Below are positions 1 to 64,000 of a DNA stretch of 64,000 nt, piece after piece (within the stretch, counting starts at the first letter, position 1; each line of letters opens with the position of its first letter). The position numbers were made by a program, and so were the translations under genes. The notes under the pieces are model-generated. The model saw only the letters and a list, made by a program, of their open reading frames with translations, ran no database searches and was not told the DNA's origin. Source of the DNA: an uncultured Gammaproteobacteria bacterium (lineage in GTDB: Bacteria > Patescibacteriota > Patescibacteriia > CAIXNZ01); contig CAZPVP010000004.1 in NCBI GenBank assembly GCA_964590345.1, forward strand, positions 42 through 64,041, written 5' to 3'.

Positions 1-500
<500 letters not shown>

Positions 501-570
501 AAAAAAACATTATACATTTATAAGCTAGTCATTAGATACGGGTTGCTTCAATGAATTTGGAGCAACCAAA

Positions 571-677
571 TCTGGTGATTTTAGCGAAGGGGAAACACCT
601 GTTCCCATTTCGAACACAGCAGTTAAGCCCTTCAGCGCTGATGATAGTCCGCATGGGCGAAAGTAAGTCATTGCCAG
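571..677 (+). rRNA. rrf: 5S rRNA
   Basis: Conserved 5S core CCTGTTCCCATTTCGAACACAGCAGTTAAGCCC...GCGCTGATGATAGT; helix I pairing between the 5' CTGGTGA and the 3' TCATTGCCAG; an upstream processing hairpin lies at 541-567. Confidence 0.8.
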
Positions 678-683
678 TTTAAC

Positions 684-716
684 AAAAAACAATCCTTTTA
701 AGGATTGTTTTTTGTT
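684..716 (+). terminator. Rho-independent terminator after 5S rRNA
   Basis: Hairpin ACAATCCTT-TTAA-AAGGATTGT followed by a T-run. Confidence 0.7.
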
Positions 717-1288
717 ATCCGCCGAAGCCCTGTCTGCCGGCAGGCAGGTTTAGCGAAGGCGGATTAACTAAATTCGACAAAATATTTTATATAATATAAG
801 ATGATAATCAAGCTCCTTAGTATGAATACAGAATAGATACTACCGGTCTAACCATGGCGCGCGGGGATCTAGTTTCTAATGGGAGAACTTAAAAATGCAT
901 GGGAACGAATAGTGTCTGATTTTTCTAGAAATATTGTTGGAGGAAAGATAATTTAGAAAAGATGAAAAAGACGTCGATTCTTAACCAATGCGGTTCAAGG
1001 ATTATTGGAGATGTATTCAACTGAGGAGTTTTTATTTGATTCTTCTTTTTGTAACCAAAAAGAAACAAAAAGTTTTGGGGTGGCTCAATGCACTATCACG
1101 TTGATTGGTGATAGGTGGTGTTGATGTCGGCGCTTAGTCGCCACCCCAAACCCCTTGGTGCTATTAAAATGATCGAAGCTTTAAAATTAATTTAAAAAAT
1201 GTTAAACTGGAACTTAGTAGAAAGTTAGAAAGTAAAAAATTAAAAGAGCACTTTCAAACTTTTTTACTTTAAACTTTTAACTTATTTT

Positions 1289-2536
1289 ATGAGACAAATC
1301 GCAGACTTACATATTCACTCAAAATATTCCCGAGCATGTTCAAAGGAACTGACTTTACCCAATATTGACAAATGGTGTTCATATAAAGGTATTGATCTTG
1401 TGGCAACCGGTGATTTTACTCATCCGGTTTGGTTTGCTGATATAAAAAAATTACTTAAATCATTAGACAATGGTTTGTTTGAATTAAAAGAAGATTCTAA
1501 AGGGACCAAATTCATGCTTGGTACTGAAATCTCCTGTATTTATAAACAAGGCGATAAAACGCGTCGTGTCCATCATAATATTTATTTTCCGGAGATTAAA
1601 GATGTTGAAAAATTTAATTCAATTTTGGAAAAACAGGGACGTAATTTAAAATCAGATGGTCGGCCGATTTTGGGTTTAAGTTCTATTGAGCTGGCTAAAA
1701 TAATTTTTGAAATAAACGAAAAAGCAATTATAATTCCGGCTCACGCTTGGACGCCATGGTTTTCTATATTTGGATCAAAATCAGGATTTGATTCTATTGA
1801 AGAATGTTTTGATAAGTATGCTGATAAAATTTATGCCATTGAAACAGGTCTTTCTTCTGATCCGCCCATGAACTGGCGTTTATCTGTTTTAGATAAGGTA
1901 GTTTTAGTTTCTAATTCCGATGCTCATTCTTTACCCAATTTAGGACGGGAAGCCAATGTGTTTGAATGGGACAATCCGAGTTATGATGAATTTTATAATA
2001 CGTTAAAAAATCAGGATAAATCAAAATTTAAATATACAATTGAATTTTTCCCAGAAGAAGGTAAGTATCATTTTGACGGCCATGCCAGTTGTAATGTTTC
2101 TTTAAAACCCAAAGAAACAAAAAAGAATAAAGGTCTTTGCTCAAAATGTAAAAAGTCTTTAACAGTTGGTGTTTTGCATCGAGTTGATGATTTGGCAGAT
2201 CGCGAAAAAGGAGAATTAGATAAACATATTCCTTATAAAAGTTTAGTGCCTTTGCAGGAAATAATTGCTGAAGCTTTTGCAGTTGGTAAAAATTCAAAAA
2301 GAGTCCAGGATGAATATTTTGCCATGATAGAAAAAGGCAGCAGCGAATTTGAAATCTTGTTGGACAAAAGTTTGGTTGAATTAAAAAAAATTACGCAGCC
2401 GGAAATTGTGGAGGCGGTTAAGCGAGTTCGGGAAGGCAAATTAAATATTGAACCCGGTTATGATGGTGTTTATGGTAAGATTCAGATTTATAAAGATAAT
2501 GAGGAGCGAGGCGCAGTGCAAAAAAGTTTAATCTAA
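1289..2536 (+). CDS. Endonuclease Q (EndoQ) homolog, PHP domain plus Zn-finger
   Basis: N-terminal DLHIHSKYSRA PHP motif; GDxxHP, RVHHxxxFP, GRPxLxLS, IIPAHAWTPW and a CSKCKKS zinc-ribbon, with collinear similarity to Pyrococcus/Bacillus EndoQ. Confidence 0.7.
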   Translation: MRQIADLHIHSKYSRACSKELTLPNIDKWCSYKGIDLVATGDFTHPVWFADIKKLLKSLDNGLFELKEDSKGTKFMLGTEISCIYKQGDKTRRVHHNIYFPEIKDVEKFNSILEKQGRNLKSDGRPILGLSSIELAKIIFEINEKAIIIPAHAWTPWFSIFGSKSGFDSIEECFDKYADKIYAIETGLSSDPPMNWRLSVLDKVVLVSNSDAHSLPNLGREANVFEWDNPSYDEFYNTLKNQDKSKFKYTIEFFPEEGKYHFDGHASCNVSLKPKETKKNKGLCSKCKKSLTVGVLHRVDDLADREKGELDKHIPYKSLVPLQEIIAEAFAVGKNSKRVQDEYFAMIEKGSSEFEILLDKSLVELKKITQPEIVEAVKRVREGKLNIEPGYDGVYGKIQIYKDNEERGAVQKSLI

Positions 2537-2617
2537 ACACAACGTTTCACTTGGCGTGTTTTAAAAACAAGACCCCCTTACTTTTCTGTAAGAGGGCCTT
2601 ATTTTTTATTTTTTCTT

Positions 2618-2722
2618 TTTCCTTTTTGGAGCGGCTTTCTTTTTTTTCGGAGCTGCTTTCTTTTTTGTTGTTTTTCTTTTCTTTGGAGCCGCTTTCTTTT
2701 TTGTTGTCTTCTTTTTCTTTGC
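2618..2722. repeat. Imperfect tandem repeat (about 3 copies) of a pyrimidine-rich 30-36 bp unit GGAGCNGCTTTCTTTTTTGTTGT...
   Basis: Direct reading; lies between the EndoQ stop and the tRNA-Ala promoter. The track ORF 2551-2736 sits on this low-complexity repeat. Confidence 0.6.
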
Positions 2723-2942
2723 AGGCATTTTTTTAGAAGTTAATTAATTAAATTTTAAAAATATTTTATTAATTAATTTAATTATATCAATTTTTATAAA
2801 CAAAAAGAAATTTTTTAAAAAAAATTTGTGGATAACTTTTATTTTTCTTAAAAAATAAAAAATGAAAAGTTTTTCATATAAAAATTATTTTTAAGGGTAT
2901 TAAAAAGCAAGAGAAACAGAGGATAAAGAGTTTTTAATATAT

Positions 2943-2971
2943 TGACATGAAGAAAAAAAGTTGCTATACTG
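2943..2971 (+). promoter_or_regulatory. Sigma70-like promoter (TTGACA-17-TATACT) for tRNA-Ala
   Basis: TTGACAtgaagaaaaaaagttgcTATACT about 30 nt upstream of the tRNA. Confidence 0.5.
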
Positions 2972-3003
2972 GATTTAGTTCGCAAGAGCTGTTTTTATTT
3001 TTT

Positions 3004-3076
3004 GGGCCGTTAGCTCATTTGGTAGAGCACCTCGTTTGCACCGAGGAGGTGAAGGGTTCGAATCCCTTACGGTCCA
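3004..3076 (+). tRNA. tRNA-Ala (anticodon UGC)
   Basis: Cloverleaf: acceptor GGGCCGT/ACGGTCC, D-arm GCTC...GAGC, anticodon stem CCTCG/CGAGG with loop TTTGCAC, T-arm GAAGG-TTCGAAT-CCCTT. Confidence 0.85.
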
Positions 3077-3084
3077 CTTATTTA

Positions 3085-3116
3085 AAAAGAACGCATTTAA
3101 ATGCGTTCTTTGTGTT
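3085..3116 (+). terminator. Terminator hairpin after tRNA-Ala
   Basis: AAGAACGCATTTAAATGCGTTCTT followed by TGTGTT. Confidence 0.6.
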
Positions 3117-3127
3117 ATAATTAAATT

Positions 3128-3850
3128 ATGGACTTATCTTATATTGTTTTTATTGCCATTGCTTTTTTTGCTGCTATTGTATCTTCAACAGTTGGTTTTG
3201 GAGCGGCTTTAATAATTTTATCTTTTTCAACATTTTTATTGGATTATAAAATTTTAGTTGGTATTGTTACAGTTTATTTTATTGCTAATAATATTTTTAA
3301 ATTAATATTTTTTGGTAAACATATTAAATGGAAAATTGCTGGTTGGATTTTGCTTGGTTCATTACCTTTGGTAATTCTTGGTTCATTTTTATTAATTCAA
3401 GTTTCAGCTGAAATTTTAAAACGAATTTTAGGGTTAATTATTTTATTTTATGTAATTAATTATCAGTTTGATTTTTTTAAAAAACATAAACCTAAAATTT
3501 ATCAAATGCCGCTTATTGGAGCGATTTATGGTTTTTTCTCTGGCATGGTCGGTGTGGGTGATCCGATTAAAGCAGCTTTATTGAATCAAATTGGTTTGGT
3601 TAAACAAGAATTTATTGCTACCATGGCCATAATTGCTTTTATTCAAAATATTTTTAAAATTTCAATTTATTCAAAGTTTCAATTAGTTACCTTAAATGAC
3701 TGGCCAATTATTTTAGGCTTAATCATAGCTTCGTTTTGTGGAATTTATATTGGCCGCAATATTGTTAAAAAAATCAGCCCCAATTTATTTAGAAAACTAG
3801 TTTTGCTCATGCTAACAATTGTGGCAATTAAGTTGCTGCTTTTTGGCTAG
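3128..3850 (+). CDS. TSUP/TauE-SafE family (DUF81) membrane transporter
   Basis: Eight predicted TM helices and a glycine-rich VGFGAA motif typical of the sulfite-exporter TauE/SafE family. Confidence 0.6.
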   Translation: MDLSYIVFIAIAFFAAIVSSTVGFGAALIILSFSTFLLDYKILVGIVTVYFIANNIFKLIFFGKHIKWKIAGWILLGSLPLVILGSFLLIQVSAEILKRILGLIILFYVINYQFDFFKKHKPKIYQMPLIGAIYGFFSGMVGVGDPIKAALLNQIGLVKQEFIATMAIIAFIQNIFKISIYSKFQLVTLNDWPIILGLIIASFCGIYIGRNIVKKISPNLFRKLVLLMLTIVAIKLLLFG

Positions 3851-3930
3851 CCAAGGAAAAAATCGGCTTTGAAAAGGAATTAACTCTTTAGAGTTTATTA
3901 TAAAAGATAAGGTCTGAATTCCGGGTAAAG

Positions 3931-3972
3931 CCAATTTTTTCTTTTGACTTTTTAGTCAATTTTAGCTAAAAT
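3931..3972 (+). promoter_or_regulatory. 42-bp promoter-containing repeat, copy 1 (TTGACT-N18-TAAAAT), upstream of the RM operon
   Basis: ccaattttttcttTTGACTttttagtcaattttagcTAAAAT; near-identical (about 36/42) to copy 2 at 6688-6729. Confidence 0.6.
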
Positions 3973-4054
3973 GTTGGTATTGAAATATAAAAATAAATTT
4001 GGCTATTTTTGAATTTTAGGGTAAAATTTAATTATAATTTACCCTTTTTTAATT

Positions 4055-5248
4055 ATGAATAAAACAAAATTATTAACAAAAATAGAAACACCTATCCCAT
4101 CCAAATCTTTTCTTAATGGGACAGATTTATCATTTGCTAATGTTAGAGAGTATGAAAGAACAAAACATGTTCATCGCTTGCATCCTTATCTTGGTAAGTT
4201 TATTCCGCAACTAGTAGAAGTTTTTCTAAAGAGTTATTTTAAGAAAGGAGATTTTATTCTTGATCCATTTATGGGTTCGGGGACAACATTAATTGAAGCA
4301 AATATTTTAGGTATGCATTCAGCTGGTATAGAAATTTCACTTTTTAATTGTTTAATAGCGGAAACAAAAATAAAAGAATACGATATATTATTTGTTGAAG
4401 AAGAAATAAAAGATATCCTTCAAAAGACAAAGGAATTTAGTAAATGTCTTGTTAAAGGGCAAAGGCAATTAACTTTATTAAAAAATAATTTTAAAAAATA
4501 TAAAACTAATAGTGAATATCTAAACACTTGGCTTGCTGATAGATCCTTGCAAGAAATTTTATTCTATAGAGAACAAATTAAAAATTATCAAAATCAAAAT
4601 ATACTTAAAATTATTCTGAGTCGCGCAACACGAAGTGCTCGCTTAATTCCGCATTACGATTTAGCTAGGCCTAAAAAACCGATAAGAGAAAAATATTATT
4701 GTATAAAGCACAGAAGAATATGTGAACCGGTCAATGAGGCACTCAAATTTATTAATCGTTATAGTTGGGATACAATAAAAAGAATAAAAGAATTTGATAA
4801 TTTACGAACTAAAGCAAAGATTGATATTATTCAAGGCGATTCAAGAAAGGTTAGTCTTGACAAATTAAATAAATTTGATGGTATTTTTACTTCACCACCA
4901 TATGTTGGTTTAATTGATTATCACGATCAACATAGATATGCATATGACCTTTTTGGTTTAGATGATAATGGTTTTAATGAAATTGGGCCGGCGTCAAAAG
5001 GGAAAAGTCGAGAAGCAAAAGAAGAATACAAAAATAATATAATTGCTGTTTTTAAAAATATAAATAAATATTTAAAACCGAAAGCAAAAATATTTGTAGT
5101 AGTTAATGATAAAGATGATCTTTATTCAGGAGTTGCTGATGCTTGTGGTTATAGTATTGAGAAAATTTTTTATCGCCCTGTTTTGATGAGAACAGAAAGG
5201 GATAATGCTAAATTTTCAGAAAGTATTTATTATTTTATAAAAAAATAA
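4055..5248 (+). CDS. DNA methyltransferase (amino-MTase, N4-cytosine or N6-adenine); motif I DPFMGSGTT, motif IV SPPY
   Basis: HPYLGKF...DPFMGSGTTLIEA (AdoMet-binding motif I) near the N-terminus and FTSPPY (catalytic motif IV) near residue 277. A REase gene starts 2 nt downstream. Confidence 0.7.
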   Translation: MNKTKLLTKIETPIPSKSFLNGTDLSFANVREYERTKHVHRLHPYLGKFIPQLVEVFLKSYFKKGDFILDPFMGSGTTLIEANILGMHSAGIEISLFNCLIAETKIKEYDILFVEEEIKDILQKTKEFSKCLVKGQRQLTLLKNNFKKYKTNSEYLNTWLADRSLQEILFYREQIKNYQNQNILKIILSRATRSARLIPHYDLARPKKPIREKYYCIKHRRICEPVNEALKFINRYSWDTIKRIKEFDNLRTKAKIDIIQGDSRKVSLDKLNKFDGIFTSPPYVGLIDYHDQHRYAYDLFGLDDNGFNEIGPASKGKSREAKEEYKNNIIAVFKNINKYLKPKAKIFVVVNDKDDLYSGVADACGYSIEKIFYRPVLMRTERDNAKFSESIYYFIKK

Positions 5249-5249
5249 T

Positions 5250-6032
5250 ATGGGTCTAACAAAAAAACAAAAAGAAGAAATTAATAATTATTTAGTTTTA
5301 AAAATAAGAGAAAAACTCGCTAATTATAAGCCGGAAACAAGTTCGATGCCTTTTCAAGTTAGGTTACTTGGAAAGGACAAAATGGCTTTGTTTTCGTTTA
5401 TTCACTCTGTAAATACTACTCTCGGAACTTCAATTTTTGAAAAGGTAGGGCAGATTATTGCGAAACCACTAGTTAAAGAGGCAAAGGATAGATATGATTT
5501 TGAGGGTTTTATTAGTGGCGGAGCTGTATTAAAGATTGATTCAATAATGCGTAGTTTACGTTCTGCAGAGAGAAGTCCAAACAAAAAGTTGGAAATAAAA
5601 GAAGTTTTAGAAGTTTCGCAGAAGGGCACAATGGGCAAAAGACTTAAAAAGCGTGTTGATCTTTTTATAATTGATAAAGATAATACAGAAAATTATTTCG
5701 AAATTAAAACTGCGAAACCCAATATCAATGAATTTACGGGGATTAAAAAACAACTTTTAGACTGGATAGCAATGCGCGGGAGTATTGATCCTAAGGTTAA
5801 AATAAAAACAATAGTGGCAATACCTTATAATCCTTATGCCCCTCAACCATATGAACGATGGACATTACAAGGTTTATTTGATTTAGAAAAAGAGGTTTTA
5901 GTAGGTGATGAATTTTGGGATATGCTGGGAGGGAAGGGAACTTATAAAAATTTGCTAAAAGTATTTGAGGAAGCGGGTTTAGAATTGCGAGATGAAATAG
6001 AACAAAAAATGAAAAGTGTTGGGGAAAAATGA
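5250..6032 (+). CDS. Putative type II restriction endonuclease (PD-(D/E)xK), possibly TdeIII-like
   Basis: Translationally coupled to the MTase; candidate catalytic motif VDLFIID...ENYFEIKTAK (D...ExK). Family assignment comes from recollection, not from a search. Confidence 0.45.
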   Translation: MGLTKKQKEEINNYLVLKIREKLANYKPETSSMPFQVRLLGKDKMALFSFIHSVNTTLGTSIFEKVGQIIAKPLVKEAKDRYDFEGFISGGAVLKIDSIMRSLRSAERSPNKKLEIKEVLEVSQKGTMGKRLKKRVDLFIIDKDNTENYFEIKTAKPNINEFTGIKKQLLDWIAMRGSIDPKVKIKTIVAIPYNPYAPQPYERWTLQGLFDLEKEVLVGDEFWDMLGGKGTYKNLLKVFEEAGLELRDEIEQKMKSVGEK

Positions 6033-6048
6033 AATAATATAATTTTAT

Positions 6049-6630
6049 ATGAGAAATAAAATAGATGATCGACTTTTGACTTTTATATGGGATGAATTAT
6101 CTTTAGCACACACACATTTAACTTTCATTTATAATTTAATTGATTATACTAAAAAGTTAAGAAGTAAAAAAAATATATTAACTAATTATGAAGAATATAT
6201 CTATTTAGTTATAGTGAATCATTTAAATTTTATTATTTTGAGTTTAAGTAAAATATTTGATAAAAGAAGAGATGTAAAAAAAATCGATTTATTATTAGAT
6301 GGTATCGTAGATTTGCAAGTCAAACAAAGTTTACAAAATGAGATTAATGAACTTAGAGATTTATTTGAGAATTCGGAATTAAAAAATTCAAGAGACGAAG
6401 TAATCGCACATTTTGAAAGAAACAGGGGAGCTCATTTTGAATTACCTCGCTTAGATCAATTAGAAAAAATTGGAGAGATAATAAGTAAAACTGCATATTT
6501 TCTTGAGGATAAGATTTACAAAGAAATTTTAGGCGAAGATATACAATTAGAATTGATTATTTTTAATGTAATGAAAGATTTTAAGAGACTAATTAATGAT
6601 ATTGAAAAAATTAATAAATTACAAGATTAG
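6049..6630 (+). CDS. HEPN-like (Abi-type) protein with an Rx4H motif, linked to the RM operon
   Basis: C-proximal AHFERNRGAHFE contains an R-N-x3-H HEPN-type motif; mostly helical; same strand and tightly spaced after the R gene. Confidence 0.4.
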   Translation: MRNKIDDRLLTFIWDELSLAHTHLTFIYNLIDYTKKLRSKKNILTNYEEYIYLVIVNHLNFIILSLSKIFDKRRDVKKIDLLLDGIVDLQVKQSLQNEINELRDLFENSELKNSRDEVIAHFERNRGAHFELPRLDQLEKIGEIISKTAYFLEDKIYKEILGEDIQLELIIFNVMKDFKRLINDIEKINKLQD

Positions 6631-6647
6631 ATCAAGATAAATAAATG

Positions 6648-6693
6648 AATTGGTATTAGATCTTTCGAGCATGATAGAATAACAATACCAATT
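6648..6693 (+). terminator. Hairpin/terminator after the RM-HEPN operon (10-bp inverted repeat AATTGGTATT...AATACCAATT)
   Basis: Perfect 10-bp inverted repeat with a 26-nt loop; the 3' arm overlaps the start of promoter-repeat copy 2. Confidence 0.4.
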
Positions 6694-6729
6694 TTTTCTT
6701 TTGACTTTTTATCATAATTTCGCTAAAAT
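6688..6729 (+). promoter_or_regulatory. 42-bp promoter-containing repeat, copy 2 (TTGACT-N18-TAAAAT), the ileS promoter
   Basis: ccaattttttcttTTGACTttttatcataatttcgcTAAAAT, 35 nt upstream of the ileS ATG. Confidence 0.6.
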
Positions 6730-6763
6730 TAAGGATATTAAATAGATAAAAATATTTATTTAT

Positions 6764-9739
6764 ATGAAAGAAAAAAAATCCCAGTTTGCCCAAAAAGAAG
6801 AGGAAATAATTAAATTTTGGGAGAAAAATAAAATTTTTGAAAAATCAATTGAGCAGCGCAAAGAGTCGCCTATTTTTTCATTTTATGACGGGCCGCCTTT
6901 TGCTTCTGGTTCGCCGCATTATGGCCATATTTTGGCTTCAACCTTGAAAGATACAGTAACACGTTATTGGACAATGCGCGGTTATAAAGTTGAAAGGACA
7001 GTAGGCTGGGATTGTCATGGTTTGCCAGTGGAAAACTTGATTGAAAAAGAAAAAAAGATTAAATCAAAAAAAGAAATTTTAGAATTAGGCAAAGATGAAT
7101 ATGAAAGCATTAAAATTTTTAACGAAGCTTGTGCTGCTTCAGTTTTTCGTTGTGTAGATGAATGGAAAGATATTTTTAAACGCATTGGCCGTTGGGCAAA
7201 TTATGAAAATCAATATTCTACCATGGATAACGCATATATTGAATCTGTATGGTGGGTTTTTAAAGAATTATTTAATAGAGGATTAGTTTATAAAGATTAC
7301 CGGGTTTCTCCTTATTGTCCTCGTTGCGGCACACCCCTTTCTAATTTTGAAGTTAATCAAGGATACCAAAAAGTAAAAGAAAATTCTGTTTATTTGCAGT
7401 TTAAATTAAAGCTAGGTCAAAAAATAAATAATGAAGAATTAGATAAAAATACTTATATTCTTTCCTGGACTACGACCCCCTGGACTTTGCCGGGTAATGT
7501 TGGTTTGGCAGTTGGAGAAAATATTGATTACATTAAAGTTAAAGTTAATAATCATTATTTAATTTTGGCTAAAGCACGTCTGGAAATTATTGAGAGAATT
7601 TTTACAAATTACGACGTGGTTGAATATTATAAAGGCAGTGATTTGCTGGGCTTAGAATATGAACCGTTGTTTCCCAGCGCGATTCCGAAAAAGGAAACTA
7701 ATTTTGAAAATGCTTATAAAGTCTATGGCGCTGATTTTGTTACTACTGATGAAGGCACCGGCATAGTGCATACAGCTGTTATGTATGGCGAAGATGATTA
7801 TCAGTTAGGAGAAAAAATACGCTTGCCTAAGTACCATACGGTTGATTTAGAAGGTAAGTTTGTTGAGAGCCTTAAAAAATATAAGCTGGCTAATAAATTT
7901 GTAAAAGCAAAAGAAACCGAAGAAATAATAATTGATTATTTAAAAAAGAACCAATTTTTGTTTTACGAAGAATTATATGAGCACGATTATCCATTTTGTT
8001 GGCGTTGCGATAGTCCCCTGCTTTATTACGCACTTGATGCTTGGTTTGTTGCAGTGACAGAATTTCAAAACGATTTGACTAAAAATAATTTAACTATCGA
8101 ATTAGAGGACCCAAATGGCAAAAAGCACAAAGGTATTCGTTGGGTGCCGGAACATCTAAAAAGGGGTAGATTTGGCCATTGGTTAGAAAATGTTAAAGAT
8201 TGGAATATTTCCAGAAATCGTTTTTGGGGGGCACCTTTGCCGGTTTGGCAATGTCAAAAATGTGAACAAATTAAAGTTGTAGGTAGCCGGAAAGAGTTAG
8301 AAAATCCAGCGATTAAAGATTTACACAGGCCATACATTGATGAAGTTAAGTTTAAATGTAATTGCGGCGGTGAAATGCAAAGAATAGAAGAAGTTTTTGA
8401 CTGTTGGTTTGAATCTGGCTCAATGCCTTATGCCCAGTATCATTATCCATTTGAAAATAAGGAGAAGCTTGAAAATGGATTCCCGGCTGATTTTATTGCG
8501 GAAGGCTTAGATCAAACGCGGGGCTGGTTTTACACTTTACATGTTTTAGCTACAGCTTTATTTAATCAGCCGGCTTTTAAAAACGTGGTAGTTAACGGAT
8601 TAATTTTGGCTGAAGATGGTAAAAAGTTATCTAAGCGGCTAAAGAATTATACCGAGCCAAATATTTTATTTGATAAAGTTGGTGTTGATGCTGTTCGTTA
8701 TTTTCTTTTAGCTTCAACTCCAGTAGGGGAAGATTATCGTTTTTCAGACAGATTGGTTGAGGAAACGCTAAGAAAGACTGTTATGTTAATAAATAATATT
8801 TATAACTTTTTCGCCTTATATGAAAACACTGTTGAATATGATAAAGAGTTAAAACCAGAAAATTTAAAAAATATTTTAGACAAATGGATTGTTGCCAAAT
8901 TGAATTTATTAATAAAAAAAATAACAGAAGAAATGGACCGGTTTGACTTAACCAGAGCCAGCCGGCCGATTTTGGAGTTTATTAATGAATTCTCAACATG
9001 GTATTTGCGTCGCAGTCGTGATCGTTTTAAAGGTAATGATGAGGAAGACAAGAAATACGCTTTGGCTACTATGCATTATGTTTTATTGAATCTAAGTAAA
9101 GTATGCGGGCCTTTTATGCCATTTGTTTCTGAAGATATTTATCAAAAAATTAAAGGCCATAAAGAAAGCGTGCATTTGGAAGATTGGCCAGAGATTGCTG
9201 CTGAATTAATTGATACTAAATTATTAGAACAGATGGAAACTGTCAAAAAAATTATTGAACAGGCCTTGGCCGTCAGAGCCGAAGCAGGTATTAAAATACG
9301 TCAGCCGTTAAATAAGCTTTACATTACAAAAAAATCTGTGCCTAAGGATTTATACTTTTTAATTAAAGATGAAGTTAATATTAAGGAAATTGAAGTAGCT
9401 GATAAATTTCCTCAAAGTGACAATTTTAACATCGAAGCTGATGAAAATTATAAAGTCTGTTTGGATATTGAAATTACTCAAGATCTAAAATTAGAAGGCA
9501 ATGCCCGAGAAATAATCAGGCAAATTAATGCTTTGAGAAAGAAAATGAATTTGACTGTGGGAGATGTCGTTAATATTGTTTACCAAACTGAATCAGAAGA
9601 ATTAAAAAAAACAATTAATAAATTTGTTGAGGAAATTAAAAATAATACTTTAAGCAAAGAAATAATTGAGGGAGATGCCAATGAAGAAATGGATATTAAT
9701 GGAGAGAAGATTTTAATAAGAATAGAGAAAAAAGAATAA
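6764..9739 (+). CDS. ileS: Isoleucyl-tRNA synthetase
   Basis: HYGH motif (SPHYGHILAS), KMSKS-type KLSKRLKN, CP1 editing domain, 991 aa. Confidence 0.9.
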   Translation: MKEKKSQFAQKEEEIIKFWEKNKIFEKSIEQRKESPIFSFYDGPPFASGSPHYGHILASTLKDTVTRYWTMRGYKVERTVGWDCHGLPVENLIEKEKKIKSKKEILELGKDEYESIKIFNEACAASVFRCVDEWKDIFKRIGRWANYENQYSTMDNAYIESVWWVFKELFNRGLVYKDYRVSPYCPRCGTPLSNFEVNQGYQKVKENSVYLQFKLKLGQKINNEELDKNTYILSWTTTPWTLPGNVGLAVGENIDYIKVKVNNHYLILAKARLEIIERIFTNYDVVEYYKGSDLLGLEYEPLFPSAIPKKETNFENAYKVYGADFVTTDEGTGIVHTAVMYGEDDYQLGEKIRLPKYHTVDLEGKFVESLKKYKLANKFVKAKETEEIIIDYLKKNQFLFYEELYEHDYPFCWRCDSPLLYYALDAWFVAVTEFQNDLTKNNLTIELEDPNGKKHKGIRWVPEHLKRGRFGHWLENVKDWNISRNRFWGAPLPVWQCQKCEQIKVVGSRKELENPAIKDLHRPYIDEVKFKCNCGGEMQRIEEVFDCWFESGSMPYAQYHYPFENKEKLENGFPADFIAEGLDQTRGWFYTLHVLATALFNQPAFKNVVVNGLILAEDGKKLSKRLKNYTEPNILFDKVGVDAVRYFLLASTPVGEDYRFSDRLVEETLRKTVMLINNIYNFFALYENTVEYDKELKPENLKNILDKWIVAKLNLLIKKITEEMDRFDLTRASRPILEFINEFSTWYLRRSRDRFKGNDEEDKKYALATMHYVLLNLSKVCGPFMPFVSEDIYQKIKGHKESVHLEDWPEIAAELIDTKLLEQMETVKKIIEQALAVRAEAGIKIRQPLNKLYITKKSVPKDLYFLIKDEVNIKEIEVADKFPQSDNFNIEADENYKVCLDIEITQDLKLEGNAREIIRQINALRKKMNLTVGDVVNIVYQTESEELKKTINKFVEEIKNNTLSKEIIEGDANEEMDINGEKILIRIEKKE

Positions 9740-9755
9740 AAGATTAAGTATTAAT

Positions 9756-10724
9756 TTGAAAAATATGAATATTCAAGAAATTTACAATTTAGCCGTAAAG
9801 CTCGGTATTGAAAATGATTTGCGCAGCAAAAAAGCCGTTGAAAAAAATTTAAAACGCCAAAAAGAAAAATCTGAAAAATTATCAAAAGAAAAGAAAAAAG
9901 ATTTTGATAAAGAAAAATTGAATAATCCGTATTCAGACACGCGAATTTTATACGAGTCAAAAAAGAAAAAAGAAATAAAAAAGATTATGGTCGGCATAGA
10001 CATGGAAGGTTCCGAATTACTTTTAGCAGACAATTTGAACGTTGACTTGGTAATATCTCATCATCCGGAAGGAGTTGGTTTGGCTTATTTGGCCGAAGTT
10101 ATTGAAATGCAGGCTGAAGTAATGGCAATGTATGGTGTGCCTATTAACGTCGCTGAAAGCTTATTAAAACCCAGAATTTCAGAAGTTTCTCGTGGGGTTT
10201 TAAAGATTAACCACCAGCGTTCAGTTGATATGGCCAAGCTTTTGGATATTAATTTTATGTGCGCCCATACGGTCTGTGATAATATGGTTGCCAATTTTTT
10301 GAAAAAAGAATTTGATAAAAATGAGAAAAACATTGAATATGTTGAGGATGTCATGAAATTATTAAAAGCAATTCCAGAATACGCCGAAGCCACCAAATTG
10401 GGGGCCGGTCCAAGGTTATTTGCCGGCAGTGAAGAAAATCGCGCTGGTAAAATTGCTTTAACCGAAATAACTGGCGGGACAGAAGGATCACCTAAGATTT
10501 ATGAAAGATTGGCGCAGGCAGGTATTGGCACAGTAATCGGCATGCATATGTCAGAAACTCATAAAAAAGCGGCTGAAAAAGCCCATATTAATGCGGTAAT
10601 TGCTGGCCATATCTCTTCTGATTCTATTGGCGTTAATTTGTTTTTGGATCAATTAGAAAAAAAAGGAATGGAAATAATATCTTGTTCTGGTTTGATTAGG
10701 GTTTTACGTAATAGAAAAAAATAG
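9756..10724 (+). CDS. Nif3-family dinuclear metal centre protein (YqfO/YbgI-like)
   Basis: ISHHPEG, GHMSETH and AGHISSD motifs; a K/E-rich insert near the N-terminus. Confidence 0.65.
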   Translation: MKNMNIQEIYNLAVKLGIENDLRSKKAVEKNLKRQKEKSEKLSKEKKKDFDKEKLNNPYSDTRILYESKKKKEIKKIMVGIDMEGSELLLADNLNVDLVISHHPEGVGLAYLAEVIEMQAEVMAMYGVPINVAESLLKPRISEVSRGVLKINHQRSVDMAKLLDINFMCAHTVCDNMVANFLKKEFDKNEKNIEYVEDVMKLLKAIPEYAEATKLGAGPRLFAGSEENRAGKIALTEITGGTEGSPKIYERLAQAGIGTVIGMHMSETHKKAAEKAHINAVIAGHISSDSIGVNLFLDQLEKKGMEIISCSGLIRVLRNRKK

Positions 10725-10754
10725 ATTATTAATTTTATAATTTTGGAAAAACAA

Positions 10755-10780
10755 ATCACGTCGCTCGCGAGTGACGTGAT
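10755..10780. repeat. 26-bp near-palindromic element ATCACGTCGCTCGCGAGTGACGTGAT (copy 1)
   Basis: Near-identical copy at 35972-35997 (ATCATGTCGCTCACGAATGACGTGAT). Confidence 0.5.
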
Positions 10781-10785
10781 AAAAA

Positions 10786-10806
10786 AGCCCTTTTAAAGGG
10801 CTTTGA
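10786..10806. terminator. Bidirectional terminator hairpin AAGCCCTTTTAAAGGGCTT between convergent genes
   Basis: Perfect hairpin with flanking A/T runs on both strands. Confidence 0.6.
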
Positions 10807-11278
10807 TTGACTGGATGTGATTTTTAGAAATGAGATCGTTAATTATTGTTTTTACTGCCTGAGAAACAAATTTGTTTTTTTGGATCTGCTCTGGTGTTAA
10901 CCAGATTGACTGATAACTTTCATTTTTTGTCCAGCAGATATTTTTTGGTTCTTTTTCTATAAACTTTAAAGAATAAACCCTAATCGGTCTAGGACTTTTA
11001 TCAAGAAATCGGAAAAATAAGAGATCATTGACTTCAACAAAAAATCCGCTTTTTTTATAAATAAATCGCTGTAAATAATTTTTATATTTATCAGCCGTTT
11101 CGGGATCTTCTGCATTAAATTTTTTACAACTGCCGCCAGGCAGATAGATTTTACCTTGAGTATTTTTAACTAGCAGAACTCGATTATTTCCATCCCATAA
11201 AATTCCTAATAAAGTAGTTTTTTTTGCACGCTTATCACGAGTTTTTTTACCTGAGAATGAAGATAATTTCTTTGTCAT
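10793..11278 (-). CDS. Hypothetical protein (possible NUDIX-like fold); start moved to the internal ATG with a GGAGGTG RBS
   Basis: The track ORF start at 11410 overlaps the next gene. The internal ATG at 11278 is preceded by GGAGGTGAACTCAAA. Confidence 0.45.
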   Translation of the reverse strand: MTKKLSSFSGKKTRDKRAKKTTLLGILWDGNNRVLLVKNTQGKIYLPGGSCKKFNAEDPETADKYKNYLQRFIYKKSGFFVEVNDLLFFRFLDKSPRPIRVYSLKFIEKEPKNICWTKNESYQSIWLTPEQIQKNKFVSQAVKTIINDLISKNHIQSIKAL

Positions 11279-11360
11279 TTTGAGTTCACCTCCGTTATAA
11301 AAGAACTTTATTATATTATAGCATGAATTAAGTTTACGGTAATTAATAAAATTTGTCAAC

Positions 11361-12602
11361 ATGGAATTATTGGCACCAGCCGGCAATTTTGCCAAAATGA
11401 AATATGCCATTGAATATGGCGCAGATTCAGTTTATTTGGGTTTGCCCGATTTTAGCTTGCGCGCTAGGATTAATGATTTTACGCCTGGCAAACTTAAAAC
11501 TGCAATTGAGTATGCTCATAAGCGAAAGAAAAAAGTTTATGTGACAGTTAATATTTATGCCCATAACCAGCATTTGGCAAAAGTTGAAAAAGTTTTAAAG
11601 CTTTTAAACCGATTAAAGCCCGATGCCGTCATTATTTCAGATCCGGGTGTTATTGTTTTGGCTAAGAAATATTCAAAAAATATTGACTTGCATCTTTCCA
11701 CGCAAGCTAACTGCACCAATTGGCAGGCAGCTAAATTTTGGTACGGGCAAGGAATTAAACGCATAATTTTAGCCCGAGAATTAAGTTTAAAAGAAATAGC
11801 CGAAACACATAAAAAAGTGCCGAAGCTGGAATTGGAATGCTTTATTCACGGAGCGATGTGTGTTTCTTATTCTGGTCGCTGTTTGCTTTCAGCTTGGTTT
11901 AATCAAAGAAGCGCTAATTTAGGATATTGTTCTCATCCCTGCCGTTGGGATTATAATATGTATATAGAAGAACAGCAGCGTCCCGGTGTTTATGTGCCGA
12001 TTGAAGAAGACCAGCACGGCACTTATATTTTAAGCTCAAAAGATTTGTGTATGTTAAAGTATTTGGATAAATTAGCAAAAGCAGGCGTTAAACATTTTAA
12101 AATTGAAGGCAGGACAAAAAGTATCAGTTATTTGGCGAATGTGGTTAAGATTTATCGTGAGGCAATTGATCTTACGAAATTACGAATCAGTACGAATATA
12201 CGAAAGGCTAAAATAAATAAGCTTTACAAAGAATTACATAAGATTTCTAATCGCGAGTTTACCACGGGCTTTTTCTTTGGCGGGGAAAAAATTCCAATGC
12301 AAAAGTATGACGCACCTTATGTTAGACCTGATTTAGAATTTTGCGGAGAAGTTTTAGAAAGTAAAAAAATAAAAGATACTTGGCAATATAAAATTAAAGT
12401 TCATAATGTTTTAAAAATGGGAGAGCGGGTTGAAGTAATCGTGCCGCAGGGCGAGAATTTTAAAATTAAACTGCCAGAGCTTTACGATTTGGATAAAAAG
12501 GAATATGTAACCGAAGTTCATGGTGGACAAGATAAAGCAGTTTTGATAAATTTAGATAAAGAGATGCCTTTAATGAGTATTTTAAGGAAAAAGAAAAAGT
12601 GA
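11361..12602 (+). CDS. Peptidase U32 family protein (YhbU/PrtC/TrhP-like)
   Basis: U32 signature region ECFIHGAMCVSYSGRCLLS and the Cys-rich HPCRW segment. Confidence 0.7.
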   Translation: MELLAPAGNFAKMKYAIEYGADSVYLGLPDFSLRARINDFTPGKLKTAIEYAHKRKKKVYVTVNIYAHNQHLAKVEKVLKLLNRLKPDAVIISDPGVIVLAKKYSKNIDLHLSTQANCTNWQAAKFWYGQGIKRIILARELSLKEIAETHKKVPKLELECFIHGAMCVSYSGRCLLSAWFNQRSANLGYCSHPCRWDYNMYIEEQQRPGVYVPIEEDQHGTYILSSKDLCMLKYLDKLAKAGVKHFKIEGRTKSISYLANVVKIYREAIDLTKLRISTNIRKAKINKLYKELHKISNREFTTGFFFGGEKIPMQKYDAPYVRPDLEFCGEVLESKKIKDTWQYKIKVHNVLKMGERVEVIVPQGENFKIKLPELYDLDKKEYVTEVHGGQDKAVLINLDKEMPLMSILRKKKK

Positions 12603-12633
12603 GGTTATTATCGGCCGCTTTTTTGATCCGCCA

Positions 12634-12813
12634 ACGGCGTGATAGCAGCCGTACGACGGCTAAAGCCGTCGATAATATTTAAGGAACAAGTAGTGTTTTT
12701 TTTAATTTTTTAATAAAGAGAGGGCGAAAACGCCCTGAACGCATGGACAGACTTTAGTCTGTTATATAACACTCTAAAGAGTGTCCTCCCAAGCGGGCGT
12801 TTTCGCCCAAGAA
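12634..12813 (+). ncRNA. GC-rich multi-hairpin element upstream of ruvA (structured 5' leader, terminator cluster or REP-like)
   Basis: Overlapping ACGGC/GCCGT hairpins at 12634-12670. Hairpins GGGCGAAAACGCCC (12722-12735), GACAGACTTTAGTCTGT (12746-12762), ACACTCTAAAGAGTGT (12769-12784) and GGGCGTTTTCGCCC (12795-12808). Confidence 0.4.
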
Positions 12814-12818
12814 AAATT

Positions 12819-13394
12819 ATGATTTCATATTTAAAAGGAAAAATTTCATATATCGGGGATAATGATATTGAAGTTATAGTCCAGGATGTTGGTTATAAAG
12901 TTTTTGTAGCTGGCGAGCTTTTTAGTAAAGTAAAAGTTGGACAGGAAGTAGAAGTCTTTTGTTTTCAAAATGTTAAAGAGGATGCTTTGGATCTTTATGG
13001 TTTTGAATCTCGTGACAAATTATACTTATTTGAAAAATTAGTTAGTGTTTCTGGTATTGGGCCAAAAACTGGCTTGGCTGTTTTAGCTTTGGCAACAGTT
13101 AAGGAAATTGAATCAGCTATAATTCGCGGGGATGCTTCAATTTTGACCAAAGTTTCCGGCATTGGTAAAAAAACAGCGGAACGGATTGTTTTAGAATTAA
13201 AAAATAAATTTAAGAAAGGCGCAGAATTGGTTGGCGAACCAAGTACACAATCCCAGGACGTTGACGTAATTGATGGTTTGGTTGGTTTGGGTTATACAGT
13301 TGAAGATGCGAGGCAGGCTTTGAGGCAAATTGATAAAAAAATTGAAGGGAGTGAGGAGAAGATTAAGGCATGTTTGAAGATATTAGGAAAATGA
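12819..13394 (+). CDS. ruvA: Holliday junction branch-migration protein RuvA
   Basis: N-terminal OB-fold domain, tandem HhH (GIGPKTG, GIGKKTAERI), C-terminal domain III. Confidence 0.85.
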   Translation: MISYLKGKISYIGDNDIEVIVQDVGYKVFVAGELFSKVKVGQEVEVFCFQNVKEDALDLYGFESRDKLYLFEKLVSVSGIGPKTGLAVLALATVKEIESAIIRGDASILTKVSGIGKKTAERIVLELKNKFKKGAELVGEPSTQSQDVDVIDGLVGLGYTVEDARQALRQIDKKIEGSEEKIKACLKILGK

Positions 13395-13484
13395 TACTAA
13401 TATACAAATTAATTACAAATAATTACAAATTTTTAAGTAATTTATTTATAGCAATTTGTATAATATTCGTAAATTTGTATCACT

Positions 13485-14399
13485 ATGGAAATAAAAGAAA
13501 TCACAAATAAAGAACAGTGGGATGAAAAGATTGGCTCTTTTAAGCAGAGCCAGTTTTTACAATCTTGGGAGTGGGGTGAATTTCAGGAAAATTTAGGCAG
13601 AAAAGTTTGGCGTCTATATTTAGATGGGGATTTTGCTTTAGTTATTAAAATGCCCTTGCCCATGAATAAAAGCTATTTATATATCCCCCGGACATGTGTG
13701 ACCTTTAATGAGGCAAAAATTAAAATTTTGCGCGAGTTAGCTAAACAAGAAAAAAGCATTTTTATAAAAATTGAACCTATTAAGCAAAACTTGTTGGATT
13801 TTGGCCTTAAAAAGGTTAAGTCGTTTCAGCCGCAAAAAACATTAATTTTAGATTTAAGTAAAAGTGAGGAAGAGTTATTGATGGCCATGCATCAGAAAAC
13901 CCGCTATAATATTCGTTTAGCAGATAAAAAAGGCGTTAAGATTAAAGAAGGCAGGAAAAATGATTTTGATGTTTTCTATAATTTAATGTTAAATACTTAT
14001 CAGCGTAAAAATAAAAAACTTTTTTCCAAAGAATATTATCAGAAATTAATCAATAATATCTCTGAAGCAAAAATTTATTTAGCAGAATTTGAAGAAAAAG
14101 TTATTTGTGCGAATTTAATTATGTTTTATGGCGATACAGTTACTTATTTACATGGCGGTTCAGCGCAAGAACATAAAAATGTTATGGCACCGTATTTATT
14201 GCAATGGGAAACAATAAAAAAAGCCAAAGAACTTGGCTATAAATATTATGATTTTTGGGGAATTGAAGAACATTATCTCGGAGTTGCCCGTTTTAAAAAG
14301 GGTTTTGGCGGGATTGAGATTGAATACCCGGGCACATTTGATTTAGTGATGGATAAATTATGGTATTGGGCTTATCAAGTGGTTAAAAAGTTCAAATAA
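13485..14399 (+). CDS. FemAB-family aminoacyltransferase-like protein (GNAT-like fold)
   Basis: Size and WEWGEF / TYLHGGS / YYDFWG segments resemble FemX/FemAB peptidoglycan bridge-forming enzymes; assignment is moderate. Confidence 0.4.
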   Translation: MEIKEITNKEQWDEKIGSFKQSQFLQSWEWGEFQENLGRKVWRLYLDGDFALVIKMPLPMNKSYLYIPRTCVTFNEAKIKILRELAKQEKSIFIKIEPIKQNLLDFGLKKVKSFQPQKTLILDLSKSEEELLMAMHQKTRYNIRLADKKGVKIKEGRKNDFDVFYNLMLNTYQRKNKKLFSKEYYQKLINNISEAKIYLAEFEEKVICANLIMFYGDTVTYLHGGSAQEHKNVMAPYLLQWETIKKAKELGYKYYDFWGIEEHYLGVARFKKGFGGIEIEYPGTFDLVMDKLWYWAYQVVKKFK

Positions 14400-14427
14400 A
14401 AAATTGGTTTTTTGAGGAGTTCACTCT

Positions 14428-14502
14428 TTAGAGTTTTAAATTAAAAGACTGAAGTCTGAATTTTATTGAGAAAACCAATTTTTTGTTAATTTTAGGTAAA
14501 AT
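14428..14502 (+). repeat. Repeated intergenic element, copy B (palindrome ACTCTTTAGAGT ... GTCTGAATT ... CCAATTTTTT); copy A at 3886-3940
   Basis: About 60-nt alignable homology with 3886-3940, including the 12-bp perfect palindrome. Confidence 0.5.
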
Positions 14503-14515
14503 TTACCAAATACTG

Positions 14516-14544
14516 TTGACAAAACAACAAAGATGTGCTATAAT
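14516..14544 (+). promoter_or_regulatory. Sigma70 consensus-like promoter TTGACA-17-TATAAT for the DGR target gene
   Basis: TTGACAaaacaacaaagatgtgcTATAAT, 80 nt upstream of the ATG; RBS GGAGAA. Confidence 0.55.
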
Positions 14545-14624
14545 TTCATATATAATAACGCGTAACTTGTCAACCAAATAACCAAATTTTCAGAATCCCC
14601 TAATGGGAGAAAGGAGAACTGGCG

Positions 14625-15401
14625 ATGAAAAAGAAAGTCGTCATTAGCCAGTCGACAGTGTCGGCCGGGCAACTCAAAGATCTGTTCCGCATGATTGATG
14701 ACGGAACGATCGGCAACGAAGAAATGGGTGCGTTTTTAGCCAGTCCGCGAAAGTTTTCCCAAGGCGGACTAACCACTATCCGGGCCATTAATATACTTGG
14801 CCAAGGCAAAGTCATCACGAACGAACAAGCAGCCAAAGCCTGGAGTGAGGGCGCGGTAAAAAGCGTGGCCATCCGCTACAGCGAAACAACTCTGCGCATA
14901 TGTGCGGAGCAGAACCAAAGCGGCCAGGCGGATTGGCGCTTGGTTTACTGCCACGGGTTTTCTCTGCGCGAACAGCGCGACAAGCGGAGAACAGACCAGA
15001 GCAACCAGCCGTGTTTTTACGGCAATGACTGGTGGCTCAACTCCGTTGAAGACAAGTGGGCGACATACAAACCTCAAGCCGGCTACTATCTCATCAATTT
15101 TTGTGGCCAGTTTGCTAACATGAACTGGAAAACGCAGGAAGCAGAGATCGCCAAACTCGGCAAGGACTATGAACGTTGCCATGAGGCAGTTTTCAGCGAA
15201 GCCATTTTGACCATTTACATGGTTAACAATGGCGAGCGAATTGCCGAGAACTGGTGGCACTGGGGCGTTTCGCTGGCTTCCAATGGCTTCCGAGTCTTTG
15301 TCGGCTATCTCAATTCTAATGGTCTCGATGTCTACTACCACTGGCTTGACTACTCCCTTCACGTCCTGCGCGTCTGCGTTTTTCGGAAGTTTGAAAATTG
15401 A
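14625..15401 (+). CDS. DGR variable (target) protein with the VR at its C-terminus; GC-rich (about 52%); no signal peptide
   Basis: The 3' 121 nt form the VR matching the TR at 15781-15901. The C-terminal WWHWG...LRVCVFR resembles the C-type-lectin/FGE-like fold ends of DGR targets. Confidence 0.75.
   Translation: MKKKVVISQSTVSAGQLKDLFRMIDDGTIGNEEMGAFLASPRKFSQGGLTTIRAINILGQGKVITNEQAAKAWSEGAVKSVAIRYSETTLRICAEQNQSGQADWRLVYCHGFSLREQRDKRRTDQSNQPCFYGNDWWLNSVEDKWATYKPQAGYYLINFCGQFANMNWKTQEAEIAKLGKDYERCHEAVFSEAILTIYMVNNGERIAENWWHWGVSLASNGFRVFVGYLNSNGLDVYYHWLDYSLHVLRVCVFRKFEN
15268..15388 (+). repeat. DGR variable repeat (VR)
   Basis: 121-nt alignment with the TR; 19 mismatches, 18 of them opposite TR adenines; 3' 27 nt (CCTGCGCGTCTGCGTTTTTCGGAA) identical (IMH-like). 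Confidence 0.85.
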
Positions 15402-15449
15402 CCATTGAACTCTTGACCTTTTTGAATTTTTAAACTTTGAATCTTTGTC

Positions 15450-15492
15450 CCTGTTAGATGAAAAATATCTGGCGGGGACTTTTTTATTTTAG
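15450..15492 (+). terminator. GC-stem hairpin plus T-run downstream of the VR (terminator or DGR target-recognition hairpin)
   Basis: GTCCC...(26 nt)...GGGAC followed by TTTTTTATTTT. Confidence 0.4.
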
Positions 15493-15780
15493 CAATTTGA
15501 GTTATAATAAAGCTGGACTGCTTGGCTAATGCAGGTTGGGTTACGGCTTAATCTCGCCAAGCCCCTATCTTTAGGGATTGCCAGAGTATCGTATCTTTAC
15601 GGAGTGCGATAGAGTGCAATTAAGGATAGAAAAAGAACTTCTTGCCCGGTTCTGGCGGAGGCATTTTAAATTAATTTTTAGGATTTGCTCTCAAATAAAA
15701 TACAGAAAGAAGAAAATATAAATCACTTAGAGTGATAGTAAATTTCAACTTTCAGTGATCAATGATGGAACTGGGCAAAT

Positions 15781-15901
15781 TTTCGCTGGCTTCCAATGGC
15801 AACCGAGTCAATGTCGGCAATCTCAATACTAATGGTCTCAATGTCAACAATAACTGGAATGACAACTCCAATCAAAACCTGCGCGTCTGCGTTTTTCGGA
15901 A
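15781..15901 (+). repeat. DGR template repeat (TR)
   Basis: Same frame as the VR but with 13 AAC/AAT (Asn) codons where the VR encodes F, Y, H, L, D or V; noncoding context between the target gene and avd. Confidence 0.85.
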
Positions 15902-15919
15902 CTTCTTTTTCTCGCCAGT

Positions 15920-16303
15920 CTAAATACCTTCGCCGTTTGCGGAGGTGTTTTCTTTGAGATTTTTAACAGACTTAATCCAGCCGCCCAGCATTCTGCCAAT
16001 TTCATCAATGATCATTTGCAGATTGACATACTTTTTGTTATCAATGGTCTTGACCTCTTTTGCCACCCTTAAAAAAACTCTTAATATGTTTAGTTGGCGA
16101 CTTAACTTTTCCATTTCTAGGAGTTTTTGTCTTTTGGGTAATTGCGCGGCTAAAAGCAGGCAATCAAGCATATCAATTACTGAATTTTCACACTTTTGCC
16201 AGAGGGTAAAGCGATCTTGCTTGGGAATTGATCTGCGGTAAAGATGCAAGACTTTATAAAGATCCACGATTTTTTGATAAATTGGCGCTTCTAAGATTTC
16301 CAT
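15920..16303 (-). CDS. avd: DGR accessory variability determinant (Avd), four-helix-bundle protein
   Basis: 127 aa; C-terminal EIGRMLGGWIKSV matches the bAvd EVGRILGSWIARV motif; TIGR02436 / 23S-rRNA-IVS-protein-like helices. Confidence 0.7.
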   Translation of the reverse strand: MEILEAPIYQKIVDLYKVLHLYRRSIPKQDRFTLWQKCENSVIDMLDCLLLAAQLPKRQKLLEMEKLSRQLNILRVFLRVAKEVKTIDNKKYVNLQMIIDEIGRMLGGWIKSVKNLKENTSANGEGI

Positions 16304-17386
16304 ATGAAGGTTTATTATGACTTATTTAATAAAATAATTTCCTTAGAAAATCTTTTTTCTGCCTGGGAGGAATTCAAGAAAGATAAAAGAAAAAAGAAAG
16401 ATGTTTTGTTTTTTGAGTGGAATTTGGAGCGTAACATTTTTAAACTGCGTGAGGAATTAGCATTAAAAATTTATAAGCATAGCCCTTATAGTTCATTTTA
16501 CATTAATGATCCCAAACAAAGGCATATTTACAAAGCAGAAGTCAGGGATAGAGTTTTGCATCATGCAATTTTTTCTGTTCTAAATCCGGTTTTTGAAGCA
16601 ACTTTTATCCCGAATTCCTTCTCTTGCCGTATTGGTAGGGGTACGCATAAAGGAGTGGAAGCTTTAGCTAAAATACTGTGCCAAGTCAGCGGCAACGGAC
16701 ATAATCCATGCTTTGCCCTGAAATGCGATATTAAAAAGTTTTTTGATACAGTGAATCATAAAATTTTACTGGAAATCATTGACCGTAAAATTAAAGACAA
16801 TAATGCAATTTGGCTGTTAAAAGAAATTATTGAAAGCTATTACACTAATTATTCCACTTTATTCAATAAGCGTGGTATTCCTATTGGTAATTTGACCTCT
16901 CAACTATTTGCCAATCTTTACCTTAACGAGCTTGACCAATATGTGAAGCACGATTTAAAAGTAAAATTTTATGTCCGCTACACTGATGATTTTGTCATAG
17001 TTGCGGACCACGAATCTTATTTGAAGAATATAATTTTGTTGATTAAAAAATTTTTAAATGATAACCTTGATTTAAATTTACATCCGAATAAAATAAGCAT
17101 CCGCAAATTTTCGCAGGGCATTGATTTTTTAGGCTATATTTTAAGACCGCATCACCGGCTGATCAGAACTAAAACAAAAAAGCGAATTTTCAAGAAAATC
17201 CGTTTGAGAATTATGGAATACAGAAGGGGAATAGTCAGAGAAGAAAAATTAGAACAATCATTACATTCTTATCTTGGAGTGCTCTCGCATGCTACCGCTC
17301 ATAATTTAAGCGAAAGATTAAAAAATGAATTTTTTTTATTCCTCTTGAACCAAACCTTTGCCTTTGGCCAGAGGATCATTATCTAA
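16304..17386 (+). CDS. DGR reverse transcriptase
   Basis: RT motifs 1-7 present. Motif 4 reads GIPIGNLTSQLFANLYLNELD, the DGR-specific IGxxxSQ in place of the QGxxxSP of group II intron RTs. Motif 5 is YVRYTDDFVIV; motif 3 is KCDIKKFFDTVNH. Confidence 0.85.
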   Translation: MKVYYDLFNKIISLENLFSAWEEFKKDKRKKKDVLFFEWNLERNIFKLREELALKIYKHSPYSSFYINDPKQRHIYKAEVRDRVLHHAIFSVLNPVFEATFIPNSFSCRIGRGTHKGVEALAKILCQVSGNGHNPCFALKCDIKKFFDTVNHKILLEIIDRKIKDNNAIWLLKEIIESYYTNYSTLFNKRGIPIGNLTSQLFANLYLNELDQYVKHDLKVKFYVRYTDDFVIVADHESYLKNIILLIKKFLNDNLDLNLHPNKISIRKFSQGIDFLGYILRPHHRLIRTKTKKRIFKKIRLRIMEYRRGIVREEKLEQSLHSYLGVLSHATAHNLSERLKNEFFLFLLNQTFAFGQRIII

Positions 17387-19390
17387 GTTTGTAGTAATTC
17401 CCTGATAAGTTTTAAAAATTCGTCCCTGTGTCTGGGAATCTGTTGCTTCAATATCGATTTTTGGCAGCAAAGTTAAAATTTTATCAGCATCATTTTGACT
17501 CGGTGTTATTGAAATTTCAAATTCAGCCGTTGATTCATTTATAGCGGTTGGAATACGTGAAATTTGCCAGACAACTTCATTATTCTGATTTTTGTATAAA
17601 TTGCCAGCAGAAGTGTTTTCTTGGTTTTCAAAGCTAACATAATCTGGCAGCTTTGCTTTAACTTCAATATTTTCAATATCATGCAAAGAATTAGTAATGG
17701 TCCAGAAAATTTTATAAGAAGTTTTTTGACCGACAATAGGAGGCAATGGCCCGGAGCCGATTGTTTGATTGTTTTCATCAAAATAGCGCCCTTCTGTTTT
17801 TAAATTCAAGTTAGTGTTAATTTCATTAATAATAATATTGCTTTCATTGACGACTTCAGCTTGTTTATTGTCAATTTTGTTAATTTGTGTTTCAAAAAAG
17901 CTTCTAACCTGATAGTCTTCTTCTTTATATTTTTTTTGATAATCTTTTAGTTTAATTTGGATATTAATTTCTATTTCATCTTCGGGAAATAAAACAGCTA
18001 ATTCAGGCGTTTGCTCTTTGGTCCACAAAATTTGGTGACCTTCATTGATGCCATTACCGTCATCTTTTAAAGTTGACCAATTTAAAAATGGCGAATCAGA
18101 AATTAATCTTACTTTTAAATCACCCAAAGTGTTTTTGCTTTTATTTTGAATGCTTAACAAATAATTCAATGTCCCCCCAAAATTAACTGGTTTATTTTGA
18201 TTAGAGCCTTGAATAATTAAATTGTTTAAAAGTTCACCCTTGATAACTTCAATTGTAAATTTTTTTTCGCCTTGAATAAAATATTCATCAGCCGGGCCTT
18301 TTAATTTAACTTTAATATTAAATTCTAAAGTTTGGCTTTCTTCAACTTGAAATTCGCCTTGGAAATTAATATCTTTTTCGGCTTGCGCAGCCAAATTATC
18401 AATTGCCCAGATTTTGGGCGCGTTTTTTTCTTCATCGTCTATACTTTTTTTTTCTTCTTCATTAGCAATAATTTTACTTTGATTAAGTGTAAATTGCGCT
18501 GGATAATTTAATTCCACCTGAAGATTGTTTAAATCAATATCCTGAGAATTGTTTTTTAATTTTATATTAAATTCAGCTTTTTCTTGGTTGGCGACTTGAT
18601 TCGGATATTCAATCTCAAAATCAACCAAGCTATCGGTAATTTCAGTATTAAAAGAAACAGTTTTTTGAAATTCCGAGCTAAAATTAACCGGTATATAACT
18701 CAATGTGGCAGAAATTTGCTGTTTTGTATTTTGGCTGCCGATTAATTTTCCGGTTATTTCTAAAGTGCCTGATTCACCGCCGGAAATATTATTAAGTTGC
18801 CATTTTTTTATATTAGAATAGCCTTTTTCATCGTTTGTATCGGCAGCAGGTTTTTTATTGGAAGATTCAAAAATAAAACCGTAAGGCAAATAAACAAATA
18901 ATTTTGCCTGGCTAAAAGCTGTGTCTTCTGCATTAGCATATTTAATTTGATAAGTTACTTTTTCACCAGAAACAGCATTAAAAGGAGCTTTTATTTCTAA
19001 ATTAATTTTTTCGCCAGTGAACTTTGCTTTGGGCTGAAAAACTAAAAAGCCGAGGAAGGAAACAGTAAAAATGATAACCAAAATAATAATAATTAAAATA
19101 ACAAGATTAAAAATATTGTTTCTCTTTTTAAATTCTATGTTAGCCATGTTAGGCATCTTGCCTTTGCCGTCTTGATAGATGCTTTTTAGTCCTTTTTCAA
19201 TTTCTTTAGATTTAGAAACTATTTTGGGCTTTTGTTTTTTTTCTGCTTTGCCCCGGGTTTTAAGAGATTTTGTCTTTTTTTTTCTAATAGGTTTTTTAGC
19301 TTTTTTTGTTTTAGCTAAAGGCTGATCAGTTTGAGCCTGTTTTTTGTTTTTTTGCTTTATTTTTTTGTTTTTTTTCTTTTTTGTAGACAT
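17336..19390 (-). CDS. Membrane-anchored surface protein: Lys-rich N-terminal tail, one TM, repeated beta-rich extracellular domains
   Basis: K-rich residues 1-60, TM IFNLVILIIIILVIIFTVSFLGFLVF, then repeated DUF11/CARDB-like segments. Confidence 0.5.
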   Translation of the reverse strand: MSTKKKKNKKIKQKNKKQAQTDQPLAKTKKAKKPIRKKKTKSLKTRGKAEKKQKPKIVSKSKEIEKGLKSIYQDGKGKMPNMANIEFKKRNNIFNLVILIIIILVIIFTVSFLGFLVFQPKAKFTGEKINLEIKAPFNAVSGEKVTYQIKYANAEDTAFSQAKLFVYLPYGFIFESSNKKPAADTNDEKGYSNIKKWQLNNISGGESGTLEITGKLIGSQNTKQQISATLSYIPVNFSSEFQKTVSFNTEITDSLVDFEIEYPNQVANQEKAEFNIKLKNNSQDIDLNNLQVELNYPAQFTLNQSKIIANEEEKKSIDDEEKNAPKIWAIDNLAAQAEKDINFQGEFQVEESQTLEFNIKVKLKGPADEYFIQGEKKFTIEVIKGELLNNLIIQGSNQNKPVNFGGTLNYLLSIQNKSKNTLGDLKVRLISDSPFLNWSTLKDDGNGINEGHQILWTKEQTPELAVLFPEDEIEINIQIKLKDYQKKYKEEDYQVRSFFETQINKIDNKQAEVVNESNIIINEINTNLNLKTEGRYFDENNQTIGSGPLPPIVGQKTSYKIFWTITNSLHDIENIEVKAKLPDYVSFENQENTSAGNLYKNQNNEVVWQISRIPTAINESTAEFEISITPSQNDADKILTLLPKIDIEATDSQTQGRIFKTYQGITTNLDNDPLAKGKGLVQEE

Positions 19391-19392
19391 AA

Positions 19393-22164
19393 TTAATTCG
19401 GTCTAAAAATTATGGCTAATAATTTATCTGTATTTAAGAAATCTTCAAAAGTAAAGGTATTAGATTTTTTTATTAAAGTATCGGGAAAAATTATTTGATA
19501 ATTTAAAGAAGGGGGTAAGGTTATTTTAATATTAATTTTAAAATTATGCTTGCCAGATTGTTTTTGCCAAAGCAAAGAATATTTTTCCAAATCATCATCA
19601 GCACTGTTTAAATTTAGTTCTTTTTTAATCAGATTTAAATAATCTAATTGTTGGTTTTGTTTTTTCAAATTTAATTGAAAAGGTGGTTTGTATTTTAAAG
19701 TCACTGTTTTTGTTTCTCCTGGCTCAATTTTAAACCAATTAGCAAAAACCGTCTTGCCGTTTTCTTTGAAAATTTCGGTTTGGCTTTCTGATTCTATTTT
19801 TTTAGTTTTGTTAATAAAAGCGATTGTCGGATCTTTTTGATAAATTTCAGGATGAAGAATTGTAAAAAGTTCAGGTGGCATTTTTTCAAAACCTGAAGCG
19901 GAAATAAGCTGACTATTTTGTGGTACATAAATCCTTAAATAATCCAGATTAGGCACGCCATAAAAATTTTCTCCCTTTTTGCCTAAGTGAGTCTTTGTTA
20001 TATTTAAAGTATTTGTAATAGAGCCGTCATTTTTAATATTAACCTCCAAATTTGCAGTTTGTTTAATTTTTGCATCAGTTTTTTCACCAGCAATATTAGT
20101 ACTGACAATATTAAGATAATCTTTGTCAGTATCTTTCAAACGGCCGCCCCAGTTGTTTTTTAAAACAGCTTTTTCCAAGATAAAATTAGTGAAATAAAAC
20201 TGGATTTCTTTTTCATTCAAAGAAGTTAAAATTAAATCTAAAATTTCAGTGAATTGTTTTTTGTCAGATTTTAATAAACCATTAATAATTTTGGGTGTTA
20301 AATCAGCAATTATTTGTTTTGGTTTGTTTTCTTTTTTATCATATTCAAGTTCGACACTTTCCTGAATTGTTTGAAAAAAATTGTCAGCGCTGATAGTTTT
20401 ATTGTATTTAGGTAATTCTATCGGTTCAATTATTGTTAATATTTTTTCTAAAAAAGTAGCATTAATAAAAATTAGTCCATCAACCGTGGGCCCGCCGCTT
20501 TTTTCATAAAACCAAATTAATTTTTCAGCGGAAGTGGGTAAATCAGCAAACCAGTTAGCGTCTTGAAATTCCCAGCGAGGATTTATTAAATGTAAAGGTT
20601 TGGGTGATTCAACGTTAACTTTTAATCCGGCTTTTAAATCATATGGCCCTCCTCCGGGGATGTTTATTTTTTTAATATTACCTTTATCAATATCAACTAA
20701 AGCAAAGCTGCCGATAAATCCTCCAGTTGGCCTTATCTCATTATTATTTTGAAAAAGTAAAAGATATCTTTTTTTGCTTTCTTGGCCTAGTAATTTAAGA
20801 ATTAAATCGGAAGAAGAAACAAAATTAGCAACATTTTTTTCCAAGATTGGCAAGGCTATTTGTAGTTTTTTTATTTTTGTTTGATAAGGTTTGGGTATTT
20901 TATTTAAATTAATTTTTTGTAAATCGCTGGCGGCTGATTTTAAATCAGGCAACATTAGATTGAGATCATTTTTTAAAATAGTTAATTTTTCGGTTAAATT
21001 TAATGAATCAATGGATTTTTCTATTTTAATTTTATCTAAACTGGCTGTTAAAATGGCTGCACTTTTTGAAAGTTTTTCACCAATAGCAACTAGTTTTTTG
21101 GCCGCTTCAAATTCTTTTTTATATTCAGGAGTTAAATTAATAATATTTTTAATAATTAAATTTATACTTTCAAGCTCATTTTTTGCTTGGCTAAAATTAT
21201 TGCTAGCTTTTTTTAGCTCAAGCTGTGTATAATAAAGATCTTGTGCTGAAGCAGCTTTTTGAGAAATTGCTAAATGCCAAAGAGCCTGACTGGTTTTTTC
21301 TAAAATTGTATTCTTTTTGCCTTGTAAATTTTGATAATAGTCATAACTTAAAAAAGGCAAGATAAAAAACAGGCAAAAAACAATAAAAATCAAAATTTTT
21401 TTCGCCCAAAAAGAAGGAATAATAAATGTCCCCAATCTGATTTCTTTGGGATTTAGTTTTGGTAAAGAAAAATTAAATTTCGGCAATTTTATTTTAGGCA
21501 AATTAATTTTGTAGCTTTTTTTAATTGGTTTAAAATACGTTTTTGGGTCCTTTTTTAAAATTTGTTCTGATTTTGTAAGTTTTTTCCGTAATCGGCCATA
21601 GATGCTTTGCAATCTTTTTTTAAAGTCCTTTTTTTGTTTGTTGAATTTATTAAAAAGTTCTGAAGTAATAATTTGAGCATGTTCTTTCTCAGTCTGTTCA
21701 GAAAGATTTTGAGCAGCTTGAATTTTTTTCAGATCTAAAATATGCGGGGAAAGTTTTGCTGTTTTTTTTCTAGTTATTGTTTTATTTTTTTTTATTGATG
21801 TTGATTCTTTATTTTCTGGCGGTGTTTGTTCGGTTTTGTTTAAAAGAATTTTTGTTGAACTTTTTTTGTTTTGGATTTTATTTTGAGGCTTTTTAGTAGG
21901 TTTTTTAGAAATAGAAGCTTTACGGGTAATATTTTTCCCGTTTTTTTTGGCTATTGTCTGTTTTTTAACAGCATTCTTTTTTTTATTAGAAACTTTGCGA
22001 TTATTTTTTTTGATCGATGTTTTTGTCGCTCGTTTTCTGTTTTGTCGCTTATTAGAAGCCTTGCGAGCATTGTTTTTTGGGGTTTTTCCAGGTGCTCCTT
22101 TTTTTGTCTGTTTTTTTGTGGCATTTTTTCTCTTAGCAGTTTTTTTTATTTTTCCTTTAGGCAT
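19393..22164 (-). CDS. DUF4012-domain membrane protein with a Lys-rich N-terminal tail
   Basis: RYLLLFQNNNEIRPTGGFIGSF motif typical of DUF4012; K-rich N-terminus; one TM; first gene downstream of the GT cluster. Confidence 0.55.
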   Translation of the reverse strand: MPKGKIKKTAKRKNATKKQTKKGAPGKTPKNNARKASNKRQNRKRATKTSIKKNNRKVSNKKKNAVKKQTIAKKNGKNITRKASISKKPTKKPQNKIQNKKSSTKILLNKTEQTPPENKESTSIKKNKTITRKKTAKLSPHILDLKKIQAAQNLSEQTEKEHAQIITSELFNKFNKQKKDFKKRLQSIYGRLRKKLTKSEQILKKDPKTYFKPIKKSYKINLPKIKLPKFNFSLPKLNPKEIRLGTFIIPSFWAKKILIFIVFCLFFILPFLSYDYYQNLQGKKNTILEKTSQALWHLAISQKAASAQDLYYTQLELKKASNNFSQAKNELESINLIIKNIINLTPEYKKEFEAAKKLVAIGEKLSKSAAILTASLDKIKIEKSIDSLNLTEKLTILKNDLNLMLPDLKSAASDLQKINLNKIPKPYQTKIKKLQIALPILEKNVANFVSSSDLILKLLGQESKKRYLLLFQNNNEIRPTGGFIGSFALVDIDKGNIKKINIPGGGPYDLKAGLKVNVESPKPLHLINPRWEFQDANWFADLPTSAEKLIWFYEKSGGPTVDGLIFINATFLEKILTIIEPIELPKYNKTISADNFFQTIQESVELEYDKKENKPKQIIADLTPKIINGLLKSDKKQFTEILDLILTSLNEKEIQFYFTNFILEKAVLKNNWGGRLKDTDKDYLNIVSTNIAGEKTDAKIKQTANLEVNIKNDGSITNTLNITKTHLGKKGENFYGVPNLDYLRIYVPQNSQLISASGFEKMPPELFTILHPEIYQKDPTIAFINKTKKIESESQTEIFKENGKTVFANWFKIEPGETKTVTLKYKPPFQLNLKKQNQQLDYLNLIKKELNLNSADDDLEKYSLLWQKQSGKHNFKINIKITLPPSLNYQIIFPDTLIKKSNTFTFEDFLNTDKLLAIIFRPN

Positions 22165-22179
22165 GGATATAAAGTAAAA

Positions 22180-23301
22180 TTATAAACTTAAAATTTTTTT
22201 ATATATAGTTAAAGTTTTTTGGGCACAGTCTTGCCATGAATATTTTTTTATTTTTTCGAATCCCTTTTCTTTGAGCTGTTTTTTCAACTTTTTATTGGTT
22301 AAAACTGTTTTTATAACTTCTGCCATTTTTTGTATATCGTGAGGATTAAAATAAAGTGCGGCTTGACCTAAAATTTCCGGCAAGCTTGTGGCTTGACTAG
22401 AAACAACGGGTGTGCCACAAGCCATGGCTTCAAGGCCAATTATGCCAAAACCTTCGTAAAAGGAAGGAATAACAAATATTTCGGCACCATTATAAATGAG
22501 AGGTAATTCCTGATTATTAATAAAGCCGGGCGTAATTATATCTTGTTTGAATTCGGATTTCAATATAATTTGGCGGATATTGGGATAATGTGGGTCTTCC
22601 TGTCCGGCTAAAACCAATTGATAATCAAGTTTGTGTTTGTTTTTCAAAATTTCAAAAGCTTTAATCAGACCTTCAAAATTTTTATGATTGCGCCAAGCAC
22701 TGATAAAAAAGAGATAAGGCTTAGTTATCCCATATTTAGCTTTTGTTGCTTCTATTTTATCATAATTTTCAATAACTTTAAATCTTTTTTCTATCCCCAA
22801 ATAAGTTACCTCTATTTTTTCTTGTTTGACATTGAGATACTTAATGAGGTCATCTTTGGTGTTATTCGAGACAGTAATAATTTTAGCTGATTTTTTAAGG
22901 CTGGATTTCAGGGTTAATTGATAAGCTTTTTTCCTATACCAATTTTTTTGTTTGTGCCCGGGAAAAAAATTAGGGATAATGTCATGGATAGTTGTAATTC
23001 TTTTTTTAGAATAAAAAATCGGGGCATTAAAATGCGGAAAATGCATCAAATCAAGCTTGGCTTTTTTTATTTGCCATAAGAAGTTAGTTTGTTCAGCATA
23101 GCTATACCAATAGGCATTAGTCTTAATTTTATGAATTTTATCATGAGGCGGTTTATATTGAGAATAAAAAGGTTCAAGTAAAAAAAGATAATAATCATTA
23201 TTTTTATCTAATTCAAAAATATGGTCAGTAATTTGTTTAATATAAGTACCGATGCCTGATTGAGCTTTGCCATACATTCTGGCATCAATGCCGATTTTCA
23301 T
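22180..23301 (-). CDS. Glycosyltransferase family 4 (GT-B)
   Basis: EGFGIIGLEAMACGTPVV motif. Confidence 0.8.
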   Translation of the reverse strand: MKIGIDARMYGKAQSGIGTYIKQITDHIFELDKNNDYYLFLLEPFYSQYKPPHDKIHKIKTNAYWYSYAEQTNFLWQIKKAKLDLMHFPHFNAPIFYSKKRITTIHDIIPNFFPGHKQKNWYRKKAYQLTLKSSLKKSAKIITVSNNTKDDLIKYLNVKQEKIEVTYLGIEKRFKVIENYDKIEATKAKYGITKPYLFFISAWRNHKNFEGLIKAFEILKNKHKLDYQLVLAGQEDPHYPNIRQIILKSEFKQDIITPGFINNQELPLIYNGAEIFVIPSFYEGFGIIGLEAMACGTPVVSSQATSLPEILGQAALYFNPHDIQKMAEVIKTVLTNKKLKKQLKEKGFEKIKKYSWQDCAQKTLTIYKKILSL

Positions 23302-23324
23302 AGATTAGAATTAAGAATAAAGAA

Positions 23325-24470
23325 TTAAGAAGATAGATAATCTAACGTCTGTTGGGCGGTTTTTTGCCAAGTGAAACGCTGGGAGTTTTTTAAGCCTTGA
23401 TTGATTAAATTTTCTTTAAGTTTTTGATTATTTAAAATTTGTAAAATTGCTTGACTTATTTCAGATAAATTATCTGGTTTGACCAAAAAAGCAGAATTTT
23501 TGAGGATTTCAGGAAACGATGAATTGGCGCTGGCAATTACTGGCGTACCGCAGGCTTGAGCCTCCAAAACAGGTAAACCAAAGCCTTCATAAAAAGAAGG
23601 GAATATAAATATTTGGGCCAAATTATATAAATAAGGTTTATCCTTTCTGTCAATATAGCCAGTAAATTTGATCTGTTTTGAAAAATTAGAATTTTTAGCC
23701 AGCTGAAAAACTTTGTCATAATTCCAGCCTTTATTACCGGCAATAACAAGATTTAAATTAGCCAATTTATTATTGCGAGTTTTTAATAAATTGAAAGCCT
23801 CTATAATGCCTTCAATGTTTTTTCTTGGTTCAATTGTGCCAAGATATAAAATGAAATTTTCAGGCAATTTATATTTATTTTTAATTTTTTGAAAATTCGG
23901 TAAATTATTATCTAACTTTTTATAAATTTGCTGATCAATACCAGAATAAATAATTTTAATTTTATTATCAGTCAATTGATAAAGATTAATTAAGTCATTT
24001 TTTGTGTTTTCAGAAACTGCAATGATTTTTTCGCAATTAGAAATTATTTTTTTTGGCTTAATAAATTTATGCCAAAAAATTCTTTTTTTAGAAAAAAAAT
24101 CAGGGAATAATTCAAAAGAGAGATCGTGAACAGTAATCATTTTTTTACATTTTTTTGAAAGTGCTAAAAAGTTAAGATTAGGTATAAAAAAAATATCAAT
24201 ATTTTTAAGTAATAGATCAATTTTTGGATAATTGAAAAATTTAAAACTAAAATTAAGAAATTTATTTGGATATTTAAAACCAATAAATTCTACATTACCA
24301 TAATCAAAGTTAGGCAGATTTATGCTAACATCATGATTTGAATTATAAAAAAGTTTATATTGATTTTGCGAGTCGATTTGAAAGAGGTTATCTAAAAGAT
24401 TGTAAGTATATTCAGCTACGCCAGAATAATTTTTATGCATTAAACAGCGGAGATCAATACCGATTTGCAT
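23325..24470 (-). CDS. Glycosyltransferase family 4; start moved to MQIGIDLR
   Basis: EGFGLPVLEAQACGTPVI motif; the internal start avoids overlap with the upstream gene. Confidence 0.75.
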   Translation of the reverse strand: MQIGIDLRCLMHKNYSGVAEYTYNLLDNLFQIDSQNQYKLFYNSNHDVSINLPNFDYGNVEFIGFKYPNKFLNFSFKFFNYPKIDLLLKNIDIFFIPNLNFLALSKKCKKMITVHDLSFELFPDFFSKKRIFWHKFIKPKKIISNCEKIIAVSENTKNDLINLYQLTDNKIKIIYSGIDQQIYKKLDNNLPNFQKIKNKYKLPENFILYLGTIEPRKNIEGIIEAFNLLKTRNNKLANLNLVIAGNKGWNYDKVFQLAKNSNFSKQIKFTGYIDRKDKPYLYNLAQIFIFPSFYEGFGLPVLEAQACGTPVIASANSSFPEILKNSAFLVKPDNLSEISQAILQILNNQKLKENLINQGLKNSQRFTWQKTAQQTLDYLSS

Positions 24471-24483
24471 AGAGATATAAGAG

Positions 24484-25581
24484 TTAAAATTGCTTAAAAT
24501 TTTGCCAGGATTTTTCAATAAAATTTTTCATTTTCTGATAAAAGCTTTGCGAATTAAATTTTTCAGCATGCTGTTTTATTCCCTGTGGGCGGAATTCTTT
24601 TGGCTTGAATTTTATTACAGCATCAATCAAGGCTTCCCATGTTTGTTCTTTAAAAAATTTACCGGTTTTATCGTCAATAATAGTTTCTAAGGCACCGCCG
24701 TCAGCATAAGCAATTACTGGTCGGCCAGAAGCCATTGATTCAACTACTGTCAGTCCATAGTCTTCTACTTGCGGATGAATTAATGCCAGACATTGGGATA
24801 GGTGTTTTCTTTTTTCTTCTTCGGAAACAGCGCCTAAAAATTCAATATTTGGTTTAGCCATTTTTTTGAGTTTCTGGGTCTCTTCACCAATACCAATTAT
24901 TTTTAACGGTATGTTAAGCTTATTAAATGCCTTGACAGCCAAATCTACTTTTTTATAAGGCTTGAGTCGGGAAATTAAAAGATAATAATTGCTAAGATTA
25001 TTTGAAATATAAAAGTTTTCAGTGTCAACTGGAGGATAAATAACAGCACTGTCGCGGTTGTAATAATTTTTGATTCTTTGAGCAATGAAATTTGAATTGG
25101 CAATGAAATGATTGACTCTTTGGGCGGCTAATTGATCCCATTGTCTAAGCCGGTTTAAAATTAGGGGTAGAAAATATTTAACAATTTTGCCTTCTTTAAT
25201 ATCTTTATGATACTGGTGGGCTTCACTCCAAAGATAGCGTGTCGGTGTATGGCAATAACAAATATGCAGAGTTTTTGGATGAGTAATGGCTCCTTTTATT
25301 AGAGCCGAAGTTGAGGATATTACAACATCATAATCAGTTAAATCAATTTGTTCAACAGCAGTAGGCATTAATGGCAAAAACCAGCGTATTTTTGAGCCGG
25401 AAAAAGGTATTTTTTGCAAAAAAGTTGTTCTGATATCTTTATTGGCAAATCCAGTTAGTCTTTTTTTGTCATGGATTAAGGTATAAATTGGTGCATCAGG
25501 AAAAAGCTCTGCTAATGCTAACAGAACCCGTTCCGCACCCCCGGCTTGATTTAAATAATCATGTAGTAAAGCAACCTTCAT
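24484..25581 (-). CDS. Glycosyltransferase family 4
   Basis: EDYGLTVVESMASGRPVI motif. Confidence 0.8.
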   Translation of the reverse strand: MKVALLHDYLNQAGGAERVLLALAELFPDAPIYTLIHDKKRLTGFANKDIRTTFLQKIPFSGSKIRWFLPLMPTAVEQIDLTDYDVVISSTSALIKGAITHPKTLHICYCHTPTRYLWSEAHQYHKDIKEGKIVKYFLPLILNRLRQWDQLAAQRVNHFIANSNFIAQRIKNYYNRDSAVIYPPVDTENFYISNNLSNYYLLISRLKPYKKVDLAVKAFNKLNIPLKIIGIGEETQKLKKMAKPNIEFLGAVSEEEKRKHLSQCLALIHPQVEDYGLTVVESMASGRPVIAYADGGALETIIDDKTGKFFKEQTWEALIDAVIKFKPKEFRPQGIKQHAEKFNSQSFYQKMKNFIEKSWQNFKQF

Positions 25582-25738
25582 AATGTTAGTATATTAGTAT
25601 ATTGGTGAATTAGGTTATTATGGAAAGGAAGATTATATTAAAAAATTAAAAATTTATTCCTAATATACTAATAAACAAATAAACCAATTACCTAATTATA
25701 TATTCGTAGTTTAGCTTATTTGAGTATAAAAATCAAGC

Positions 25739-25786
25739 GCAAAAAAACACCCTTCATTATAAAATTCAGGGTGTTTTTTTGCGCAG
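25739..25786 (-). terminator. Perfect hairpin terminator GCGCAAAAAAACACCCT...AGGGTGTTTTTTTGCGC
   Basis: 17-bp perfect stem immediately downstream of the sugar-transferase stop. Confidence 0.7.
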
Positions 25787-25800
25787 AGCGTACTTAAATT

Positions 25801-27219
25801 TTATAAAGCTTCGCGCTTAGGGAATAAGACAACTTTAGGGGTTTTTAAGAGGATTTGAATATCCAGCCATAAGGACCAGTTTTCGATATAGTAAATATCC
25901 AATTTGATTTCTTCATCAAAATCCAAATCTGAACGGCCAGAAACTTGAGCCAAACCAGTAATGCCGGGTTTAATATCTAAAACACGCTTATGGTAATCTT
26001 TGTATTTAGATACTTCTTCCGGCAAATGAGGTCTTGGGCCAACCAAACCCATTTTGCCAATGAAAACCAAAAATAATTCTGGCAATTCATCAATGCTGTA
26101 TTTGCGAATAAATTTACCAACACGGGTAATTCTGGGATCATCTTTGATCTTAATTAAAGGCCCTTTTCTTAAATTTAATTCTTGCAAAGCATTTGAATAT
26201 CTTAAAGAATCTGATTTATCAATCATTGATCGGAATTTAAAATAATGGAAAGGTTTGCCATATTGTCCAACTCTTTTAACGAGCGAGCCATCATCCAATT
26301 TGCTGAAAAAAACAGGTCCTTTTGAATCTAATTTAACAGCAATAGCTGTAATCAGCATTATTGGCGAAGTTAAAATTATTAAAATTGCTGAAATAATAAT
26401 GTCAAAAATTCTTTTATAAATTTTACCCCAGCCTTCTAGTCTTGTTTTTTTTATTTCAAAAATAGGGATACCAGCTATAGTATCAATGCCTAAACGGCTG
26501 GTTTTTGTTTTGAAAATATCAGCCGAAAATTTAAAAGTAATATTATTGGCTTCGGTAAATTCAATTAAATTTAGTGTTTTTCCTTTTTCTAATTGGGGAT
26601 CTGATTGTATGATTTCATCAATTCTTGCTTGTTTATGCAGGTTTAATATTTTATTTTTAATTTCAGAAGTAAAGTCCGTAAAGACGTCAATAATTTTATA
26701 GCCCAATTGCGGTTTTTTGTTCAGAATTTTTATTAAATTTTTTGTATTTTTATCATTGCCAATTAAAATTATTTTTTTAGCGCCATAGCCTTTTTTTAGT
26801 AAAAATTTTTGAATTTCATAAATAACAATTCGTCCGATTGCAACATATAAAATAGAAAAAATCCAAGCCGCTAAAATAATAAAACGAGATGAAAAAAGTT
26901 CGCGTTTTAAAAAAATAGCTACGATTATAGCTAAAACACCTGTTGAGCAGGCAAAAAATATTTTGGAGAATTCTTTAGAAAATTTACGATCAGTTTGTAT
27001 TGTATAAAGGCCGGCAAGGGCAAAGATTATTAACATAGCCAAAGCCATCAAAAGGCTGTAGCTTAAGTATTGGCCAAATGACAAAGCATAGATAACAGGT
27101 CTTATTTCAGTAACAAAAGAACCGACTCTAAGATGGTAAGCAGATAGAGCCGCTAAGACCAGCATTAAAAAGTCAAGTGGTATTAAAATTATAGCGAATA
27201 TTAAATCAGTTTTTTTCAT
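25801..27219 (-). CDS. Initiating polyprenyl-phosphate sugar phosphotransferase (WbaP/CpsE-type bacterial sugar transferase)
   Basis: PF02397-type C-terminus: KRIFDIIIS, GKPFHYFKFRSM, GPRP, DIKPGITGLAQV; N-terminal TM block. Start set at MKKTD so it does not overlap the rnpB terminator. Confidence 0.8.
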   Translation of the reverse strand: MKKTDLIFAIILIPLDFLMLVLAALSAYHLRVGSFVTEIRPVIYALSFGQYLSYSLLMALAMLIIFALAGLYTIQTDRKFSKEFSKIFFACSTGVLAIIVAIFLKRELFSSRFIILAAWIFSILYVAIGRIVIYEIQKFLLKKGYGAKKIILIGNDKNTKNLIKILNKKPQLGYKIIDVFTDFTSEIKNKILNLHKQARIDEIIQSDPQLEKGKTLNLIEFTEANNITFKFSADIFKTKTSRLGIDTIAGIPIFEIKKTRLEGWGKIYKRIFDIIISAILIILTSPIMLITAIAVKLDSKGPVFFSKLDDGSLVKRVGQYGKPFHYFKFRSMIDKSDSLRYSNALQELNLRKGPLIKIKDDPRITRVGKFIRKYSIDELPELFLVFIGKMGLVGPRPHLPEEVSKYKDYHKRVLDIKPGITGLAQVSGRSDLDFDEEIKLDIYYIENWSLWLDIQILLKTPKVVLFPKREAL

Positions 27220-27262
27220 AAAAGGGAATTTTGAATTAACAAAATATAAATCATTAATTTTC

Positions 27263-27290
27263 AATAAAAAGGCCAAAACGGCCTTTTTAT
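27263..27290 (-). terminator. rnpB terminator hairpin AAAGGCCGTTTTGGCCTTT
   Basis: Perfect hairpin plus T-run immediately 3' of the RNase P RNA on the minus strand. Confidence 0.5.
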
Positions 27291-27303
27291 TGAATAATCT
27301 AAT

Positions 27304-27848
27304 CTAGATATCTAAATGAGTAAGCCGGATTCTGTTACCTCTTTAAAGAGGCGAGGTCATCTATCTAGGTCCTCACTTACGTTCGGACTCAAGCGAACTA
27401 CTTTTAATTCCGCATTGCGGAACTTTGTTCTTGCACCAGGTAGAGTTTGCCACGGTCTTCCTGTTACCAGGAGCCGAGTCTTGTAGCCATTTGTCTCGAG
27501 AACAAATAACATCAAGACACTTTTCACGTTTCGCAAATGGCTTGGGCAGATAGCAAATTGCTATAAGCCATTGGCCATAAGCTAGTCTAGTCTCTGTGGC
27601 ACTGGTCCTGACTTAATATTGCTATTAAGCCGGCGGGTGTTACCCGTTACCGCCCACTGCTACGCAGTGGAAATTCCAAATTTCAAAATTCAAATAACAA
27701 AAATTGATATTTGTCATTTGTTATTTGGTTCTTCCATTGCGCAGCAATGGTTTGGTGTCCGGACTTTCCTCCCATGCCCGCCGAAGCTTTAGCGAATGTG
27801 GGGCTTCGCATTGGACATGAGCGACCTCTGCTTATTTAGATATCTAGA
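27304..27848 (-). ncRNA. rnpB: RNase P RNA (bacterial type A), about 545 nt, with an AT-rich hairpin insertion
   Basis: Minus strand carries GGGAGGAAAGTCCGGACACC (P4 5' strand), CCAGTGCCACAGAGA (P10-P11) and ACAGAATCCGGCTTAC (P4 3' strand). The 5' AGATATCTAAATAAGC pairs with the 3' GCTTACTCATTTAGATATCT (P1). No ORFs; GC about 50%. Confidence 0.85.
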
Positions 27849-27889
27849 ACAGATGCGAATTAAACATTCGCTGATAATTTAGAAGATGT

Positions 27890-27925
27890 TTATATTCTAC
27901 TACATTTTTAGCTTTTTGTCAATAG
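27890..27925 (-). promoter_or_regulatory. Promoter TTGACA-17-TAGAAT for rnpB
   Basis: Minus strand aTTGACAaaaagctaaaaatgtagTAGAAT about 40 nt upstream of the mature 5' end. Confidence 0.45.
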
Positions 27926-27930
27926 CTTGT

Positions 27931-28917
27931 TTACAAAACACCAATTTGTTTTTTTACCTCATTTAATGTTTTTTGAGCAATTTTTTGGGCTTTAGCAGCA
28001 CCTTCTTGAAGCACTTTTTCAATATATTCAGGATTTTTTTCTAATTCTTTACGTTTTTCACGATAAGGGGCAAAATACTGAGAGATTGCCATGGTTAAGG
28101 TTTCTTTTAATTCAGAATATTTTATAGTTTTATTTTTAATCTGTTCTTTAAAATGATTAATTTCATCAATAGTGCCAAATTCTGCCAATAAAGTCATTAA
28201 ATTTTGTGCACCGGCTGGTATTTTGTCTTCCTGACCCGTGCCAGTAACGGCTCTAGACAATTTTTGTTTAATTGTTTTAGGGCTGTCATTTATGGCTATA
28301 TAATGTCTTGGTCCGGCGCTTTTTGACATCTTTTTATCCGGCTCAATTAATGACATAACTTTTGGCACAGGTGTTAATAATGGTTTTATTGCTTTAAAAT
28401 AGGGGCCAAATTTATTATTAAACCAGCGAACAATTTTGTTTGTCAGTTCTAAGTGCTGGATTTGATCTTGGCCGACCGGAACAAAATCCGGCTGATAAAG
28501 CAAAATATCAGCAGCTTGCAAAACAGGATAATCAAGCAAACCGGCATTAATGTTTTGAGCTTGGCTGGCGGCTTTATCTTTAAATTGGGTCATTCTTTCA
28601 AGTTCGGTAATCGGTGTAATGGTATTAAAAATCCAGGTCAGTTCCGTGCATTGCGGCACATCGGGCTGGTTAAAAATTATACATTTATTAGGGTCTAAAC
28701 CAATAGCTAAAAAATCCAAAGCTAAATTAAAAATATCCTGTTTTTTCTTTTTGGGATCATAATTTTCAGAAATTGAATGATAAGTGGCCAGAAAAAAATA
28801 ACATTGGTATTTGTTTTGCAGCCCGACAAAATTTTTCAGCGAACCCAAATAATTGCCAATATGCAATTCACCGCTTGGCTGGACACCAGAAAGAACTATC
28901 TGTTTTTTGTTTGTCAT
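27931..28917 (-). CDS. trpS: Tryptophanyl-tRNA synthetase
   Basis: HIGH-type motif GELHIGNYLG; KMSKS (KKMSKSAG); 328 aa. Confidence 0.85.
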   Translation of the reverse strand: MTNKKQIVLSGVQPSGELHIGNYLGSLKNFVGLQNKYQCYFFLATYHSISENYDPKKKKQDIFNLALDFLAIGLDPNKCIIFNQPDVPQCTELTWIFNTITPITELERMTQFKDKAASQAQNINAGLLDYPVLQAADILLYQPDFVPVGQDQIQHLELTNKIVRWFNNKFGPYFKAIKPLLTPVPKVMSLIEPDKKMSKSAGPRHYIAINDSPKTIKQKLSRAVTGTGQEDKIPAGAQNLMTLLAEFGTIDEINHFKEQIKNKTIKYSELKETLTMAISQYFAPYREKRKELEKNPEYIEKVLQEGAAKAQKIAQKTLNEVKKQIGVL

Positions 28918-29146
28918 ATAATTTAATTTTACTGGTAATTTTGATTTATGTAAAGTGAACCAAAGAGAAATAACATGCCTTGCAGAGTGTTTTGTGATTG
29001 ATTAAAAAAAGCAAATTTTTGTGTTTTCGGGATTTTATTTTGGCTTTTTTCTTTGCAGAGAAATCTAAAATAAAATTTTTTTATAATCTAAAAAAATAAA
29101 AAACCGGATTTTTAGTAAAATCCGGTTTAACACTAAAGAAAAAGTA

Positions 29147-30169
29147 TTAGGGGATATTAGGATCATCGTCGTCTGGATCCAGATTATCTGTGACCCAGTC
29201 GTTGTCCGAATCCCTTTGATTTTCCTGATAGGTGGTGTCCTCGCAGCGGTCGCCGATGCCGTTATTATCAGCATCCGTTTGCTGCGTGTTTGTAAAAAGG
29301 TGACAATTGTCCGGGCCGCCATTTTGCGGACCGTCTGGTACTGTGTCGCCGTCATAATCGAGAATGATTTCCACTTCGACTTCACCATCACCATCATCTC
29401 CGTCATTTAGGAATGGGCAGAGATCAGGATCAGGTACGAAACAAACAGGATAGCCACAGCCGAGTTCGCACTGTCCGGTATCAGGATTTGGCGCGATATA
29501 GTCGTCGGTTGTGTAGGTGTAGGTAAAGGTGTCATCTACTGTTACATAAAGTGGAGCAACCGTATCAGCATACCATTCTACATCGCCGGGTTCGCCATCT
29601 CCGATTGCCTGTACTGTAGCGTCGACTGTGCCAAAGAAAGGATAACCTCTAGTATAGGTTGTGGCACAGCCACCGGCCAAGGGCGTATCCCAGATGCTTA
29701 TCCATGCATTCTCGGCAATTGGATCATAATGGCTCAAGGCCAGGTAGCCAGTAACAGTCGAGTCATAGCAGACAGTTACTTTAAAGCCAGTTGCTGCTTC
29801 GCACAGATTATCAGGGTCATCAGGGCAAGGATCAAGAGGTGAACAAATGGGTGTCCATCCTTCTGGCCAAGTGCTTTCATCTGCACCTACGCATTGTCTT
29901 GTAGATTGCCCGCTTTCTGGCAACATGTCGCCATCGGCATCCGGACACATTTCTATCCACGCCCATCTGTTTGGATCATCAGGCGCACAATCAGATTCGT
30001 CAGGCACGCCATCTTGATCTGAATCGACGGTAGTATCACCGTCTCCATTTTCATGTGTCGTAGTGTTGTTTGTTTCACTGTTGTCATCTCCGCCGCAATT
30101 CATTGTTGCTACGATACAGAGAACGATTAACATACAAAATAAAAGCAAAAACTTTCCCTTTTCTTTCAT
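29147..30169 (-). CDS. Secreted lipoprotein with thrombospondin-type-3-like Ca-binding repeats; GC-rich
   Basis: Signal peptide and lipobox (IVATMNCGG); D-x-D-x-DG-x-x-D repeats; paralog of the gene at 30492-31205. Confidence 0.55.
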   Translation of the reverse strand: MKEKGKFLLLFCMLIVLCIVATMNCGGDDNSETNNTTTHENGDGDTTVDSDQDGVPDESDCAPDDPNRWAWIEMCPDADGDMLPESGQSTRQCVGADESTWPEGWTPICSPLDPCPDDPDNLCEAATGFKVTVCYDSTVTGYLALSHYDPIAENAWISIWDTPLAGGCATTYTRGYPFFGTVDATVQAIGDGEPGDVEWYADTVAPLYVTVDDTFTYTYTTDDYIAPNPDTGQCELGCGYPVCFVPDPDLCPFLNDGDDGDGEVEVEIILDYDGDTVPDGPQNGGPDNCHLFTNTQQTDADNNGIGDRCEDTTYQENQRDSDNDWVTDNLDPDDDDPNIP

Positions 30170-30491
30170 TGGATTTACCTCCTTTATTGAATTTATTATT
30201 TTTAAAGGGCGTTCTTTTTTTGTTTCACCTTTATATTTTAAAGTAGCTGTTTTTTTAAGCTACTAAAATAAATTAATTGTTATCTCTTAAGCTTAACTTA
30301 TTTTAGCAGCCTAAGCTTATTTATAACGTTTTCTATTTTATATTGTAACAGAATATTGTAGATTAGCATGTTTTAAAAATCTTGTCAAGTTTTTGTATAG
30401 TTAACACCAAGGGGGTTACGGGTTTTTAAATATTTTAGATAAAAGAAAAAGGCTAACTTTTTGAGTTAGCCTTTTAAAACAGGTTGGCGTT

Positions 30492-31205
30492 TTATTCCCA
30501 CAAATGTGTGGGGCAATCATCTTCTTGAACCATACAGAATGGGTACCCATATCCGAGATTTGGGTCGGCGACATAATCATCAGCCGTATATGGTCCGGTA
30601 GTGTAGATTAATTCATCAGTCAGGGCAGACCTGACCGTGATTTCGCAAGGCGGTCGGTCTTGCGCGTACCAACTGGTGTACGGATCGTATTTGTCCGAAT
30701 TTGTTGGTACGTTTGTACTGTCAGCAAATCCGTAAGTGATTACTGTTGGAGTACCGATGGGGATTTCCCATGATGCACATCCGTCTGCGTCAATTACAGC
30801 GTCATGCCACTGGATCCATTCCTCTTGATCTTGATTAGGGGCCGGATGAGCTATTGTAAGATAGCCCTCCAAAGCATCACAGTAGCAGACTTTGACAACC
30901 TTTTCCAAATTTTCGCAGGATGTGTCTCCGTCAAGGTCAACGCAGGGGTCGTCATCATCACAGACAGTATCACCGTCTTGGTCACCGGTTATGCAGTCAT
31001 CGCAGAGAGTGTCTCCGTCTACATCAATGCAGTCATCCACATCGTCGCAGACAGTATCTCCGTCGGCGTCGCCTGCTGTACAGGTGGTGTCTCCTCCGTT
31101 CGTATTGTTTGTGTTGTTCGTAGTGCTGTTATCGTCTCCGCCACAGGCCGTAAATATGGTTACAGCAAACAAGACGCTTAGAAAGACAAGAAACGTTTTT
31201 CTCAT
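30492..31205 (-). CDS. Secreted lipoprotein with Asp/Cys-rich Ca-binding-like repeats; paralog of the gene at 29147-30169
   Basis: Signal peptide IFTACGGDDNS; repeated DGDTxCDD motifs; C-terminal half alignable with the upstream paralog. Confidence 0.55.
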   Translation of the reverse strand: MRKTFLVFLSVLFAVTIFTACGGDDNSTTNNTNNTNGGDTTCTAGDADGDTVCDDVDDCIDVDGDTLCDDCITGDQDGDTVCDDDDPCVDLDGDTSCENLEKVVKVCYCDALEGYLTIAHPAPNQDQEEWIQWHDAVIDADGCASWEIPIGTPTVITYGFADSTNVPTNSDKYDPYTSWYAQDRPPCEITVRSALTDELIYTTGPYTADDYVADPNLGYGYPFCMVQEDDCPTHLWE

Positions 31206-31348
31206 TTACGTTTTCCTCCTTTTTTTAAAAATTTTTTGCCAACCTGTTAGTTTATTTGTCAAAGTAGTGATTTAAACTACTGGAATAAATCAATTTTTAT
31301 AAATTAACTTATTTCAGTGGCCAAATTGAGATTTTTAGTTAATAAACC

Positions 31349-31377
31349 ATTGTAGCATATTTTAATAAATTTGTCAA
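31349..31377 (-). promoter_or_regulatory. Consensus promoter TTGACA-17-TACAAT (representative copy) shared by the three secreted-protein genes
   Basis: Minus strand gcTTGACAaatttattaaaatatgcTACAATgg. Homologous copies sit at 32992-33020 and 30355-30388 (the latter has a variant -10 or spacer). Confidence 0.5.
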
Positions 31378-31594
31378 GCTTTTAAATGGCAAGAGCCCCC
31401 GCCCAATGCCAAATATTAGGGCTTACTGCTCTGCTAGCCAAAAATTTCAATAAATAATAGAACTGTTAGTATGAAATTCAAAACTGATTAATCAAGTATT
31501 TTAATAGTATTTTTTATAAAAAAGATTATTTTTGAAAAGAAAAAACGGGCTTTAAAAAATAAAGCCCGTTATGCGAAAAGGTATTAATCACCAA

Positions 31595-32824
31595 TCACCA
31601 TGGAGGACAGATGCCGCCATCACCTGCGCCATTAGCGCCTTCGCCGCAAGCACCGCCAGCGGCAACAACAGCACCGCCAACAATTACTGTCCCAATAACC
31701 CCGCAAATGACTGGATGGCGTTTACAGTACCAGCCATCTTTTTTCTTGGGGGGCGGTGGAGGCGATGAAGCAGTAGACGGATCAATCGGTGTGGCGCGTT
31801 TAATGCAAATCACCGTGATTACAATTTTATCATCTACCACCTTTTGTGCAATAAGACAGTTGGAGGGGATATTGTGATAGGATATTTCAGGCGATGTGCA
31901 TTCGGGGCAGGTCTCTTCTGGCCGGGAAGGCGTAATGGGTATCTCGCCGGTTCTTTCGACCACTCGGTTTTCAGAAACAACAACCGCGATGACGGCCTGA
32001 TTGTCTAATTGACCTCCAGGCCGAATGCCCCAGCTGGCGAATTTAATTCTTCGTATAGCTGTGGGGGGCACCCCTCTGCTGAGGAGCTCCCTGTGTACCG
32101 CAGTTGTCCTGGCATAGGCCAGAGCTTCATTACACTTACGGTTGCCCCTAACCTTGTATGCATTGGCTGGGGCAGTCCCTTCTCTGTGAACGCTGACCGT
32201 CGCGATATAGTTATAGTCAGGCGTTACATAGCAAGCACCAAATTTTACTCTGGAGCTTTGCCCATGCAGAAGGATAAGTCGGTGCGGTTTTTTCCCTTCA
32301 GCTGTCAATGTAGCTAGGTCAGGTTCCATGCTGGGCACAATACGATTCGTTGCTGTTGGGAACTTTTCGATGATCACAAATGGGTCAGCCCAACCAAGAA
32401 CAGTATTTCCGTGAGGGATAGTGTTGAGATTCACGTCCGGGTGTTCACCCTGAGTACCAGTGGAAGTAACCATATCTGTGGTGACCGGAACAACGCTCCC
32501 GTTTGGCAGTTTGACCAAGATTTGGTACACGGTACCACTTGGTCTTGCCAATGGGTTGGCACTCGGGATTGAACCGCTAGGCCAGCCATTGCCGTTTTTA
32601 GAGGTCACTTTATAAGTTTCACCAGCTTTGACCAGCAGAATGTTGCCACTTGCCCAGTCAAACGAAGGTGGCACAGTGACCGTCAGGTTTTCAGCTTCTC
32701 TTGTCGGCGCATCAGGCATGGGATGAGTTCCAGCCAGCGCAAAGTTGTAGAGCGTGCTGTAAACCATAAAGATTCCGGCCATGATTATCCTTGTTTTTTT
32801 GAAGACTGTTTTTTTCTTGAACAT
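31595..32824 (-). CDS. Secreted protein, GC-rich, possible OmpA-like C-terminal region plus Pro-rich and Gly-rich hydrophobic tail
   Basis: N-terminal signal peptide. The segment HREGTAPANAYKVRGNRKCNEALAYARTTAVHRELLSRGV resembles OmpA_C (weak). C-terminal PPPPPKKK and G/A/V-rich tail. Confidence 0.4.
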   Translation of the reverse strand: MFKKKTVFKKTRIIMAGIFMVYSTLYNFALAGTHPMPDAPTREAENLTVTVPPSFDWASGNILLVKAGETYKVTSKNGNGWPSGSIPSANPLARPSGTVYQILVKLPNGSVVPVTTDMVTSTGTQGEHPDVNLNTIPHGNTVLGWADPFVIIEKFPTATNRIVPSMEPDLATLTAEGKKPHRLILLHGQSSRVKFGACYVTPDYNYIATVSVHREGTAPANAYKVRGNRKCNEALAYARTTAVHRELLSRGVPPTAIRRIKFASWGIRPGGQLDNQAVIAVVVSENRVVERTGEIPITPSRPEETCPECTSPEISYHNIPSNCLIAQKVVDDKIVITVICIKRATPIDPSTASSPPPPPKKKDGWYCKRHPVICGVIGTVIVGGAVVAAGGACGEGANGAGDGGICPPW

Positions 32825-33126
32825 TTAAATACCTCCTTTTTGGTTTTTTTTATTCTCAAGGTTCTTCAGATTAATACCTTTTTTCCTACTTATATTTTAA
32901 AGCAGCTTGTTAATTAAGCTACTAAAAGAAAATAATTTTTAAAGTTATTTTATTTCAATAGCCTAAATCAATAATTTGGTTTTAATAAACCATTGTAGCA
33001 TATTTTAAAATGTTTGTCAAGCGATTATGGTTTTTTAAAAAGGTTTTTTTATTATCTATAAAATAATAAAAAAAACCGGGTAAATTTTTAAAATAACCCG
33101 GTAAATTTATTTATCATTTTTTTGAA

Positions 33127-33246
33127 TTAAGGAGCTGGTGGCCACTGGTATTTGCCGCCAGGTGCAGGTGGTCCTTCGTAGTTGCCACTAGGAGCTGGTG
33201 GCCCTTCATAGTCATTGCTAGGAGCTGGTGGCCCTTGGTAATCAGG
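33127..33246. repeat. 4 x 30-bp in-frame tandem repeat within the CDS
   Basis: AGGAGCTGGTGGCCCTTC(A/G)TAGT... units read directly. Confidence 0.7.
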
Positions 33247-33810
33247 TGTGGTTTTTTTAAGTGGTGATGTATATTTTTTTGATCTTTTTCTTGGTTTTCG
33301 CGGTGGTTTTTTTCTCGTTACTTTTTTCGAGGATTTTGTGACAGTTATTTCTTTATGCTTTTGCTTGATAGTTGGTTTTTTCGGCGTTTTTTTTTCACAA
33401 GGATTGCATTTTTTTTGTGCATCTTTTTTAATTTTTGGCAGGTTTTTTTTTGACCACGAGCACCAGTTGGTGCAAAAATAGCTGGTTACATTGAAGTCAT
33501 TCAATTCATTGTCATCAGGAATCGGCAAATGAAATTTTTTCAGAATCGCAAGTCTTGTCAGTGCTCTTTTGTGAAACAAGTCTTTTTCTTTTTTTAATTG
33601 TTTGATTTTTTCTTTCAGTTTGGCAATTTCTTGTTTCGCATCATCATTGGGGCCACCTTTGGTTGAGCTTTTATTGTCAGGTGAAATCTGCTCGTTGTGG
33701 TCATTAAATCCCTTGAAAGTGGCCAAGCCAAGCAAAATTATTGCAATTAAAATCCCTAACTTGATCAGCCATTTGGAACCGCTGCTTTCTGGTTCAGATG
33801 CTGTTGCCAT
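33127..33810 (-). CDS. Membrane-anchored Lys-rich protein with C-terminal DYxGPPAPS tandem repeats
   Basis: One TM near the N-terminus; K/P-rich linker; four 30-bp DNA tandem repeats (33127-33246) encode (D)YEGPPAPSxN. Confidence 0.5.
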   Translation of the reverse strand: MATASEPESSGSKWLIKLGILIAIILLGLATFKGFNDHNEQISPDNKSSTKGGPNDDAKQEIAKLKEKIKQLKKEKDLFHKRALTRLAILKKFHLPIPDDNELNDFNVTSYFCTNWCSWSKKNLPKIKKDAQKKCNPCEKKTPKKPTIKQKHKEITVTKSSKKVTRKKPPRKPRKRSKKYTSPLKKTTPDYQGPPAPSNDYEGPPAPSGNYEGPPAPGGKYQWPPAP

Positions 33811-33950
33811 ATAAGTACCTCCTTTTGTGATTTTTATTTTTCAAAGAATACCTTTAAAGAATACCTTTATTGAAGCCAATTTGGCTTAATAGTATATTTT
33901 AGCAGTTTTTTTTGATTTGTCAATAGTAATTGATCTTTTTAAAAGATAAA

Positions 33951-34150
33951 TACCGCCGGCTCTCTGCCGGCGGTAGCTTATTTAATTCCATACAGGAAAC
34001 CCCAACGACTGAAAAGCTCGAAGCGAGCTTTGAAGGATTTGGGGGATGAATGCGTGTGAACACTAAAGTGTTCGCACGGTTAACGAGCCGCGAAGCGGCT
34101 CGAGTAGCGGAGCAAAGGAAACCCCCAGCGACCGAAGGGAGCTGGGGGAG
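33951..34150. ncRNA. GC-rich five-hairpin structured element downstream of rnj (candidate ncRNA or terminator/REP-like cluster)
   Basis: Perfect hairpins: TACCGCCGGC-TCTCT-GCCGGCGGTA (33951-33975), AAAGCTCG-AAG-CGAGCTTT (34013-34031), GTGTGAACACT..AGTGTTCGCAC (34054-34077), GAGCCGC-GAA-GCGGCTC (34085-34101), CCCCCAGC...GCTGGGGG (34123-34148). No credible ORF. Confidence 0.4.
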
Positions 34151-34175
34151 GACGTCATTTATATTTTATAAGCTA

Positions 34176-35891
34176 TTAAACCTTGATAACAACTGGCAAA
34201 ATCATGGGACGTCGTTTGGTTTGCTGATATAAATACTGGCCGATTTCATCACGAATTTTGTTTTTAATAAAATCATCAAAAGCAGACGATTTTGTGTCAG
34301 TATCTTCGCAGATTTTTTTTACTTTCATGCGGGTTGATTCAATTAATTTTTTGTTTTCTTTCATATAAACAAAACCGCGTGAAATAATATCAGGATTGCC
34401 AATTAATTTGCCAGTTTTGCCTTCAATGGTCGCTATAACAACCAGCATGCCGTCGGCTGACATGACTCTTCTGTCTCTTAAAACAATATTGGAAACATCC
34501 CCTACACCTAAACCATCAACCATAACATAATCAGCTGGCACGTGTTCTTTTGTTAAGCGTCCGCCCTGTTTAGTAAATTCCATAACTTGGCCATTATCAG
34601 CAACAAAAATATTATTTTTTGGGATGCCAACACTTTCAGCGATTTCGCCATTAATCCTTAACATGTAATGATTAGCTTCAATAGGAATATAATATTGAGG
34701 TTTGAGCAAACGGATTAAAAGCTTTAAATCTTCTTTTTTGGCATGGCCGCCGGCATGGACATCCATCATTTTATAATGGATAACTTTGCCACCTTTACGA
34801 TATAAAGTGTCTTTTAGATGCTGAATTGTCCTTTCATTGCCTGGAATTACAGATGAAGAAAAAATAATGGTATCGCCTTGTTTCACGTGCAGATATCTAT
34901 GCTCATCATTGGCAAACCTGACTAAAAAGGCGTTTTGTTCGCCTTGTGCTCCGGAGCCGATTATAACTATTTTATTGTCAGGATATTTTTTTTCATTATA
35001 GCTTTCAGATGCGATTAATGTTCCCGGTTTTACTTTTAAATACCCCAATTTATGGGCAATTTCAACATTGGTTTTCATGCTGCGGCCTTCAATCATGACT
35101 TTACGATTGAATTTTTCGGCCATACTAATAATTTGCTGTATGCGATTTAAAAGTGAAGCAAATGTGCCGACAATAATCCGGCCATGGGCTTTTTCAAAAA
35201 TCATTTCTAAATCATCACTAACTTTTGTTTCAGAAATTTGATGGCCTGATTCTTCGGCATTAGTGCTGTCAGCCATTAAAGCCAAGACGCCTTGCCAGCC
35301 GATTTTGGCAATTTTAGTTAAATCAGCCGGCTTATCATTAATTGGGTTATAGTCAATTTTAAAATCACCAGAATGAACTATTGTGCCGAGAGGCGTTTTT
35401 ACCACTACGCCGAAGCTATCCGGCACATTATGATTAACTCTGAAAAATTCGACATTAAAAGCCCCCAGTTTTAAATTACTGTTTTCGTCAATAGTGTAAA
35501 ATTTTAATTTTGGCGCGTTTTTAAATTCTTCCTGCCTTTTTTGAATGATGCCGACAGAAAGTTTTGCAGTATAAATGATCGGGTTGCCAATTTTAGGCAT
35601 AATATGAGGGATTGCACCAATATGATCATAATGGCTGTGAGTAATAATTACTCCTTTAACATTTTTTTCTTTGCCTTTTAAATAAGATATGTTGGGAATA
35701 ATATAATCAATCCCGGGCATATCTTCTTCAGGAAACTGCAATCCCATATCAATTATAATTATGTCCTGACCATATTCAAACAGGGTCATATTACGGCCGA
35801 CTTCTTCAAGCCCACCTAATACCATAACTTTTAATTTTTGTTCTTTTGAAAAATTGCCCGTTTTTGAACGGTTTGTTTTCTTATAAACCAT
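34176..35891 (-). CDS. rnj: Ribonuclease J (beta-CASP metallo-beta-lactamase)
   Basis: HSHYDHIGAIP (HxHxDH), beta-CASP motifs, 571 aa. Confidence 0.85.
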   Translation of the reverse strand: MVYKKTNRSKTGNFSKEQKLKVMVLGGLEEVGRNMTLFEYGQDIIIIDMGLQFPEEDMPGIDYIIPNISYLKGKEKNVKGVIITHSHYDHIGAIPHIMPKIGNPIIYTAKLSVGIIQKRQEEFKNAPKLKFYTIDENSNLKLGAFNVEFFRVNHNVPDSFGVVVKTPLGTIVHSGDFKIDYNPINDKPADLTKIAKIGWQGVLALMADSTNAEESGHQISETKVSDDLEMIFEKAHGRIIVGTFASLLNRIQQIISMAEKFNRKVMIEGRSMKTNVEIAHKLGYLKVKPGTLIASESYNEKKYPDNKIVIIGSGAQGEQNAFLVRFANDEHRYLHVKQGDTIIFSSSVIPGNERTIQHLKDTLYRKGGKVIHYKMMDVHAGGHAKKEDLKLLIRLLKPQYYIPIEANHYMLRINGEIAESVGIPKNNIFVADNGQVMEFTKQGGRLTKEHVPADYVMVDGLGVGDVSNIVLRDRRVMSADGMLVVIATIEGKTGKLIGNPDIISRGFVYMKENKKLIESTRMKVKKICEDTDTKSSAFDDFIKNKIRDEIGQYLYQQTKRRPMILPVVIKV

Positions 35892-35971
35892 AAATTTAAA
35901 TTTTTAATTAATGATGCACAAATGTATAATGTGTAATTACACATTGTTCATTTGAAAAAAGAGTTCAATTT

Positions 35972-35997
35972 ATCATGTCGCTCACGAATGACGTGAT
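35972..35997. repeat. 26-bp near-palindromic element ATCATGTCGCTCACGAATGACGTGAT (copy 2)
   Basis: 23/26 identical to 10755-10780; lies between the SBP stop and the rnj start. Confidence 0.5.
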
Positions 35998-37833
35998 TTA
36001 TTTAAAAAAAATTTTTTCAGTTTTTATATATCGGTTTTCAATATTAATAAAACGATCAAAAGGATTAGCGATCCTTTGAAGATTAAAGCCTTTGATTTTT
36101 TTGTTGACTGGATAAGTATAAGTCGGGGTATAAAGAAAAATAGCAGGCAAATCTTCAATCAGCAAGTTTTGAAATTCTTGATAATTTTTGTTTCTTAAGT
36201 CGTTGTCATTGGTTAAACGAGCTTCTTCTAAAAGCTGATCAGCCCGACGATTGGCATATTTGGCCAAATTGACTCCCGGGGCTTCTCTTTGTGAAGAGTG
36301 CCAAAAAGGAAAAAGATCAGGATCATAGCCAATAATTTCACCATAAAGCAGGGCTTGGTAATTGCGCGGATTAATTATTTCTTTTTCTATTTTATCTTTA
36401 GGCGCTATTTGTAATTCAGCTTTAATGCCGATACTCTCCCAAGACTCTTTAATTAAATTAGCAGTTTTGATATTTTCTGATTGTTCAATAGTCGTAAGAA
36501 TAATTTTTAATTCTTGGTCATCTTTTTTGAGAGTTTCGCCGTCCAGATCCCAGCCGTCATTAGCCAAAAGTTTAACTGCTTTTTCTGGATCATAATTATA
36601 TTTTTTAATTTCAGGATTATAACCCAAAAAGTCAGGTAAAATCGGGCCATCAATAATTTGACCTTGATTTTGCAGGACGTCTTCAAGTATTTTGTTTTTA
36701 TCAATAGAATAGCTGAGAGCTTCTTTTATTTTTTTATTTTCTAAAAGTTCATTGTTTTTTGAATTGAAAAAGACAGCTGTATATTGAGAGAGAGGGATGT
36801 TATATAAATTTAAATCCCTTTTGTTGCTGAATTTTTTTAGATATTCTTTTGGCAAAAATCCCAGACTTTGCACCTCTTTGTTAATTAGTGCATCAATAGC
36901 ATTTTCATAATTAGGATAAAATTTGAAAATTATTTTATTAATATAAGGGATTTTGCCATAATAATCTTTATTTTTTTCTAAAACATAAAGTTTGATTATA
37001 CCGCTTTTTTCTTTAACTAAAGACTTAAATTTAAAAGGGCCGCTGCCAATTGGCTTTTGATTATAAACAGCTAATTTAGCATTAATAGCTGGGATATCAT
37101 ACCAAAGATGTTGAGGAATAAGACCAACAGTTAAAATATTTAAAAAAGCAGCGTAAGGTTCTTGTAAAGTAAATCTAACTGTGTAATCATCAATTTTTTC
37201 TACAGTGACTCCTTCAAAACTACGATAAAGCGGGCTTTTAAAATCAGGGTTTTGAATGCTTTGTATGGTAAAAACAACATCAGAAGCAGTTATTTTTTCG
37301 CCGTCATGCCATTGGGCATTTTTTTTCAAATGAAAAGTGTAAGTTTTTTGGTCTTCTGAAATCTCATATTTTTCAGCTAAATCCGGAACAATTTCTAAGT
37401 TTTCATTGTATTTTAAGAGGCCAGAAAAAATTAAATGGGAAAGATCTAAATCAGCATTGATATGGCTTTGAGCTAAAATTGGGTTAATATATAAAGGAGA
37501 GCCGATCAATCCTTCGGAACATTCACCGCCATTTTTAGGGGCAGTGGTTAATTTTTTAAAATAATTTGTATAAATTAAAAAAGAAGAGCAAATTAAGACT
37601 ATAATCAATAAAATTTGAATTATTTGATATTCTTTTTTGGAAATAGTTTTTGGCAACTGTTTTAACTGTTTCCAACGCGGAAATTTATGGCCATTTAATT
37701 TAGTAATGATTTTTTTATCTAAGTTTTTCTGTTTAGAAATTTTTCGTGATTTTTTGATTTTGGCTAATTGAAAAACAACAAAACTTTTTAAGTTTCGGCT
37801 TAAATCAGAAAGAAATTTAATTTTAGAAGCCAC
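35998..37833 (-). CDS. ABC transporter substrate-binding protein, family 5 (oligopeptide/nickel type)
   Basis: N-terminal TM/signal anchor, SBP_bac_5-like length and motifs (611 aa). Confidence 0.7.
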   Translation of the reverse strand: MASKIKFLSDLSRNLKSFVVFQLAKIKKSRKISKQKNLDKKIITKLNGHKFPRWKQLKQLPKTISKKEYQIIQILLIIVLICSSFLIYTNYFKKLTTAPKNGGECSEGLIGSPLYINPILAQSHINADLDLSHLIFSGLLKYNENLEIVPDLAEKYEISEDQKTYTFHLKKNAQWHDGEKITASDVVFTIQSIQNPDFKSPLYRSFEGVTVEKIDDYTVRFTLQEPYAAFLNILTVGLIPQHLWYDIPAINAKLAVYNQKPIGSGPFKFKSLVKEKSGIIKLYVLEKNKDYYGKIPYINKIIFKFYPNYENAIDALINKEVQSLGFLPKEYLKKFSNKRDLNLYNIPLSQYTAVFFNSKNNELLENKKIKEALSYSIDKNKILEDVLQNQGQIIDGPILPDFLGYNPEIKKYNYDPEKAVKLLANDGWDLDGETLKKDDQELKIILTTIEQSENIKTANLIKESWESIGIKAELQIAPKDKIEKEIINPRNYQALLYGEIIGYDPDLFPFWHSSQREAPGVNLAKYANRRADQLLEEARLTNDNDLRNKNYQEFQNLLIEDLPAIFLYTPTYTYPVNKKIKGFNLQRIANPFDRFINIENRYIKTEKIFFK

Positions 37834-37872
37834 GGATTAGAATTTAAAATTATTTATTTATAAGAGAAGTGA

Positions 37873-38082
37873 TTAATATAAAATATTTAACAGTGCTGTT
37901 CCTAAAAACAAAATTGACAAGATAACCGTCACAATATGTAGAGATTTTTCTAGCCCTCTTTTGGTACGATAGATATTGCCTTCACCGCCAAAAGCAGCAC
38001 CTAGGCCAGAACCACGGTGTTGTAATAAAATAACAGCAATTAAAACAATTGATAAAACAATTTGAATAATATTTAATAACAT
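37873..38082 (-). CDS. secG: Preprotein translocase subunit SecG
   Basis: 69 aa, two TM helices, LLQHRGSGLGAAFGG motif. Confidence 0.75.
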   Translation of the reverse strand: MLLNIIQIVLSIVLIAVILLQHRGSGLGAAFGGEGNIYRTKRGLEKSLHIVTVILSILFLGTALLNILY

Positions 38083-38201
38083 ATTTGTAAAGCTTAACAG
38101 AAGTTAATTTACTTGTCAACCTTAATATTGGTTTTTTATTATAGGAATTTTTATTAGATATGTTATAATAAAATTATAAACTTAAATTAAAAAAAAGACA
38201 A

Positions 38202-38951
38202 ATGCCTAAAAGCAAGCAGTTAATTAATAAGAAAAAAAATTTTTGGCATCAACGTTGGTGGGGGATAGTTTTTTTGACTATTGGCGTATTGGCTTTCATT
38301 TATTTATCCGTTATCATTTATAAGGTGGTAGCTATTATTCAGCTTCAAAATCAAGCTAGAGCAGAAGCCTCTAAAGAGTTTTTAAATTCTAATATAAATA
38401 TCGGTAGTTCAAATTTACTTAGTTTATTGGAAACAACAGATGATCCTTATTTTGGATATCAAGAAGCTAAGTTGGTAATTGTTGTGTTTTTTGATTTTCA
38501 ATGCCCTTTTTGTAAAGAAGTTTATCCTACTATAAAAAAAATCAGGCAAGAATACCAGGATAAAGTTAAAATTATTTATCGTGATTTGCCGGATTTAGCC
38601 AATCACCCCGATGCTTTAACAGCAGCGATGGCTGCTGAATGCGCTGATGAGCAAAATCAATTTTGGCCTTATCATGATAAACTTTTTGAAAATCAGAATA
38701 ATTTATCAAAAGAAAACTTGAAACTTATTGCTTCTCAATTGGGATTAAATTCGAGCCAATTTAATCAATGTTTGGATAATGAAAAATATTTAACAGAAGT
38801 GCAAAATGATTTGCAAGATGCTTTAAAATTTGGAGTTACTGGCACCCCCACCTTTTTTATAAGTGGTAATAAAGTGCCAGGTGTTATCCCCTATGAAACT
38901 TTTAAATTAATAATTGAGAAGGCATTACGATTAAACAATAAAGATTTATGA
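38202..38951 (+). CDS. DsbA-like thiol:disulfide oxidoreductase with N-terminal TM anchor
   Basis: Thioredoxin-fold CPFC active site (FDFQCPFCKE). Confidence 0.75.
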   Translation: MPKSKQLINKKKNFWHQRWWGIVFLTIGVLAFIYLSVIIYKVVAIIQLQNQARAEASKEFLNSNINIGSSNLLSLLETTDDPYFGYQEAKLVIVVFFDFQCPFCKEVYPTIKKIRQEYQDKVKIIYRDLPDLANHPDALTAAMAAECADEQNQFWPYHDKLFENQNNLSKENLKLIASQLGLNSSQFNQCLDNEKYLTEVQNDLQDALKFGVTGTPTFFISGNKVPGVIPYETFKLIIEKALRLNNKDL

Positions 38952-39505
38952 TTGAGATAAGAATTCATGGGCGTGGTGGCCAAGGCAATGTTACTTTAGC
39001 GGAATTAATTGCTATGGCAGCTTTTTATGACGGCGAATTTGTCCAAGCTTTCCCTAGTTTTGGAGTGGAGCGCAAGGGATCGCCAGTTAAGGCTTTTGCT
39101 AAAATTGATGATGAGTTTGTTTGCAGCCGTGAGCAGATTTATCAGCCGGATTATATAATAATTCAGGATCCGAGTTTGGTTAAAGCTGCTAATTCTTTAG
39201 ATGGTGCAAAAAAAGAGACCATAGTTTTAATTAATTCTAATAAATTACCTAGCGAAGTTTGCCCTGGCTATACAGGTAAGGTTCATTGCGTGCCGGTCTT
39301 AGATATTGCTTTGCAAATAATTGGCAAGCCGATTATTAATACGGCAATGCTTGGCGCTTTTGCCAAAATTAGTAATTTAATAAAATTAGAATCAGCAGTT
39401 AAAGCAATTGAAATTAATTTGGGAGAAAAATATGAAAAAAAGATTATTGATAAAAACATTAAAGCTTTAAAACAAGCTTATAAAGTTACTGAAAATAATT
39501 TATAA
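38948..39505 (+). CDS. porG: Pyruvate/2-oxoacid:ferredoxin oxidoreductase, gamma subunit
   Basis: IRIHGRGGQG motif; first gene of the POR-type operon. Confidence 0.8.
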   Translation: MIEIRIHGRGGQGNVTLAELIAMAAFYDGEFVQAFPSFGVERKGSPVKAFAKIDDEFVCSREQIYQPDYIIIQDPSLVKAANSLDGAKKETIVLINSNKLPSEVCPGYTGKVHCVPVLDIALQIIGKPIINTAMLGAFAKISNLIKLESAVKAIEINLGEKYEKKIIDKNIKALKQAYKVTENNL

Positions 39506-39507
39506 TT

Positions 39508-39789
39508 ATGAAAAAATTTAAGCATATTTTAACGGCTAAATCAGGCACAACTATTCAATATAAAACTGGCGGTTGGAGAACTTATAAGCCGGTAGTTGAT
39601 CATGAAGTTTGTATTGGTTGTGATATGTGCAATAAAGTTTGTCCTGAAGGGGTCTGTTTTTCTACTGGTCAAAAAAACAGTAAAGGCCGGATTTTTTATG
39701 ACCGTGATTTGGATTATTGCAAGGGCTGCGGACTTTGTGCTAAGCATTGTCCGGTTAATGCAATTAAAATGGTTAAAGACTATAAATAA
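39508..39789 (+). CDS. porD: Pyruvate/2-oxoacid:ferredoxin oxidoreductase, delta subunit (2x[4Fe-4S] ferredoxin)
   Basis: Two CxxCxxCxxxCP motifs (CIGCDMCNKVCP, CKGCGLCAKHCP). Confidence 0.8.
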   Translation: MKKFKHILTAKSGTTIQYKTGGWRTYKPVVDHEVCIGCDMCNKVCPEGVCFSTGQKNSKGRIFYDRDLDYCKGCGLCAKHCPVNAIKMVKDYK

Positions 39790-39861
39790 ATTTTGAGATC
39801 TGAGATTTGAGATCTGAGATCTGAAATGCATTTAGTTTTCAGGATTCGGAATTAAAATGAT

Positions 39862-41025
39862 ATGAATAAAAATAATAACAAAAAAATTTTAGAAGGGTCA
39901 CATGCAGTGGCTGAAATAATTAGGCGAATTCAGCCGGCAGTTATTTCTGCTTATCCGATTACTCCTCAAACCCATATTGTGGAAGATTTAGAAAGGATGA
40001 AAGCGAATGGGGATGCTGATTTTGAATATATCAGAGCTGAATCAGAATTTGCTGCAGCTTCAATTGTTTTGGGTGCTAGTGCAACAGGAGTGAGAACTTA
40101 TACTGCAACTTGTTCCCAAGGGCTTTTATTAATGACAGAAGTTTTATTTAATATTGCAGGCATGCGTTTGCCGGTTGTATTAACTTGTGCTAACAGAGCA
40201 GTTTCAGCTCCGATCAGTATCTGGAATGATCAACAGGATTCTGTGACAATACGCGATGCTGGTTGGCTCCAGTTTTATGGTGAAACAAATCAGGAAATAG
40301 TAGATCTTCATCTTGTAGCTTATAAATTATCTGAAAGCCTGCAATTGCCAGCCATGGTTAATATGGATGGTTTTATTCTTACGCATACTTATGAGCCGAT
40401 TGAAATTCCAAGCGAAAATTTGATTAGAAGATATTTACCTAAATATCAGTCATCAAAAGATGCAATTTTGGATGTAAATAATCCGCGGTCCCTTGGCACT
40501 TTTGCTCCGCCCGATCAATATATGGAAATCAGACAAGAACTTTTTAATGATGTTGCGGCAACTAAAAAAGAAATTAAAAAAGTAGCTTCAGAATTTAAAA
40601 AAGTTTTTGGCCGTAATTTAGGATATGAGGGGTTAATTGAAAAGTATAAAACAGGTGATGCGGATATTATTTTAGTGGCCATGGGCTCTGTTTGCGGTAC
40701 GATTAAAGAAGTTATTGATGAATTAAGAAAAAAAGGCAAAAAAGTCGGACTTTTGAAAATAATATCTTTTAGACCTTTCCCTGATGAAGAAGTTCTTTTG
40801 GCTTTAAAAAAAGCTAAATATGTTGCAGTGTTTGATAAATCAATCTCAATGGGCAGTGAAGGAATTTTAGCTACTGATATAAAACGAGGCGCTTATAATA
40901 AACTGAATTCAAAAATTCAAAATTTCATTGTTGGTCTCGGAGGACGTGACGTTTCTAAAGAAATGATTAAAAAAATAATAACTGAAGTGAAATTTAAAGA
41001 TAATAAAGTGAAATTCATAGGTTAA
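39862..41025 (+). CDS. porA: Pyruvate/2-oxoacid:ferredoxin oxidoreductase, alpha subunit
   Basis: POR domain I/II similarity, 387 aa, operon context. Confidence 0.8.
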   Translation: MNKNNNKKILEGSHAVAEIIRRIQPAVISAYPITPQTHIVEDLERMKANGDADFEYIRAESEFAAASIVLGASATGVRTYTATCSQGLLLMTEVLFNIAGMRLPVVLTCANRAVSAPISIWNDQQDSVTIRDAGWLQFYGETNQEIVDLHLVAYKLSESLQLPAMVNMDGFILTHTYEPIEIPSENLIRRYLPKYQSSKDAILDVNNPRSLGTFAPPDQYMEIRQELFNDVAATKKEIKKVASEFKKVFGRNLGYEGLIEKYKTGDADIILVAMGSVCGTIKEVIDELRKKGKKVGLLKIISFRPFPDEEVLLALKKAKYVAVFDKSISMGSEGILATDIKRGAYNKLNSKIQNFIVGLGGRDVSKEMIKKIITEVKFKDNKVKFIG

Positions 41026-41098
41026 AATTTATATCCGACTTTAGCCTGTATGGCTTAGTTTACTATCGCGCTGTTGGCGGATTAAGAAAGTTAAGAAA

Positions 41099-42028
41099 GT
41101 GGAGAATAAAAACAATTTAATTATGCCAGAAAAAAAATACAAAAATCCATTTGAACACCTGTTAAATCCCGGGCATACTGCTTGTCCTGGTTGCGGTCAA
41201 TTGATTGCCGCTCGTCATGTCATTGATACTTGCGGTAAAAATACTATTATTGCTAATGCGACCGGTTGTTTGGAAGTTACGACTTCAAAGCATCCGACGA
41301 GTTCTTGGAAAGTGCCTTGGATACATTCCTTGTTTGAAAATCCAGCAGCAGTAGCCACTGGTATTTTAACTGCTTTAAAGCAAAAAGGTTTAAATAAAAA
41401 AGTAAATGTTGTGGCCCAAGCAGGTGATGGCGGTACTTTTGATATTGGCTTGGGTTTGATTTCTGGCATGTGGGAGCGGAAAGATAATATATTATTTGTT
41501 TGTTATGATACTGAAGTATATTCCAATACTGGTTATCAGGCTTCAGGCGCTACACCTCACGCCGCTTTTACGCGAACTTCTTGGCCTGGCAAGAAATCGA
41601 TGGGCAATATTTATTTTAAAAAGAATATGATTGAAATCGCTTTGGCCCATGGTGTAGCTTATGTTGCCTCAACAACTTCTGGCTATATTGAAGATATTGA
41701 AAAAAAAGTAAAAAAAGCTTTAGAATTTGAAGGGCCAAAATTTATTCATATTTTAACGCCTTGTATTCCTGGTTGGGGCGTTGGAGATAATATGGCAATT
41801 GATTTGGGTAAGCTGGCCCAAAAAACAGGATTTTTCCCTGTTTTGGAATATGCAAAGGGTGAATTGATTAATGTCATGAAAGTTCCGCAAGATACGCCCA
41901 AGGTTGAAGAATATTTAAAGCATCACGCCAGATTTAAGCATTTGTTTAAAAATAAACAAGGTCGGCAAGAATTAAAAGTTTTACAGGATGTTTGTGATAA
42001 AAATATACAGAAATATAATTTAAGATAA
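41099..42028 (+). CDS. porB: Pyruvate/2-oxoacid:ferredoxin oxidoreductase, beta subunit (TPP-binding)
   Basis: GCxxxxxxxxGDG TPP-binding motif (AQAGDGGTFDIG) and N-terminal Cys cluster. Confidence 0.8.
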   Translation: MENKNNLIMPEKKYKNPFEHLLNPGHTACPGCGQLIAARHVIDTCGKNTIIANATGCLEVTTSKHPTSSWKVPWIHSLFENPAAVATGILTALKQKGLNKKVNVVAQAGDGGTFDIGLGLISGMWERKDNILFVCYDTEVYSNTGYQASGATPHAAFTRTSWPGKKSMGNIYFKKNMIEIALAHGVAYVASTTSGYIEDIEKKVKKALEFEGPKFIHILTPCIPGWGVGDNMAIDLGKLAQKTGFFPVLEYAKGELINVMKVPQDTPKVEEYLKHHARFKHLFKNKQGRQELKVLQDVCDKNIQKYNLR

Positions 42029-42050
42029 TCCCGCCAAAGGCGGGATTTAT
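42028..42050 (+). terminator. Terminator hairpin AATCCCGCCAAAGGCGGGATTT after porB
   Basis: Perfect 8-bp GC stem plus T-run. Confidence 0.65.
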
Positions 42051-42116
42051 TGACAAAATATTTTATTAATGCTAAGATTTAATATTAAAAATAAAAAGAA
42101 AAAAAGGAGGAATTTG

Positions 42117-42599
42117 ATGCCTAGAAGACGTTTGAAATATTATGCCAAAGGCCCAGAGGCAGAAGAAGCTGTGATTTTGGCCAAAAAAGTCTTTAATTTG
42201 AAAGAGCAATTGGGAATTAATTATGAACAAATGGCCAGAGAAACCGACTTAACCGTTTCTTCTTTACGCAATATAAAATCAATTTGGGTTAATGGCGCGA
42301 GAAATCCCCAGTATATGTATCCTTCAGTTGCCAATAGATTAGTCGAATTTTGGAATAGTCACCTTATTAATAGCAAAAGTAAACCGGCTAAAGTTAAAAA
42401 AGGTGAAAGCAGGATTAAGTCTGGCAAAGCAGAAAAAGCTGTTGATCAATCAGAATTCAATGAAAGCGTCTTATGTGTTTTAATTAAGAAAGTCGGTCTA
42501 TCTCAAGCGCAAAAAGTGCTTAAAGTGCGGGGGAAAGAAGATAAATTGAAAGACTTTCTGGAGTCTTTGTCATCTGAAAAATTGGCGGATTTGGTTTGA
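42117..42599 (+). CDS. Hypothetical HTH (XRE-like) DNA-binding protein; start set at the ATG after AAAGGAGGAATTTG
   Basis: Strong RBS; segment INYEQMARETDLTVSSLRNI resembles a helix-turn-helix. Confidence 0.4.
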   Translation: MPRRRLKYYAKGPEAEEAVILAKKVFNLKEQLGINYEQMARETDLTVSSLRNIKSIWVNGARNPQYMYPSVANRLVEFWNSHLINSKSKPAKVKKGESRIKSGKAEKAVDQSEFNESVLCVLIKKVGLSQAQKVLKVRGKEDKLKDFLESLSSEKLADLV

Positions 42600-42809
42600 T
42601 TATTATCAAACACAATCCTTACGTAAAAAACGTAAGGATTTTTATTTTTAAAGGATGTTTGGTTCTTCTTTCTTGACCTAATTATTTTGTTATGTTAGAA
42701 TGTGTATTAATAGTGTTTAGGAATTAAGATAGTAGGTCGCTGATTTTAGATTATGGATTATTAATCAGAAATTTGCAATCTGAAATTTTAAATCAATAAA
42801 AATAAAATC

Positions 42810-45662
42810 ATGGCAAAAAAAGATAAAATAATTATCAAAGGCGCCAGAGTGCACAATTTAAAAAATATTAATGTTGAAATTCCGAAAAATAAATTTGTGG
42901 TAATTACTGGACTTTCGGGTTCTGGTAAATCATCTTTAGCTTTTGATATTATTTTTGCTGAAGGCCAAAGACAATATGTAGAAAGTTTATCTTCTTATGC
43001 CCGCCAGTTTATTGGCGTGATGGATAAACCCGATGTTGATCAGATAGAAGGATTGTCGCCAGTTATTGCCATAGACCAGAAAACAACTTCTAATAATCCT
43101 CGCTCAACTGTCGGTACCATAACGGAGATCTATGATTACCTCCGTCTTTTATTTGCTCGCATCGGCCAAGTTCATTGTCCGGTTTGCGGTGATAAAATTG
43201 AAAAATTAGGTGTTGAACAAATTATTGAAAAGATTTTAGAATTGCCAAAACAAACCAGAATTACTATTTTAGCTCCAATTGTTATTAATAAGAAAGGTAA
43301 TCTTGATCATTTGATAAAAAAAATGAAAAAAGCTAATTTTTATCAATTAAGACTGGATGGGAAAATTTACAGCATGAAAGAAATGGAAGAAATAGTTATT
43401 GATGAAGATAATGCCCATGAGTTAGATGTTGTTGTTGATCATGTTTTTGTGGAAAGAGTTAGGCCAGAAAAATTAAGTCAAAGCGCTTTGTATCTTGCTG
43501 TAAAAAATGCTTTGGATTTGGCCAATGGTATGGTTAAAATTTTACGCAAGGATAATAATCAGGAATTAAAATTTTCCCAGCATTTGCATTGTTCAAAATG
43601 TGGTATTAATTTGCCAGAGATTGAATTGCGAAGTTTTTCTTTTAATTCACCTTTTGGCGCTTGCCCTAAATGTACTGGTTTGGGCGTGCGGTTGGAAATA
43701 GATCCGCAGTTAGTCGTTTTTAATCCTAAATTAACCATAGAGCAAGGTGCAGTTAAAGTTTGGTCACGTTTAACTTCTAATCAGCCCTTGCAGCATAAAA
43801 TTATAGCTGCCGTTGCCAAAGCCCATAAAGTCCCTTTGAATAAACCGGTTAATAAGATGAAAAAAGCAGATTTAAATTTAGTTTTATATGGGACCGGGGA
43901 TGAAGAATATGAAATTGGCAATAAAAAATATAAATTTGAAGGCATTATTCCTTTTTTGGAAAACAAATATAAAGAAACTGATTCTGATTATGTGCAAAAA
44001 GAAATAGAAGATTACATGCGAGAGATTATTTGTCCTGAATGTCAGGGCAAAAGATTAAGGCCTGAAAGTTTGGCAGTTACAATTTTGGGTAAAAATATTG
44101 CAGATTTAGTTAATTTAGATTTGCAGGCACTTTTTGATTGGTTTTCTGAAATTGAAAAAAAAGTTAAAAGCAAAAAAAAAGGCCTGACAGAAAAAGAGTA
44201 TAAAATCGCAGAGCAATTAATTTGCGAGATAAAAAAAAGATTAGAATATTTAATTGCGGTTTCTTTGGATTATTTAACTTTGGATCGCAGCGCTACGACT
44301 TTGGCTGGCGGTGAATCACAAAGAATTCGTTTGGCTAAACAGATTTCTTCTTCATTGACTGAAATAATTTATGTTTTGGATGAGCCTTCTATTGGCATGC
44401 ATCAGCGTGATATAGAGCGTTTAATTAATACTTTAAAAAAATTAAGAGATACGGGAAATACTGTTTTAGTTGTTGAGCATGATCAGGCAATTATGCAAGA
44501 AGCTGACATTGTGATTGATTTAGGGCCAGGCGCTGGCGAGTATGGTGGTAAAATTGTTGATCTTGGCACTTTGGATAAGATAAAAAAGAACAAAGATTCA
44601 TTGACTGGTTTGTATCTTTCCGGGAAATATAAAATTGAAACACGAAAAAAATATCGTAAAGGTAATAATAAAAATATAACCGTCAAAGGAGCTACAGCTA
44701 ATAATTTAAACAATATAGATGTTAAGTTTCCTTTAGGTAAATTTATTACGGTGACAGGTGTCTCTGGCTCTGGTAAATCAACTTTAGTTACAGATATTTT
44801 GTCTAGGGCTTTAGCCAAAAATTTTTATCGAGCAAAAGAACAACCGCTTGAACATAAAGAAATTGCAGGTATTAGTAATTTGGATAAAGTAATTACAGTT
44901 GACCAAAGTCCGATTGGCCGTACTCCGCGTTCAAATCCTGCCACTTATACAGGTGTTTTCACTTATATCCGCGATTTATTTACTCAAGTTCCAGAAGCCA
45001 AAATGCGCGGTTTTGATGCCGGTAAATTCAGCTTTAATGTAGTTGGCGGACGCTGTGAAACTTGTGCAGGCGAGGGTTTGGTCAAAATTGAAATGCAATT
45101 TTTACCGGATGTTTATGTTGAATGTGAAGAATGTCATGGTAGCCGTTATGTTAAAGAAGCATTGGAAATTCATTATAAGGGTAAAAATATTGCTGATGTT
45201 TTGGCTATGCCAGTTGAAGAAGCGCGCCGTTTTTTTGCTGATATTCCGATAATTTATGAAAAATTAATGATTTTATATGATGTTGGTTTGGGTTATATTA
45301 AATTGGGTCAGCCAGCTACCACACTTTCAGGCGGTGAAGCCCAGCGTGTTAAATTAGCTACAGAACTTTCGCGTCGAGCAACTGGCAAAACATTATATAT
45401 TTTAGATGAACCAACAACCGGTTTGCATTTTGATGATATTAATCGTTTATTGGGCGTTTTGCATAAATTAGTTGATAAAGGTAATACTGTTTTGGTCATT
45501 GAGCATAATTTGGATGTAGTCAAGCAAGCTGATTGGGTAATTGATATGGGACCGGAAGGCGGTGATAAAGGCGGTAAAATTGTAGCTCAGGGTCCGCCAA
45601 AGGTCATTGCCAAAATCAAAAATAGTTATACAGGAAAATTTTTAAAGAAATTAGTGAAATAA
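42810..45662 (+). CDS. uvrA: Excinuclease ABC subunit A
   Basis: Two ABC ATPase modules (Walker [11 protein letters not shown] and [10 protein letters not shown]), Zn-finger Cys clusters, 950 aa. Confidence 0.9.
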
Positions 45663-45687
45663 AAAATAGTATTTTATAAATATAGAG

Positions 45688-45717
45688 GCGCGCTATAGCG
45701 CGCCTCTATAAATTTGA
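45688..45717 (+). terminator. Perfect palindromic terminator TATAGAGGCGCGCTATAGCGCGCCTCTATA after uvrA
   Basis: 13-bp perfect stem. Confidence 0.7.
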
Positions 45718-45833
45718 GATTAAATTTTACAATAAGTCATTTTTTATTTCATCCCGATACAATTTATGCAAAAGATGAGATATTAAATATCTGTTAGTAT
45801 AATAAATCGTACAATAAAATAAAGGAGGAAAAA

Positions 45834-46049
45834 ATGCATGATTGGTCAGATTTTCAAGAAGTATTAGCAATATTTTCGGTGATGGGTTGTCTTTATGGTT
45901 CTATCTATAGTTGCACAGGTATTGCTGCAATTATTCAAAATAAAAAATTTTTTTTGAATGAGAATGATTTATTCCGTTTTAGGATCTATGAAATTGTGGG
46001 TTTTTTGATTTTTTTCAGTAGTGTTTTGGTCTTTTTGCATCTGTTATAA
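45834..46049 (+). CDS. Small hypothetical membrane protein (71 aa) with strong RBS AAAGGAGGAAAAAATG
   Basis: Two hydrophobic helices; canonical SD. Confidence 0.45.
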   Translation: MHDWSDFQEVLAIFSVMGCLYGSIYSCTGIAAIIQNKKFFLNENDLFRFRIYEIVGFLIFFSSVLVFLHLL

Positions 46050-46154
46050 ATAAATCATCTTAATTCTAATCATTGATTTTTTTGTGTTGGATATATTTGC
46101 CACATAATAAGTCCGGCAAATTGATAATTAAAATAAAAATCAAAGGAGAAAAAC

Positions 46155-46787
46155 ATGAAAAGGATGATCTTGTTTGTTATTGCTATTTTGGTAATGGCGA
46201 TCCCAGCTTTAGCCAGTGATGAGGATACTGTCGCAGTTTCACAATTAAGCATTGCGGCTGACCATGGCTTTTGGGGAGAAGAAATAAACGGTCTTTCCGG
46301 CTATGCTTCGGCTATCTTTTTTTATAACTTTAATAATGATTATTCAGCGCTTTTTGGCTATCTCGGCCCGGTTATAGATATAGGCGATTTCAGCCTTTAT
46401 CCTTTGGCAGCAATTTATGCTGATACCTATGCTTGGATGGTCGGTCCTTCATTGTGGCTAGAATATGCCGGGGACGAAAATCATTTTTTTGTTGAGGGAG
46501 ATTATTATGTGCCATGGCTTTCAACTGAATCTGGTGAAAATGCCTAGCTACCCCCCCATCAGTATTATTGTTTTGCGGAATATTCCAGGTCATTTAAGGA
46601 TAAAGTCAATTTTGGCCTGGATTTTGAGGCAATGGGTGATTTTGAGGAAAAGCCTTATGAGCTGGCAGCGGGTCCGTTTGTCCAATTCAATAAAGTCAAA
46701 TTCTGGTTTTTCTATGACGAGGCGCCAATTGAGGAAGATCTTCATTACGTTGGCGTGAGATTTAAATTAACTTTAGGTTTTTAAAAC
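46155..46787 (+). pseudogene. Secreted beta-barrel-like protein gene interrupted by an in-frame TAG at 46545-46547
   Basis: Signal peptide, alternating aromatic/hydrophobic beta-strand pattern. The reading frame continues in the same frame for 79 codons after the TAG and ends in ...YVGVRFKLTLGF (C-terminal Phe, OMP-like). A C7 homopolymer follows the stop. Confidence 0.45.
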
Positions 46788-46828
46788 CAAAAAACGAGGC
46801 AATAGCCTCGTTTTATAATTTTATTAAA

Positions 46829-46915
46829 AAATAGCATTGTTTAACCGTAGAGACACGCCATGGCGTGTCTCTACAAATATGTAATTTAAATTTTGCGCAA
46901 CAATGCTATTTTTTA
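46829..46915. terminator. Nested inverted-repeat bidirectional terminator between convergent genes
   Basis: Outer AAAAAATAGCATTGTT / AACAATGCTATTTTTT arms enclose the perfect palindrome AGAGACACGCCATGGCGTGTCTCT. Confidence 0.55.
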
Positions 46916-47274
46916 TTTTCTTTTTTCTCGGAAACGGATTTTAAGCGTTTTTTATAATCACGAGTGTAATATAATTTTGCTCTTCTGACATATTTTTGAT
47001 CAACCAATTCAATCTTTTCAATAAGCGGAGAATGCAATGGAAAAATTTTTTCCACGCCAATGCCTTCACTGACTTTTCTAACGGTGATAGTAGCACCTTT
47101 TTCTTTGCCGTGTTTACGTGCTAAAACCAATCCTTCAAAAGCCTGGGTTCTTTCTTTTTCTTCACCTTTGGCCGTCACATCTTTAATCTTTTGATGGACA
47201 CGCACCACCATGCCTGGTTTGACTTCCAGCTTGTCTATGATTTGTTTTTCTTGGTTTTGTTTCTTTTTTGCCAT
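46906..47274 (-). CDS. rplS: 50S ribosomal protein L19
   Basis: bL19 conserved core (VRVHQKI...GLVLARKHG...TITVRK...[11 protein letters not shown]), 122 aa. Confidence 0.85.
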
Positions 47275-47377
47275 ATATATTGGTAATTGGTATATTGGTT
47301 TATTAGTAGATTAGGGATAGGAAAAGTATTTATAATAAAATAAAAATCCGAAAGGATTTAAGTAATCTAATTGTAGC

Positions 47378-47974
47378 TTATATTTGATTTTTCGTCAAGT
47401 TTTGAATAGCATCTGTGGTTTTTTTTACTGATTGTTCTACGGTAAAATTGGTAGTGTCCAAAATAAAATCATAATGCGATTTTTTTGTATGATCAATGCC
47501 ATAATATTTTTTGTATCGTTTCTTGTCACTGGCAATCCTTTTTTTTATTGCTTTTTTTACATCAGCCAATGAATTATATTTAGCCTCTGCTTTTCTGCCG
47601 TTTGATTTTTTTTTCTGATATTGCTTCCAGATTCTTCTTGTGCCTTCTTCCAAGCTTACTTTAATGTAGATTTTAAAAGATTCAGGCAAGAAATGAAACT
47701 GCGTCCTACCTTCAACAATAACCGGATATTTTTTTGCTAAGCGACGCGCTTCTTTTGCCACTTTTTTATCAATATCAACATCGGTTTCAGGATGATTTTC
47801 GGCATATTTATTCAGCTCACTTAAAGTCATTCCTTTTTCTTTTGCAATTTGCCTTCTTATTCCGCCGACATAAATGCGCTTGGCTTTTAATGTATCAGCC
47901 AGTTTTTTTGCAATGGTTGTTTTGCCACTACCCGGGTCACCGGAAATTGTGATGATTATATTTTGTTTTGGCAT
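47378..47974 (-). CDS. cmk: Cytidylate kinase, archaeal/short type (Cytidylate_kin2-like)
   Basis: P-loop ITISGDPGSGKTT; KRYKKYYGID segment typical of short-form CMP kinases. Confidence 0.55.
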   Translation of the reverse strand: MPKQNIIITISGDPGSGKTTIAKKLADTLKAKRIYVGGIRRQIAKEKGMTLSELNKYAENHPETDVDIDKKVAKEARRLAKKYPVIVEGRTQFHFLPESFKIYIKVSLEEGTRRIWKQYQKKKSNGRKAEAKYNSLADVKKAIKKRIASDKKRYKKYYGIDHTKKSHYDFILDTTNFTVEQSVKKTTDAIQNLTKNQI

Positions 47975-48056
47975 ATAAGATTGGGTTGGATTGTAAAACT
48001 TTAGTTTTACCTAATTATGGAGGCAGATAAAGCTAAAGCTTTATATTCCAATTGGG

Positions 48057-48977
48057 CTACTTTAATTCTTTAATTATTTTTTGAAGTTTTGTCGGCAATT
48101 TTGATTTAAATTCAAGATATTTGCCATCCAACTTTTCAAAGCCTAAAATAGTTGAATGCAAAAAAGGACGGTCAATTTCTAATTTTTCTTTAACCTTCTT
48201 TTGCTTATATAATTGATCGCCAGCAACAGGATGATTAATGGCATTGAAGTGAGCCCGGATTTGATGGGTCCGGCCGGTTAAAAGTTCTACTTCTAACAAA
48301 GAAAAATTTTTGAATTGTTTTTTTACAGCATATTTTGTAATTGCCTCTTTACCGCCTTGAGATTTTGGCTTAACAGCCATTTTGCCGCCATTAGCCGAAC
48401 GGGCTATTGGCATGTCAATAATACCTTCGGTCTTTTCCATTTGGCCGTGAACCAAAGCATTGTATGTTTTTTTTATTTTTCTGGTTTGAAATTGTTTTTT
48501 GAAATAATCAAAGGCTTTTTGAGTTTTACAAACCAGCATTAGCCCAGAAATGTCTTTATCCAAACGATGAACAATACCAGGCCGCAATTTATCATCTCCG
48601 ACTTTTTTGATTTTCGGACAATAAGCCAAAAGCCCATTGACTAATGTGTCTGTCTCCATTTTATCGGTCGCATGGACTAAAAGTCCGGCCGGTTTATCAA
48701 TGATAATAATATTATCATCTTCAAAAACAATTTTAATTTTTACTTTGGTATTAGCTTCTAATTTTTTTTCTTCAGTCAGGTCTTTGATTTTTTTATTAGC
48801 AATTTCAATTTGATCGCCCAATTTTAAAAAACGATGAACAGTAGATTTTTCACCATTGACTATTATTTTGCCTCGTTTGATAAGTTTTTGGATTTGTGAA
48901 CGTGTAATTGGCAGCTTCGTTGTTAGAAATTTATCTAAACGCTGGCCTTGTTCTTTGTCTGTAATTTTTATTTTCAT
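48057..48977 (-). CDS. rluD: RluA-family 23S rRNA pseudouridine synthase (RluD-like) with N-terminal S4 domain
   Basis: HRLDKDISGLML catalytic motif; S4 domain near the N-terminus. Confidence 0.8.
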   Translation of the reverse strand: MKIKITDKEQGQRLDKFLTTKLPITRSQIQKLIKRGKIIVNGEKSTVHRFLKLGDQIEIANKKIKDLTEEKKLEANTKVKIKIVFEDDNIIIIDKPAGLLVHATDKMETDTLVNGLLAYCPKIKKVGDDKLRPGIVHRLDKDISGLMLVCKTQKAFDYFKKQFQTRKIKKTYNALVHGQMEKTEGIIDMPIARSANGGKMAVKPKSQGGKEAITKYAVKKQFKNFSLLEVELLTGRTHQIRAHFNAINHPVAGDQLYKQKKVKEKLEIDRPFLHSTILGFEKLDGKYLEFKSKLPTKLQKIIKELK

Positions 48978-48979
48978 AT

Positions 48980-50530
48980 TTAAATATTTTGTTTAATTAA
49001 TTCCAGTGCTTCCTCCTTGCTTTTAATCTGACCGGTTAATTGAGCTTCTCTGACAATGTTTAGTAGTGAACCGATTTGTTTACCGGGCTTTAAATTGAAT
49101 TTTTTCATAATTTCATGGCCATCAAGTAAAGGTTTAATAATTTCTTTTTTATCTTGATTAAGTTTTTTTATTTCAGCTAAACGTGATTTTAAGATATTAT
49201 AACCTTCAATATTTGGTCCTTGAGGGGTTAGACATGATATGTCATCGGCAAAGCAAACCATTAATAGTTTTTCTCCCAATTTAGGATCTTTGAAAAATAG
49301 CTTTTCCAGTTTTGTCGCTTTCATTGAAGCGGGTTTATCTGCTTTACTGACCATATGATTCTTGATCAGCCAGACAAGCTTTTCTGTATTAATTATTCCG
49401 TTATAGCTTGGCAAGTTTAATCTTTTTGAAATATCTTTAGCAATCTCTGCACCTTCTTTTTCATGCCCAATGTTTTGAATCTGCCCGGTTTTTTGATTAA
49501 TAGATTTTGTCTGAGGCTTGGCAATGTCGTGTAAAAGTAATGCTATAATTACCTCTGGCGGGGCAGGTTTTTTAAATTCTGTTTTAAATTCTGCTGAGTT
49601 TAGATTTTTTAAGCAAAGCATGGTATGCTCCCAAGTATCTCCTTCGCTATGGTGATTTTTTGACTGTTCACAGCCTTTTAATTCAAGAAGTTCGGGTATT
49701 AATTCTTTTAAAAAGCCGGCTTTATCATATAATTCCAAGGTTTTTTCGGGATTAGCTGATAATGATTTAATAAATTCTTTGGCAATTGTTTCAGTTGGCA
49801 CGACTCGTTCGGTTTTGCCATTAATTTTTCTGGTTTTATTTATATTAGGAGCTAAATTTTTAATAGCCTGCCAAGTGTTTTTTTCTATTTTAAAATCAAA
49901 ACGGGTGGCAAATCTGATAGCCCTAAGCATTCTGGAATAATCTTCCTTAAAGCGGTCTTCCGGCTTTAAAACGGCTTTAATTTCTTTATTGGCCAAGTCG
50001 TTGAGTCCGTCAAAAGGATCATTGCTTTTTTTATTTTTAAGATCAAGAGCCATGGCATTTATTGTTAAATCTCTGCGTGATAAATCTTTTTCAATGTTTA
50101 AATTTGGATCCGCCTGGACTTCAAAATCTTTATAACCTCCGCCTTGGCCGACTGAAAATTCAGTCCGTGGCAGAGCAATATCAATTGCTTCATCCAATTC
50201 AGAATCTTTTGGTGCAAATTTTAAAACTCCAAAATTGCGGCCAACTAGATCAACTGTACCTTTTGATTGTAAAAAATTAATTAAATCATCAAGCTCAATT
50301 CTATTTACCACAAAGTCAAAATCTTTAGCCATTTTTTTTACACCCATAGCTGCATCGCGAACCATGCCGCCGACCAGATAAATATTTGATTGGGGGAATT
50401 CTTTGTAAAAATCTTTTAAAAATTTTAAATCAGGTTCTTGCTGGATTTTTTCCGCAAAGTTTTTTAAAAGTTTTTCAAAAAGAGGCAGTTTTTCCTCTTC
50501 TTTGACAATTTGTGGTTTTTCATAAGGCAT
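48980..50530 (-). CDS. tRNA nucleotidyltransferase (CCA-adding enzyme family, class II) with HD domain; paralog 1
   Basis: GGMVRD, DFDFVV, RRDLTINAMA head-domain motifs; C-terminal HD. Confidence 0.75.
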   Translation of the reverse strand: MPYEKPQIVKEEEKLPLFEKLLKNFAEKIQQEPDLKFLKDFYKEFPQSNIYLVGGMVRDAAMGVKKMAKDFDFVVNRIELDDLINFLQSKGTVDLVGRNFGVLKFAPKDSELDEAIDIALPRTEFSVGQGGGYKDFEVQADPNLNIEKDLSRRDLTINAMALDLKNKKSNDPFDGLNDLANKEIKAVLKPEDRFKEDYSRMLRAIRFATRFDFKIEKNTWQAIKNLAPNINKTRKINGKTERVVPTETIAKEFIKSLSANPEKTLELYDKAGFLKELIPELLELKGCEQSKNHHSEGDTWEHTMLCLKNLNSAEFKTEFKKPAPPEVIIALLLHDIAKPQTKSINQKTGQIQNIGHEKEGAEIAKDISKRLNLPSYNGIINTEKLVWLIKNHMVSKADKPASMKATKLEKLFFKDPKLGEKLLMVCFADDISCLTPQGPNIEGYNILKSRLAEIKKLNQDKKEIIKPLLDGHEIMKKFNLKPGKQIGSLLNIVREAQLTGQIKSKEEALELIKQNI

Positions 50531-50533
50531 AGT

Positions 50534-52072
50534 TTATTCAACTCCTTTAAATTGTGAAAAAAATTCTCTTTTTCTTTCTTCTTCGTATTTTTCCAAATTA
50601 GGCGCCAGATCTTTTAATTCTTTATCGGATAATTTGTTTAATTCCTTGACCCTTTTTTTAAGATATCTTTTATTATTTAATTTTGGATTTTCCAAGACTT
50701 CGGCTAAAAGCGCATTCAAAAGCAAGCCAATTTTTGGTCCTGGCTCAATTTTTAATAAATCCATTACTTCATCGCCATTTGTTTTTAACATTTTAACTGA
50801 AATTGGATCCATTTGCGCTTCTTGCAGGCGTTTTTCCAATTCAATTAGTTTATAAGGTTTGGCTTTTGGCCGCCCCATGCCTAGACGATCACAGATTCTT
50901 AGCTGAATTGCTTCATTAATATTTTCTTTGCCCAAACGGGCTAAAAGCCGGCGGATGCCAGCATCAGAAACATCGCCTTGTGAATAAAAAAACATGTGAT
51001 GACGGACTAAATGCGAAACTTTATCAATTATTTCATTGGGATACTTTAATCTTTTTAAAATTTTCCGGGTTATCTTTGCACCAACAATATCATGATTGTA
51101 AAAAGTAGAATCATAACCTTCACCTTCTTTTACCATTGGCTTGGCAATGTCATGGAATAAAGCTGCTAAGCGAACAGTTAAACTATAATTTCTTTTAGCA
51201 GCAAAGCCTATAGCTTTGACAGCATGAGTAAAAACAGTATAAAGATGGGAACGGTTTTGAGTGACGCCAACCCCTTCCACTAATTCTGGAATAATAAATT
51301 TTAGCAAATTTGATTTATATAAAAGCTGCATGCCAAATTCAGCATTATCAGACATAATTATTTTATTTAATTCTTCGGTGATTCTTTCAGCTGGGATTGT
51401 CTTTATTTGCGGCGTCAAATTTTGAATCGTTTTATAAGTGTTTGGCTCAATTTTAAAATAAAGTTGAACTGAAAGACGAATAGCGCGCAGCATTCTGGTG
51501 TAATCTTCTTTGAATCGATCTTTTGGTTTGCCAACAGTTTTGATAAGTTTGTTTTTTAAGTCATTTTGGCCGTTAAAATGGTCAATAAGTTCGCCATTAA
51601 TTAAATTTATGGCCATGGCATTAATAGTAAAGTCGCGTCTTTCAAGGTCTTTTTCTATCGGTAATTCTGGGTCTGATTGAATGTCAAAATCGCGATAGCC
51701 CCCGGTATTAAAGGCGTGTTCAGTACGAGGCAGGGCAATATCAATCGGTTCCTCCAGAGAATATTTTTTTGGCACAAATTTAAAAACGCCAAAAGATTTG
51801 CCGACTAAATCAATTGAACCTAATTTGCTTAGAAATTTTTCTAAATCCTTGGGATTAACATTGCGTACCACAAAATCATAATCATAAGATTCTCTTTGTA
51901 ATAAAATATCACGCACTTTGCCGCCGACTAAATAAATTTCAGCTTGTTTTTTGCCTTTGGCGAAAAATTTTTTCTGCAATTTTTGTATAAAATTAAAATT
52001 AGGATCGTTAGAAAACGTCCCTAGAAATGACTCGATTAGTTTTTTATGGTTAGGTTTTGGCATCAATAACAT
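50534..52072 (-). CDS. tRNA nucleotidyltransferase (CCA-adding enzyme family, class II) with HD domain; paralog 2
   Basis: GGKVRD, DYDFVV, RRDFTINAMA motifs; sits in tandem with paralog 1. Confidence 0.75.
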   Translation of the reverse strand: MLLMPKPNHKKLIESFLGTFSNDPNFNFIQKLQKKFFAKGKKQAEIYLVGGKVRDILLQRESYDYDFVVRNVNPKDLEKFLSKLGSIDLVGKSFGVFKFVPKKYSLEEPIDIALPRTEHAFNTGGYRDFDIQSDPELPIEKDLERRDFTINAMAINLINGELIDHFNGQNDLKNKLIKTVGKPKDRFKEDYTRMLRAIRLSVQLYFKIEPNTYKTIQNLTPQIKTIPAERITEELNKIIMSDNAEFGMQLLYKSNLLKFIIPELVEGVGVTQNRSHLYTVFTHAVKAIGFAAKRNYSLTVRLAALFHDIAKPMVKEGEGYDSTFYNHDIVGAKITRKILKRLKYPNEIIDKVSHLVRHHMFFYSQGDVSDAGIRRLLARLGKENINEAIQLRICDRLGMGRPKAKPYKLIELEKRLQEAQMDPISVKMLKTNGDEVMDLLKIEPGPKIGLLLNALLAEVLENPKLNNKRYLKKRVKELNKLSDKELKDLAPNLEKYEEERKREFFSQFKGVE

Positions 52073-52345
52073 TTAATTTTGGAAGGCAAATTTAGGGTAG
52101 TTAGAATAAATTTGGTTGATTAATTGTTCATTTACAAATAAATTATTTTGTCCGGATAGCATTCGTATTATTTGTAATCAATTTGTATCTTCGCTTTTAT
52201 TTTAAGAATACCTTATTTTAATTCTTAAAACAAGCTAAAAATTGACTAAATTTTTTATTTTTGTTAAGTTAATTTTAAATTCAAAGTTCTTTAAATTTTT
52301 TCTGAAAATCCAAGCTGCAATCAGCTTGAAACAAGGAGGGGAAAA

Positions 52346-53299
52346 ATGGGAAAAGGATCAATTCCAGCGCCATTTAAGCGGGAATTCAATCAAGGAAAGC
52401 ATTCAGTTAAAAAAACGCAAAAAAAATTAAGAAAAAAAATTGAACCGGGATTTTATGGATGGAAAACAAAAAAAATCAGGGCTAATCCTGATCAGCCTCG
52501 TAAGTATTTTGATCCCGAAACAATGGCTGGTTTAAGAAAATCCATTTCTTTGGTTGGCATTTTAAACCCGCCCTTTGTCAGCATGCCTGATGAAAATGAT
52601 GTTGTTGATTTGATTGATGGAGAAAGAAGAGTCCGGGCAGCCCTGGAACTTAAAATGGAAGAAATCCCCGTTTTTGTTGGCGAAGCTGATAGCGATGATG
52701 CCTTTATTGTTTCAGTAGCTTCAAATTTTTGCCGGGAAGAAATGAGTGAAATTGAAGAGGCTATGGCAATCGAGAGATTACAAAAAGATTATGGATTATC
52801 AATCGAATACATCGCTGATTTGATGGGCAAATCAACAGCCTGGGTTTATAACAGATTGAAATATTTAAAACTTCATCCTGATTTAGCCATTGAGCTTCAG
52901 CAAGGCGGCCTTTCTCCTAAATCAGCGTTAGCTGTAACCAGTTATCCTCAAGAATCTCAAAAAAAGATTGTTAAGCAATTAAAGAAACAAGAAGAAGACC
53001 AAATATTAACGCCGCAGCAAACAACCAGGCAGGTGGTCAAAATTAGCGAGGAACTGGGAGTTAAGCCAGTCAAAACAAAAAGGGGAAAAGAACCTTTAGA
53101 TTATACCACTAGACTGGTTTTGGATATAACAGCGACAAGTTCTAAGTTATCCAATTTGATTGTTGAATTATTAGCTGAAGTTACAGATAAACAGCTTGAA
53201 AAGGTAAAAGGCGATAAGCTTAGCAATCTTGATTTTGAATTAAAGCAAGTTGCTGAAAAAGTCAAGCAAGCGAAAAATAAAACGGGAAAAGCTTATTAA
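52346..53299 (+). CDS. parB: ParB/Spo0J-family protein (ParB N-terminal nuclease-like domain plus HTH)
   Basis: ParB box IDGERRVRAA; HTH (STAWVYNRLKYL); RBS AAGGAGGGG. Confidence 0.7.
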   Translation: MGKGSIPAPFKREFNQGKHSVKKTQKKLRKKIEPGFYGWKTKKIRANPDQPRKYFDPETMAGLRKSISLVGILNPPFVSMPDENDVVDLIDGERRVRAALELKMEEIPVFVGEADSDDAFIVSVASNFCREEMSEIEEAMAIERLQKDYGLSIEYIADLMGKSTAWVYNRLKYLKLHPDLAIELQQGGLSPKSALAVTSYPQESQKKIVKQLKKQEEDQILTPQQTTRQVVKISEELGVKPVKTKRGKEPLDYTTRLVLDITATSSKLSNLIVELLAEVTDKQLEKVKGDKLSNLDFELKQVAEKVKQAKNKTGKAY

Positions 53300-53337
53300 A
53301 AAATTGCAAAACAAGACGGATTAATTTCCGTCTTTTT

Positions 53338-54407
53338 TTATTTGATTAACATGACATCGCCAAATGAGTAGAAATAATTTTTTTTCTTGATAGCATGTTG
53401 ATAAGCTTTTTTTATAAATTGAGTGCCAGCAAAAGCGCTGACTAAGAGGATTAAACTTGATTTAGGCAGATGGAAGTTGGTAATCATTGCATCAATGAAT
53501 TTGAATTTGTAACTTGGGTAAATGTAGATTTTTGTAAAACCTTTTTTAGATCTGAGAGCTGAGATTTGAGAGCTGAAATGCTTGCAGGTTTCGAGGACTC
53601 TTACAGTTGTTGTGCCGACGGCGATAATGCGACGGTTTTGTTTTTTTGCCTGGTTTAAGTGCTGGGCCGTTTGTTTGTCCAATTCAAAATATTCTTCATG
53701 CATTTTGTGCTTAGTAATATCTTGATCTTTGATTGGTGCAAAAGTGCCCAAGCCAACGTGCAGAGTGATAAATTCAATTTGCACGCCTTTATTTTTTAAT
53801 TTTTTAAACATTCGCTTTGTAAAATGCAGGCCGGCTGTCGGAGCAGCTACTGACCCCATTTTTTTTTCATTGGCAAAAAAATTTTGGTATTCATTTTCTT
53901 TGGCAATTCGTTTGATATAAGGCGGGGTTGGCATTTGGCCGAGTTCAAAAATTTGATTCATTAATTTTTGGCCGGATAAATTGAATTTAATTTGGGCAGT
54001 CTCTTTGACTCTTGAAATTATTGTGCCCGCAAAGGCATGAAAGCCTTTGTTACCCGTAGGAGTAAAAAAAATTTGTGCCCCGAATTGTTTTTTTATTGGT
54101 AAGTTGCCGACTAAACAGTCCCATATATTTGGTTTGATTTGGCGCAGAAGCAAAATTTCAACTTTGCCGCCGGTTTGTTTCTTACCGATTAAACGAGCCG
54201 GAATAACTTTGGAATTATTAAAGACAAGCACATCATCTTTTTGCAGATAATTTGTTAAATTTAAAAAGTTATCATCAATGATTTCTTGTTCTTTTTTGTC
54301 TAAAATCAAAAGCCGGCAAGTATCAGGTGGTTGGGCAGGCTTTTGCGCTATTAATTGTTTTGGTAAATTAAAATTATAAGTTTTAAGATTATTTTGTTTT
54401 TTCATGT
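53338..54407 (-). CDS. queA: S-adenosylmethionine:tRNA ribosyltransferase-isomerase QueA; start set at MKKQNN
   Basis: LVFNNSKVIPARL, IAVGTTTVRVLE, ITNFHLPKSSLILLVSAFAG motifs. Confidence 0.85.
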
Positions 54408-54481
54408 ATTTAATAATAGCAAGTTTATTTTTAAAATAAAAATCCCAAAACTTTTTTGCTTTGGGATTTAAGTATAAGGGA

Positions 54482-55287
54482 TTATTCGTTATTTTCTTGA
54501 TTATAAACTGCACGGAAACGTTTTTTCCAGTCATCAACATTACGGGCTGATTTTATCTGCAGTTTTTCCAGATGAGCGATGATTTCATCAGCCTGCTTGG
54601 GGCTGATATCGGCATCTTCCACTTTTTGCAGAAGTTTGCGCAATGTGGCCGCGTTTTGCTGACTGATTGAGCGGAAACGCTGGGTCAATTCTTTTTTTAA
54701 ATTACTAACACCGTCTTCTTTGCCTTTTTTCTTACGTCGACCTGACAGAGCTTCTTTGAGCTTATCAAGCGGTACATTGTATTTATCAGTAGCTTGTTTG
54801 GCAGTTAGTCCGCCTTCGCTAATGGCATCCAAAGCAGCCATCATTTTTTGGCGATTGAGTTTTGATTTTACGTTATCTATCCATTTACGTCCCAAGCTGG
54901 TCGGGACGTTCAGCATTTTTTTGATTTTTTTCTCACCGACACCCTGTTCAAGCATTAAGCGGATCGTATGCTCGGTGTCTTCTTTGGTCGGGGGTAGTGC
55001 CCCTCCGGTATTGGCGTTGTAAGCCATGGCAATAAGGCTGACTTTATCCTTGTCATCAATAATTTTTGCTTTGATTTCGGTTCGGCCTATCATGTCGTGA
55101 GCCACAATACGATGTCGCCCATCAATTACCTGATAATCAGGAGTAATCAGAATCGGGGGTAATTCAACTCCGTCTTCCAGTAAACAGCCCAGCATAATAG
55201 CATGGTTTTCATTTAATAGTTGACGGACATAAAAGTCTTCTTTTAATTCAGCCAAGGGAACAACGATTGTTTTTTTTCTCGCCATTG
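54482..55287 (-). CDS. ParB/sulfiredoxin-fold protein with a DG(R)HR motif plus C-terminal HTH; start at MARKK after the RBS AAAGGAGG
   Basis: YQVIDGRHRIVAHDM resembles the DGQHR / ParB-like nuclease domain; C-terminal LTAKQATDKYNV HTH; GC about 43% against a background of 32%. Confidence 0.5.
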
Positions 55288-55311
55288 CGACCTCCTTTAT
55301 CCTGTTATTTT

Positions 55312-56046
55312 TTATTCTGGCAAACATTTCTTTTTTAGTTTCTGTAATTCATCAGTCAGTTCAGACAGTATTTTGATGTCATGATTTGATAAAAGAGCAA
55401 AAAGCTCTTGATCGGTCAGATTTTGGAAACTGGGCAGCCTGATAAATTTTAACAAATTTGACATGGCGTCAAAATTAGCCCGGCACAAAGCAGCTTTTTC
55501 TGCAGAATCAATCTCTGGTATTGCGGTTTCTTCTTCAGGATTAAGTACTTTAAAAATAGATTCAGGCAATGAGGCATAGGCTGTTTGTTTGGCTTGTTGC
55601 AGCTCTTCTTTTTGAGCAGTCCAAGTATCCCAAATTTTTAGTTTTTTTTCAGGAGCAGGTCGGTGCTCATACATTATTCTGATTAATGAACTTGGTTTAG
55701 TGTAACCGATAAACTTGGTTGCTTCTGAAATAGTCATGAGTTTAAAAGCGACTATTTCGGTTAAACCACGCAAACTTTCCGACATATTCTCCAGCTCAAT
55801 AACTCTATAGCCGATTAAATCAAGAAAACACATTAGTTTGATTCTTGTTTCAGAAATAGGTAAACTTCCCATATTGTGTAGCCAGTGCCTGACAGTATCA
55901 ATATTTACTTCACAAAAATTTGCCATGCAATTTAATAAAATTTGTTTTGTTGAAGCATGAGCTTTGGAATTAAATTTATAGTTTAAATTAGCCAGGCATT
56001 CATCAAGATGACCGCGTATTATTTCCTGTGAATAATCTTTTCGCAT
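55312..56046 (-). CDS. Hypothetical protein (244 aa), operon partner immediately upstream of the DGRHR ParB-like gene
   Basis: No motif I can recognise; 24-nt gap to the downstream gene; GC-shifted like its partner. Confidence 0.4.
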   Translation of the reverse strand: MRKDYSQEIIRGHLDECLANLNYKFNSKAHASTKQILLNCMANFCEVNIDTVRHWLHNMGSLPISETRIKLMCFLDLIGYRVIELENMSESLRGLTEIVAFKLMTISEATKFIGYTKPSSLIRIMYEHRPAPEKKLKIWDTWTAQKEELQQAKQTAYASLPESIFKVLNPEEETAIPEIDSAEKAALCRANFDAMSNLLKFIRLPSFQNLTDQELFALLSNHDIKILSELTDELQKLKKKCLPE

Positions 56047-56186
56047 TTATATCACCTCCTTGTTGTCAAATAACGATTTTTCTGAAATTATCAGAATATC
56101 AAAACTTAACATTTATTAAGAATTTTGTCAATAATAATGCAATTTATGTTATAATAAAAACAATAATAAAAATTAAATTTAAAACT

Positions 56187-56456
56187 ATGCCTTTAACAAA
56201 AATTCGCAAAGAAATTGATAAATTAGATCAGGAATTACTTAAACTTTTGAAAAAACGTTCCAAATTAGTTGAGCGAGTCGGTTTAATTAAGAAAAAGCAC
56301 AAAATGCCGATTCTTAATAAAGTTAGAGAATTGGAGATTGATAAAAAAATGGATAAGTTTGCTAAAAAGCATGGCTTGCGTAAAACTTTTTTACAAAAGA
56401 TTTGGAAGAATTTAATTGATGAAGCTAAGGTAATTGAGAAAAAGATTAAGAAATAG
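56187..56456 (+). CDS. Chorismate mutase (AroQ class); start at MPLTKIRKEID
   Basis: IRKEIDKLDQELLKLLKKRSKLVERVGLIK matches the AroQ helix-1 pattern. Confidence 0.6.
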   Translation: MPLTKIRKEIDKLDQELLKLLKKRSKLVERVGLIKKKHKMPILNKVRELEIDKKMDKFAKKHGLRKTFLQKIWKNLIDEAKVIEKKIKK

Positions 56457-56504
56457 TATTGTATAAAAATTTTATATTTTTATGTCGGGAACGGTTACAC
56501 AATG

Positions 56505-56735
56505 CTATTTTTTTTGGTATAAAAGTTTAACCGGTAATCTGCATCGAGTATAACGTGAACCTTTACCAGCATTATGACGTTTAAGCCTATTACCAATATT
56601 ATTAGTAATGCCGGTGTAATAAGAACCGTCAGAACATTCTATAATATAAACATAATAAGGTGTTGAGGTCATAAAATTATAAGTCATTTCCTCACTACGT
56701 TCGTCAATGACTTCGGTGAAAGATGTCAAAGACAC
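56505..56735 (-). CDS. GIY-YIG nuclease superfamily protein (UPF0213/YhbQ-like)
   Basis: [33 protein letters not shown] contains the GIY-YIG core. Confidence 0.65.
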
Positions 56736-56767
56736 ACTGAGGGCTTAACGAAGTTAAGACCGAAGTG

Positions 56768-56841
56768 TGGGCGACAGTGGATTCGAACCACTGACCTCAT
56801 CGACGTCAACGATGCGCTCTAACCAACTGAGCTAGTCGCCC
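56768..56841 (-). tRNA. tRNA-Val (anticodon GAC)
   Basis: Minus-strand cloverleaf: acceptor GGGCGAC/GTCGCCC, D GCTC...GAGC, anticodon stem CATCG/CGATG with loop TTGACGT, T-arm AGTGG-TTCGAAT-CCACT. Confidence 0.8.
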
Positions 56842-56946
56842 TTTAGTCCGCCTGGGTGGAATCCTCGCTTTCGCTAAAGCTTCAGCGGGGCAGGCGAACC
56901 CTCGAACCCTACCTTACTTGCCCCGCCGAACAAAGCCATTTTAAGG

Positions 56947-57018
56947 TGCGCGTGGATGGAATCGAACCATCGACATCCACCTTATAAGGGTGGCGCTCTA
57001 ACCGCTGAGCTACACGCG
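56947..57018 (-). tRNA. tRNA-Ile (anticodon UAU)
   Basis: Minus-strand cloverleaf: acceptor GCGCGTG/CACGCGC, D GCTC-AGCGGTT-AGAGC, anticodon stem CCACC/GGTGG with loop CTTATAA (U33, UAU, A37), T-arm GATGG-TTCGATT-CCATC. Confidence 0.7.
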
Positions 57019-57051
57019 CATAAAAATATTATACTTTTAAAATGTTCGGCT

Positions 57052-57095
57052 TTGGTGGGCGGGGTAAGGGTAGCACTCTAACCGCTGAGCTACAG
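57052..57095 (-). other. tRNA-derived fragment in the leader of the tRNA operon (copy of the 5' half of the tRNA-Ile: acceptor 5' strand, D-arm and anticodon 5' side)
   Basis: CTCTAACCGCTGAGCTACA is identical to the tRNA-Ile D-arm region; no T-arm present. Confidence 0.45.
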
Positions 57096-57250
57096 GCGGA
57101 AATAGGTAGTAAATTATAATCAATAATCAAATATTAGCATAAATTTTAAAAATTTTCAAGATATAAGTATGTTGGCCTTTTTTTAAAAATGTATAATATA
57201 ATAAATTATATAAGTTAAGTAATAATTTTAAATTAACCAAAATATATTAT

Positions 57251-57895
57251 ATGGCTGTTGAAGCAAAAAAATTTAAAAGAGCAGAGGAAGAAGCAAAAAA
57301 GCCAGCAGAAAAGTCAGAGGTAATTGAATTAAAAACATGGAGAGAAGAACAAGAAGAAAGATTAGACAAAGTGGGTGAACTTTGGCAGTCTTTTATTGAG
57401 AGAGAAGAAGCAAAATTAATGCCAAAAAAGACAGAGAAAAAAGAAGGTATTGAATTAGAACCATTAACAGGTACCAAAAAAGTGCCTTTGGCTACTTATG
57501 AAGAGCAATTAGAAGAGATAAAAGAAACAAAAAAAGGTGCTGAAGAAGTGCCAAAAAAATCATCAGTTTTGTCCGAATCATTTGAAGCATTAGTTCCAGA
57601 AAAAGATGAAATAAAAAAAACATTAGAAGAAGAAAAAGCTTTGGGTAAAGAATTGTTGTATAAACAAAGAGAAAGAGATTTGGCTGAAAGAGCTGAAAAA
57701 CAATATAAAGGTTTGTTTAGAGCAAGAAAACATTTTGCTGATTTAGATATAAAAAAACCAAAAACAAAATTGGAAAAAGAATTAAAACCTGGGGCTCGTG
57801 TGATTTCCTATGTTTTCCCATTTGAAGGTTGGGATTATCAAATTAAAGATAAACCAACAGAGGATCATAAAACTATTTATTTATATCAACGGTAA
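57251..57895 (+). CDS. Hypothetical K/E-rich protein
   Basis: ORF with RBS-like upstream region; low-complexity charged N-terminus, conserved-looking C-terminal FPFEGWDY. Confidence 0.4.
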   Translation: MAVEAKKFKRAEEEAKKPAEKSEVIELKTWREEQEERLDKVGELWQSFIEREEAKLMPKKTEKKEGIELEPLTGTKKVPLATYEEQLEEIKETKKGAEEVPKKSSVLSESFEALVPEKDEIKKTLEEEKALGKELLYKQRERDLAERAEKQYKGLFRARKHFADLDIKKPKTKLEKELKPGARVISYVFPFEGWDYQIKDKPTEDHKTIYLYQR

Positions 57896-57898
57896 TTT

Positions 57899-59461
57899 AT
57901 GACTGATTTTGAAAAAAAACAATATATAAAGCCAGAAGTGAAAAAGATTGAAAACAAGAAGGGCGAAATTACTGAAAAGAAAAAGGAGGAAGAAAAAAAT
58001 GAACGAGCAATGGATATGGTTGCGCATGTTGAGTCAGAGATTTTACCTTTGCCAGAAGTTGAGAGACATTGTGATCAAATTGAGAGCTTAGAAAAAATGA
58101 AAATTGAGGTTGACCCAGATTGCGAACTTTATGTTGAAAGAGAGGGAAAAGGTGAGCCTTTAGTTTTATTACATGGTGGCCCAGGAGCAACTCATCACTA
58201 TTTTCATCCTCATTTCTCAAAGTTTAAAGATAATGCTCAAATGATCTATTATGATCAAAGAGGCTGTGGCCTGTCTGATTATGATAAAAACGGAAATTAT
58301 TCACTTGATCAGGCAGTTGATGATTTAGAAAAATTAAGAAAAAAACTTGGTTATGAAAAATGGTCAGTTTTAGGCCATTCATTTGGTGGTTTGCTTGCTC
58401 AAGCATATGCATTGAAATACCCTGATAAAGTAAAAGGATTGGTTTTAGTTGCAGCCAAACCAGGTATTCATGGATTAAAACCTTCAAGGGAAAATGAATT
58501 TATATCAAAAGAAGAAAAAAAAAGAATGGACGAAATTAGAGATAACAAAAAACTTTCAATACAAGAAATGTTATATAATGTAAATCTTAATGGTGACTGG
58601 AAAAGACAAAATTATTATAAACCTACCAAGCAAAAAATGGCTCAAATAGCTACAATTGAATGGGACCATGATGAAAAATTTAGAGATAAAGTGGCAGTTG
58701 AAGCAGATAATCTTGACTTAGAAGGATTTTTTCAGGAATGTCCTGTTCCAACATTAATAATGGAAGGCGAACATGATTTAACCTGGAATACTGATAAATC
58801 AATCAAGATGCAGGAAAATCATCCAAATGCTAGATTTATAAAATTTGACAAATCAGCTCATAATCCTTTTAGTGAAGAACCAAAAATTTTTTTTAATGAA
58901 CTTAAAGATTTTATGGCTAAGGAAAAAGATGTTAGCGTGAAAAAGATGGATGAATGGAAGCAAAATATTGAAGAAGTTAAAAAAGAAAGATTAAATAGTC
59001 CGGATGCAATTATTGATAATATCAAAAATAAGTGGTTGGAAAGCCAGAAAGATGAAAAGCCTAAAAGTTATTTTGAAGATAAAAATCATTATTTTAATGA
59101 TATTTTAAAACAATATAAAATTGAATGGATAAATAAAATGAAAAATCCAGGCAATGTTAATTCTTTAGGGCAAGCTCTTTTTGTAAATGAAAAGTATGAT
59201 GAAGCTTTGGCTTGTTTTCGCAAATCAGAAGAACTTAGTCATGACAATATTCCCAAGGCATTAGCTTTATTATGGCAGGCGCAAATGTTGGATTTGCAGA
59301 AGAATAGAAAACAAGCGCTTGAAATATATAAACAAATTATAGAAATGAAAATACCTAATATCGGAATTAATGTGAATGATTTAGGTTATGAATTTAAATT
59401 TGATGACCGTGTAAAAGAAAAAATAAAAAAACCTTTTGAGAAAAAAGAGATTGTTAAATAA
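57899..59461 (+). CDS. Alpha/beta hydrolase (prolyl-aminopeptidase-like S33) with C-terminal helical (TPR-like) extension
   Basis: LLHGGPGATHHYF oxyanion region, nucleophile elbow GHSFGG, 520 aa. Confidence 0.65.
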   Translation: MTDFEKKQYIKPEVKKIENKKGEITEKKKEEEKNERAMDMVAHVESEILPLPEVERHCDQIESLEKMKIEVDPDCELYVEREGKGEPLVLLHGGPGATHHYFHPHFSKFKDNAQMIYYDQRGCGLSDYDKNGNYSLDQAVDDLEKLRKKLGYEKWSVLGHSFGGLLAQAYALKYPDKVKGLVLVAAKPGIHGLKPSRENEFISKEEKKRMDEIRDNKKLSIQEMLYNVNLNGDWKRQNYYKPTKQKMAQIATIEWDHDEKFRDKVAVEADNLDLEGFFQECPVPTLIMEGEHDLTWNTDKSIKMQENHPNARFIKFDKSAHNPFSEEPKIFFNELKDFMAKEKDVSVKKMDEWKQNIEEVKKERLNSPDAIIDNIKNKWLESQKDEKPKSYFEDKNHYFNDILKQYKIEWINKMKNPGNVNSLGQALFVNEKYDEALACFRKSEELSHDNIPKALALLWQAQMLDLQKNRKQALEIYKQIIEMKIPNIGINVNDLGYEFKFDDRVKEKIKKPFEKKEIVK

Positions 59462-59540
59462 ATTAAAAATATTGGTTTAAGTAGTAATTTTTGTTAAAAT
59501 TTAATTATATATAAAAATTAATTATTAATTTAAAAAAATT

Positions 59541-60689
59541 ATGCCAAATTTTGAAAAATCTATGTACGGGTTACCACCTGTACCTGAAAAAGATAAAAAA
59601 GAATCAAAATCTAGGGTACCTTTCGCGCCTAAAAAAATAAGTGAAGATGGTAGTCTTGTAGATGAGAAGGAAAAAGGATCACAAGAAACTAGATTAATGA
59701 TGAGAAAATCTGAATCAGAAGAAGGTTCTGTTGAAAAAAAAGATAACAAAGATTTTGAATCTTTTAATGAACAAATTAGAGAATTAAGTATTGAGCAGGG
59801 GGCTATTGAAAGATATTGGCTTGATGGTTTTTCTGTGGGGCGACTTAATATGTATTGCGGTCAGGAATTAATTGAAAATTTTGGAGTGAAAAAAATTATT
59901 GGAGCAGCTCAAGCTATTGATAATGGTTTCGGTTTTCCTGATTTATATGATTTTATAAAACAACTAGAACCTGATCGTAAAAAAAGATTAGCTTTGTATG
60001 ATAAAATATCTGAAAGTGTTCAAATGAAAAAACAGGAATTAGGTAAGATAACCGATGATGAGGGTGATATTGTTGCAAACAAAGCTGATTATAAAGCATC
60101 CGCAGAAAATGATCCAGAATATAATATTACAATTACTGAATGTGGTAATTCAGAAAATGTTATTATATCAAAAGAAAAAGTTTTAGAAAAGTTAAAAAAA
60201 TTAGACAGTAAGTATTTTATTTTACCGAAAATATTAACTAAAAAATTTGCAAAAGAGATGACAAGTTCTAATTTTGTTGAAGCTATTAATCAAAGCATAT
60301 CTAATAATCCCGAAGAGATCCAGCGTGATCTAGAGAAGTATGATGGTAATCTCCATATGTTAGCAGCAGAAAGAATGAAAGAGGCTAATAAAGAAATGAT
60401 ACCTGAATGGCAAGGAAAAGTTAGTGGATTAAAGGTTGAGATAATGCAACATATAGATAAAATTAAAAATGAAGAAGGAGATAATTATTTTCAAAAATTA
60501 GATCAAGTCATGTCCGAATTGGAGGGCGTAACAAAATTAGCTGAAAAAGCTAAAGCAAAATCTCTTACGGATAATGTAATAAAAGAAGCAAAACAAAAAT
60601 TGGAACAAGTAGAATTAGATTCTGATGCAGTGATTAGTAAACGGACAGAAAAATTCAAAAAACTTTTTAACCATGCAATATTTCAATAA
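59541..60689 (+). CDS. Hypothetical protein (382 aa)
   Basis: Long ORF, no motif I can recognise. Confidence 0.4.
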   Translation: MPNFEKSMYGLPPVPEKDKKESKSRVPFAPKKISEDGSLVDEKEKGSQETRLMMRKSESEEGSVEKKDNKDFESFNEQIRELSIEQGAIERYWLDGFSVGRLNMYCGQELIENFGVKKIIGAAQAIDNGFGFPDLYDFIKQLEPDRKKRLALYDKISESVQMKKQELGKITDDEGDIVANKADYKASAENDPEYNITITECGNSENVIISKEKVLEKLKKLDSKYFILPKILTKKFAKEMTSSNFVEAINQSISNNPEEIQRDLEKYDGNLHMLAAERMKEANKEMIPEWQGKVSGLKVEIMQHIDKIKNEEGDNYFQKLDQVMSELEGVTKLAEKAKAKSLTDNVIKEAKQKLEQVELDSDAVISKRTEKFKKLFNHAIFQ

Positions 60690-60696
60690 TTAGATT

Positions 60697-61059
60697 TTGG
60701 TTATGGATTTATCAAAAATTAAAAAAGTGCATATTATCGGCATTGGCGGGCTTGGTATGTCTGCTGTGGCTAAGCTTTTATTAAATCAGGGCAAGACAGT
60801 GACTGGCTCTGATCTTGTTGATTCTGAAACAGTTGAAACATTAATTAATTTTGGTGCACAAATAAAAACAGGGGAACACCTATCTGAAAATGTTGCTGAT
60901 GATTGTGATTTAATAATTTTTACAGATGCTGTGGCAGAAGATAATCCTGAGAGAATCAAAAGTAAACAATTAAATATTGAAAGTTTAAGTTATTTCCAGT
61001 TTCCCAAGCATTACCTGCAAATGTACGGCTGTTATGCCAAGACTGGCAGGGGCAAGTAG
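60697..61059 (+). pseudogene. murC: murC remnant: N-terminal about 100 aa of UDP-N-acetylmuramate--L-alanine ligase, truncated
   Basis: VHIIGIGGLGMSAVAKLL...VTGSDL matches the MurC N-terminal Rossmann domain. The reading frame ends near the P-loop position (AKTGRGK*), with no central or C-terminal domains downstream. Confidence 0.55.
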
Positions 61060-61148
61060 CTGAATAAATTCACTTTCTTCCAGTTCAACAGTTTCGCCTG
61101 TTTCAATTTTTATTTCTTGACCTCCTACCTTCATTTTTTCCTCCTCTT

Positions 61149-62285
61149 TTATTTTTTTAAATTATTTTTAATACTTTCAATCAATTCGCGTCCGGCTTCA
61201 ACCATGTCAGTCTTATCAATTTCAAATTCAGATAAGCGTTTATTGCCGCTAGGGTTAAAAGCTTTAGCCAGATATTGTGAATCATAATTTCTGGAAGTGT
61301 AAATAAGACCAGAGATTTTTTTATTTTGATTTTCATAAAATAAGACAATAATTTCTGCTTCTGGTGCCGAAGTGATTAATTCTTCAATAACTTCACTTAA
61401 GCTGGGGTTTTGAATGCTTAATTCAATAAAATCTTTTTGCTGTAAATATGACCAGGCCATTTTGTCTTGCGGATCATTTTTAAGGCGCGCTAAAACTTTG
61501 CCCCAAAGTTTTAAAGTATTGATTGATTTTGTCCTATATAAATGTTGAATAATTAGATCGCGCTCGGCACCGTTTAAAATTAATTGGCTGGCAATATTTA
61601 AAGCGCGCGGTGTAACATTAGACGAACGAAAACTTTTTGTCTTAGTGATCAAACCAGTCAAAAGGCAAGTAGCGATTTCTTCATCAATTAATTTAAGATC
61701 ATAATCCTCAATTAGATCAAAAATAATTTCAGCAATTGAAGTTTTGGTCAGCTCAACAAGATTAATTTGACCATATTGTTCATTTTCCGGATTGTGATCA
61801 ATATTAATTATTGGCGTGTTAAAGAAAAAATCAGTATTTTGTTCATAAGCTTGGCCCAAAGATTCCAGATCATCAGTATCAATGGTAATGATTAAATCAT
61901 ATTTATAATTGCCTGATTTTAAAGAAATTTTTTCTTCATCAAAGTATCCTTTTTCGGGTGTAATATAGATATTTAGTTTTTCATCTTTAACATCATAAGA
62001 AAAATCCTTGACTTTGTTATCCTTGATTTCCAAAGAGACAATATACCTTTTTAAGCAGGATATTTCTGATTTGATCTTGCCAATTTGTGGCAAAAATTTA
62101 TAATTTTGAGGGATTGCAAAATCCTGGCAAACAATATCAGCTTGCTTATCAAGTTTTTTTAAGAGTAAAAAAATAGCCAAAGCAGAAGCGAGTGCGTCAC
62201 CAGAAAAATTCTTTTTAAAAATAATCAGAATATTTTGGCTATTTTTTACCAATTCAAAAATTTGTTGATTTGCAGAAAGCCCCAT
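61149..62285 (-). CDS. DHH-family phosphoesterase, NrnA homolog with degenerate catalytic motifs
   Basis: INIDHNPENEQYG aligns with NrnA MKIDHHPNEDPYG (DHH becomes DHN). The GGGH of DHHA1 is replaced by PSGN, and motif I DxD is reduced to GD. Confidence 0.6.
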   Translation of the reverse strand: MGLSANQQIFELVKNSQNILIIFKKNFSGDALASALAIFLLLKKLDKQADIVCQDFAIPQNYKFLPQIGKIKSEISCLKRYIVSLEIKDNKVKDFSYDVKDEKLNIYITPEKGYFDEEKISLKSGNYKYDLIITIDTDDLESLGQAYEQNTDFFFNTPIINIDHNPENEQYGQINLVELTKTSIAEIIFDLIEDYDLKLIDEEIATCLLTGLITKTKSFRSSNVTPRALNIASQLILNGAERDLIIQHLYRTKSINTLKLWGKVLARLKNDPQDKMAWSYLQQKDFIELSIQNPSLSEVIEELITSAPEAEIIVLFYENQNKKISGLIYTSRNYDSQYLAKAFNPSGNKRLSEFEIDKTDMVEAGRELIESIKNNLKK

Positions 62286-62543
62286 GATTTATAAATCCCA
62301 AATAACAAATGACAAATATCAAATGTTGTATTATTGAGTGATTTTTTAGTTTATAATTTATTTTAAATTGTGTCAAGCGGTTTAGATTAATTTGGCTAAC
62401 TTGTCAAGGATGTCTAATTTTGGTAAAATTTTGAATATTAGTCTTAGTTTTTAGTCATAGCTACGAGTTTTGTCTTAAGTGTGAAGTTTAAAGTTTAATA
62501 TGGATTATAGTTAACAAACAAGAAAATAACAAGTTATCGAGAT

Positions 62544-62909
62544 TTGGATGTTTATCAACGTTCATATGAAGTATCTCTCTTGGTTATGAAGAAAATAGTT
62601 CCTAATTTGCCTGCAAATGAAAAATACGATTTAGGTAATCAATTATCAAGATCATCAAAAGCAGTTCCTCGCTTAATTGCTGAGGGTTTTGCGAAAAAGC
62701 ATCAAAAAGCAGGGTTTCAAAAATATTTAACAGATGCACTTGCTGAATCCAATGAGTCACAGGTAAGTTTATGCCATTGTAGAGATTTGTATTCTGATTG
62801 TATGGATTTAGAATTATGCGAAAAGTTAATTAAAGAATATGATATTATTAGTAAACAGCTTTATAAATTGCTTGAAGCCTGGAGTAAGTTTTCTGATAAA
62901 AAAGACTAA
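62544..62909 (+). CDS. Four-helix-bundle protein (23S-rRNA-IVS / Avd-like family), TTG start
   Basis: YQRSYEVSLLV...SRSSKAVPRLIAEGFAKKH...ISKQLYKLLEAWSK matches TIGR02436/PF05635. A promoter TTGTCA-17-TAAAAT lies upstream. Confidence 0.6.
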   Translation: MDVYQRSYEVSLLVMKKIVPNLPANEKYDLGNQLSRSSKAVPRLIAEGFAKKHQKAGFQKYLTDALAESNESQVSLCHCRDLYSDCMDLELCEKLIKEYDIISKQLYKLLEAWSKFSDKKD

Positions 62910-62974
62910 GACATTTCTACTTGTTACTAAGCACGTTGCACGTTGCTATGACTATGATACCTTAACCTATATTT

Positions 62975-64000
62975 ATGAAAAATATCCCTAAAACATATAA
63001 TCCAAAAGAAACCGAAGATAAAATCTACCAAAAATGGGAAAAATTAGGTTATTTTAATCCTGATAATTTAAATCTTCCTAAAGATGCAGATTATTTTTCT
63101 ATTGCTATGCCTCCGCCAAACAGAACAGGCACCTTGCATACTGGCCATGCCATTATGCTGGCTTATCAGGATTTAATGGTCAGATATCAGCGTTTAAAAC
63201 AGAAAAAAACATTATGGCTGCCAGGCACTGATCACGCGGCAATTGCTACTCAAGCTAAAGTAGAAAAGGATTTGTATAAAGAAGAAGGCAAAACTCGGCA
63301 TGATTTGGGCAAGGAAAAATTTTTGCAAAGAGTGATTGAATTTGCTGAAGAATCAGGCAGAATCATTAAACAGCAAGTGCGTAAAATGGGTTCTTCCTGC
63401 GACTGGTCTCGGGAACGTTATACTTTGGATAAGGGTCTGTCGCAAGTAGTTAAATATGCATTTGTAAAAATGTATGAAGCAGGCTTGATTTATCGCGGTT
63501 ATCGCATTGTTAACTGGTGCCCCAAATGCATGTCAACTTTGTCTGATGATGAAGTTGAATATGAGCAAGCTAAAGGTAAATTCTATACTTTTAAATATGC
63601 CAAAGATTTTCCCATGGCAATTTCCACGACTCGTCCTGAAACCAAATTGGGTGATACTGCTGTGGCTGTTAATCCCAAGGATAAACGCTATAAAAAATAT
63701 ATTGGCCAGGAATTTACAGTTGATATTGGTGCCGGGCCGCAAAAAATAAAAATTATTGCTGATGATTCAGTTGACATGAAATTCGGTACAGGTGCTTTGG
63801 GTGTGACGCCAGCTCATTCCATGATTGACTATGAAATGGCCCAGAAAAACGATTTGCCAGTTATAAAAGTAATCGGCGAGGAAGGCAAAATGACTAAAGA
63901 GGCAGGCAAAAAATATGAAGGCTTGTCAGTTTTAAAAGCCCGGGAAAAATTAGTCAAATGGTTAAAAGATCAGGGCTTGATGGAAAAAGAAGAAGAAATT
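62975..64000 (+). CDS. valS: Valyl-tRNA synthetase (N-terminal part; runs off the window)
   Basis: PPPNRTGTLHTGHA (HIGH motif) and ValRS-type N-terminus; no stop before the window end. Confidence 0.85.
   Translation, partial: MKNIPKTYNPKETEDKIYQKWEKLGYFNPDNLNLPKDADYFSIAMPPPNRTGTLHTGHAIMLAYQDLMVRYQRLKQKKTLWLPGTDHAAIATQAKVEKDLYKEEGKTRHDLGKEKFLQRVIEFAEESGRIIKQQVRKMGSSCDWSRERYTLDKGLSQVVKYAFVKMYEAGLIYRGYRIVNWCPKCMSTLSDDEVEYEQAKGKFYTFKYAKDFPMAISTTRPETKLGDTAVAVNPKDKRYKKYIGQEFTVDIGAGPQKIKIIADDSVDMKFGTGALGVTPAHSMIDYEMAQKNDLPVIKVIGEEGKMTKEAGKKYEGLSVLKAREKLVKWLKDQGLMEKEEEI

Follow-up and report, generated by a model that had tools for sequence, protein, structure and literature searches.

A Type II restriction-modification pair with a copy of the ileS promoter on either side in an uncultured member of the Patescibacteria

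Gene content of the locus

The window, by which we mean the whole 64-kb stretch of DNA analyzed, contains a short cassette of genes immediately upstream of ileS. On the left the locus is preceded by a gene for tRNA-Ala(UGC) (3004–3077, +), identified by both ARAGORN and Rfam, and by a gene for a TauE/SafE-family membrane protein (3128–3850, +; PF01925, E 1.1e-37), which is the left neighbor of the cassette. Between the two copies of a direct repeat lie a DNA methyltransferase of the N6/N4 amino type (MTase; 4055–5248, +; PF01555, E 3e-17; PADLOC MTase_II, E 8.8e-113), a Type II restriction endonuclease of the TdeIII family (REase; 5250–6032, +; PF09520 RE_TdeIII, E 4.6e-73), and an orphan open reading frame (ORF) of 193 residues, tentatively assigned to the HEPN (AbiU2-like) proteins (6049–6630, +; 22.7% GC). 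That an MTase, an REase, and a HEPN-like gene lie here on the same strand is as set out in the preliminary description of the locus. The cassette is followed by the essential gene for isoleucyl-tRNA synthetase, ileS (6764–9739, +), an ORF whose homologues are all annotated as IleS. The neighbors found between positions 1 and 12.6 kb in the window are PHP, tRNA-Ala, TauE, IleS, NIF3, an ORF with no Pfam match, and peptidase U32; no integrase, recombinase, transposase, or other mobility gene is found in this interval.

The direct repeat

The preliminary description had placed the repeats at 3931–3972 and 6688–6729, and direct comparison of the two sequences (CCAATTTTTTCTTTTGACTTTTTAGTCAATTTTAGCTAAAAT and CCAATTTTTTCTTTTGACTTTTTATCATAATTTCGCTAAAAT, respectively) upholds this, with 36 of 42 positions identical. 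The copies are identical over their first 24 nt, and the six mismatches all fall inside an 11-nt stretch of the spacer between the −35 and −10 elements. The exact 24-mer occurs twice in 64 kb, where 100 shuffles give an expectation of 0.00. In copy 1 the −35 element (TTGACT) is located at 3944–3949 and the −10 element (TAAAAT) at 3967–3972, separated by a 17-nt spacer; in copy 2 they are found at 6701–6706 and 6724–6729. The pattern TTGACT-N16-18-TAAAAT is present in the window at these two sites only. A weak third match to the repeat (14384–14407, −) was dismissed, as it lacks a −10 element and its surroundings are unrelated.

Extended in register, the repeat reaches 70 nt at 76% identity in a repeat search (3931–4000 and 6688–6757, both +), so that each copy consists of the 42-nt core and a leader. 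The similarity of copy 1 to copy 2 is weaker beyond 3972 and continues to 4000. The extended repeat stops 7 nt short of the ATG of ileS, which the leader following copy 2 reaches at 6764. Its left edge is sharp, with no similarity upstream of 3931 and 6688. The divergence along the repeat is uneven, the copies differing at 0 of 24, then 6 of 18, and then 11 of 28 positions.

The ileS promoter in related genomes

The repeat had been described as a duplicate of the ileS promoter, and comparison with relatives agrees: in the eight closest genome relatives (L001–L008) it is present as a single copy directly 5′ of ileS. Among 15 relatives compared, with IleS proteins 48–75% identical to that of the window, the element TTTTGAC-N16-GCTAAAAT occurs once, directly upstream of ileS, and the promoter is likewise single and directly 5′ of ileS in 9 of 12 metagenome contigs that match the promoter pattern. 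Copy 2 occupies the same position relative to ileS as does the ileS promoter in all relatives and is thus the copy in native position. Copy 1 retains all 19 invariant columns of the promoter alignment (A1), an alignment that takes in both window copies.

A profile built from the eight relatives only, with the window copies excluded, was used to scan the window (nhmmer). It matches at exactly two places, which are copy 1 (3934–3983, 30.8 bits, E 1.1e-8) and copy 2 (6691–6749, 30.6 bits, E 1.3e-8); the next match scores 8.6 bits. With only these two matches in the 64-kb window, the repeat is not a promoter consensus used genome-wide; such a consensus had been named beforehand as counting against the duplication. 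Relatives carrying both repeats with no insert between them had been named as another such sign, and none of the 15 compared has a second ileS-type promoter near ileS. Across Patescibacteria, the conservation of the ileS promoter and leader far exceeds that of neighboring intergenic DNA.

The 13 nt upstream of the −35 element are identical in the two copies (13/13), whereas neither the CCAA that they contain nor their C at −3 occurs in any of the 15 relatives, and the match to any of L001–L008 is at most 9/13. Within the 29-nt core, by comparison, copy 1 agrees with copy 2 at 23 positions, with L001 and L098 at 28, and copy 2 agrees with L008 and L103 at 26. Since the match between the two cores does not exceed that of either core to orthologous promoters of other genera, the evidence for duplication within this genome lies in the 13 nt upstream and in the leader.

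The preliminary description had proposed looking for an empty site in which the TauE gene is followed directly by the promoter and ileS. No relative has this arrangement, the relatives being without TauE, and a tblastn search found a TauE gene at this position in none of 80 related loci. For IleS, the highest identity is 74% both in a set of 5.8 billion proteins and in the GTDB species genomes, and it is 74.7% in JGI metagenomes. The collections searched thus hold no conspecific or congeneric genome (best IleS match 75%), and as a consequence no true empty site in which the target is single. What the 15 relatives offer is orthology at the family level only (IleS ≤75%), and at this level each has a single promoter copy directly 5′ of ileS and no restriction-modification (RM) genes there. 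In the closest, L100, a gene-free stretch of 155 nt separates tRNA-Ala from the promoter and ileS. The tRNA-Ala gene is found near ileS in those relatives whose sequence reaches that far (L001, L003–L008, L100, L101, L104, and L106), and it represents the conserved left landmark of a variable interval running from PHP through tRNA-Ala to ileS.

Transcription signals

A consensus scan places a terminator-like hairpin with a T-run at the 3′-end of the TauE gene (3821–3849, +), which, as a predicted structure, would shield copy 1 from transcription arriving from upstream. Copy 1 is presumably active and would drive the island. The same type of scan yields a second promoter-like site (TTGAAT-18-TATAAT; 4009–4038, +) nearer to the MTase start than copy 1. 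It overlaps a hairpin with the arms AGGGTAAA and TTTACCCT (4018–4045), which is followed by TTTTT (4046–4050); both the promoter-like site and the hairpin with its T-run (4018–4050) are situated downstream of copy 1 and upstream of the MTase ATG. A role for the hairpin in attenuation or termination was rejected: RNA folding gives an 8-bp stem, but with z = −1.05 it is not significant. As no terminator-like site turned up downstream of the HEPN-like gene and ahead of copy 2, transcription may read through into ileS.

The MTase–REase pair

The MTase carries motif I (DPFMGSG, residue 70) ahead of motif IV (SPPY, residue 280), and the latter sequence suggests N4-cytosine methylation. It is 76–79% identical in amino acid sequence to MTases that are paired elsewhere with a TdeIII-family REase. 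The REase matches PF09520 over its full length (residues 5–243; 246 bits, where the cut-off is 27.2), and its D137…E151-x-K153 residues are invariant in 11 homologues. A total of 2691 homologues was found, with approximately 80% identity to many. The protein resembles known Type II RM systems of the TdeIII family (PF09520; Treponema denticola TDE0911) in this full-length match, in the D…E-x-K residues, and in having an adjacent co-oriented amino-MTase. The two enzymes presumably act at the same site, the MTase protecting and the REase restricting it. Since a newer Pfam release names PF09520 “HinfI,” the specificity varies within the family. No clear depletion of GGNCC (63 observed, 75 expected), GANTC (123 observed, 135 expected), or other NNxNN palindromes is evident in the window, and for this reason no recognition specificity is proposed.

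A gap of 1 nt separates the MTase stop codon from the start of the REase gene, and this spacing is kept at other loci with the pair. In other Patescibacteria contigs the pair recurs as a conserved two-gene unit (76–80% amino acid identity), in at least five unrelated gene contexts, while the DNA homology to these loci is limited to 4124–6011. Some homologous units are located just downstream of tRNA-Ser genes or beside serine recombinases; no long flanking repeats surround those of L081, L087, and L088. Judging from this distribution of sequences, the pair is a mobile unit among Patescibacteria. A TdeIII-like pair has also been proposed to have entered Helicobacter pylori by horizontal transfer (Furuta 2012, PMC3467074). 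In viral contigs, the REase family gave no matches with a single sequence and one match of 45% identity with a profile, and such a nearly empty search offers no evidence for phages as the usual vector.

The HEPN-like ORF

The three genes had been presented as one defense module, and as a conserved unit this does not hold: each locus with the MTase–REase pair has a different third gene, and the HEPN-like ORF is an orphan. Against PF18734 (HEPN_AbiU2) it scores 26.2 bits (E 6.3e-6; residues 8–125), below the cut-off of 26.8. It contains two adjacent R-x4-6-H motifs, RDEVIAH (115–121) and RNRGAH (124–129), and a single-sequence AlphaFold2 model, of low confidence (pLDDT 46.6, pTM 0.41), is all-helical. 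No homologue beyond itself was detected in a word-indexed search of 5.8e9 proteins, in an exhaustive phmmer search of 1.84e9 representatives, or across approximately 15 billion proteins overall, nor was there a match in PADLOC, PHROGs, NCBIfam, PDB, or viral contigs. The third genes of the other loci are unrelated to it.

HEPN/AbiU2 abortive-infection proteins are frequent neighbors of RM systems. With them the ORF shares the weak Pfam match, the R-x5-H and R-x4-H motifs, the all-helical prediction, and a location directly downstream of an RM pair; it differs in scoring just under the Pfam cut-off, in having no homologue, and in not being conserved at other loci with the pair. Its product is a putative abortive-infection RNase, and the gene may have arrived separately from the MTase–REase unit.

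Origin of the arrangement

Two other routes by which RM genes could have entered were ruled against. Integrase-mediated islands at tRNA genes are likewise bounded by direct repeats (attL/attR) around foreign genes, and here a tRNA gene is found 0.85 kb upstream; but there is no tyrosine or serine recombinase gene in window 1–12.6 kb, and the repeat, whose copies match imperfectly, is a promoter and is situated off the tRNA. Carriage by a transposon or insertion sequence is discounted by the lack of a transposase and of inverted repeats, a repeat search having found no inverted pair at the ends of the insert.

The explanation that we favor, at a probability of roughly 0.6, is that the MTase–REase unit inserted 5′ of ileS with direct duplication of its target, namely the ileS promoter and most of the 5′ leader. 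In such an event the mobile pair would have entered immediately upstream of ileS, where it now lies with the orphan HEPN-like gene, the insertion being coupled to the duplication, and integrase, transposase, and terminal inverted repeats would play no part. The essential ileS would retain an intact promoter in copy 2, and the cassette would acquire the same housekeeping promoter as copy 1, following the TauE terminator. The duplicated target is clearly 42 nt and probably approximately 70 nt in length. We infer this order of events, insertion with duplication, from the present arrangement.

Insertion of RM genes with long target duplication has been recognized by the presence of R and M in the insert, an insert of <20 kb, a repeat of >30 bp, and no other mobile element, with examples that include 46-bp repeats in Haemophilus influenzae (Furuta 2010, PMC2853133). 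At the present locus the PF01555 MTase and the PF09520 REase lie between the repeats, whose starts are approximately 2.7 kb apart; the repeat spans 42 nt (36/42) or 70 nt (76%), at an identity below that of the published cases; and no integrase, transposase, or prophage gene lies in the interval of 1–12.6 kb. The locus is therefore like those cases in gene content, in its small insert and long repeat (42–70 bp, near the 46 bp of H. influenzae), and in that the repeat sequence is single at the same place in related genomes. For the published cases, however, proof came from conspecific empty-site genomes, and their repeats are 94–100% identical, whereas here the relatives are at the family level and the repeats 86% identical (76% over 70 nt). 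The locus also differs in its target, a deeply conserved promoter that serves an essential gene, in its host (Patescibacteria, CPR), and in the orphan third gene inside the repeats.

Duplication or recruitment of the ileS promoter might instead have been unconnected with the RM insertion, the cassette landing by chance between repeats that already existed (Furuta's third class) or a copy being placed before the cassette at a later time and maintained because selection favored expression. The uneven divergence, which a simple history of duplication followed by drift does not predict, is in keeping with this: the six mismatches clustered in 11 nt can be explained by one deletion and one insertion that keep the 17-nt spacing, plus two substitutions, a pattern suggesting that promoter function has for some time been selected for in both copies, and other MTase–REase loci have no long flanking repeats. 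We nevertheless regard an independent duplication as rather unlikely, since it requires two events where one suffices, the edges of the repeat match the cassette boundaries, and a second ileS-type promoter near ileS was seen in 0/15 relatives. A further possibility is that the cassette brought copy 1 with it from a related Patescibacteria donor, where it already adjoined an ileS promoter, and that homologous (Campbell-type) recombination between promoters produced hybrid copies. The lineage-specific 13 nt common to both copies make this decidedly improbable, as a single crossover would account for them only with a donor identical in this upstream sequence, and at no other locus is an ileS-type promoter found beside the MTase–REase unit. 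The 28/29 core match of copy 1 to the ileS promoters of L001 and L098, which belong to other genera, would fit such an import, but copy 1 is near the family consensus (26/29) and resemblance to many relatives is expected; its leader agrees at 21/28 positions with L006 and at 15/28 with copy 2, and the MTase and REase genes are 76–80% identical to those of other hosts compared with 75% for the best IleS, both of which speak for import.

That there was no duplication at all, the copies being two independent, generic strong σ70-type promoters or an assembly artefact at a shared k-mer, seems scarcely credible. Related −35/−10 pairs do precede other genes in 3/12 of the metagenome matches, at L001:818, and at window position 33923 (−), but more than 20 bits separate the two copies from the rest of the 64 kb in the profile scan, and the 13/13 match upstream of the −35 element falls outside the conserved promoter positions. 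[quoted passage not shown]

Insertion with long target duplication is a known behavior of RM genes that the locus fits in an unusual lineage, and it leaves the current understanding of RM mobility unchanged. It provides a clear small example of the movement of RM genes without their own recombinase, in Patescibacteria/CPR, whose mobile-element biology is poorly described. Insertion before an essential gene would be tolerable, the promoter being present on both sides afterwards, and the two copies would permit precise excision or amplification of the cassette. A bolder interpretation, which we consider highly doubtful, is that the duplication is the functional point and not a passive scar, the ileS promoter and leader being a preferred landing or capture site for promoter-less RM units. 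Were this true, such units would plug into a strong housekeeping promoter and be co-transcribed with an essential gene, so that their loss would be costly unless the two copies recombined precisely; the strong conservation seen in the promoter would in that case also indicate an unrecognized regulatory element of ileS in these reduced genomes. This conservation, unusual across a broad clade of Patescibacteria, makes the ileS promoter a potential landmark for promoter studies in uncultured organisms.

The repeat and the ileS promoter

The 42-nt direct repeat was confirmed at 3931–3972 and 6688–6729, as given in the preliminary description, with 36 of 42 positions identical. Identity is complete over the first 24 nt (CCAATTTTTTCTTTTGACTTTTTA), and the copies also share the −10 region (GCTAAAAT), all six mismatches being confined to 11 nt of the −35/−10 spacer. 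These clustered differences are explicable by one deletion and one insertion (17-nt spacing kept) plus two substitutions, a pattern which suggests, we infer, that both copies may have been maintained as working promoters. The left boundary of the repeat is sharp; rightwards the copies can be aligned in register to 4000 and 6757 (70 nt, 76% identity; leader, 17/28), and the similarity ends 7 nt short of the start codon of ileS (6764–9739, + strand).

In each of the eight closest genomes (L001–L008) a 29-nt element, TTGAC-N16-GCTAAAAT, is present once, immediately 5′ of ileS, with T-rich DNA on its 5′ side and a similar, AAGGATATTAA-like leader. A metagenome scan with TTTTGACTTTT-N7-WTTTMGCTAAAAT matched 12 contigs, nine of which carry the element directly before an ileS homologue whose product is 48–75% identical to that of the window. 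An nhmmer profile made from the eight relatives alone matched the window at 3934–3983 (30.8 bits, E = 1.1e-8) and 6691–6749 (30.6 bits, E = 1.3e-8), the next-best match reaching 8.6 bits; TTGACT-N16-18-TAAAAT has no window sites beyond the two copies. Since the relatives' profile recognizes just these two sites, the repeat represents the ileS promoter and leader and not a genome-wide promoter consensus, the finding that the preliminary description had named as one that would refute its proposal.

Conservation of the ileS promoter is unusually high; in a control comparison, the DNA 5′ of the neighboring PHP gene in the same genomes was not alignable. TTTTGACTTTT-N7-WTTTMGCTAAAAT and the start of the leader are conserved in the window (6688–6763), in L001–L008 and in the related loci L095, L097, L098, L100, L101, and L103–L106. 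Such conservation at IleS identities of only 48–75% suggests that a specific regulatory constraint may act on ileS transcription in this clade. L001 also possesses a second, weaker ileS-like promoter (818–846; TTGACATTTAGTCTTGATTTTGCTAAAAT, 13 bits) after PHP and 5′ of tRNA-Ala.

The ileS locus in related genomes

The window (~33% GC) starts with the 3′-end of the 23S and the 5S rRNA. The best matches to its IleS all come from Patescibacteria/CPR (Buchananbacteria, Uhrbacteria, Falkowbacteria, and Parcubacteria) at 67–75% identity, and no closer relative was found in any collection searched. The common layout is PHP, tRNA-Ala, a variable interval, the promoter, and ileS; the orientation of the tRNA-Ala gene switches between genomes. 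The interval spans 3078–6687 in the window and 1082–2400 in L001. It is occupied by a divergent DUF4349 gene in L001, L007, and L008, by seven clustered ORFs, ABC-transporter-like ones (assigned by reading the sequences, not by Pfam) among them, in L004–L006, and by other genes in L003; L100 has no gene there, its tRNA and promoter being 155 nt apart. Neither TauE nor an RM system occupies it in any relative compared.

Genes beside and between the copies

The TauE gene (3128–3850, +), whose 3′-end carries a terminator-like hairpin, lies 5′ of copy 1. The methyltransferase gene (4055–5248, +; PF01555) encodes DPFMGSG at residue 70 and SPPY at residue 280. The endonuclease gene (5250–6032, +; PF09520 RE_TdeIII, E = 4.6e-73) begins 1 nt past the methyltransferase stop, and D137, E151, and K153 of its product are invariant among 11 homologues. 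A 193-aa ORF (6049–6630, +) containing the motifs RDEVIAH and RNRGAH follows, and matches HEPN_AbiU2 at 26.2 bits, just under the Pfam cut-off of 26.8; no terminator-like site was found between it and copy 2. As a result, the cassette and ileS each have an ileS-type promoter; the methyltransferase may be driven by copy 1 or by a second promoter-like site (4009–4038, +). At 4018–4050, 5 nt 5′ of the methyltransferase ATG, an 8-bp hairpin (AGGGTAAA/TTTACCCT), whose 12-nt loop includes TATAAT, precedes TTTTT; it could be an attenuator or operator for the cassette, its folding z-score being not significant. Neither GGNCC nor GANTC is clearly avoided in the window.

The endonuclease has 2691 homologues, including many Patescibacteria proteins of ~80% identity, and the gene pair, its 1-nt junction preserved, is found again in unrelated contexts at 76–80% amino acid identity. 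It lies 3′ of tRNA-Ser (73 nt away) and gpsA in L081 (3898–3986 region), 3′ of tRNA-Ser in L087 (4100–4186 region; ~600 nt away, where there is also a small zinc-ribbon-like ORF), and behind an HTH gene in L094, and in L089 an 88-aa ORF separates the two genes. It adjoins serine recombinases in L088 and L092, and in L092 (1931–7304) it lies between recombinase/resolvase genes, near a ParB-methyltransferase gene; the unit thus travels on recombinase-bearing elements in some hosts. L087 and L088 (1–4557) are otherwise identical contigs with wholly different left flanks of the unit, that of L088 carrying a large serine recombinase, an HTH gene, and a second methyltransferase. Neither integrase nor transposase genes, nor any terminal inverted repeats, were found in the window within 12.6 kb.

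DNA homology of the other loci to the window is confined to 4124–6011, and each locus has a different gene after the endonuclease, none of them related to the HEPN-like ORF. The latter had no homologues among 5.8 billion clustered proteins, nor did phmmer, run exhaustively against 1.84 billion representatives, detect any; the AF2 model of the HEPN-like product is all-helical, with low confidence. The mobile unit is therefore the methyltransferase–endonuclease pair, the three-gene module proposed earlier is wrong, and the HEPN-like gene rides along as a lineage-specific passenger, its function being uncertain.

History of the locus

Insertion of the RM cassette with long target duplication of the ileS promoter and leader is the most likely history (probability about 0.6). 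To this extent the insertion proposed in the preliminary description, with its promoter duplication, appears largely right, its historical detail being unproven. A search for relatives with two copies and no insert found one copy in the relatives against two in the window; the single-copy site without RM genes was found in related genomes at the family level only. Duplication or recruitment of the promoter independently of the RM insertion is unlikely. Coincidence or an assembly artefact is very improbable. The 24-mer occurs exactly twice in the 64 kb, versus never in 100 dinucleotide-preserving shuffles.

The 29-nt core of copy 1 matches its counterparts before ileS in L001 and L098 at 28/29 and that of copy 2 matches those in L008 and L103 at 26/29, versus 23/29 between the copies, and for this reason the core is a sign of membership in the ileS-promoter family and not of recent paralogy. 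These matches bear on the possibility, which we regard as quite unlikely, that copy 1 arrived together with the cassette, by homologous recombination with DNA of a related donor; the 13 nt 5′ of the −35 agree at 13/13 between the copies versus at most 9/13 with any of L001–L008, and contain CCAA and C at −3, seen in none of 15 relatives compared. The genome-specific evidence for a duplication is these 13 nt together with the leader.

Other features of the window

A 40-aa, extremely lysine-rich ORF (2606–2728, −; MPAKKKKTTKKKAAPKKRKTTKKKAAPKKKKAAPKRKKKK) is made of 21/36-nt tandem repeats, with a GC-rich inverted repeat, seen in sequence only, just past its stop codon; its product may be a small basic protein of the histone H1-like or nucleoid-associated kind. 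A tRNA-Ile with anticodon UAU (56945–57019, −), reading AUA directly, adjoins tRNA-Val(GAC); this anticodon is an uncommon bacterial route to AUA decoding compared with the lysidine-modified CAU tRNA. The match to class A RNase P RNA (27310–27837, −) extends over 528 nt for a model of 367 positions, implying large insertions.

Follow-up and report, generated by a model that had tools for sequence, protein, structure and literature searches.

The locus described here raises the question of where a diversity-generating retroelement (DGR) carries the RNA that primes its cDNA. To our knowledge, the priming mechanism of DGRs is known from one phage element alone, with a spacer downstream of the template repeat (TR). 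The gene order at 14516-17386 of the window (the whole stretch of DNA analysed, 64,000 nucleotides, G+C 33.6%) leaves no room for a downstream spacer of the phage type.

The cassette is almost certainly a complete chromosomal DGR. All components that define such an element were found, each backed by a separate test: a target gene with the variable repeat (VR), the TR at 15781-15901 (+), avd at 15920-16303 (-) and the reverse transcriptase (RT) gene at 16304-17386 (+). This is the composition that an earlier note had read from the DNA. The order target(VR)-TR-avd-RT, with avd on the reverse strand, is that of architecture B3, TR-(avd)-RT, catalogued by Wu et al. 2018 (PMC5758913). The avd gene points towards the TR and away from the RT gene, with which it has abutting start codons (CAT-ATG, 16301-16306). 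Of 80 related metagenome loci, 77 have a reverse-strand avd adjoining the RT start. An A-biased TR/VR pair is present in 53 loci; in 48 of them the TR shares a strand with the RT and sits immediately 3' of the avd stop, in 4 it is on the opposite strand, and locus L011 of the same set carries the same module inverted relative to the target. The orientation of avd, as well as the structured RNA between VR and TR and the repeat array after the VR (both described below), was absent from the earlier note.

The RT (360 aa) had been recognized from its IGxxxSQ motif. It contains IGNLTSQ (in the context IPIGNLTSQ) and YTDD, that is, the [I/L/V]GxxxSQ and YxDD motifs of DGR enzymes. Its best solved relative is the Bordetella phage bRT (8ub7, E 1.8e-45, residues 4-342, full length), ahead of the next RT class among solved structures (E 2e-24) by 21 orders of magnitude. 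The match to PHROG 1423 has E 2.6e-115, more than 6250 relatives were found at E<=1e-40, and identity to hundreds of Patescibacteria RTs is 60-83%. The Avd-like gene of the earlier note proved to be a minus-strand avd (accessory variability determinant, 127 aa), which scores 82.4 bits with NCBIfam DivGenRetAVD (curated cut-off 80) and 64.7 bits with Pfam bAvd (cut-off 40) and matches the PHROG "Avd protein of DGR".

The VR (15268-15388, +; target residues 215-255) and the TR align without gaps over 121 nt at an offset of 513 with 19 mismatches, just as had been proposed, and the same pair is the top family of a repeat finder. At eighteen of the mismatches the TR has an adenine (12 A>T, 4 A>C and 2 A>G), the sole exception being a T>C at TR 15851/VR 15338, which implies some drift since the last homing event. 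Thus 18 of the 35 TR adenines are changed against one of the 86 other bases (Fisher p 5.7e-11), and the adenine specificity asserted earlier is reproduced by the tabulated spectrum. The changed adenines occupy codon position 1 in 12 cases, position 2 in 5 and position 3 in one; in the VR frame 14 of 39 TR codons are AAY, in agreement with the description of the TR as in frame and rich in Asn codons. The repeats have identical ends of 24 nt (3') and 20 nt (5'). The identical, IMH-like 3' end of the earlier note is present, with a length of 24 nt (15365-15388 in the VR) rather than 27, and the VR is indeed near the 3' end of the coding sequence, stopping 13 nt short of the last stop-codon base (15401). 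The shared 24-nt segment starts GC-rich and closes both repeats. The flanks diverge immediately afterwards, into a TTGA array behind the VR and a candidate primer-binding tract behind the TR. No further VR for this TR was found in the 64 kb: its 3' 23-mer occurs at just these 2 sites, even with up to 3 mismatches allowed.

These repeats also bear on whether the RT might belong to another system (a retron, a group II intron or a defence RT) standing beside a chance repeat. The placement of the primer 5' of the template, discussed below, recalls retron msr-msd, and NCBIfam models of the group II intron (TIGR04416), Drt and retron_St85_RT all match the RT; their scores of 161.8, 86 and 55.4 bits, however, stay far under the curated cut-offs of 300, 200 and 235. 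The lead of bRT among solved structures, the curated DGR Avd adjoining the RT, the adenine-specific repeat spectrum (p about 6e-11) and the absence of any intron or retron RNA family match from Rfam in the window together rule out a non-DGR RT system, the probability of which we regard as negligible.

The target gene (14625-15401, +) encodes 258 aa and has a G+C of 51% against a background of 31-34%. A promoter-like site with 12 of 12 consensus matches (TTGACA, 17 nt, TG-TATAAT) is predicted upstream at 14516-14544 (+). The protein shows no Pfam family and no visible signal peptide or hydrophobic segment. Searches for sequence relatives in Pfam, NCBIfam, PHROGs and the PDB (by sequence and by profile) were all negative, so that the fold is the sole informative clue. 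In the structure model, residues ~50-258 adopt a C-type-lectin/FGE-like fold, like known DGR targets and as the earlier note had envisaged for the C-terminus; the N-terminal ~50 residues are helical with low model confidence. The VR is situated at the 3' end of a coding target with a variation-tolerant fold. At the level of sequence the target is unrelated to the DGR variable proteins TvpA (2y3c), Mtd (1yu0) and TaqVP (5vf4), to the FGE-type folds PvdO, SenA and EgtB and to the C-terminal domain of Lcl, and it differs from all of these as a stand-alone 258-aa protein. Its family numbers 29 members found, all in Patescibacteria. Judging from the model, the element apparently gives a single small lectin-fold protein, which seems to be cytoplasmic, a hypervariable binding face.

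Right after the VR lie five TTGA (CTTGR-type) repeats (15398-15440, +; at 15398, 15405, 15413, 15422 and 15437), the first of which includes the target stop codon. CTTGR copies amount to 3.55 per 70 nt after VRs versus 0.80 after TRs and 0.77 in shuffled sequence, with a spacing mode of 8 nt. The array is a candidate marker of the recipient site. It is followed by an intrinsic-terminator-like hairpin of 14 pairs with a T run (15447-15479, +), the predicted end of the target transcript, and by a TATAAT box (15503-15508, +) some 8-14 nt upstream of the first helix in the RNA domain described next. Similar -10-like boxes occupy the same place in related loci (left part of the alignment), and the box may serve as promoter for the TR RNA.

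Directly 5' of the TR, covariation and folding reveal a conserved structured RNA domain of ~260 nt (15517-15780, +). It is formed by helices P0 (15521-26/15556-61), P1 (15531-41/15546-55), P3 (15578-81/15616-19), P3a (15587-98/15601-11), P4 (15642-53/15767-78), P5 (15657-64/15684-91) and P6 (15705-24/15734-53), with the single strand CAAATAAAATACA at 15692-15704, all on the + strand. The 3' strand of P4 ends 2 nt before the TR, and 23 of 34 loci have a gap of 2-6 nt between P4 and the start of the TR. In a sequence-only MAFFT alignment of 20 loci, 44 of the 59 pairs have double compensatory changes, and 93.9% of the cells are paired versus 72.5% after shuffling and 40-49% when the partners are slid. 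The 3' half, compared over 64 distinct sequences, has compensatory changes at 32 of 34 pairs and 94.4% of cells paired. A covariance model of this half finds exactly one copy in the window, with no second one there, and one in each of 64 RT loci, and matches none of 10 target-only loci. Owing to its many G-U pairs, the structure is specific to the TR strand. The minimum free energy fold of 15515-15960 alone recovers all helices together with the long-range duplex and the terminal hairpin considered below (z = -3.4). There is hardly any doubt that this 5' domain is a genuine structured RNA and a part of the DGR.

The domain contains a purine strand AGAAAAAGAA (15628-15637, +), which ends at the near-invariant A15637 and is followed by a CTTC linker and P4. 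A pyrimidine tract TTCTTTTTCT (15903-15912, +), starting 2 nt past the TR/VR identity, is complementary to this strand and covaries with it. The two form a perfect 10-bp duplex in the window (AGAAAAAGAA/UUCUUUUUCU); the counterparts are UGAGAUAGAA/UUCUAUCUCA in locus L015, GAGAUGGAA/UUCCAUCUC in L011 and GGAGAUAAAAC/GUUUUAUCUCU in L086. Cognate duplexes of primer strand and TR flank have a mean of -12.0 kcal/mol versus -8.5 kcal/mol for non-cognate ones (permutation p<2e-4), while three control segments, the antisense-avd region among them, gave no cognate advantage (permutation p 0.4-0.8). By this covariation the purine strand and the TR 3' tract truly pair over a long range. The 3'-terminal base of the purine strand is A in 48 of 52 loci. 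This strand is a candidate primer strand with a candidate priming adenosine; from the geometry we infer that A15637 would be the priming nucleotide. In one subgroup of loci the pairing can run 1-4 nt beyond the invariant A, so that the exact starting nucleotide is uncertain. The motif ACTTCTT, of which the window has a copy in the 5' domain and another immediately behind the TR, was considered as a binding site for a common partner and dropped, its copies not changing together across loci.

Beyond the tract, the window has a 12-bp hairpin at 15922-15950, preceded by an A tract and followed by a U tract. Of 53 loci, 50 have a hairpin of 6 bp or more in the first 80 nt downstream of the TR; most of these hairpins have 9-12 bp and begin 8-20 nt past the TR. 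The hairpin of the window shares its sequence with the last ~10 codons of avd, the frame of which enters it unlike in most relatives. It is likely a bidirectional terminator of the TR RNA and avd, and possibly an Avd-binding stem-loop. In a different reading of the locus the DGR is real but uses downstream RNA for priming, in the manner of the Bordetella phage. That RNA would comprise the terminal hairpin and what lies past it, antisense to avd, and the 5' domain would be a leader with a regulatory role, an element for stability or a scaffold resembling a chaperone. Handa et al., who examined 40 nt upstream and 100 nt downstream of the TR, describe phage-like downstream elements in CPR DGRs and, for 207 of 278 DGRs including those of CPR, infer stem-loops that bind Avd immediately 3' of the TR. 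The near-constant hairpin could suffice for Avd and the 5' domain might serve otherwise; the domain also lacks similarity to the phage spacer family RT-10 at the level of both sequence and model (Rfam). Nevertheless, the TR 3' tract covaries with the upstream purine strand and has no cognate complementarity (p 0.82) with the antisense-avd region, the site of a phage-type spacer. No BPP-1-type RNA, with a TR-strand spacer between TR and RT that carries the priming A and the elements for binding RT and Avd, was found at the locus. The position of the hairpin between A and U tracts resembles that of a bidirectional terminator, so the RNA probably ends there, and helices flank the TR within 1-6 nt on both sides, which fits a role in starting and stopping synthesis. 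We consider downstream priming rather unlikely and lean, with some reserve, towards the 5' domain supplying the primer and RT-binding functions, cDNA synthesis being primed from upstream.

Upstream priming could proceed as follows. The TR would be transcribed in its own RNA of ~440 nt (roughly 15515-15960), consisting of the 260-nt folded 5' domain, the 121-nt TR, the 10-nt pyrimidine tract and the terminal hairpin with its U tract. Pairing of the purine strand with the tract just beyond the TR would set A15637 beside the first template base (C15902/A15901). RT-Avd would bind the P4-P6 part of the domain and prime cDNA at A15637, presumably from a 2'-OH, in analogy to Sp A56 in the Bordetella phage element and to the retron branching G. 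The RT would then copy the TR with random incorporation opposite adenines and halt at P4. The cDNA would replace the VR via the identical ends, which would recode up to 18 codons in the lectin-fold tip of the target. A DGR of the Patescibacteria clade, for which this mechanism is proposed, is very probably the best explanation of the locus as a whole.

Whether the element still operates was approached by comparison with the related locus L002 and with the target family, as a stand-in for a test of VR heterogeneity in population reads. The TR of L002 differs from that of the window at 15 positions, and at ~14 of these each VR matches the change of its own TR; a further 24 VR-VR differences are found where both TRs are identical. 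In the target family the entropy is 2.89 bits at TR-adenine codons versus 1.37 at other VR codons. The comparison thus favours activity of the element, as far as sequences can tell. It is also conceivable that the locus is a fossil with intact genes and repeats, in which retrohoming has ceased and the TR/VR differences are frozen. The T>C mismatch, the entry of the avd frame into the hairpin and the apparently frameshifted avd of L002 would suit such a history. Against it, the three ORFs are full length with the RT catalytic motifs kept, the window retains every RNA helix and an unbroken long-range duplex, drift has touched only one of 86 non-A positions, and the VRs follow their own TR at lineage-specific substitutions, which means that homing took place after the window and L002 lineages split. 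An inactive element is therefore improbable, and the DGR is probably active at present.

The DGR itself is one more instance in an abundant, already catalogued clade of thousands. What extends beyond this locus is the RNA; the covariation gives a concrete clade-wide model of how cDNA is primed, stopped and perhaps targeted, naming A15637, the duplex 15628-37/15903-12, P4 and the CTTGR array. The chances are evenly balanced that across the TR-(avd)-RT Patescibacteria clade an RT-Avd-recruiting, cDNA-priming RNA lies 5' of the template, as a circular permutation of the avd-TR-Sp RNA with msr-msd topology, A15637 as branch point, P4 as stop and the CTTGR array as recipient mark. If this is true, it represents an undescribed variant of DGR RNA architecture, links DGR and retron priming mechanistically and gives a function to an orphan RT-associated RNA motif related to Rfam RT-16. 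Confirmation would aid the annotation of TR RNA boundaries in CPR DGRs and the engineering of compact DGRs, and would bear on the kinship of DGR and retron RNAs. The searchable literature, covered in part and excluding Paul et al. 2017 (the main CPR DGR paper) and the supplements of Weinberg et al. 2017, yielded no account of the RNA domain, of the way it pairs with the 3' flank of the TR or of the CTTGR array.

As an element, the cassette is of a known and ordinary type, the Patescibacteria (CPR) DGR with TR-(avd)-RT layout, which corresponds to DGR clade 2 of Roux et al. 2021 (PMC8144416). It shares with these DGRs the gene order, the avd orientation, the cellular rather than phage context and a small target with a C-terminal VR and no recognisable membrane or Pfam domain; its gene content shows no difference from theirs, and it is a member of the group.

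Among known RNAs, no DGR-related Rfam family reaches the gathering score in the window or in 20+15 related loci. The best Rfam match of the 3' half of the domain is RT-16 (RF03019; Weinberg et al. 2017), an RT-associated motif without assigned function, with 28.9 bits in the window and 23.8 in L013 (gathering score 50). L046 gave no match, nor did any of 35 other loci in batch scans, which are less sensitive than single-region searches (one scan at the gathering score and one at E<=1, where a match of the strength seen in the window would fall outside). The two RNAs share the outer stem, the single strand AUAAAAUACAG, the GGUGA motif and the AGUA-containing internal loop, and RT-16 has a different 5' hairpin. 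With scores below gathering in two loci and absence from a third, the RNA was not filed under RT-16, which is at most a sister family.

The RNA has the topology of retron msr-msd: a 5' duplex strand, a branching nucleotide, RT-binding stem-loops, the template and a 3' duplex strand, with cDNA that would start beside the terminal duplex. The likeness is of topology alone. This element has a DGR-class RT and an Avd, its candidate priming base is A where retrons have G, its template is a repeat that encodes protein and serves for homing into a VR, and nothing implies a function of the msDNA type.

A parallel in arrangement is the DGR of Bordetella phage BPP-1 (mtd-avd-TR-brt; RNA avd 3' end-TR-Sp; 8ub7 and related entries). 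Both have an RT with IGxxxSQ and YxDD, Avd, adenine mutagenesis at AAY codons and a target of C-type-lectin fold with C-terminal VR. In both RNAs a strand ending in A forms a duplex with the region just 3' of the copied template, and one strand of a second duplex lies directly 5' of the TR; next come a hairpin, a single strand of ~13 nt and a long stem with internal loops. The domain order of primer strand, short linker, stop strand, small hairpin, 13-nt single strand and long stem with internal loops is that of the phage Sp RNA (preprint 10.1101/2023.10.23.563531). In BPP-1, however, these elements are 3' of the TR, between TR and brt, whereas in the window they are 5' of it and only the 10-nt tract and the hairpin follow the TR, so that the connectivity is circularly permuted. 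The avd strand is opposite in the two elements. The primer-binding tract is just outside the TR/VR homology in the window and inside IMH* in BPP-1, and after the VR the window has the CTTGR array and a terminator hairpin in place of the GC-rich cruciform of BPP-1. The parallel is one of element order, not of homology: the duplex of purine strand and TR flank recalls the primer:template duplex of the phage, placed upstream as in retrons.

The template repeat (TR, 15781-15901) aligns without gaps to the variable repeat (VR, 15268-15388) at an offset of 513, with 19 mismatches, 18 of which fall at TR adenines (12 A>T, 4 A>C and 2 A>G); the sole exception is a T>C change at TR 15851. This substitution spectrum, whose tabulation had been proposed as a check in an earlier note on this DNA, bears out the gapless, adenine-specific 121-nt repeat pair described there: TR contains 35 A in its 121 bases, and 18/35 of these differ in VR against 1/86 non-A positions (Fisher p 5.7e-11). 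The mutated adenines occupy codon position 1 in 12 cases, position 2 in five and position 3 in one, and 14 of the 39 TR codons are AAY when read in the VR frame. The pair is the largest direct repeat returned for the region by the repeat finder. With three mismatches allowed, the 3' 23-mer of TR has no third site in the 64 kb beyond TR and VR, so a single target is present inside the window. Two details are to be corrected: the identical 3' tail, given as 27 nt, is 24 nt long (15365-15388), and VR, taken to be the last 121 nt of the target CDS (14625-15401, plus strand), stops 13 nt short of its end.

The reverse transcriptase (RT; 16304-17386, plus strand, 360 aa) matches the RT of the Bordetella phage diversity-generating retroelement (DGR), bRT (8ub7), over its full length with E 1.8e-45; the next class is formed by retron/group II-type RTs (E 2e-24). 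It carries the motifs YTDD and IPIGNLTSQ, the latter being the DGR-diagnostic IGxxxSQ motif noted previously. The NCBIfam scores for group II intron, Drt and retron types are all far under the cut-offs. The proposed Avd-like gene (15920-16303, 127 aa) was likewise confirmed by NCBIfam DivGenRetAVD (82.4 bits, cut-off 80) and Pfam bAvd (64.7 bits, cut-off 40) and was also matched by the PHROG 'Avd protein of DGR'. TR, RT and Avd are all present as claimed, except that avd sits on the minus strand. The adenine-specific TR/VR pair, the bRT-like RT and the curated Avd match support the reading of a complete system: the window element is a genuine, complete DGR, and the earlier note was right save for small details.

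The start codons of avd and RT lie back to back (CAT/ATG, 16301-16306), and neither side has a Shine-Dalgarno sequence. A -10-like TAAGAT is located 6 nt upstream of the RT ATG, and CATAAT 10 nt upstream of the avd ATG on the opposite strand. This arrangement suggests divergent leaderless or near-leaderless transcripts, each promoter being placed within the coding region of the other gene. In the closest related cassette, L002 from Uhrbacteria (RT 83% identical), all TR/VR mismatches (19/19) are at adenines; avd matches there (7238-7618) as three overlapping pieces, apparently in different frames, which reflects either a frameshift in a pseudogene or faulty assembly.

The RT belongs to a family of more than 6250 proteins at E<=1e-40, hundreds of which are 60-65% identical to it. 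In 77 of 80 metagenome loci whose RT is 46-80% identical to that of the window, avd is found on the reverse strand directly upstream of RT. An A-biased TR/VR pair was identified in 53 loci (window, L002 and L011 included); in 48 of them TR has the same strand as RT and lies immediately 3' of the avd stop, in 4 it is on the opposite strand, and in L011 the same module is inverted with respect to its target. This TR-(avd)-RT layout corresponds to architecture B3 of Wu et al. 2018 (PMC5758913), and DGR clade 2 of Roux et al. 2021 (PMC8144416) is restricted to Patescibacteria, cellular, and has targets without recognisable domains. As both layout and clade are already published, the element belongs to a known kind, in support of the initial interpretation; within its abundant and catalogued clade it is an ordinary case. 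The surrounding genes are housekeeping ones (U32 peptidase, RuvA-like, FemAB), none of them phage. Within 12000-20000 the GC skew is positive on the plus strand for most of 12-17.5 kb, so the target gene is probably oriented with replication, the evidence being weak for so short a stretch; this probable direction agrees with the orientation preference of a reconstituted DGR (PMC12875486). Two large adjacent genes (684 and 923 aa) occupy 17336-22164 on the minus strand; the first of them runs against RT and shares 51 nt with the 3' end of that gene. In both products a hydrophobic segment comes after an N-terminus extremely rich in lysine, and DUF11 repeats in the first protein indicate that the pair encodes probable surface proteins.

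The target protein (258 aa) gave no match in Pfam, NCBIfam, PHROGs or PDB by sequence and profile searches. It has 29 homologues, those named being all from Patescibacteria (Falkowbacteria, Uhrbacteria, Parcubacteria). Its AlphaFold2 model, built using the homologue alignment, has pLDDT 87.9 and pTM 0.81, and Foldseek comparison of the model shows weak agreement with a C-type-lectin/FGE-like fold. Lineage comparison of the window with L002, which has the same layout, was used in place of reads as a proxy for activity. The two TRs differ at 15 positions and the two VRs at 38, of which 24 are sites where the TRs agree and 14 sites where they differ; 27 of the 38 have an adenine in a TR. For about 14 of the 15 TR differences, the VR of each lineage agrees with its own TR. 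Such tracking at lineage-specific sites implies that information has passed from TR to VR since the lineages split. Among the 28 aligned family sequences, the 18 codons whose first or second position is an adenine in TR have a mean column entropy of 2.89 bits; the value is 1.37 bits for the remaining 23 codons of VR and 1.41 bits for residues 51-214 (Mann-Whitney p 5e-6). Judging from these comparisons, the DGR is probably active.

VR is followed by a CTTGA/CTTGG array (15398-15440), which is also found at the VR flanks of the related loci L002 and L013-L091, as well as in L004, L006, L092 and L093, and is absent from L001, L003, L008 and L010. Per 70 nt, VRs are followed by 3.55 copies and TRs by 0.80, shuffles giving 0.77 (Wilcoxon p about 1e-8). 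The copies are spaced most often by 8 nt or multiples of it, and three or more are present in 35 of 51 loci. Since the CTTGG variants contain no stop codon, the array is more than a set of back-up stops. Its occurrence beside target homologues without a nearby RT (8 copies in L092 and L093, 5 in L004) suggests that these genes are diversified in trans. Target homologues stand mostly alone among housekeeping genes (L001, L003, L004, L006, L008, L010, L092, L093; neighbours are, for example, uvrA...rplS and macB...hrcA-grpE-dnaK), neither RT nor avd being found within 4-6 kb, and the MAG STA_35 holds two target paralogues on separate contigs. The G+C content of the family (window and L001-L010) is 51-60% (GC3 58-72%) regardless of a host locus composition of 31-49%. 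The window target forms a 51% G+C island in a 31% background, which RT (32%) and avd (38%) fit. The bias is seen at synonymous sites, so amino-acid content does not explain it; either frequent gene movement or nucleotide-level selection may be the cause.

The 380 nt separating VR and TR are not spacer junk. A terminator-like hairpin of the target gene (15447-15479) precedes a TATAAT box (15503-15508), and similar -10-like boxes occupy the equivalent place in relatives. About 260 nt that follow are conserved at the nucleotide level although the RTs are just 55-65% identical (nhmmer). RNAalifold, applied to a MAFFT sequence-only alignment of 20 loci, predicts helices of 59 pairs, 44 of them with compensatory double changes. 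Paired cells reach 93.9%, against 72.5% in column shuffles (0/500 reach the observed value) and 40-49% with partners slid by 1-3 columns; the covariation score is 0.70 versus 0.28 and 0.09-0.19, respectively. As shown by the abundant G-U pairs, it is the TR strand that folds. The first helix is P0 (15521-26/15556-61), which encloses P1 (15531-41/15546-55); a variable hairpin separates P1 from P3 (15578-81/15616-19), and P3a (15587-98/15601-11) lies within the latter. Then come a purine strand (15628-37), a CTTC linker (15638-41) and P4 (15642-53/15767-78), the two strands of which embrace P5 (15657-64/15684-91), the conserved single strand CAAATAAAATACA (15692-15704), P6 (15705-24/15734-53) and a junction (15754-66); TR begins at 15781. 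The distance from P4 to the first TR/VR-identical base is 2 nt in the window and 2-6 nt in 23 of 34 loci.

A sequence HMM detects the domain in 59 of 92 sequences, and wherever a match reaches the model end its 3' end adjoins TR. Searches with a covariance model built on the 3' half (146 positions, 34 pairs) gave a single copy in the window (15624-15780, 126 bits), one per locus in 64 RT loci and none in 10 loci holding a target homologue only; the RT loci without a match mostly have no sequence upstream of avd. In the 64 distinct sequences 94.4% of cells pair and 32/34 pairs show double changes, in an alignment which is fitted to the model and hence biased towards structure. No Rfam family reaches its gathering score in a scan of the region. 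Below threshold, the 3' half is matched best by RT-16 (RF03019; gathering score 50), which scores 28.9 bits in the window, 23.8 bits in L013 and gives no match in L046; none was returned at E<=1 when 15 other loci (59 kb) were scanned as a batch, a match as weak as that of the window falling beyond this cut-off. The domain is at most a sister of RT-16. The motifs RT-1 to RT-19 lie near RT genes, and only RT-10, the phage spacer, was assigned to a DGR by Weinberg et al. 2017 (PMC5737381), who speculated that other RT motifs might be part of DGRs or retrons; the literature searched contained no later report of a function for RT-16.

Other structured RNAs were also observed. LOOT RNA (RF03000), also among the orphan motifs of Weinberg et al., occurs a few kb or less from four related DGR cassettes, well over its gathering score and always on the minus strand (L020 1324-1448, L025 5989-6112, L037 2153-2279, L046 5337-5458), and is absent from the window. 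The bacterial class A RNase P RNA of the window (27310-27837, minus strand) scores 116 bits, just over the gathering score of 100, and its 528 nt on a 367-position model imply large insertions. ARAGORN predicts a tRNA-Ile with anticodon TAT (UAU) at 56945-57019 on the minus strand. Most bacteria use instead a tRNA-Ile with a CAU anticodon modified to lysidine, so a UAU tRNA-Ile would be unusual.

The purine strand is followed directly by a near-invariant A-C (A in 48 of 52 loci) and is complementary to a pyrimidine tract that begins 1-2 nt past the TR/VR identity. Both sides covary across loci: purine strand and TR 3' flank are AGAAAAAGAA and UUCUUUUUCU in the window and L002, AGAGAUAGAA and UUCUAUUUCU in L013, UGAGAUAGAA and UUCUAUCUCA in L015, GAGAUGGAA and UUCCAUCUC in L011, UAGAGAUGGAA and UUCCAUCUUUA in L039, UAGGGAUUUUAU and AUAAAAUCUUUA in L038, UUUAGACAC and GUGUCUAAA in L084, and GGAGAUAAAAC and GUUUUAUCUCU in L086. 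In a register-free test on 33 loci with distinct sequences, with which earlier versions agree, the mean duplex energy is -12.0 kcal/mol for cognate and -8.5 kcal/mol for non-cognate combinations (permutation p<2e-4), the own flank being among the top three in 16/33 loci. Two other segments of the 5' domain gave no cognate signal with the TR flank (p 0.39 and 0.42). In the window the duplex begins 2 nt past the last TR/VR-identical base, so that P4 and the long-range duplex flank TR on either side. When the single window sequence 15515-15960 is folded by minimum free energy, P0-P6, the duplex (10 bp) and a terminal hairpin of 12 bp are recovered independently (z = -3.4).

In 50 of 53 loci the 80 nt that follow TR contain a perfect hairpin with 6 bp or more. 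These hairpins are mostly of 9-12 bp, begin 8-20 nt beyond TR and are usually flanked by an A tract on the 5' side and a U tract on the 3' side; the element looks like a bidirectional terminator common to the TR RNA and convergent avd. Most relatives have it between TR and the stop codon of avd; in the window (15922-15950) it overlaps the last ~10 avd codons. In the phage element the place directly after TR is taken by an Avd-binding stem-loop (10.1101/2023.10.23.563531), and the main rival explanation is that priming is phage-like, from the hairpin region, the 5' domain serving another role. The 80 nt downstream of the hairpin (antisense to avd), the place of a phage-type spacer, gave no cognate signal with the TR flank (p 0.82), and we regard this explanation as rather improbable. 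That the 5' domain itself supplies the priming, at or beside A15637, appears moderately probable.

The proposed mechanism is derived from the element order shared with the phage RNA together with a retron-like topology. RT-Avd would bind P4-P6, and cDNA would be primed at or beside A15637, the last base of the purine strand. Copying would run from 15902/15901 to 15781 and stop at P4. The cDNA would then home into VR via the ends that both repeats share (24 nt and 20 nt). The helices and their covariation have been demonstrated here; the priming, the stop, the protein contacts and the transcript ends are what we infer. In the searchable literature neither an upstream RNA domain of CPR DGRs nor a CTTGR array was found to be described, and Handa et al. 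covered only 40 nt upstream and 100 nt downstream of TR (10.1101/2023.10.23.563531); both features are provisionally considered undescribed. The window displays two clade-wide and directly testable features, namely a retron-like upstream DGR RNA and a CTTGR array marking the VR as opposed to the TR flank.

In the phage element cDNA is primed from the 2'-OH of A56 of the spacer RNA (Sp), at the end of a short duplex with TR 118-121; 2 nt further on Sp pairs with the bases immediately preceding TR to give the 'cPRT Stop' duplex. Beyond this strand lie a small stem-loop, the 'Thumb Ring' (13 nt, single-stranded) and a long stem that binds bRT and contains two internal loops (10.1101/2023.10.23.563531). 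The order of elements in the window RNA is alike. A strand ending in a near-invariant A pairs with the template-adjacent tract and is followed by a 4-nt linker; the partner strand of P4 adjoins the TR 5' end, and next come hairpin P5, a 13-nt conserved single strand and the long stem P6 with conserved internal loops, one of them containing AGUA. Loops in RT-10 and RT-16 have both been flagged as sarcin-ricin-like (PMC13085918). The connectivity, in contrast, is different: the module of the window RNA lies 5' of TR and is closed onto it by P4, which makes the window RNA a circular permutation of the phage RNA. Its topology (duplex strand, branch nucleotide, RT-binding stem-loops, template, duplex strand) is that of a retron msr-msd.

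Follow-up and report, generated by a model that had tools for sequence, protein, structure and literature searches.

The window, a 64,000-nt stretch of DNA, carries a DGR in which avd lies between TR and RT on the opposite strand. A first-pass annotation regarded this layout as unusual and left two routes for expression, either a TR transcript running antisense through the whole of avd into RT, or divergent promoters inside the genes. The locus therefore raises the question of whether the inverted avd is exceptional, and of where the TR-containing RNA starts and ends.

An inverted avd between TR and RT

The DGR and its flanking elements are arranged as follows.

14625–15401, plus strand: DGR target gene, an ORF of 258 aa with VR at the C-terminus (3′ end)
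15268–15391, plus strand: VR, 84% identical to TR, ending GGAA-G-TT
15391–15447, plus strand: TTGA/CTTG motif array with a period of ∼8 nt, directly after VR
15447–15489, plus strand: target-gene intrinsic terminator, a 14-bp hairpin and T run found by terminator scan
15503–15508, plus strand: putative −10 box of the TR RNA, a perfect TATAAT at a conserved position
15515–15780, plus strand: leader RNA of ∼260 nt, from covariation and an nhmmer profile
15781–15904, plus strand: TR, a 124-nt repeat shared with VR, ending GGAA-C-TT
15922–15950, plus strand: post-TR hairpin, a 12-bp stem overlapping the last avd codons, with a T-rich tail to ∼15965
15920–16303, minus strand: avd, 127 aa, identified by Pfam bAvd, NCBIfam DivGenRetAVD and a fold match
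16304–17386, plus strand: DGR reverse transcriptase (RT), 360 aa, RVT_1, 45–83% identical to homologues in 80 CPR loci

The assignment as a DGR was upheld by the TR/VR pattern, the RT motifs and the identity of Avd. Mismatches between TR and VR fell on TR adenines in 18 of 20 cases. RT matched RVT_1 in a Pfam search (E = 1e-24), and its translation contains IGNLTSQ (pattern [ILV]GxxxSQ) and YTDD (YxDD), which we take to be hallmarks of DGR-type RTs. The target gene had no Pfam or NCBIfam match. The minus-strand ORF was recognised by Pfam bAvd (PF22296; E = 1.3e-17, 64.7 bits, cut-off 40) and by NCBIfam DivGenRetAVD (82.4 bits, cut-off 80). Since phmmer against PDB sequences gave a best match of only E = 0.068, to 4DWL, its identity was settled by fold search: the AF2 model (pLDDT 86.6) aligned in Foldseek with the BPP-1 Avd structures 4DWL/8UB7 at TM 0.73–0.87 and an rmsd of 1.7–2.0 Å. 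The ORF is thus a true Avd, a four-helix-bundle protein, and the refuting condition named with the original call, a lack of this fold, does not apply. Reading on through the post-TR hairpin adds 11 aa to the usual length of 116 aa.

The described geometry largely stood. avd is antisense to TR and RT, and the two start codons abut, the junction reading ...ttccat|atgaag... with the avd start at 16303–16301, the RT start at 16304 and no intergenic base. Homologues of both proteins align from residue 1 in >20 loci, supporting both start codons, and the gap between the starts is −2 to +13 nt in closer relatives. The avd stop codon (15920–15922) is indeed close to TR, but at 15–18 nt instead of the 19 nt given before, with strict TR/VR homology ending at A15901.

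Comparison with related genomes, the check suggested at the outset, showed that the inversion is conserved. In 71 of the 80 best RT-homologous loci, RT is directly preceded by an avd homologue on the minus strand. These loci come from independent MAG assemblies, which excludes an assembly inversion of the avd segment. The 80 loci are overwhelmingly labelled CPR or unclassified MAGs (the closest label, Uhrbacteria, belongs to L001 at 83% identity), and a few are labelled Gammaproteobacteria, Bacteroidota or archaeon. The layout TR-(avd)-RT is architecture B3 in the main text of Wu et al. 2018 (NAR 46:11, PMC5758913), where it is reported in 90% of the CPR DGRs of that study and where components on different strands are said to need at least two transcription units. 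The window has the same order, TR, reverse-strand avd and RT with no further accessory gene, in a CPR/Patescibacteria host group as judged from the labels of relatives. Order, orientation and host group agree with B3 as set out in that main text, both have an upstream target gene with a C-terminal VR, and we found no difference in gene layout. The contrast drawn with the avd-TR-Sp-brt order of BPP-1 is real, as avd here is downstream of TR and on the other strand, but the layout is not unusual for its lineage. The backwards-facing avd is the normal, already catalogued CPR DGR layout and nothing new; alone, it amounts to a rediscovery and changes nothing.

A structured RNA upstream of TR

Less described, it appears, is a small structured RNA gene that contains TR and seemingly ends before avd. 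The VR–TR spacer (260–430 nt) is noncoding, as had been proposed, with no ORF of at least 50 aa in 15409–15761, and comprises the target-gene terminator, the −10 box and the ∼260-nt leader RNA. In related loci of one alignment, an equivalent hairpin and T run occupies the target-gene terminator site. The leader has the following parts, all on the plus strand.

15521–15561: helix P1, RNAalifold consensus
15578–15619: helix P2, RNAalifold consensus
15628–15637 with 15903–15912 (UUCUUUUUCU): closing helix P3, 5′ and 3′ arms of an inverted repeat with compensatory changes
15637–15644: invariant junction ACUUCUUG
15642–15654 with 15766–15778: helix P4, covariation
15657–15691: helix P5, RNAalifold consensus
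15694–15704: invariant single-stranded AAUAAAAUACA
15705–15753: helices P6/P7, RNAalifold consensus

RNAalifold on 19 loci predicted 76 pairs, of which 72 were counted after four TR-internal pairs were dropped. Both sides change in 58 of these 72, and 93.7% of cells pair, compared with 43–51% in slid controls. None of 500 shuffles matched the pairing and covariation values, and the single-sequence fold had z = −3.8. An nhmmer profile of the leader matched 36 of 81 loci, always on the plus strand and directly 5′ of TR. The leader stays with TR even in loci where VR lies downstream of RT on the other strand (L021–L023 and L026). Therefore, it is tied to TR and not to VR.

Two helices join the leader to the template. 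One continuous leader strand, 15628–15654, forms first P3, by pairing with the 3′ end of TR and its tail, and then P4, by pairing with the sequence that borders TR on the 5′ side, so TR forms a loop closed by two adjacent helices. Cognate P3 duplexes averaged −11.8 kcal/mol against −7.8 kcal/mol for non-cognate ones, and P3 shows compensatory changes across loci. Its topology recurs with different sequences in two further subfamilies, giving compensatory changes in three in all. P3 was lost from a 61-sequence global alignment through misalignment, and a regex anchor recovered its motifs in only 19 loci, after which subfamilies were handled separately. Past a C.C mismatch, P3 could be prolonged by GAA-C-UUC motifs present on both strands, whose invariance leaves no room for covariation. 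A weaker VR homology extends upstream of TR to ∼15761, into P4, in the window, L001 and L002, and is absent in the other loci.

The BPP-1 DGR RNA consists of the avd 3′ end, TR and Sp (Handa et al. 2018; preprint 10.1101/2023.10.23.563531), and its ∼140-nt noncoding TR–RT spacer carries the priming site and protein-binding elements. Both systems have a DGR-motif RT, a pentamer-type four-helix-bundle Avd and adenine-specific TR-to-VR differences. In both, a single uninterrupted accessory strand holds the two ends of TR through adjacent duplexes, and a homo-mismatch lies beside the TR 3′-end duplex, C15638.C15902 here and SpG57.TRG117 in BPP-1 (preprint 10.1101/2023.10.23.563531). A stem-loop just 3′ of TR is also shared, with putative Avd binding in the window. 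In contrast to BPP-1, there is no 140-nt TR–RT spacer, as avd fills the space beyond the 15–18 nt that follow TR; the accessory strand, like the rest of the covarying structure, is found 5′ of TR and not 3′; and the segment just upstream of TR pairs with the leader and not with sequence downstream of TR. By analogy, the leader elements may be equivalent in function to those of BPP-1.

The order of elements also resembles that of a retron. In a retron msr-msd, an a1/a2 duplex closes the RNA and the priming guanosine 2′-OH lies just 3′ of a1. Here, the 5′ arm of a closing duplex is likewise followed by candidate priming nucleotides and structured RNA, the template and the 3′ arm. In contrast to retrons, the RT belongs to a different clade, and an Avd cofactor and a VR target are present. 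We know of no msDNA for this DGR type. Among known RNAs, the best Rfam match was RT-16 (RF03019), a motif without assigned function in the account of Weinberg et al. 2017 (PMC5737381). It scored 28.9 bits at 15644–15776 of the window and 24.1 bits at 3297–3481 of L003, where the match ends at the TR start, against a gathering score of 50. The outer stem (P4) and a AUAAAAUACAG motif are shared. No DGR-associated family was found at gathering level in 17 related loci, and a scan at E ≤ 1 gave nothing relevant in 14 more, with RT-16 absent in L013. We therefore rejected filing the leader as RT-16, given scores far below threshold and no recurrence in the other loci scanned; RT-16 is at most a distant relative.

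Extent of the TR RNA and expression of avd and RT

The promoter, terminator and RNA ends discussed here are predictions from sequence. It had been argued that the TR transcript must start within 15401–15780, and this appears correct. A −10 box (at least 5/6 positions, often TGnTAnAAT) lies 10–16 nt upstream of the leader start in 35 of 61 loci, compared with 5% of random windows. A −35/−10 promoter scan made no call at 15503, and no −35 was recognisable there. Downstream of TR, a stem of at least 8 bp occurs within 90 nt in 35 of 44 loci (15% of random windows). In distant loci it is followed by 7–9 T in 10 nt, and many of these hairpins are flanked by A-rich and T-rich sequence, as is usual for bidirectional terminators. 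In the window, the stem's 3′ arm ends GUGUUU and continues into UCUUUGAGAUUUUU; the terminator scan made no call. This hairpin may terminate the TR RNA, and avd in the other direction, may bind Avd as a stem-loop, or may do both.

Within avd, normalised third-position entropy was 0.75–0.91 along the gene, including the codons nearest TR. Synonymous-site entropy thus gave no sign of an antisense RNA element or other overlapping constraint inside avd. Together with the stable post-TR hairpin and T-rich tail of most loci and the covarying structure 5′ of TR, this disfavours the proposal that the TR RNA crosses the whole of avd and continues into RT. The TR RNA would instead be a self-contained ncRNA of ∼440 nt, from ∼15515 to ∼15955, that stops at the 3′ end of avd and requires no antisense transcription across that gene.

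At the avd/RT junction, we found neither a conserved Shine-Dalgarno motif nor a convincing conserved promoter for RT in the window or its relatives. TAAGAT, 6 nt before the RT ATG in the window, was considered as an RT promoter and rejected, as it is not conserved in relatives. A Shine-Dalgarno motif precedes only 10 of 43 ORFs of this Shine-Dalgarno-poor genome, and TATAAT lies 6–7 nt before several ATGs. Intragenic divergent promoters for avd and RT are predicted by elimination: divergent transcription of the two genes would start from promoters lying in the first codons of the respective other gene, or deeper within it, and translation would use little or no leader, as for most genes of this genome. 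Because no convincing conserved RT promoter was found near the junction, read-through from the TR promoter is also a possible source of RT mRNA.

Taking these results together, we think it probable that the locus is an ordinary chromosomal CPR-type B3 DGR with a structured 5′ leader, a self-contained TR RNA and divergent avd/RT transcription. The main competitor is one long transcript from the 15503 promoter through leader, TR, antisense avd and RT, serving as both DGR RNA and RT mRNA, with the post-TR hairpin as an Avd-binding stem-loop or leaky attenuator and not a terminator. Handa et al. described Avd-binding stem-loops just downstream of TRs in many DGRs, those of CPR included, which would suit this model, as would the absence of a terminator call on the window hairpin and of both a conserved RT promoter and intergenic space at the junction. 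Against it stand the T runs after hairpins in distant loci, the bidirectional-type flanks, the unconstrained synonymous sites of avd and the confinement of covarying structure to the 5′ side of the hairpin; such a transcript would also be fully antisense to the avd mRNA. We consider it unlikely.

Much less probable again is that the leader is an independent sRNA or regulatory element (e.g. a riboswitch or target-gene sRNA) that is just a neighbour of TR and takes no part in reverse transcription. Its predicted link to reverse transcription comes from sequence comparison, and the sole Rfam similarity is to a function-unassigned motif below threshold. However, P3 and P4 take the flanks of TR itself as partners, with compensatory changes, the leader was seen nowhere but directly 5′ of TRs and accompanies TR when VR lies elsewhere, and flanking duplexes of just this kind are required in the BPP-1 RNA. 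That the layout is an artefact, through a misassembled avd inversion or a spurious minus-strand ORF mistaken for Avd, has a negligible chance of being true, given its recurrence in 71 of 80 independently assembled loci, two curated HMMs above cut-off plus the fold, and prior publication as B3.

A candidate RNA for CPR DGRs

To our knowledge, DGR biochemistry comes almost entirely from BPP-1, in which Sp, the accessory RNA, comes after the template. A large share of all known DGRs belongs to CPR bacteria, whose layout has no room for a BPP-1-like spacer after the template. In the self-contained RNA that we favour, the leader would do the work of the BPP-1 spacer from a position 5′ of the template and not 3′. 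Judged from topology, P3 would be the template:primer duplex and P4 the 'cPRT Stop' duplex, and a nucleotide near A15637 and C15638 is the candidate for priming. The leader, closing helix and post-TR hairpin thus give a concrete, testable definition of a CPR DGR RNA (∼440 nt, 15515–15955) that could allow this DGR class to be reconstituted. Reconstitution would show whether DGRs are free to place the priming strand on either side of the template, a freedom that the retron-like order here suggests by analogy.

A broader proposal, which we offer tentatively and regard as somewhat less likely than not, is that B3/CPR DGRs use a 'permuted' DGR RNA. It combines a promoter-to-terminator ncRNA gene with primer strand, stop duplex and protein-binding equivalents 5′ of the template; retron-like priming from a leader nucleotide by the conserved C.C mismatch (∼A15637, C15638); a relationship of the RT-16 motif of Weinberg et al. 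to the leader; and an 8-nt-periodic CTTGA array after each VR, acting as a DNA-side homing signal in place of the BPP-1 inverted repeat. The main text of Wu et al. 2018 (PMC5758913) describes no promoters, post-TR hairpins or structured RNA upstream of TR, and we found no earlier description of the 'permuted' features in the literature compared.

At the 3′ boundary of the repeats, an IMH-type difference (GGAA-C-TT in TR, GGAA-G-TT in VR) is fixed and non-adenine in ∼20 close loci. Distant loci have analogous TR/VR 3′-boundary differences, with a putative role in homing. CTTG occurred 2.1 times per 60 nt after 65 VRs, compared with 0.20 after TRs and 0.23 in random windows, and TTG-to-TTG spacing after VRs peaked at 8 nt.

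Gene order of the DGR and its conservation among relatives

A complete diversity-generating retroelement (DGR) occupies 14625-17386 of the window, with a variable repeat (VR) in the target gene and a template repeat (TR) upstream of the reverse transcriptase (RT) gene. Of the 20 mismatches between the repeats, 18 fall at TR adenines.

Components of the DGR (window positions)
14625-15401, plus strand: target ORF of 258 aa with the VR at its 3′ end
15268-15391, plus: VR, 124 nt, 84% identical to the TR
15447-15479, then a T run, plus: predicted intrinsic terminator of the target gene (terminator scan)
15503-15508, plus: perfect TATAAT, putative -10 box (positional conservation)
15628-15637 with 15903-15912, plus: helix P3, its 3′ arm being the 10 nt right after TR/VR homology ends
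15642-15654 with 15766-15778, plus: helix P4, its 3′ arm adjoining the TR 5′ end
15781-15904, plus: TR, 84% identical to the VR
15922-15950, plus: hairpin with a 12-bp stem and T-rich tail, 3′ of P3
15920-16303, minus: avd, 127 aa (Pfam bAvd, NCBIfam DivGenRetAVD, fold match)
16304-17386, plus: RT (RVT_1; IGNLTSQ and YTDD motifs)

The first-pass annotation had placed an antisense avd (accessory variability determinant) between TR and RT with the avd and RT start codons back to back, and the ORFs, the repeats and the junction sequence (...ttccat/atgaag...) agree with this. It had also raised two ways in which it could be wrong, a minus-strand ORF that is not Avd and an inverted assembly, and neither holds. 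The 127-aa protein scores 64.7 bits against Pfam bAvd (cut-off 40) and 82.4 bits against the NCBIfam equivalog DivGenRetAVD (cut-off 80), and its AlphaFold model (pLDDT 86.6) superposes on the Bordetella phage Avd structures 4DWL and 8UB7 at TM 0.73-0.87. Scanning one genome per species yielded 528 RT relatives, the best 80 of which were examined as loci (L001-L080); 71 of these 80 have a minus-strand avd homologue immediately 5′ of RT. The TR is on the RT strand just past the avd 3′ end in every locus where a TR was found (∼58), and start codon spacing in closer relatives is -2 to +13 nt. Most of the 80 are titled as Candidate Phyla Radiation (CPR)/Patescibacteria MAGs, with one Uhrbacteria contig at 83% identity; other labels are ‘bacterium’ and, in a few cases, Gammaproteobacteria, Bacteroidota or archaeon.

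The layout had been called unusual. However, it corresponds to architecture B3, ‘TR-(avd)-RT’ with parentheses for the reverse strand, in Wu et al. 2018 (PMC5758913), which adds that components on different strands need at least two transcription units. The arrangement is stable, lineage-wide, already classified and typical for its lineage. The contig of L005 carries a second, distantly related DGR (1-1895; RT 36% identical) in which TR (366-442), avd (500-817, plus) and RT (837-1895, plus) are all co-directional, so both avd orientations occur downstream of TRs in CPR genomes. At L007, RT is closely followed by a group I intron match (5154-5399, minus; 58.5 bits against a gathering score of 50).

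A structured RNA around the template repeat

The VR-TR spacer is highly conserved and narrow in length (258-432 nt in 57 loci). From 5′ to 3′ it holds a TTGA array, the target-gene terminator, TATAAT and a leader, with the P3 3′ arm and the hairpin following the TR. Of 61 loci, 35 have a -10 box that matches at least five of six positions, often as TGnTAnAAT, and whose end is 10-16 nt upstream of the conserved start of the leader; such a box stands at that distance in only 5% of random windows.

The leader, a structured RNA of ∼260 nt 5′ of the TR (15515-15780), has strongly covarying helices. RNAalifold on 19 loci predicted 76 pairs, and covariation was counted on 72 after four TR-internal pairs were dropped. 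Pairing was retained in 93.7% of cells, whereas shuffles kept 75.5% and slid controls 43-51%; both sides changed in 58 of the 72 pairs, and none of 500 shuffles reached any of these measures. P3 and P4 use the TR flanks. P3 covaries, for example, as GAGAUGGAA:UUCCGUCUC, GGGAUUGAA:UUCAGUCUC and GAGAUAGAA:UUCUAUUUC, and its cognate arms form duplexes averaging -11.8 kcal/mol compared with -7.8 for non-cognate arms. Two more distant subfamilies have a P3-like closing topology with unrelated sequences and their own compensatory changes.

At the junction, an invariant quasi-palindrome, GAA-C-UUC, is present on both strands and could pair around a C15638·C15902 mismatch. C15902 is exactly where a fixed, non-adenine difference marks the edge of TR/VR homology in ∼20 related loci (TR GGAA-C-TTC, VR GGAA-G-TTC with G15389). 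The VR version would be fully complementary to the leader motif ACUUC; the TR cytosine would oppose C15638. Weak TR/VR similarity, including a 2-nt indel, extends for a further ∼20 nt upstream of the called TR start in the window (15761-15780), L001 and L002 and therefore enters the P4 3′ arm; this extension was not seen in other loci.

The best Rfam match at the homologous place was RT-16 (Weinberg et al. 2017, PMC5737381), a motif without known function. It scored 28.9 bits in the window and 24.1 bits in L003, where the match is full-length and stops at the TR start. With a gathering score of 50, neither comes close to the threshold, and the other loci scanned with Rfam gave no match, making RT-16 only a lead and not a membership. 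The leader profile itself had no match at the second DGR of L005.

Probable extent of the TR transcript and expression of avd and RT

In 35 of 44 loci the 90 nt that follow the TR contain a stem of at least 8 bp (15% of random windows do), and in most loci the hairpin is located between TR and avd stop codon. Many of these hairpins have an A-rich 5′ flank and a T-rich 3′ flank, with 7-9 T in the next 10 bases in distant loci. Normalised third-position entropy stays at 0.75-0.91 from one end of avd to the other, also in the codons closest to the TR, so no conserved RNA element seems hidden antisense in it. Taken together, the putative spacer promoter, leader, helices, hairpin and avd entropy make it most likely that the TR sits in a self-contained ncRNA, ∼440 nt long and reaching no further than the avd 3′ end. 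The first-pass annotation, confirmed in its observation, is thus partly supported in its interpretation: the -10 box agrees with its proposed TR RNA start in the spacer, but a run through all of avd is not needed to make the DGR RNA. Such a transcript is possible only as leaky read-through, which could supply RT mRNA.

In the window and L002, avd encodes 127 aa where 115-117 is usual, since its ORF continues through the hairpin (11 extra codons, 15920-15957), and the TR therefore appears to end so near the avd stop in the window. In L001, avd (3660-4000) is frameshift-split into two tblastn segments, with a 60-aa ORF there.

Without intergenic DNA, the expression signals of avd and RT have to be embedded in the partner gene. 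A search of the avd/RT junction found no conserved -10 element for RT, and predicted promoter matches were at chance level. Across the 64-kb window (33.6% GC, AT-rich), a Shine-Dalgarno-like motif precedes just 10 of the 43 ORFs that reach 150 aa or more, and in several ORFs TATAAT stands 6-7 nt ahead of the ATG, a pattern suggesting that leaderless mRNAs are widespread. Leaderless or near-leaderless avd and RT mRNAs are plausible in a genome so poor in Shine-Dalgarno motifs. The RT 3′ end overlaps by 51 nt (17336-17386) that of a convergent 684-aa ORF (17336-19390, minus), and the final ∼10-15 RT residues fall outside the region aligned in homologues.

Comparison with BPP-1 and retrons

In Bordetella phage BPP-1, cDNA synthesis depends on the 20 nt preceding the TR and a 140-nt spacer (Sp) following it; a single uninterrupted Sp strand pairs with the TR 3′ end as a template:primer duplex and, right beside it, with the sequence immediately 5′ of the TR as the ‘cPRT Stop’ duplex, so that the TR loops out between the two; Sp A56 primes, and Sp G57 makes a G·G pair with the first template base (10.1101/2023.10.23.563531). 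The CPR RNA has the same two-duplex topology, with strand 15628-15654 pairing the TR 3′ end and then the TR 5′-end segment, but here the pairing strand is 5′ of the TR. By analogy in topology only, P3 would be the template:primer duplex and P4 the stop duplex, with priming from a nucleotide near A15637.

Retron msr-msd RNAs run in the order closing-duplex arm, priming region, template, closing-duplex arm, and the proposed CPR DGR RNA would follow the same linear order. It is conceivable, if somewhat doubtful, that CPR-class DGRs have a 5′-located accessory RNA of retron-like arrangement. The survey by Handa et al. was limited to the 40 nt before and the 100 nt after TRs and reported stem-loops just 3′ of them, CPR DGRs included (10.1101/2023.10.23.563531), and for this reason the post-TR hairpin could double as an Avd-binding element.

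On the DNA side, a (C)TTG(A) motif array with a period of ∼8 nt directly follows the VR in the window (15391-15447) and 65 VRs in L001-L080. Per 60 nt, CTTG is found 2.1 times downstream of VRs, 0.20 times downstream of TRs and 0.23 times in random windows; the commonest distance between TTGs after VRs is 8 nt. The array stays with the VR even where the VR is downstream of RT on the other strand, and it is a candidate DNA-side homing signal.
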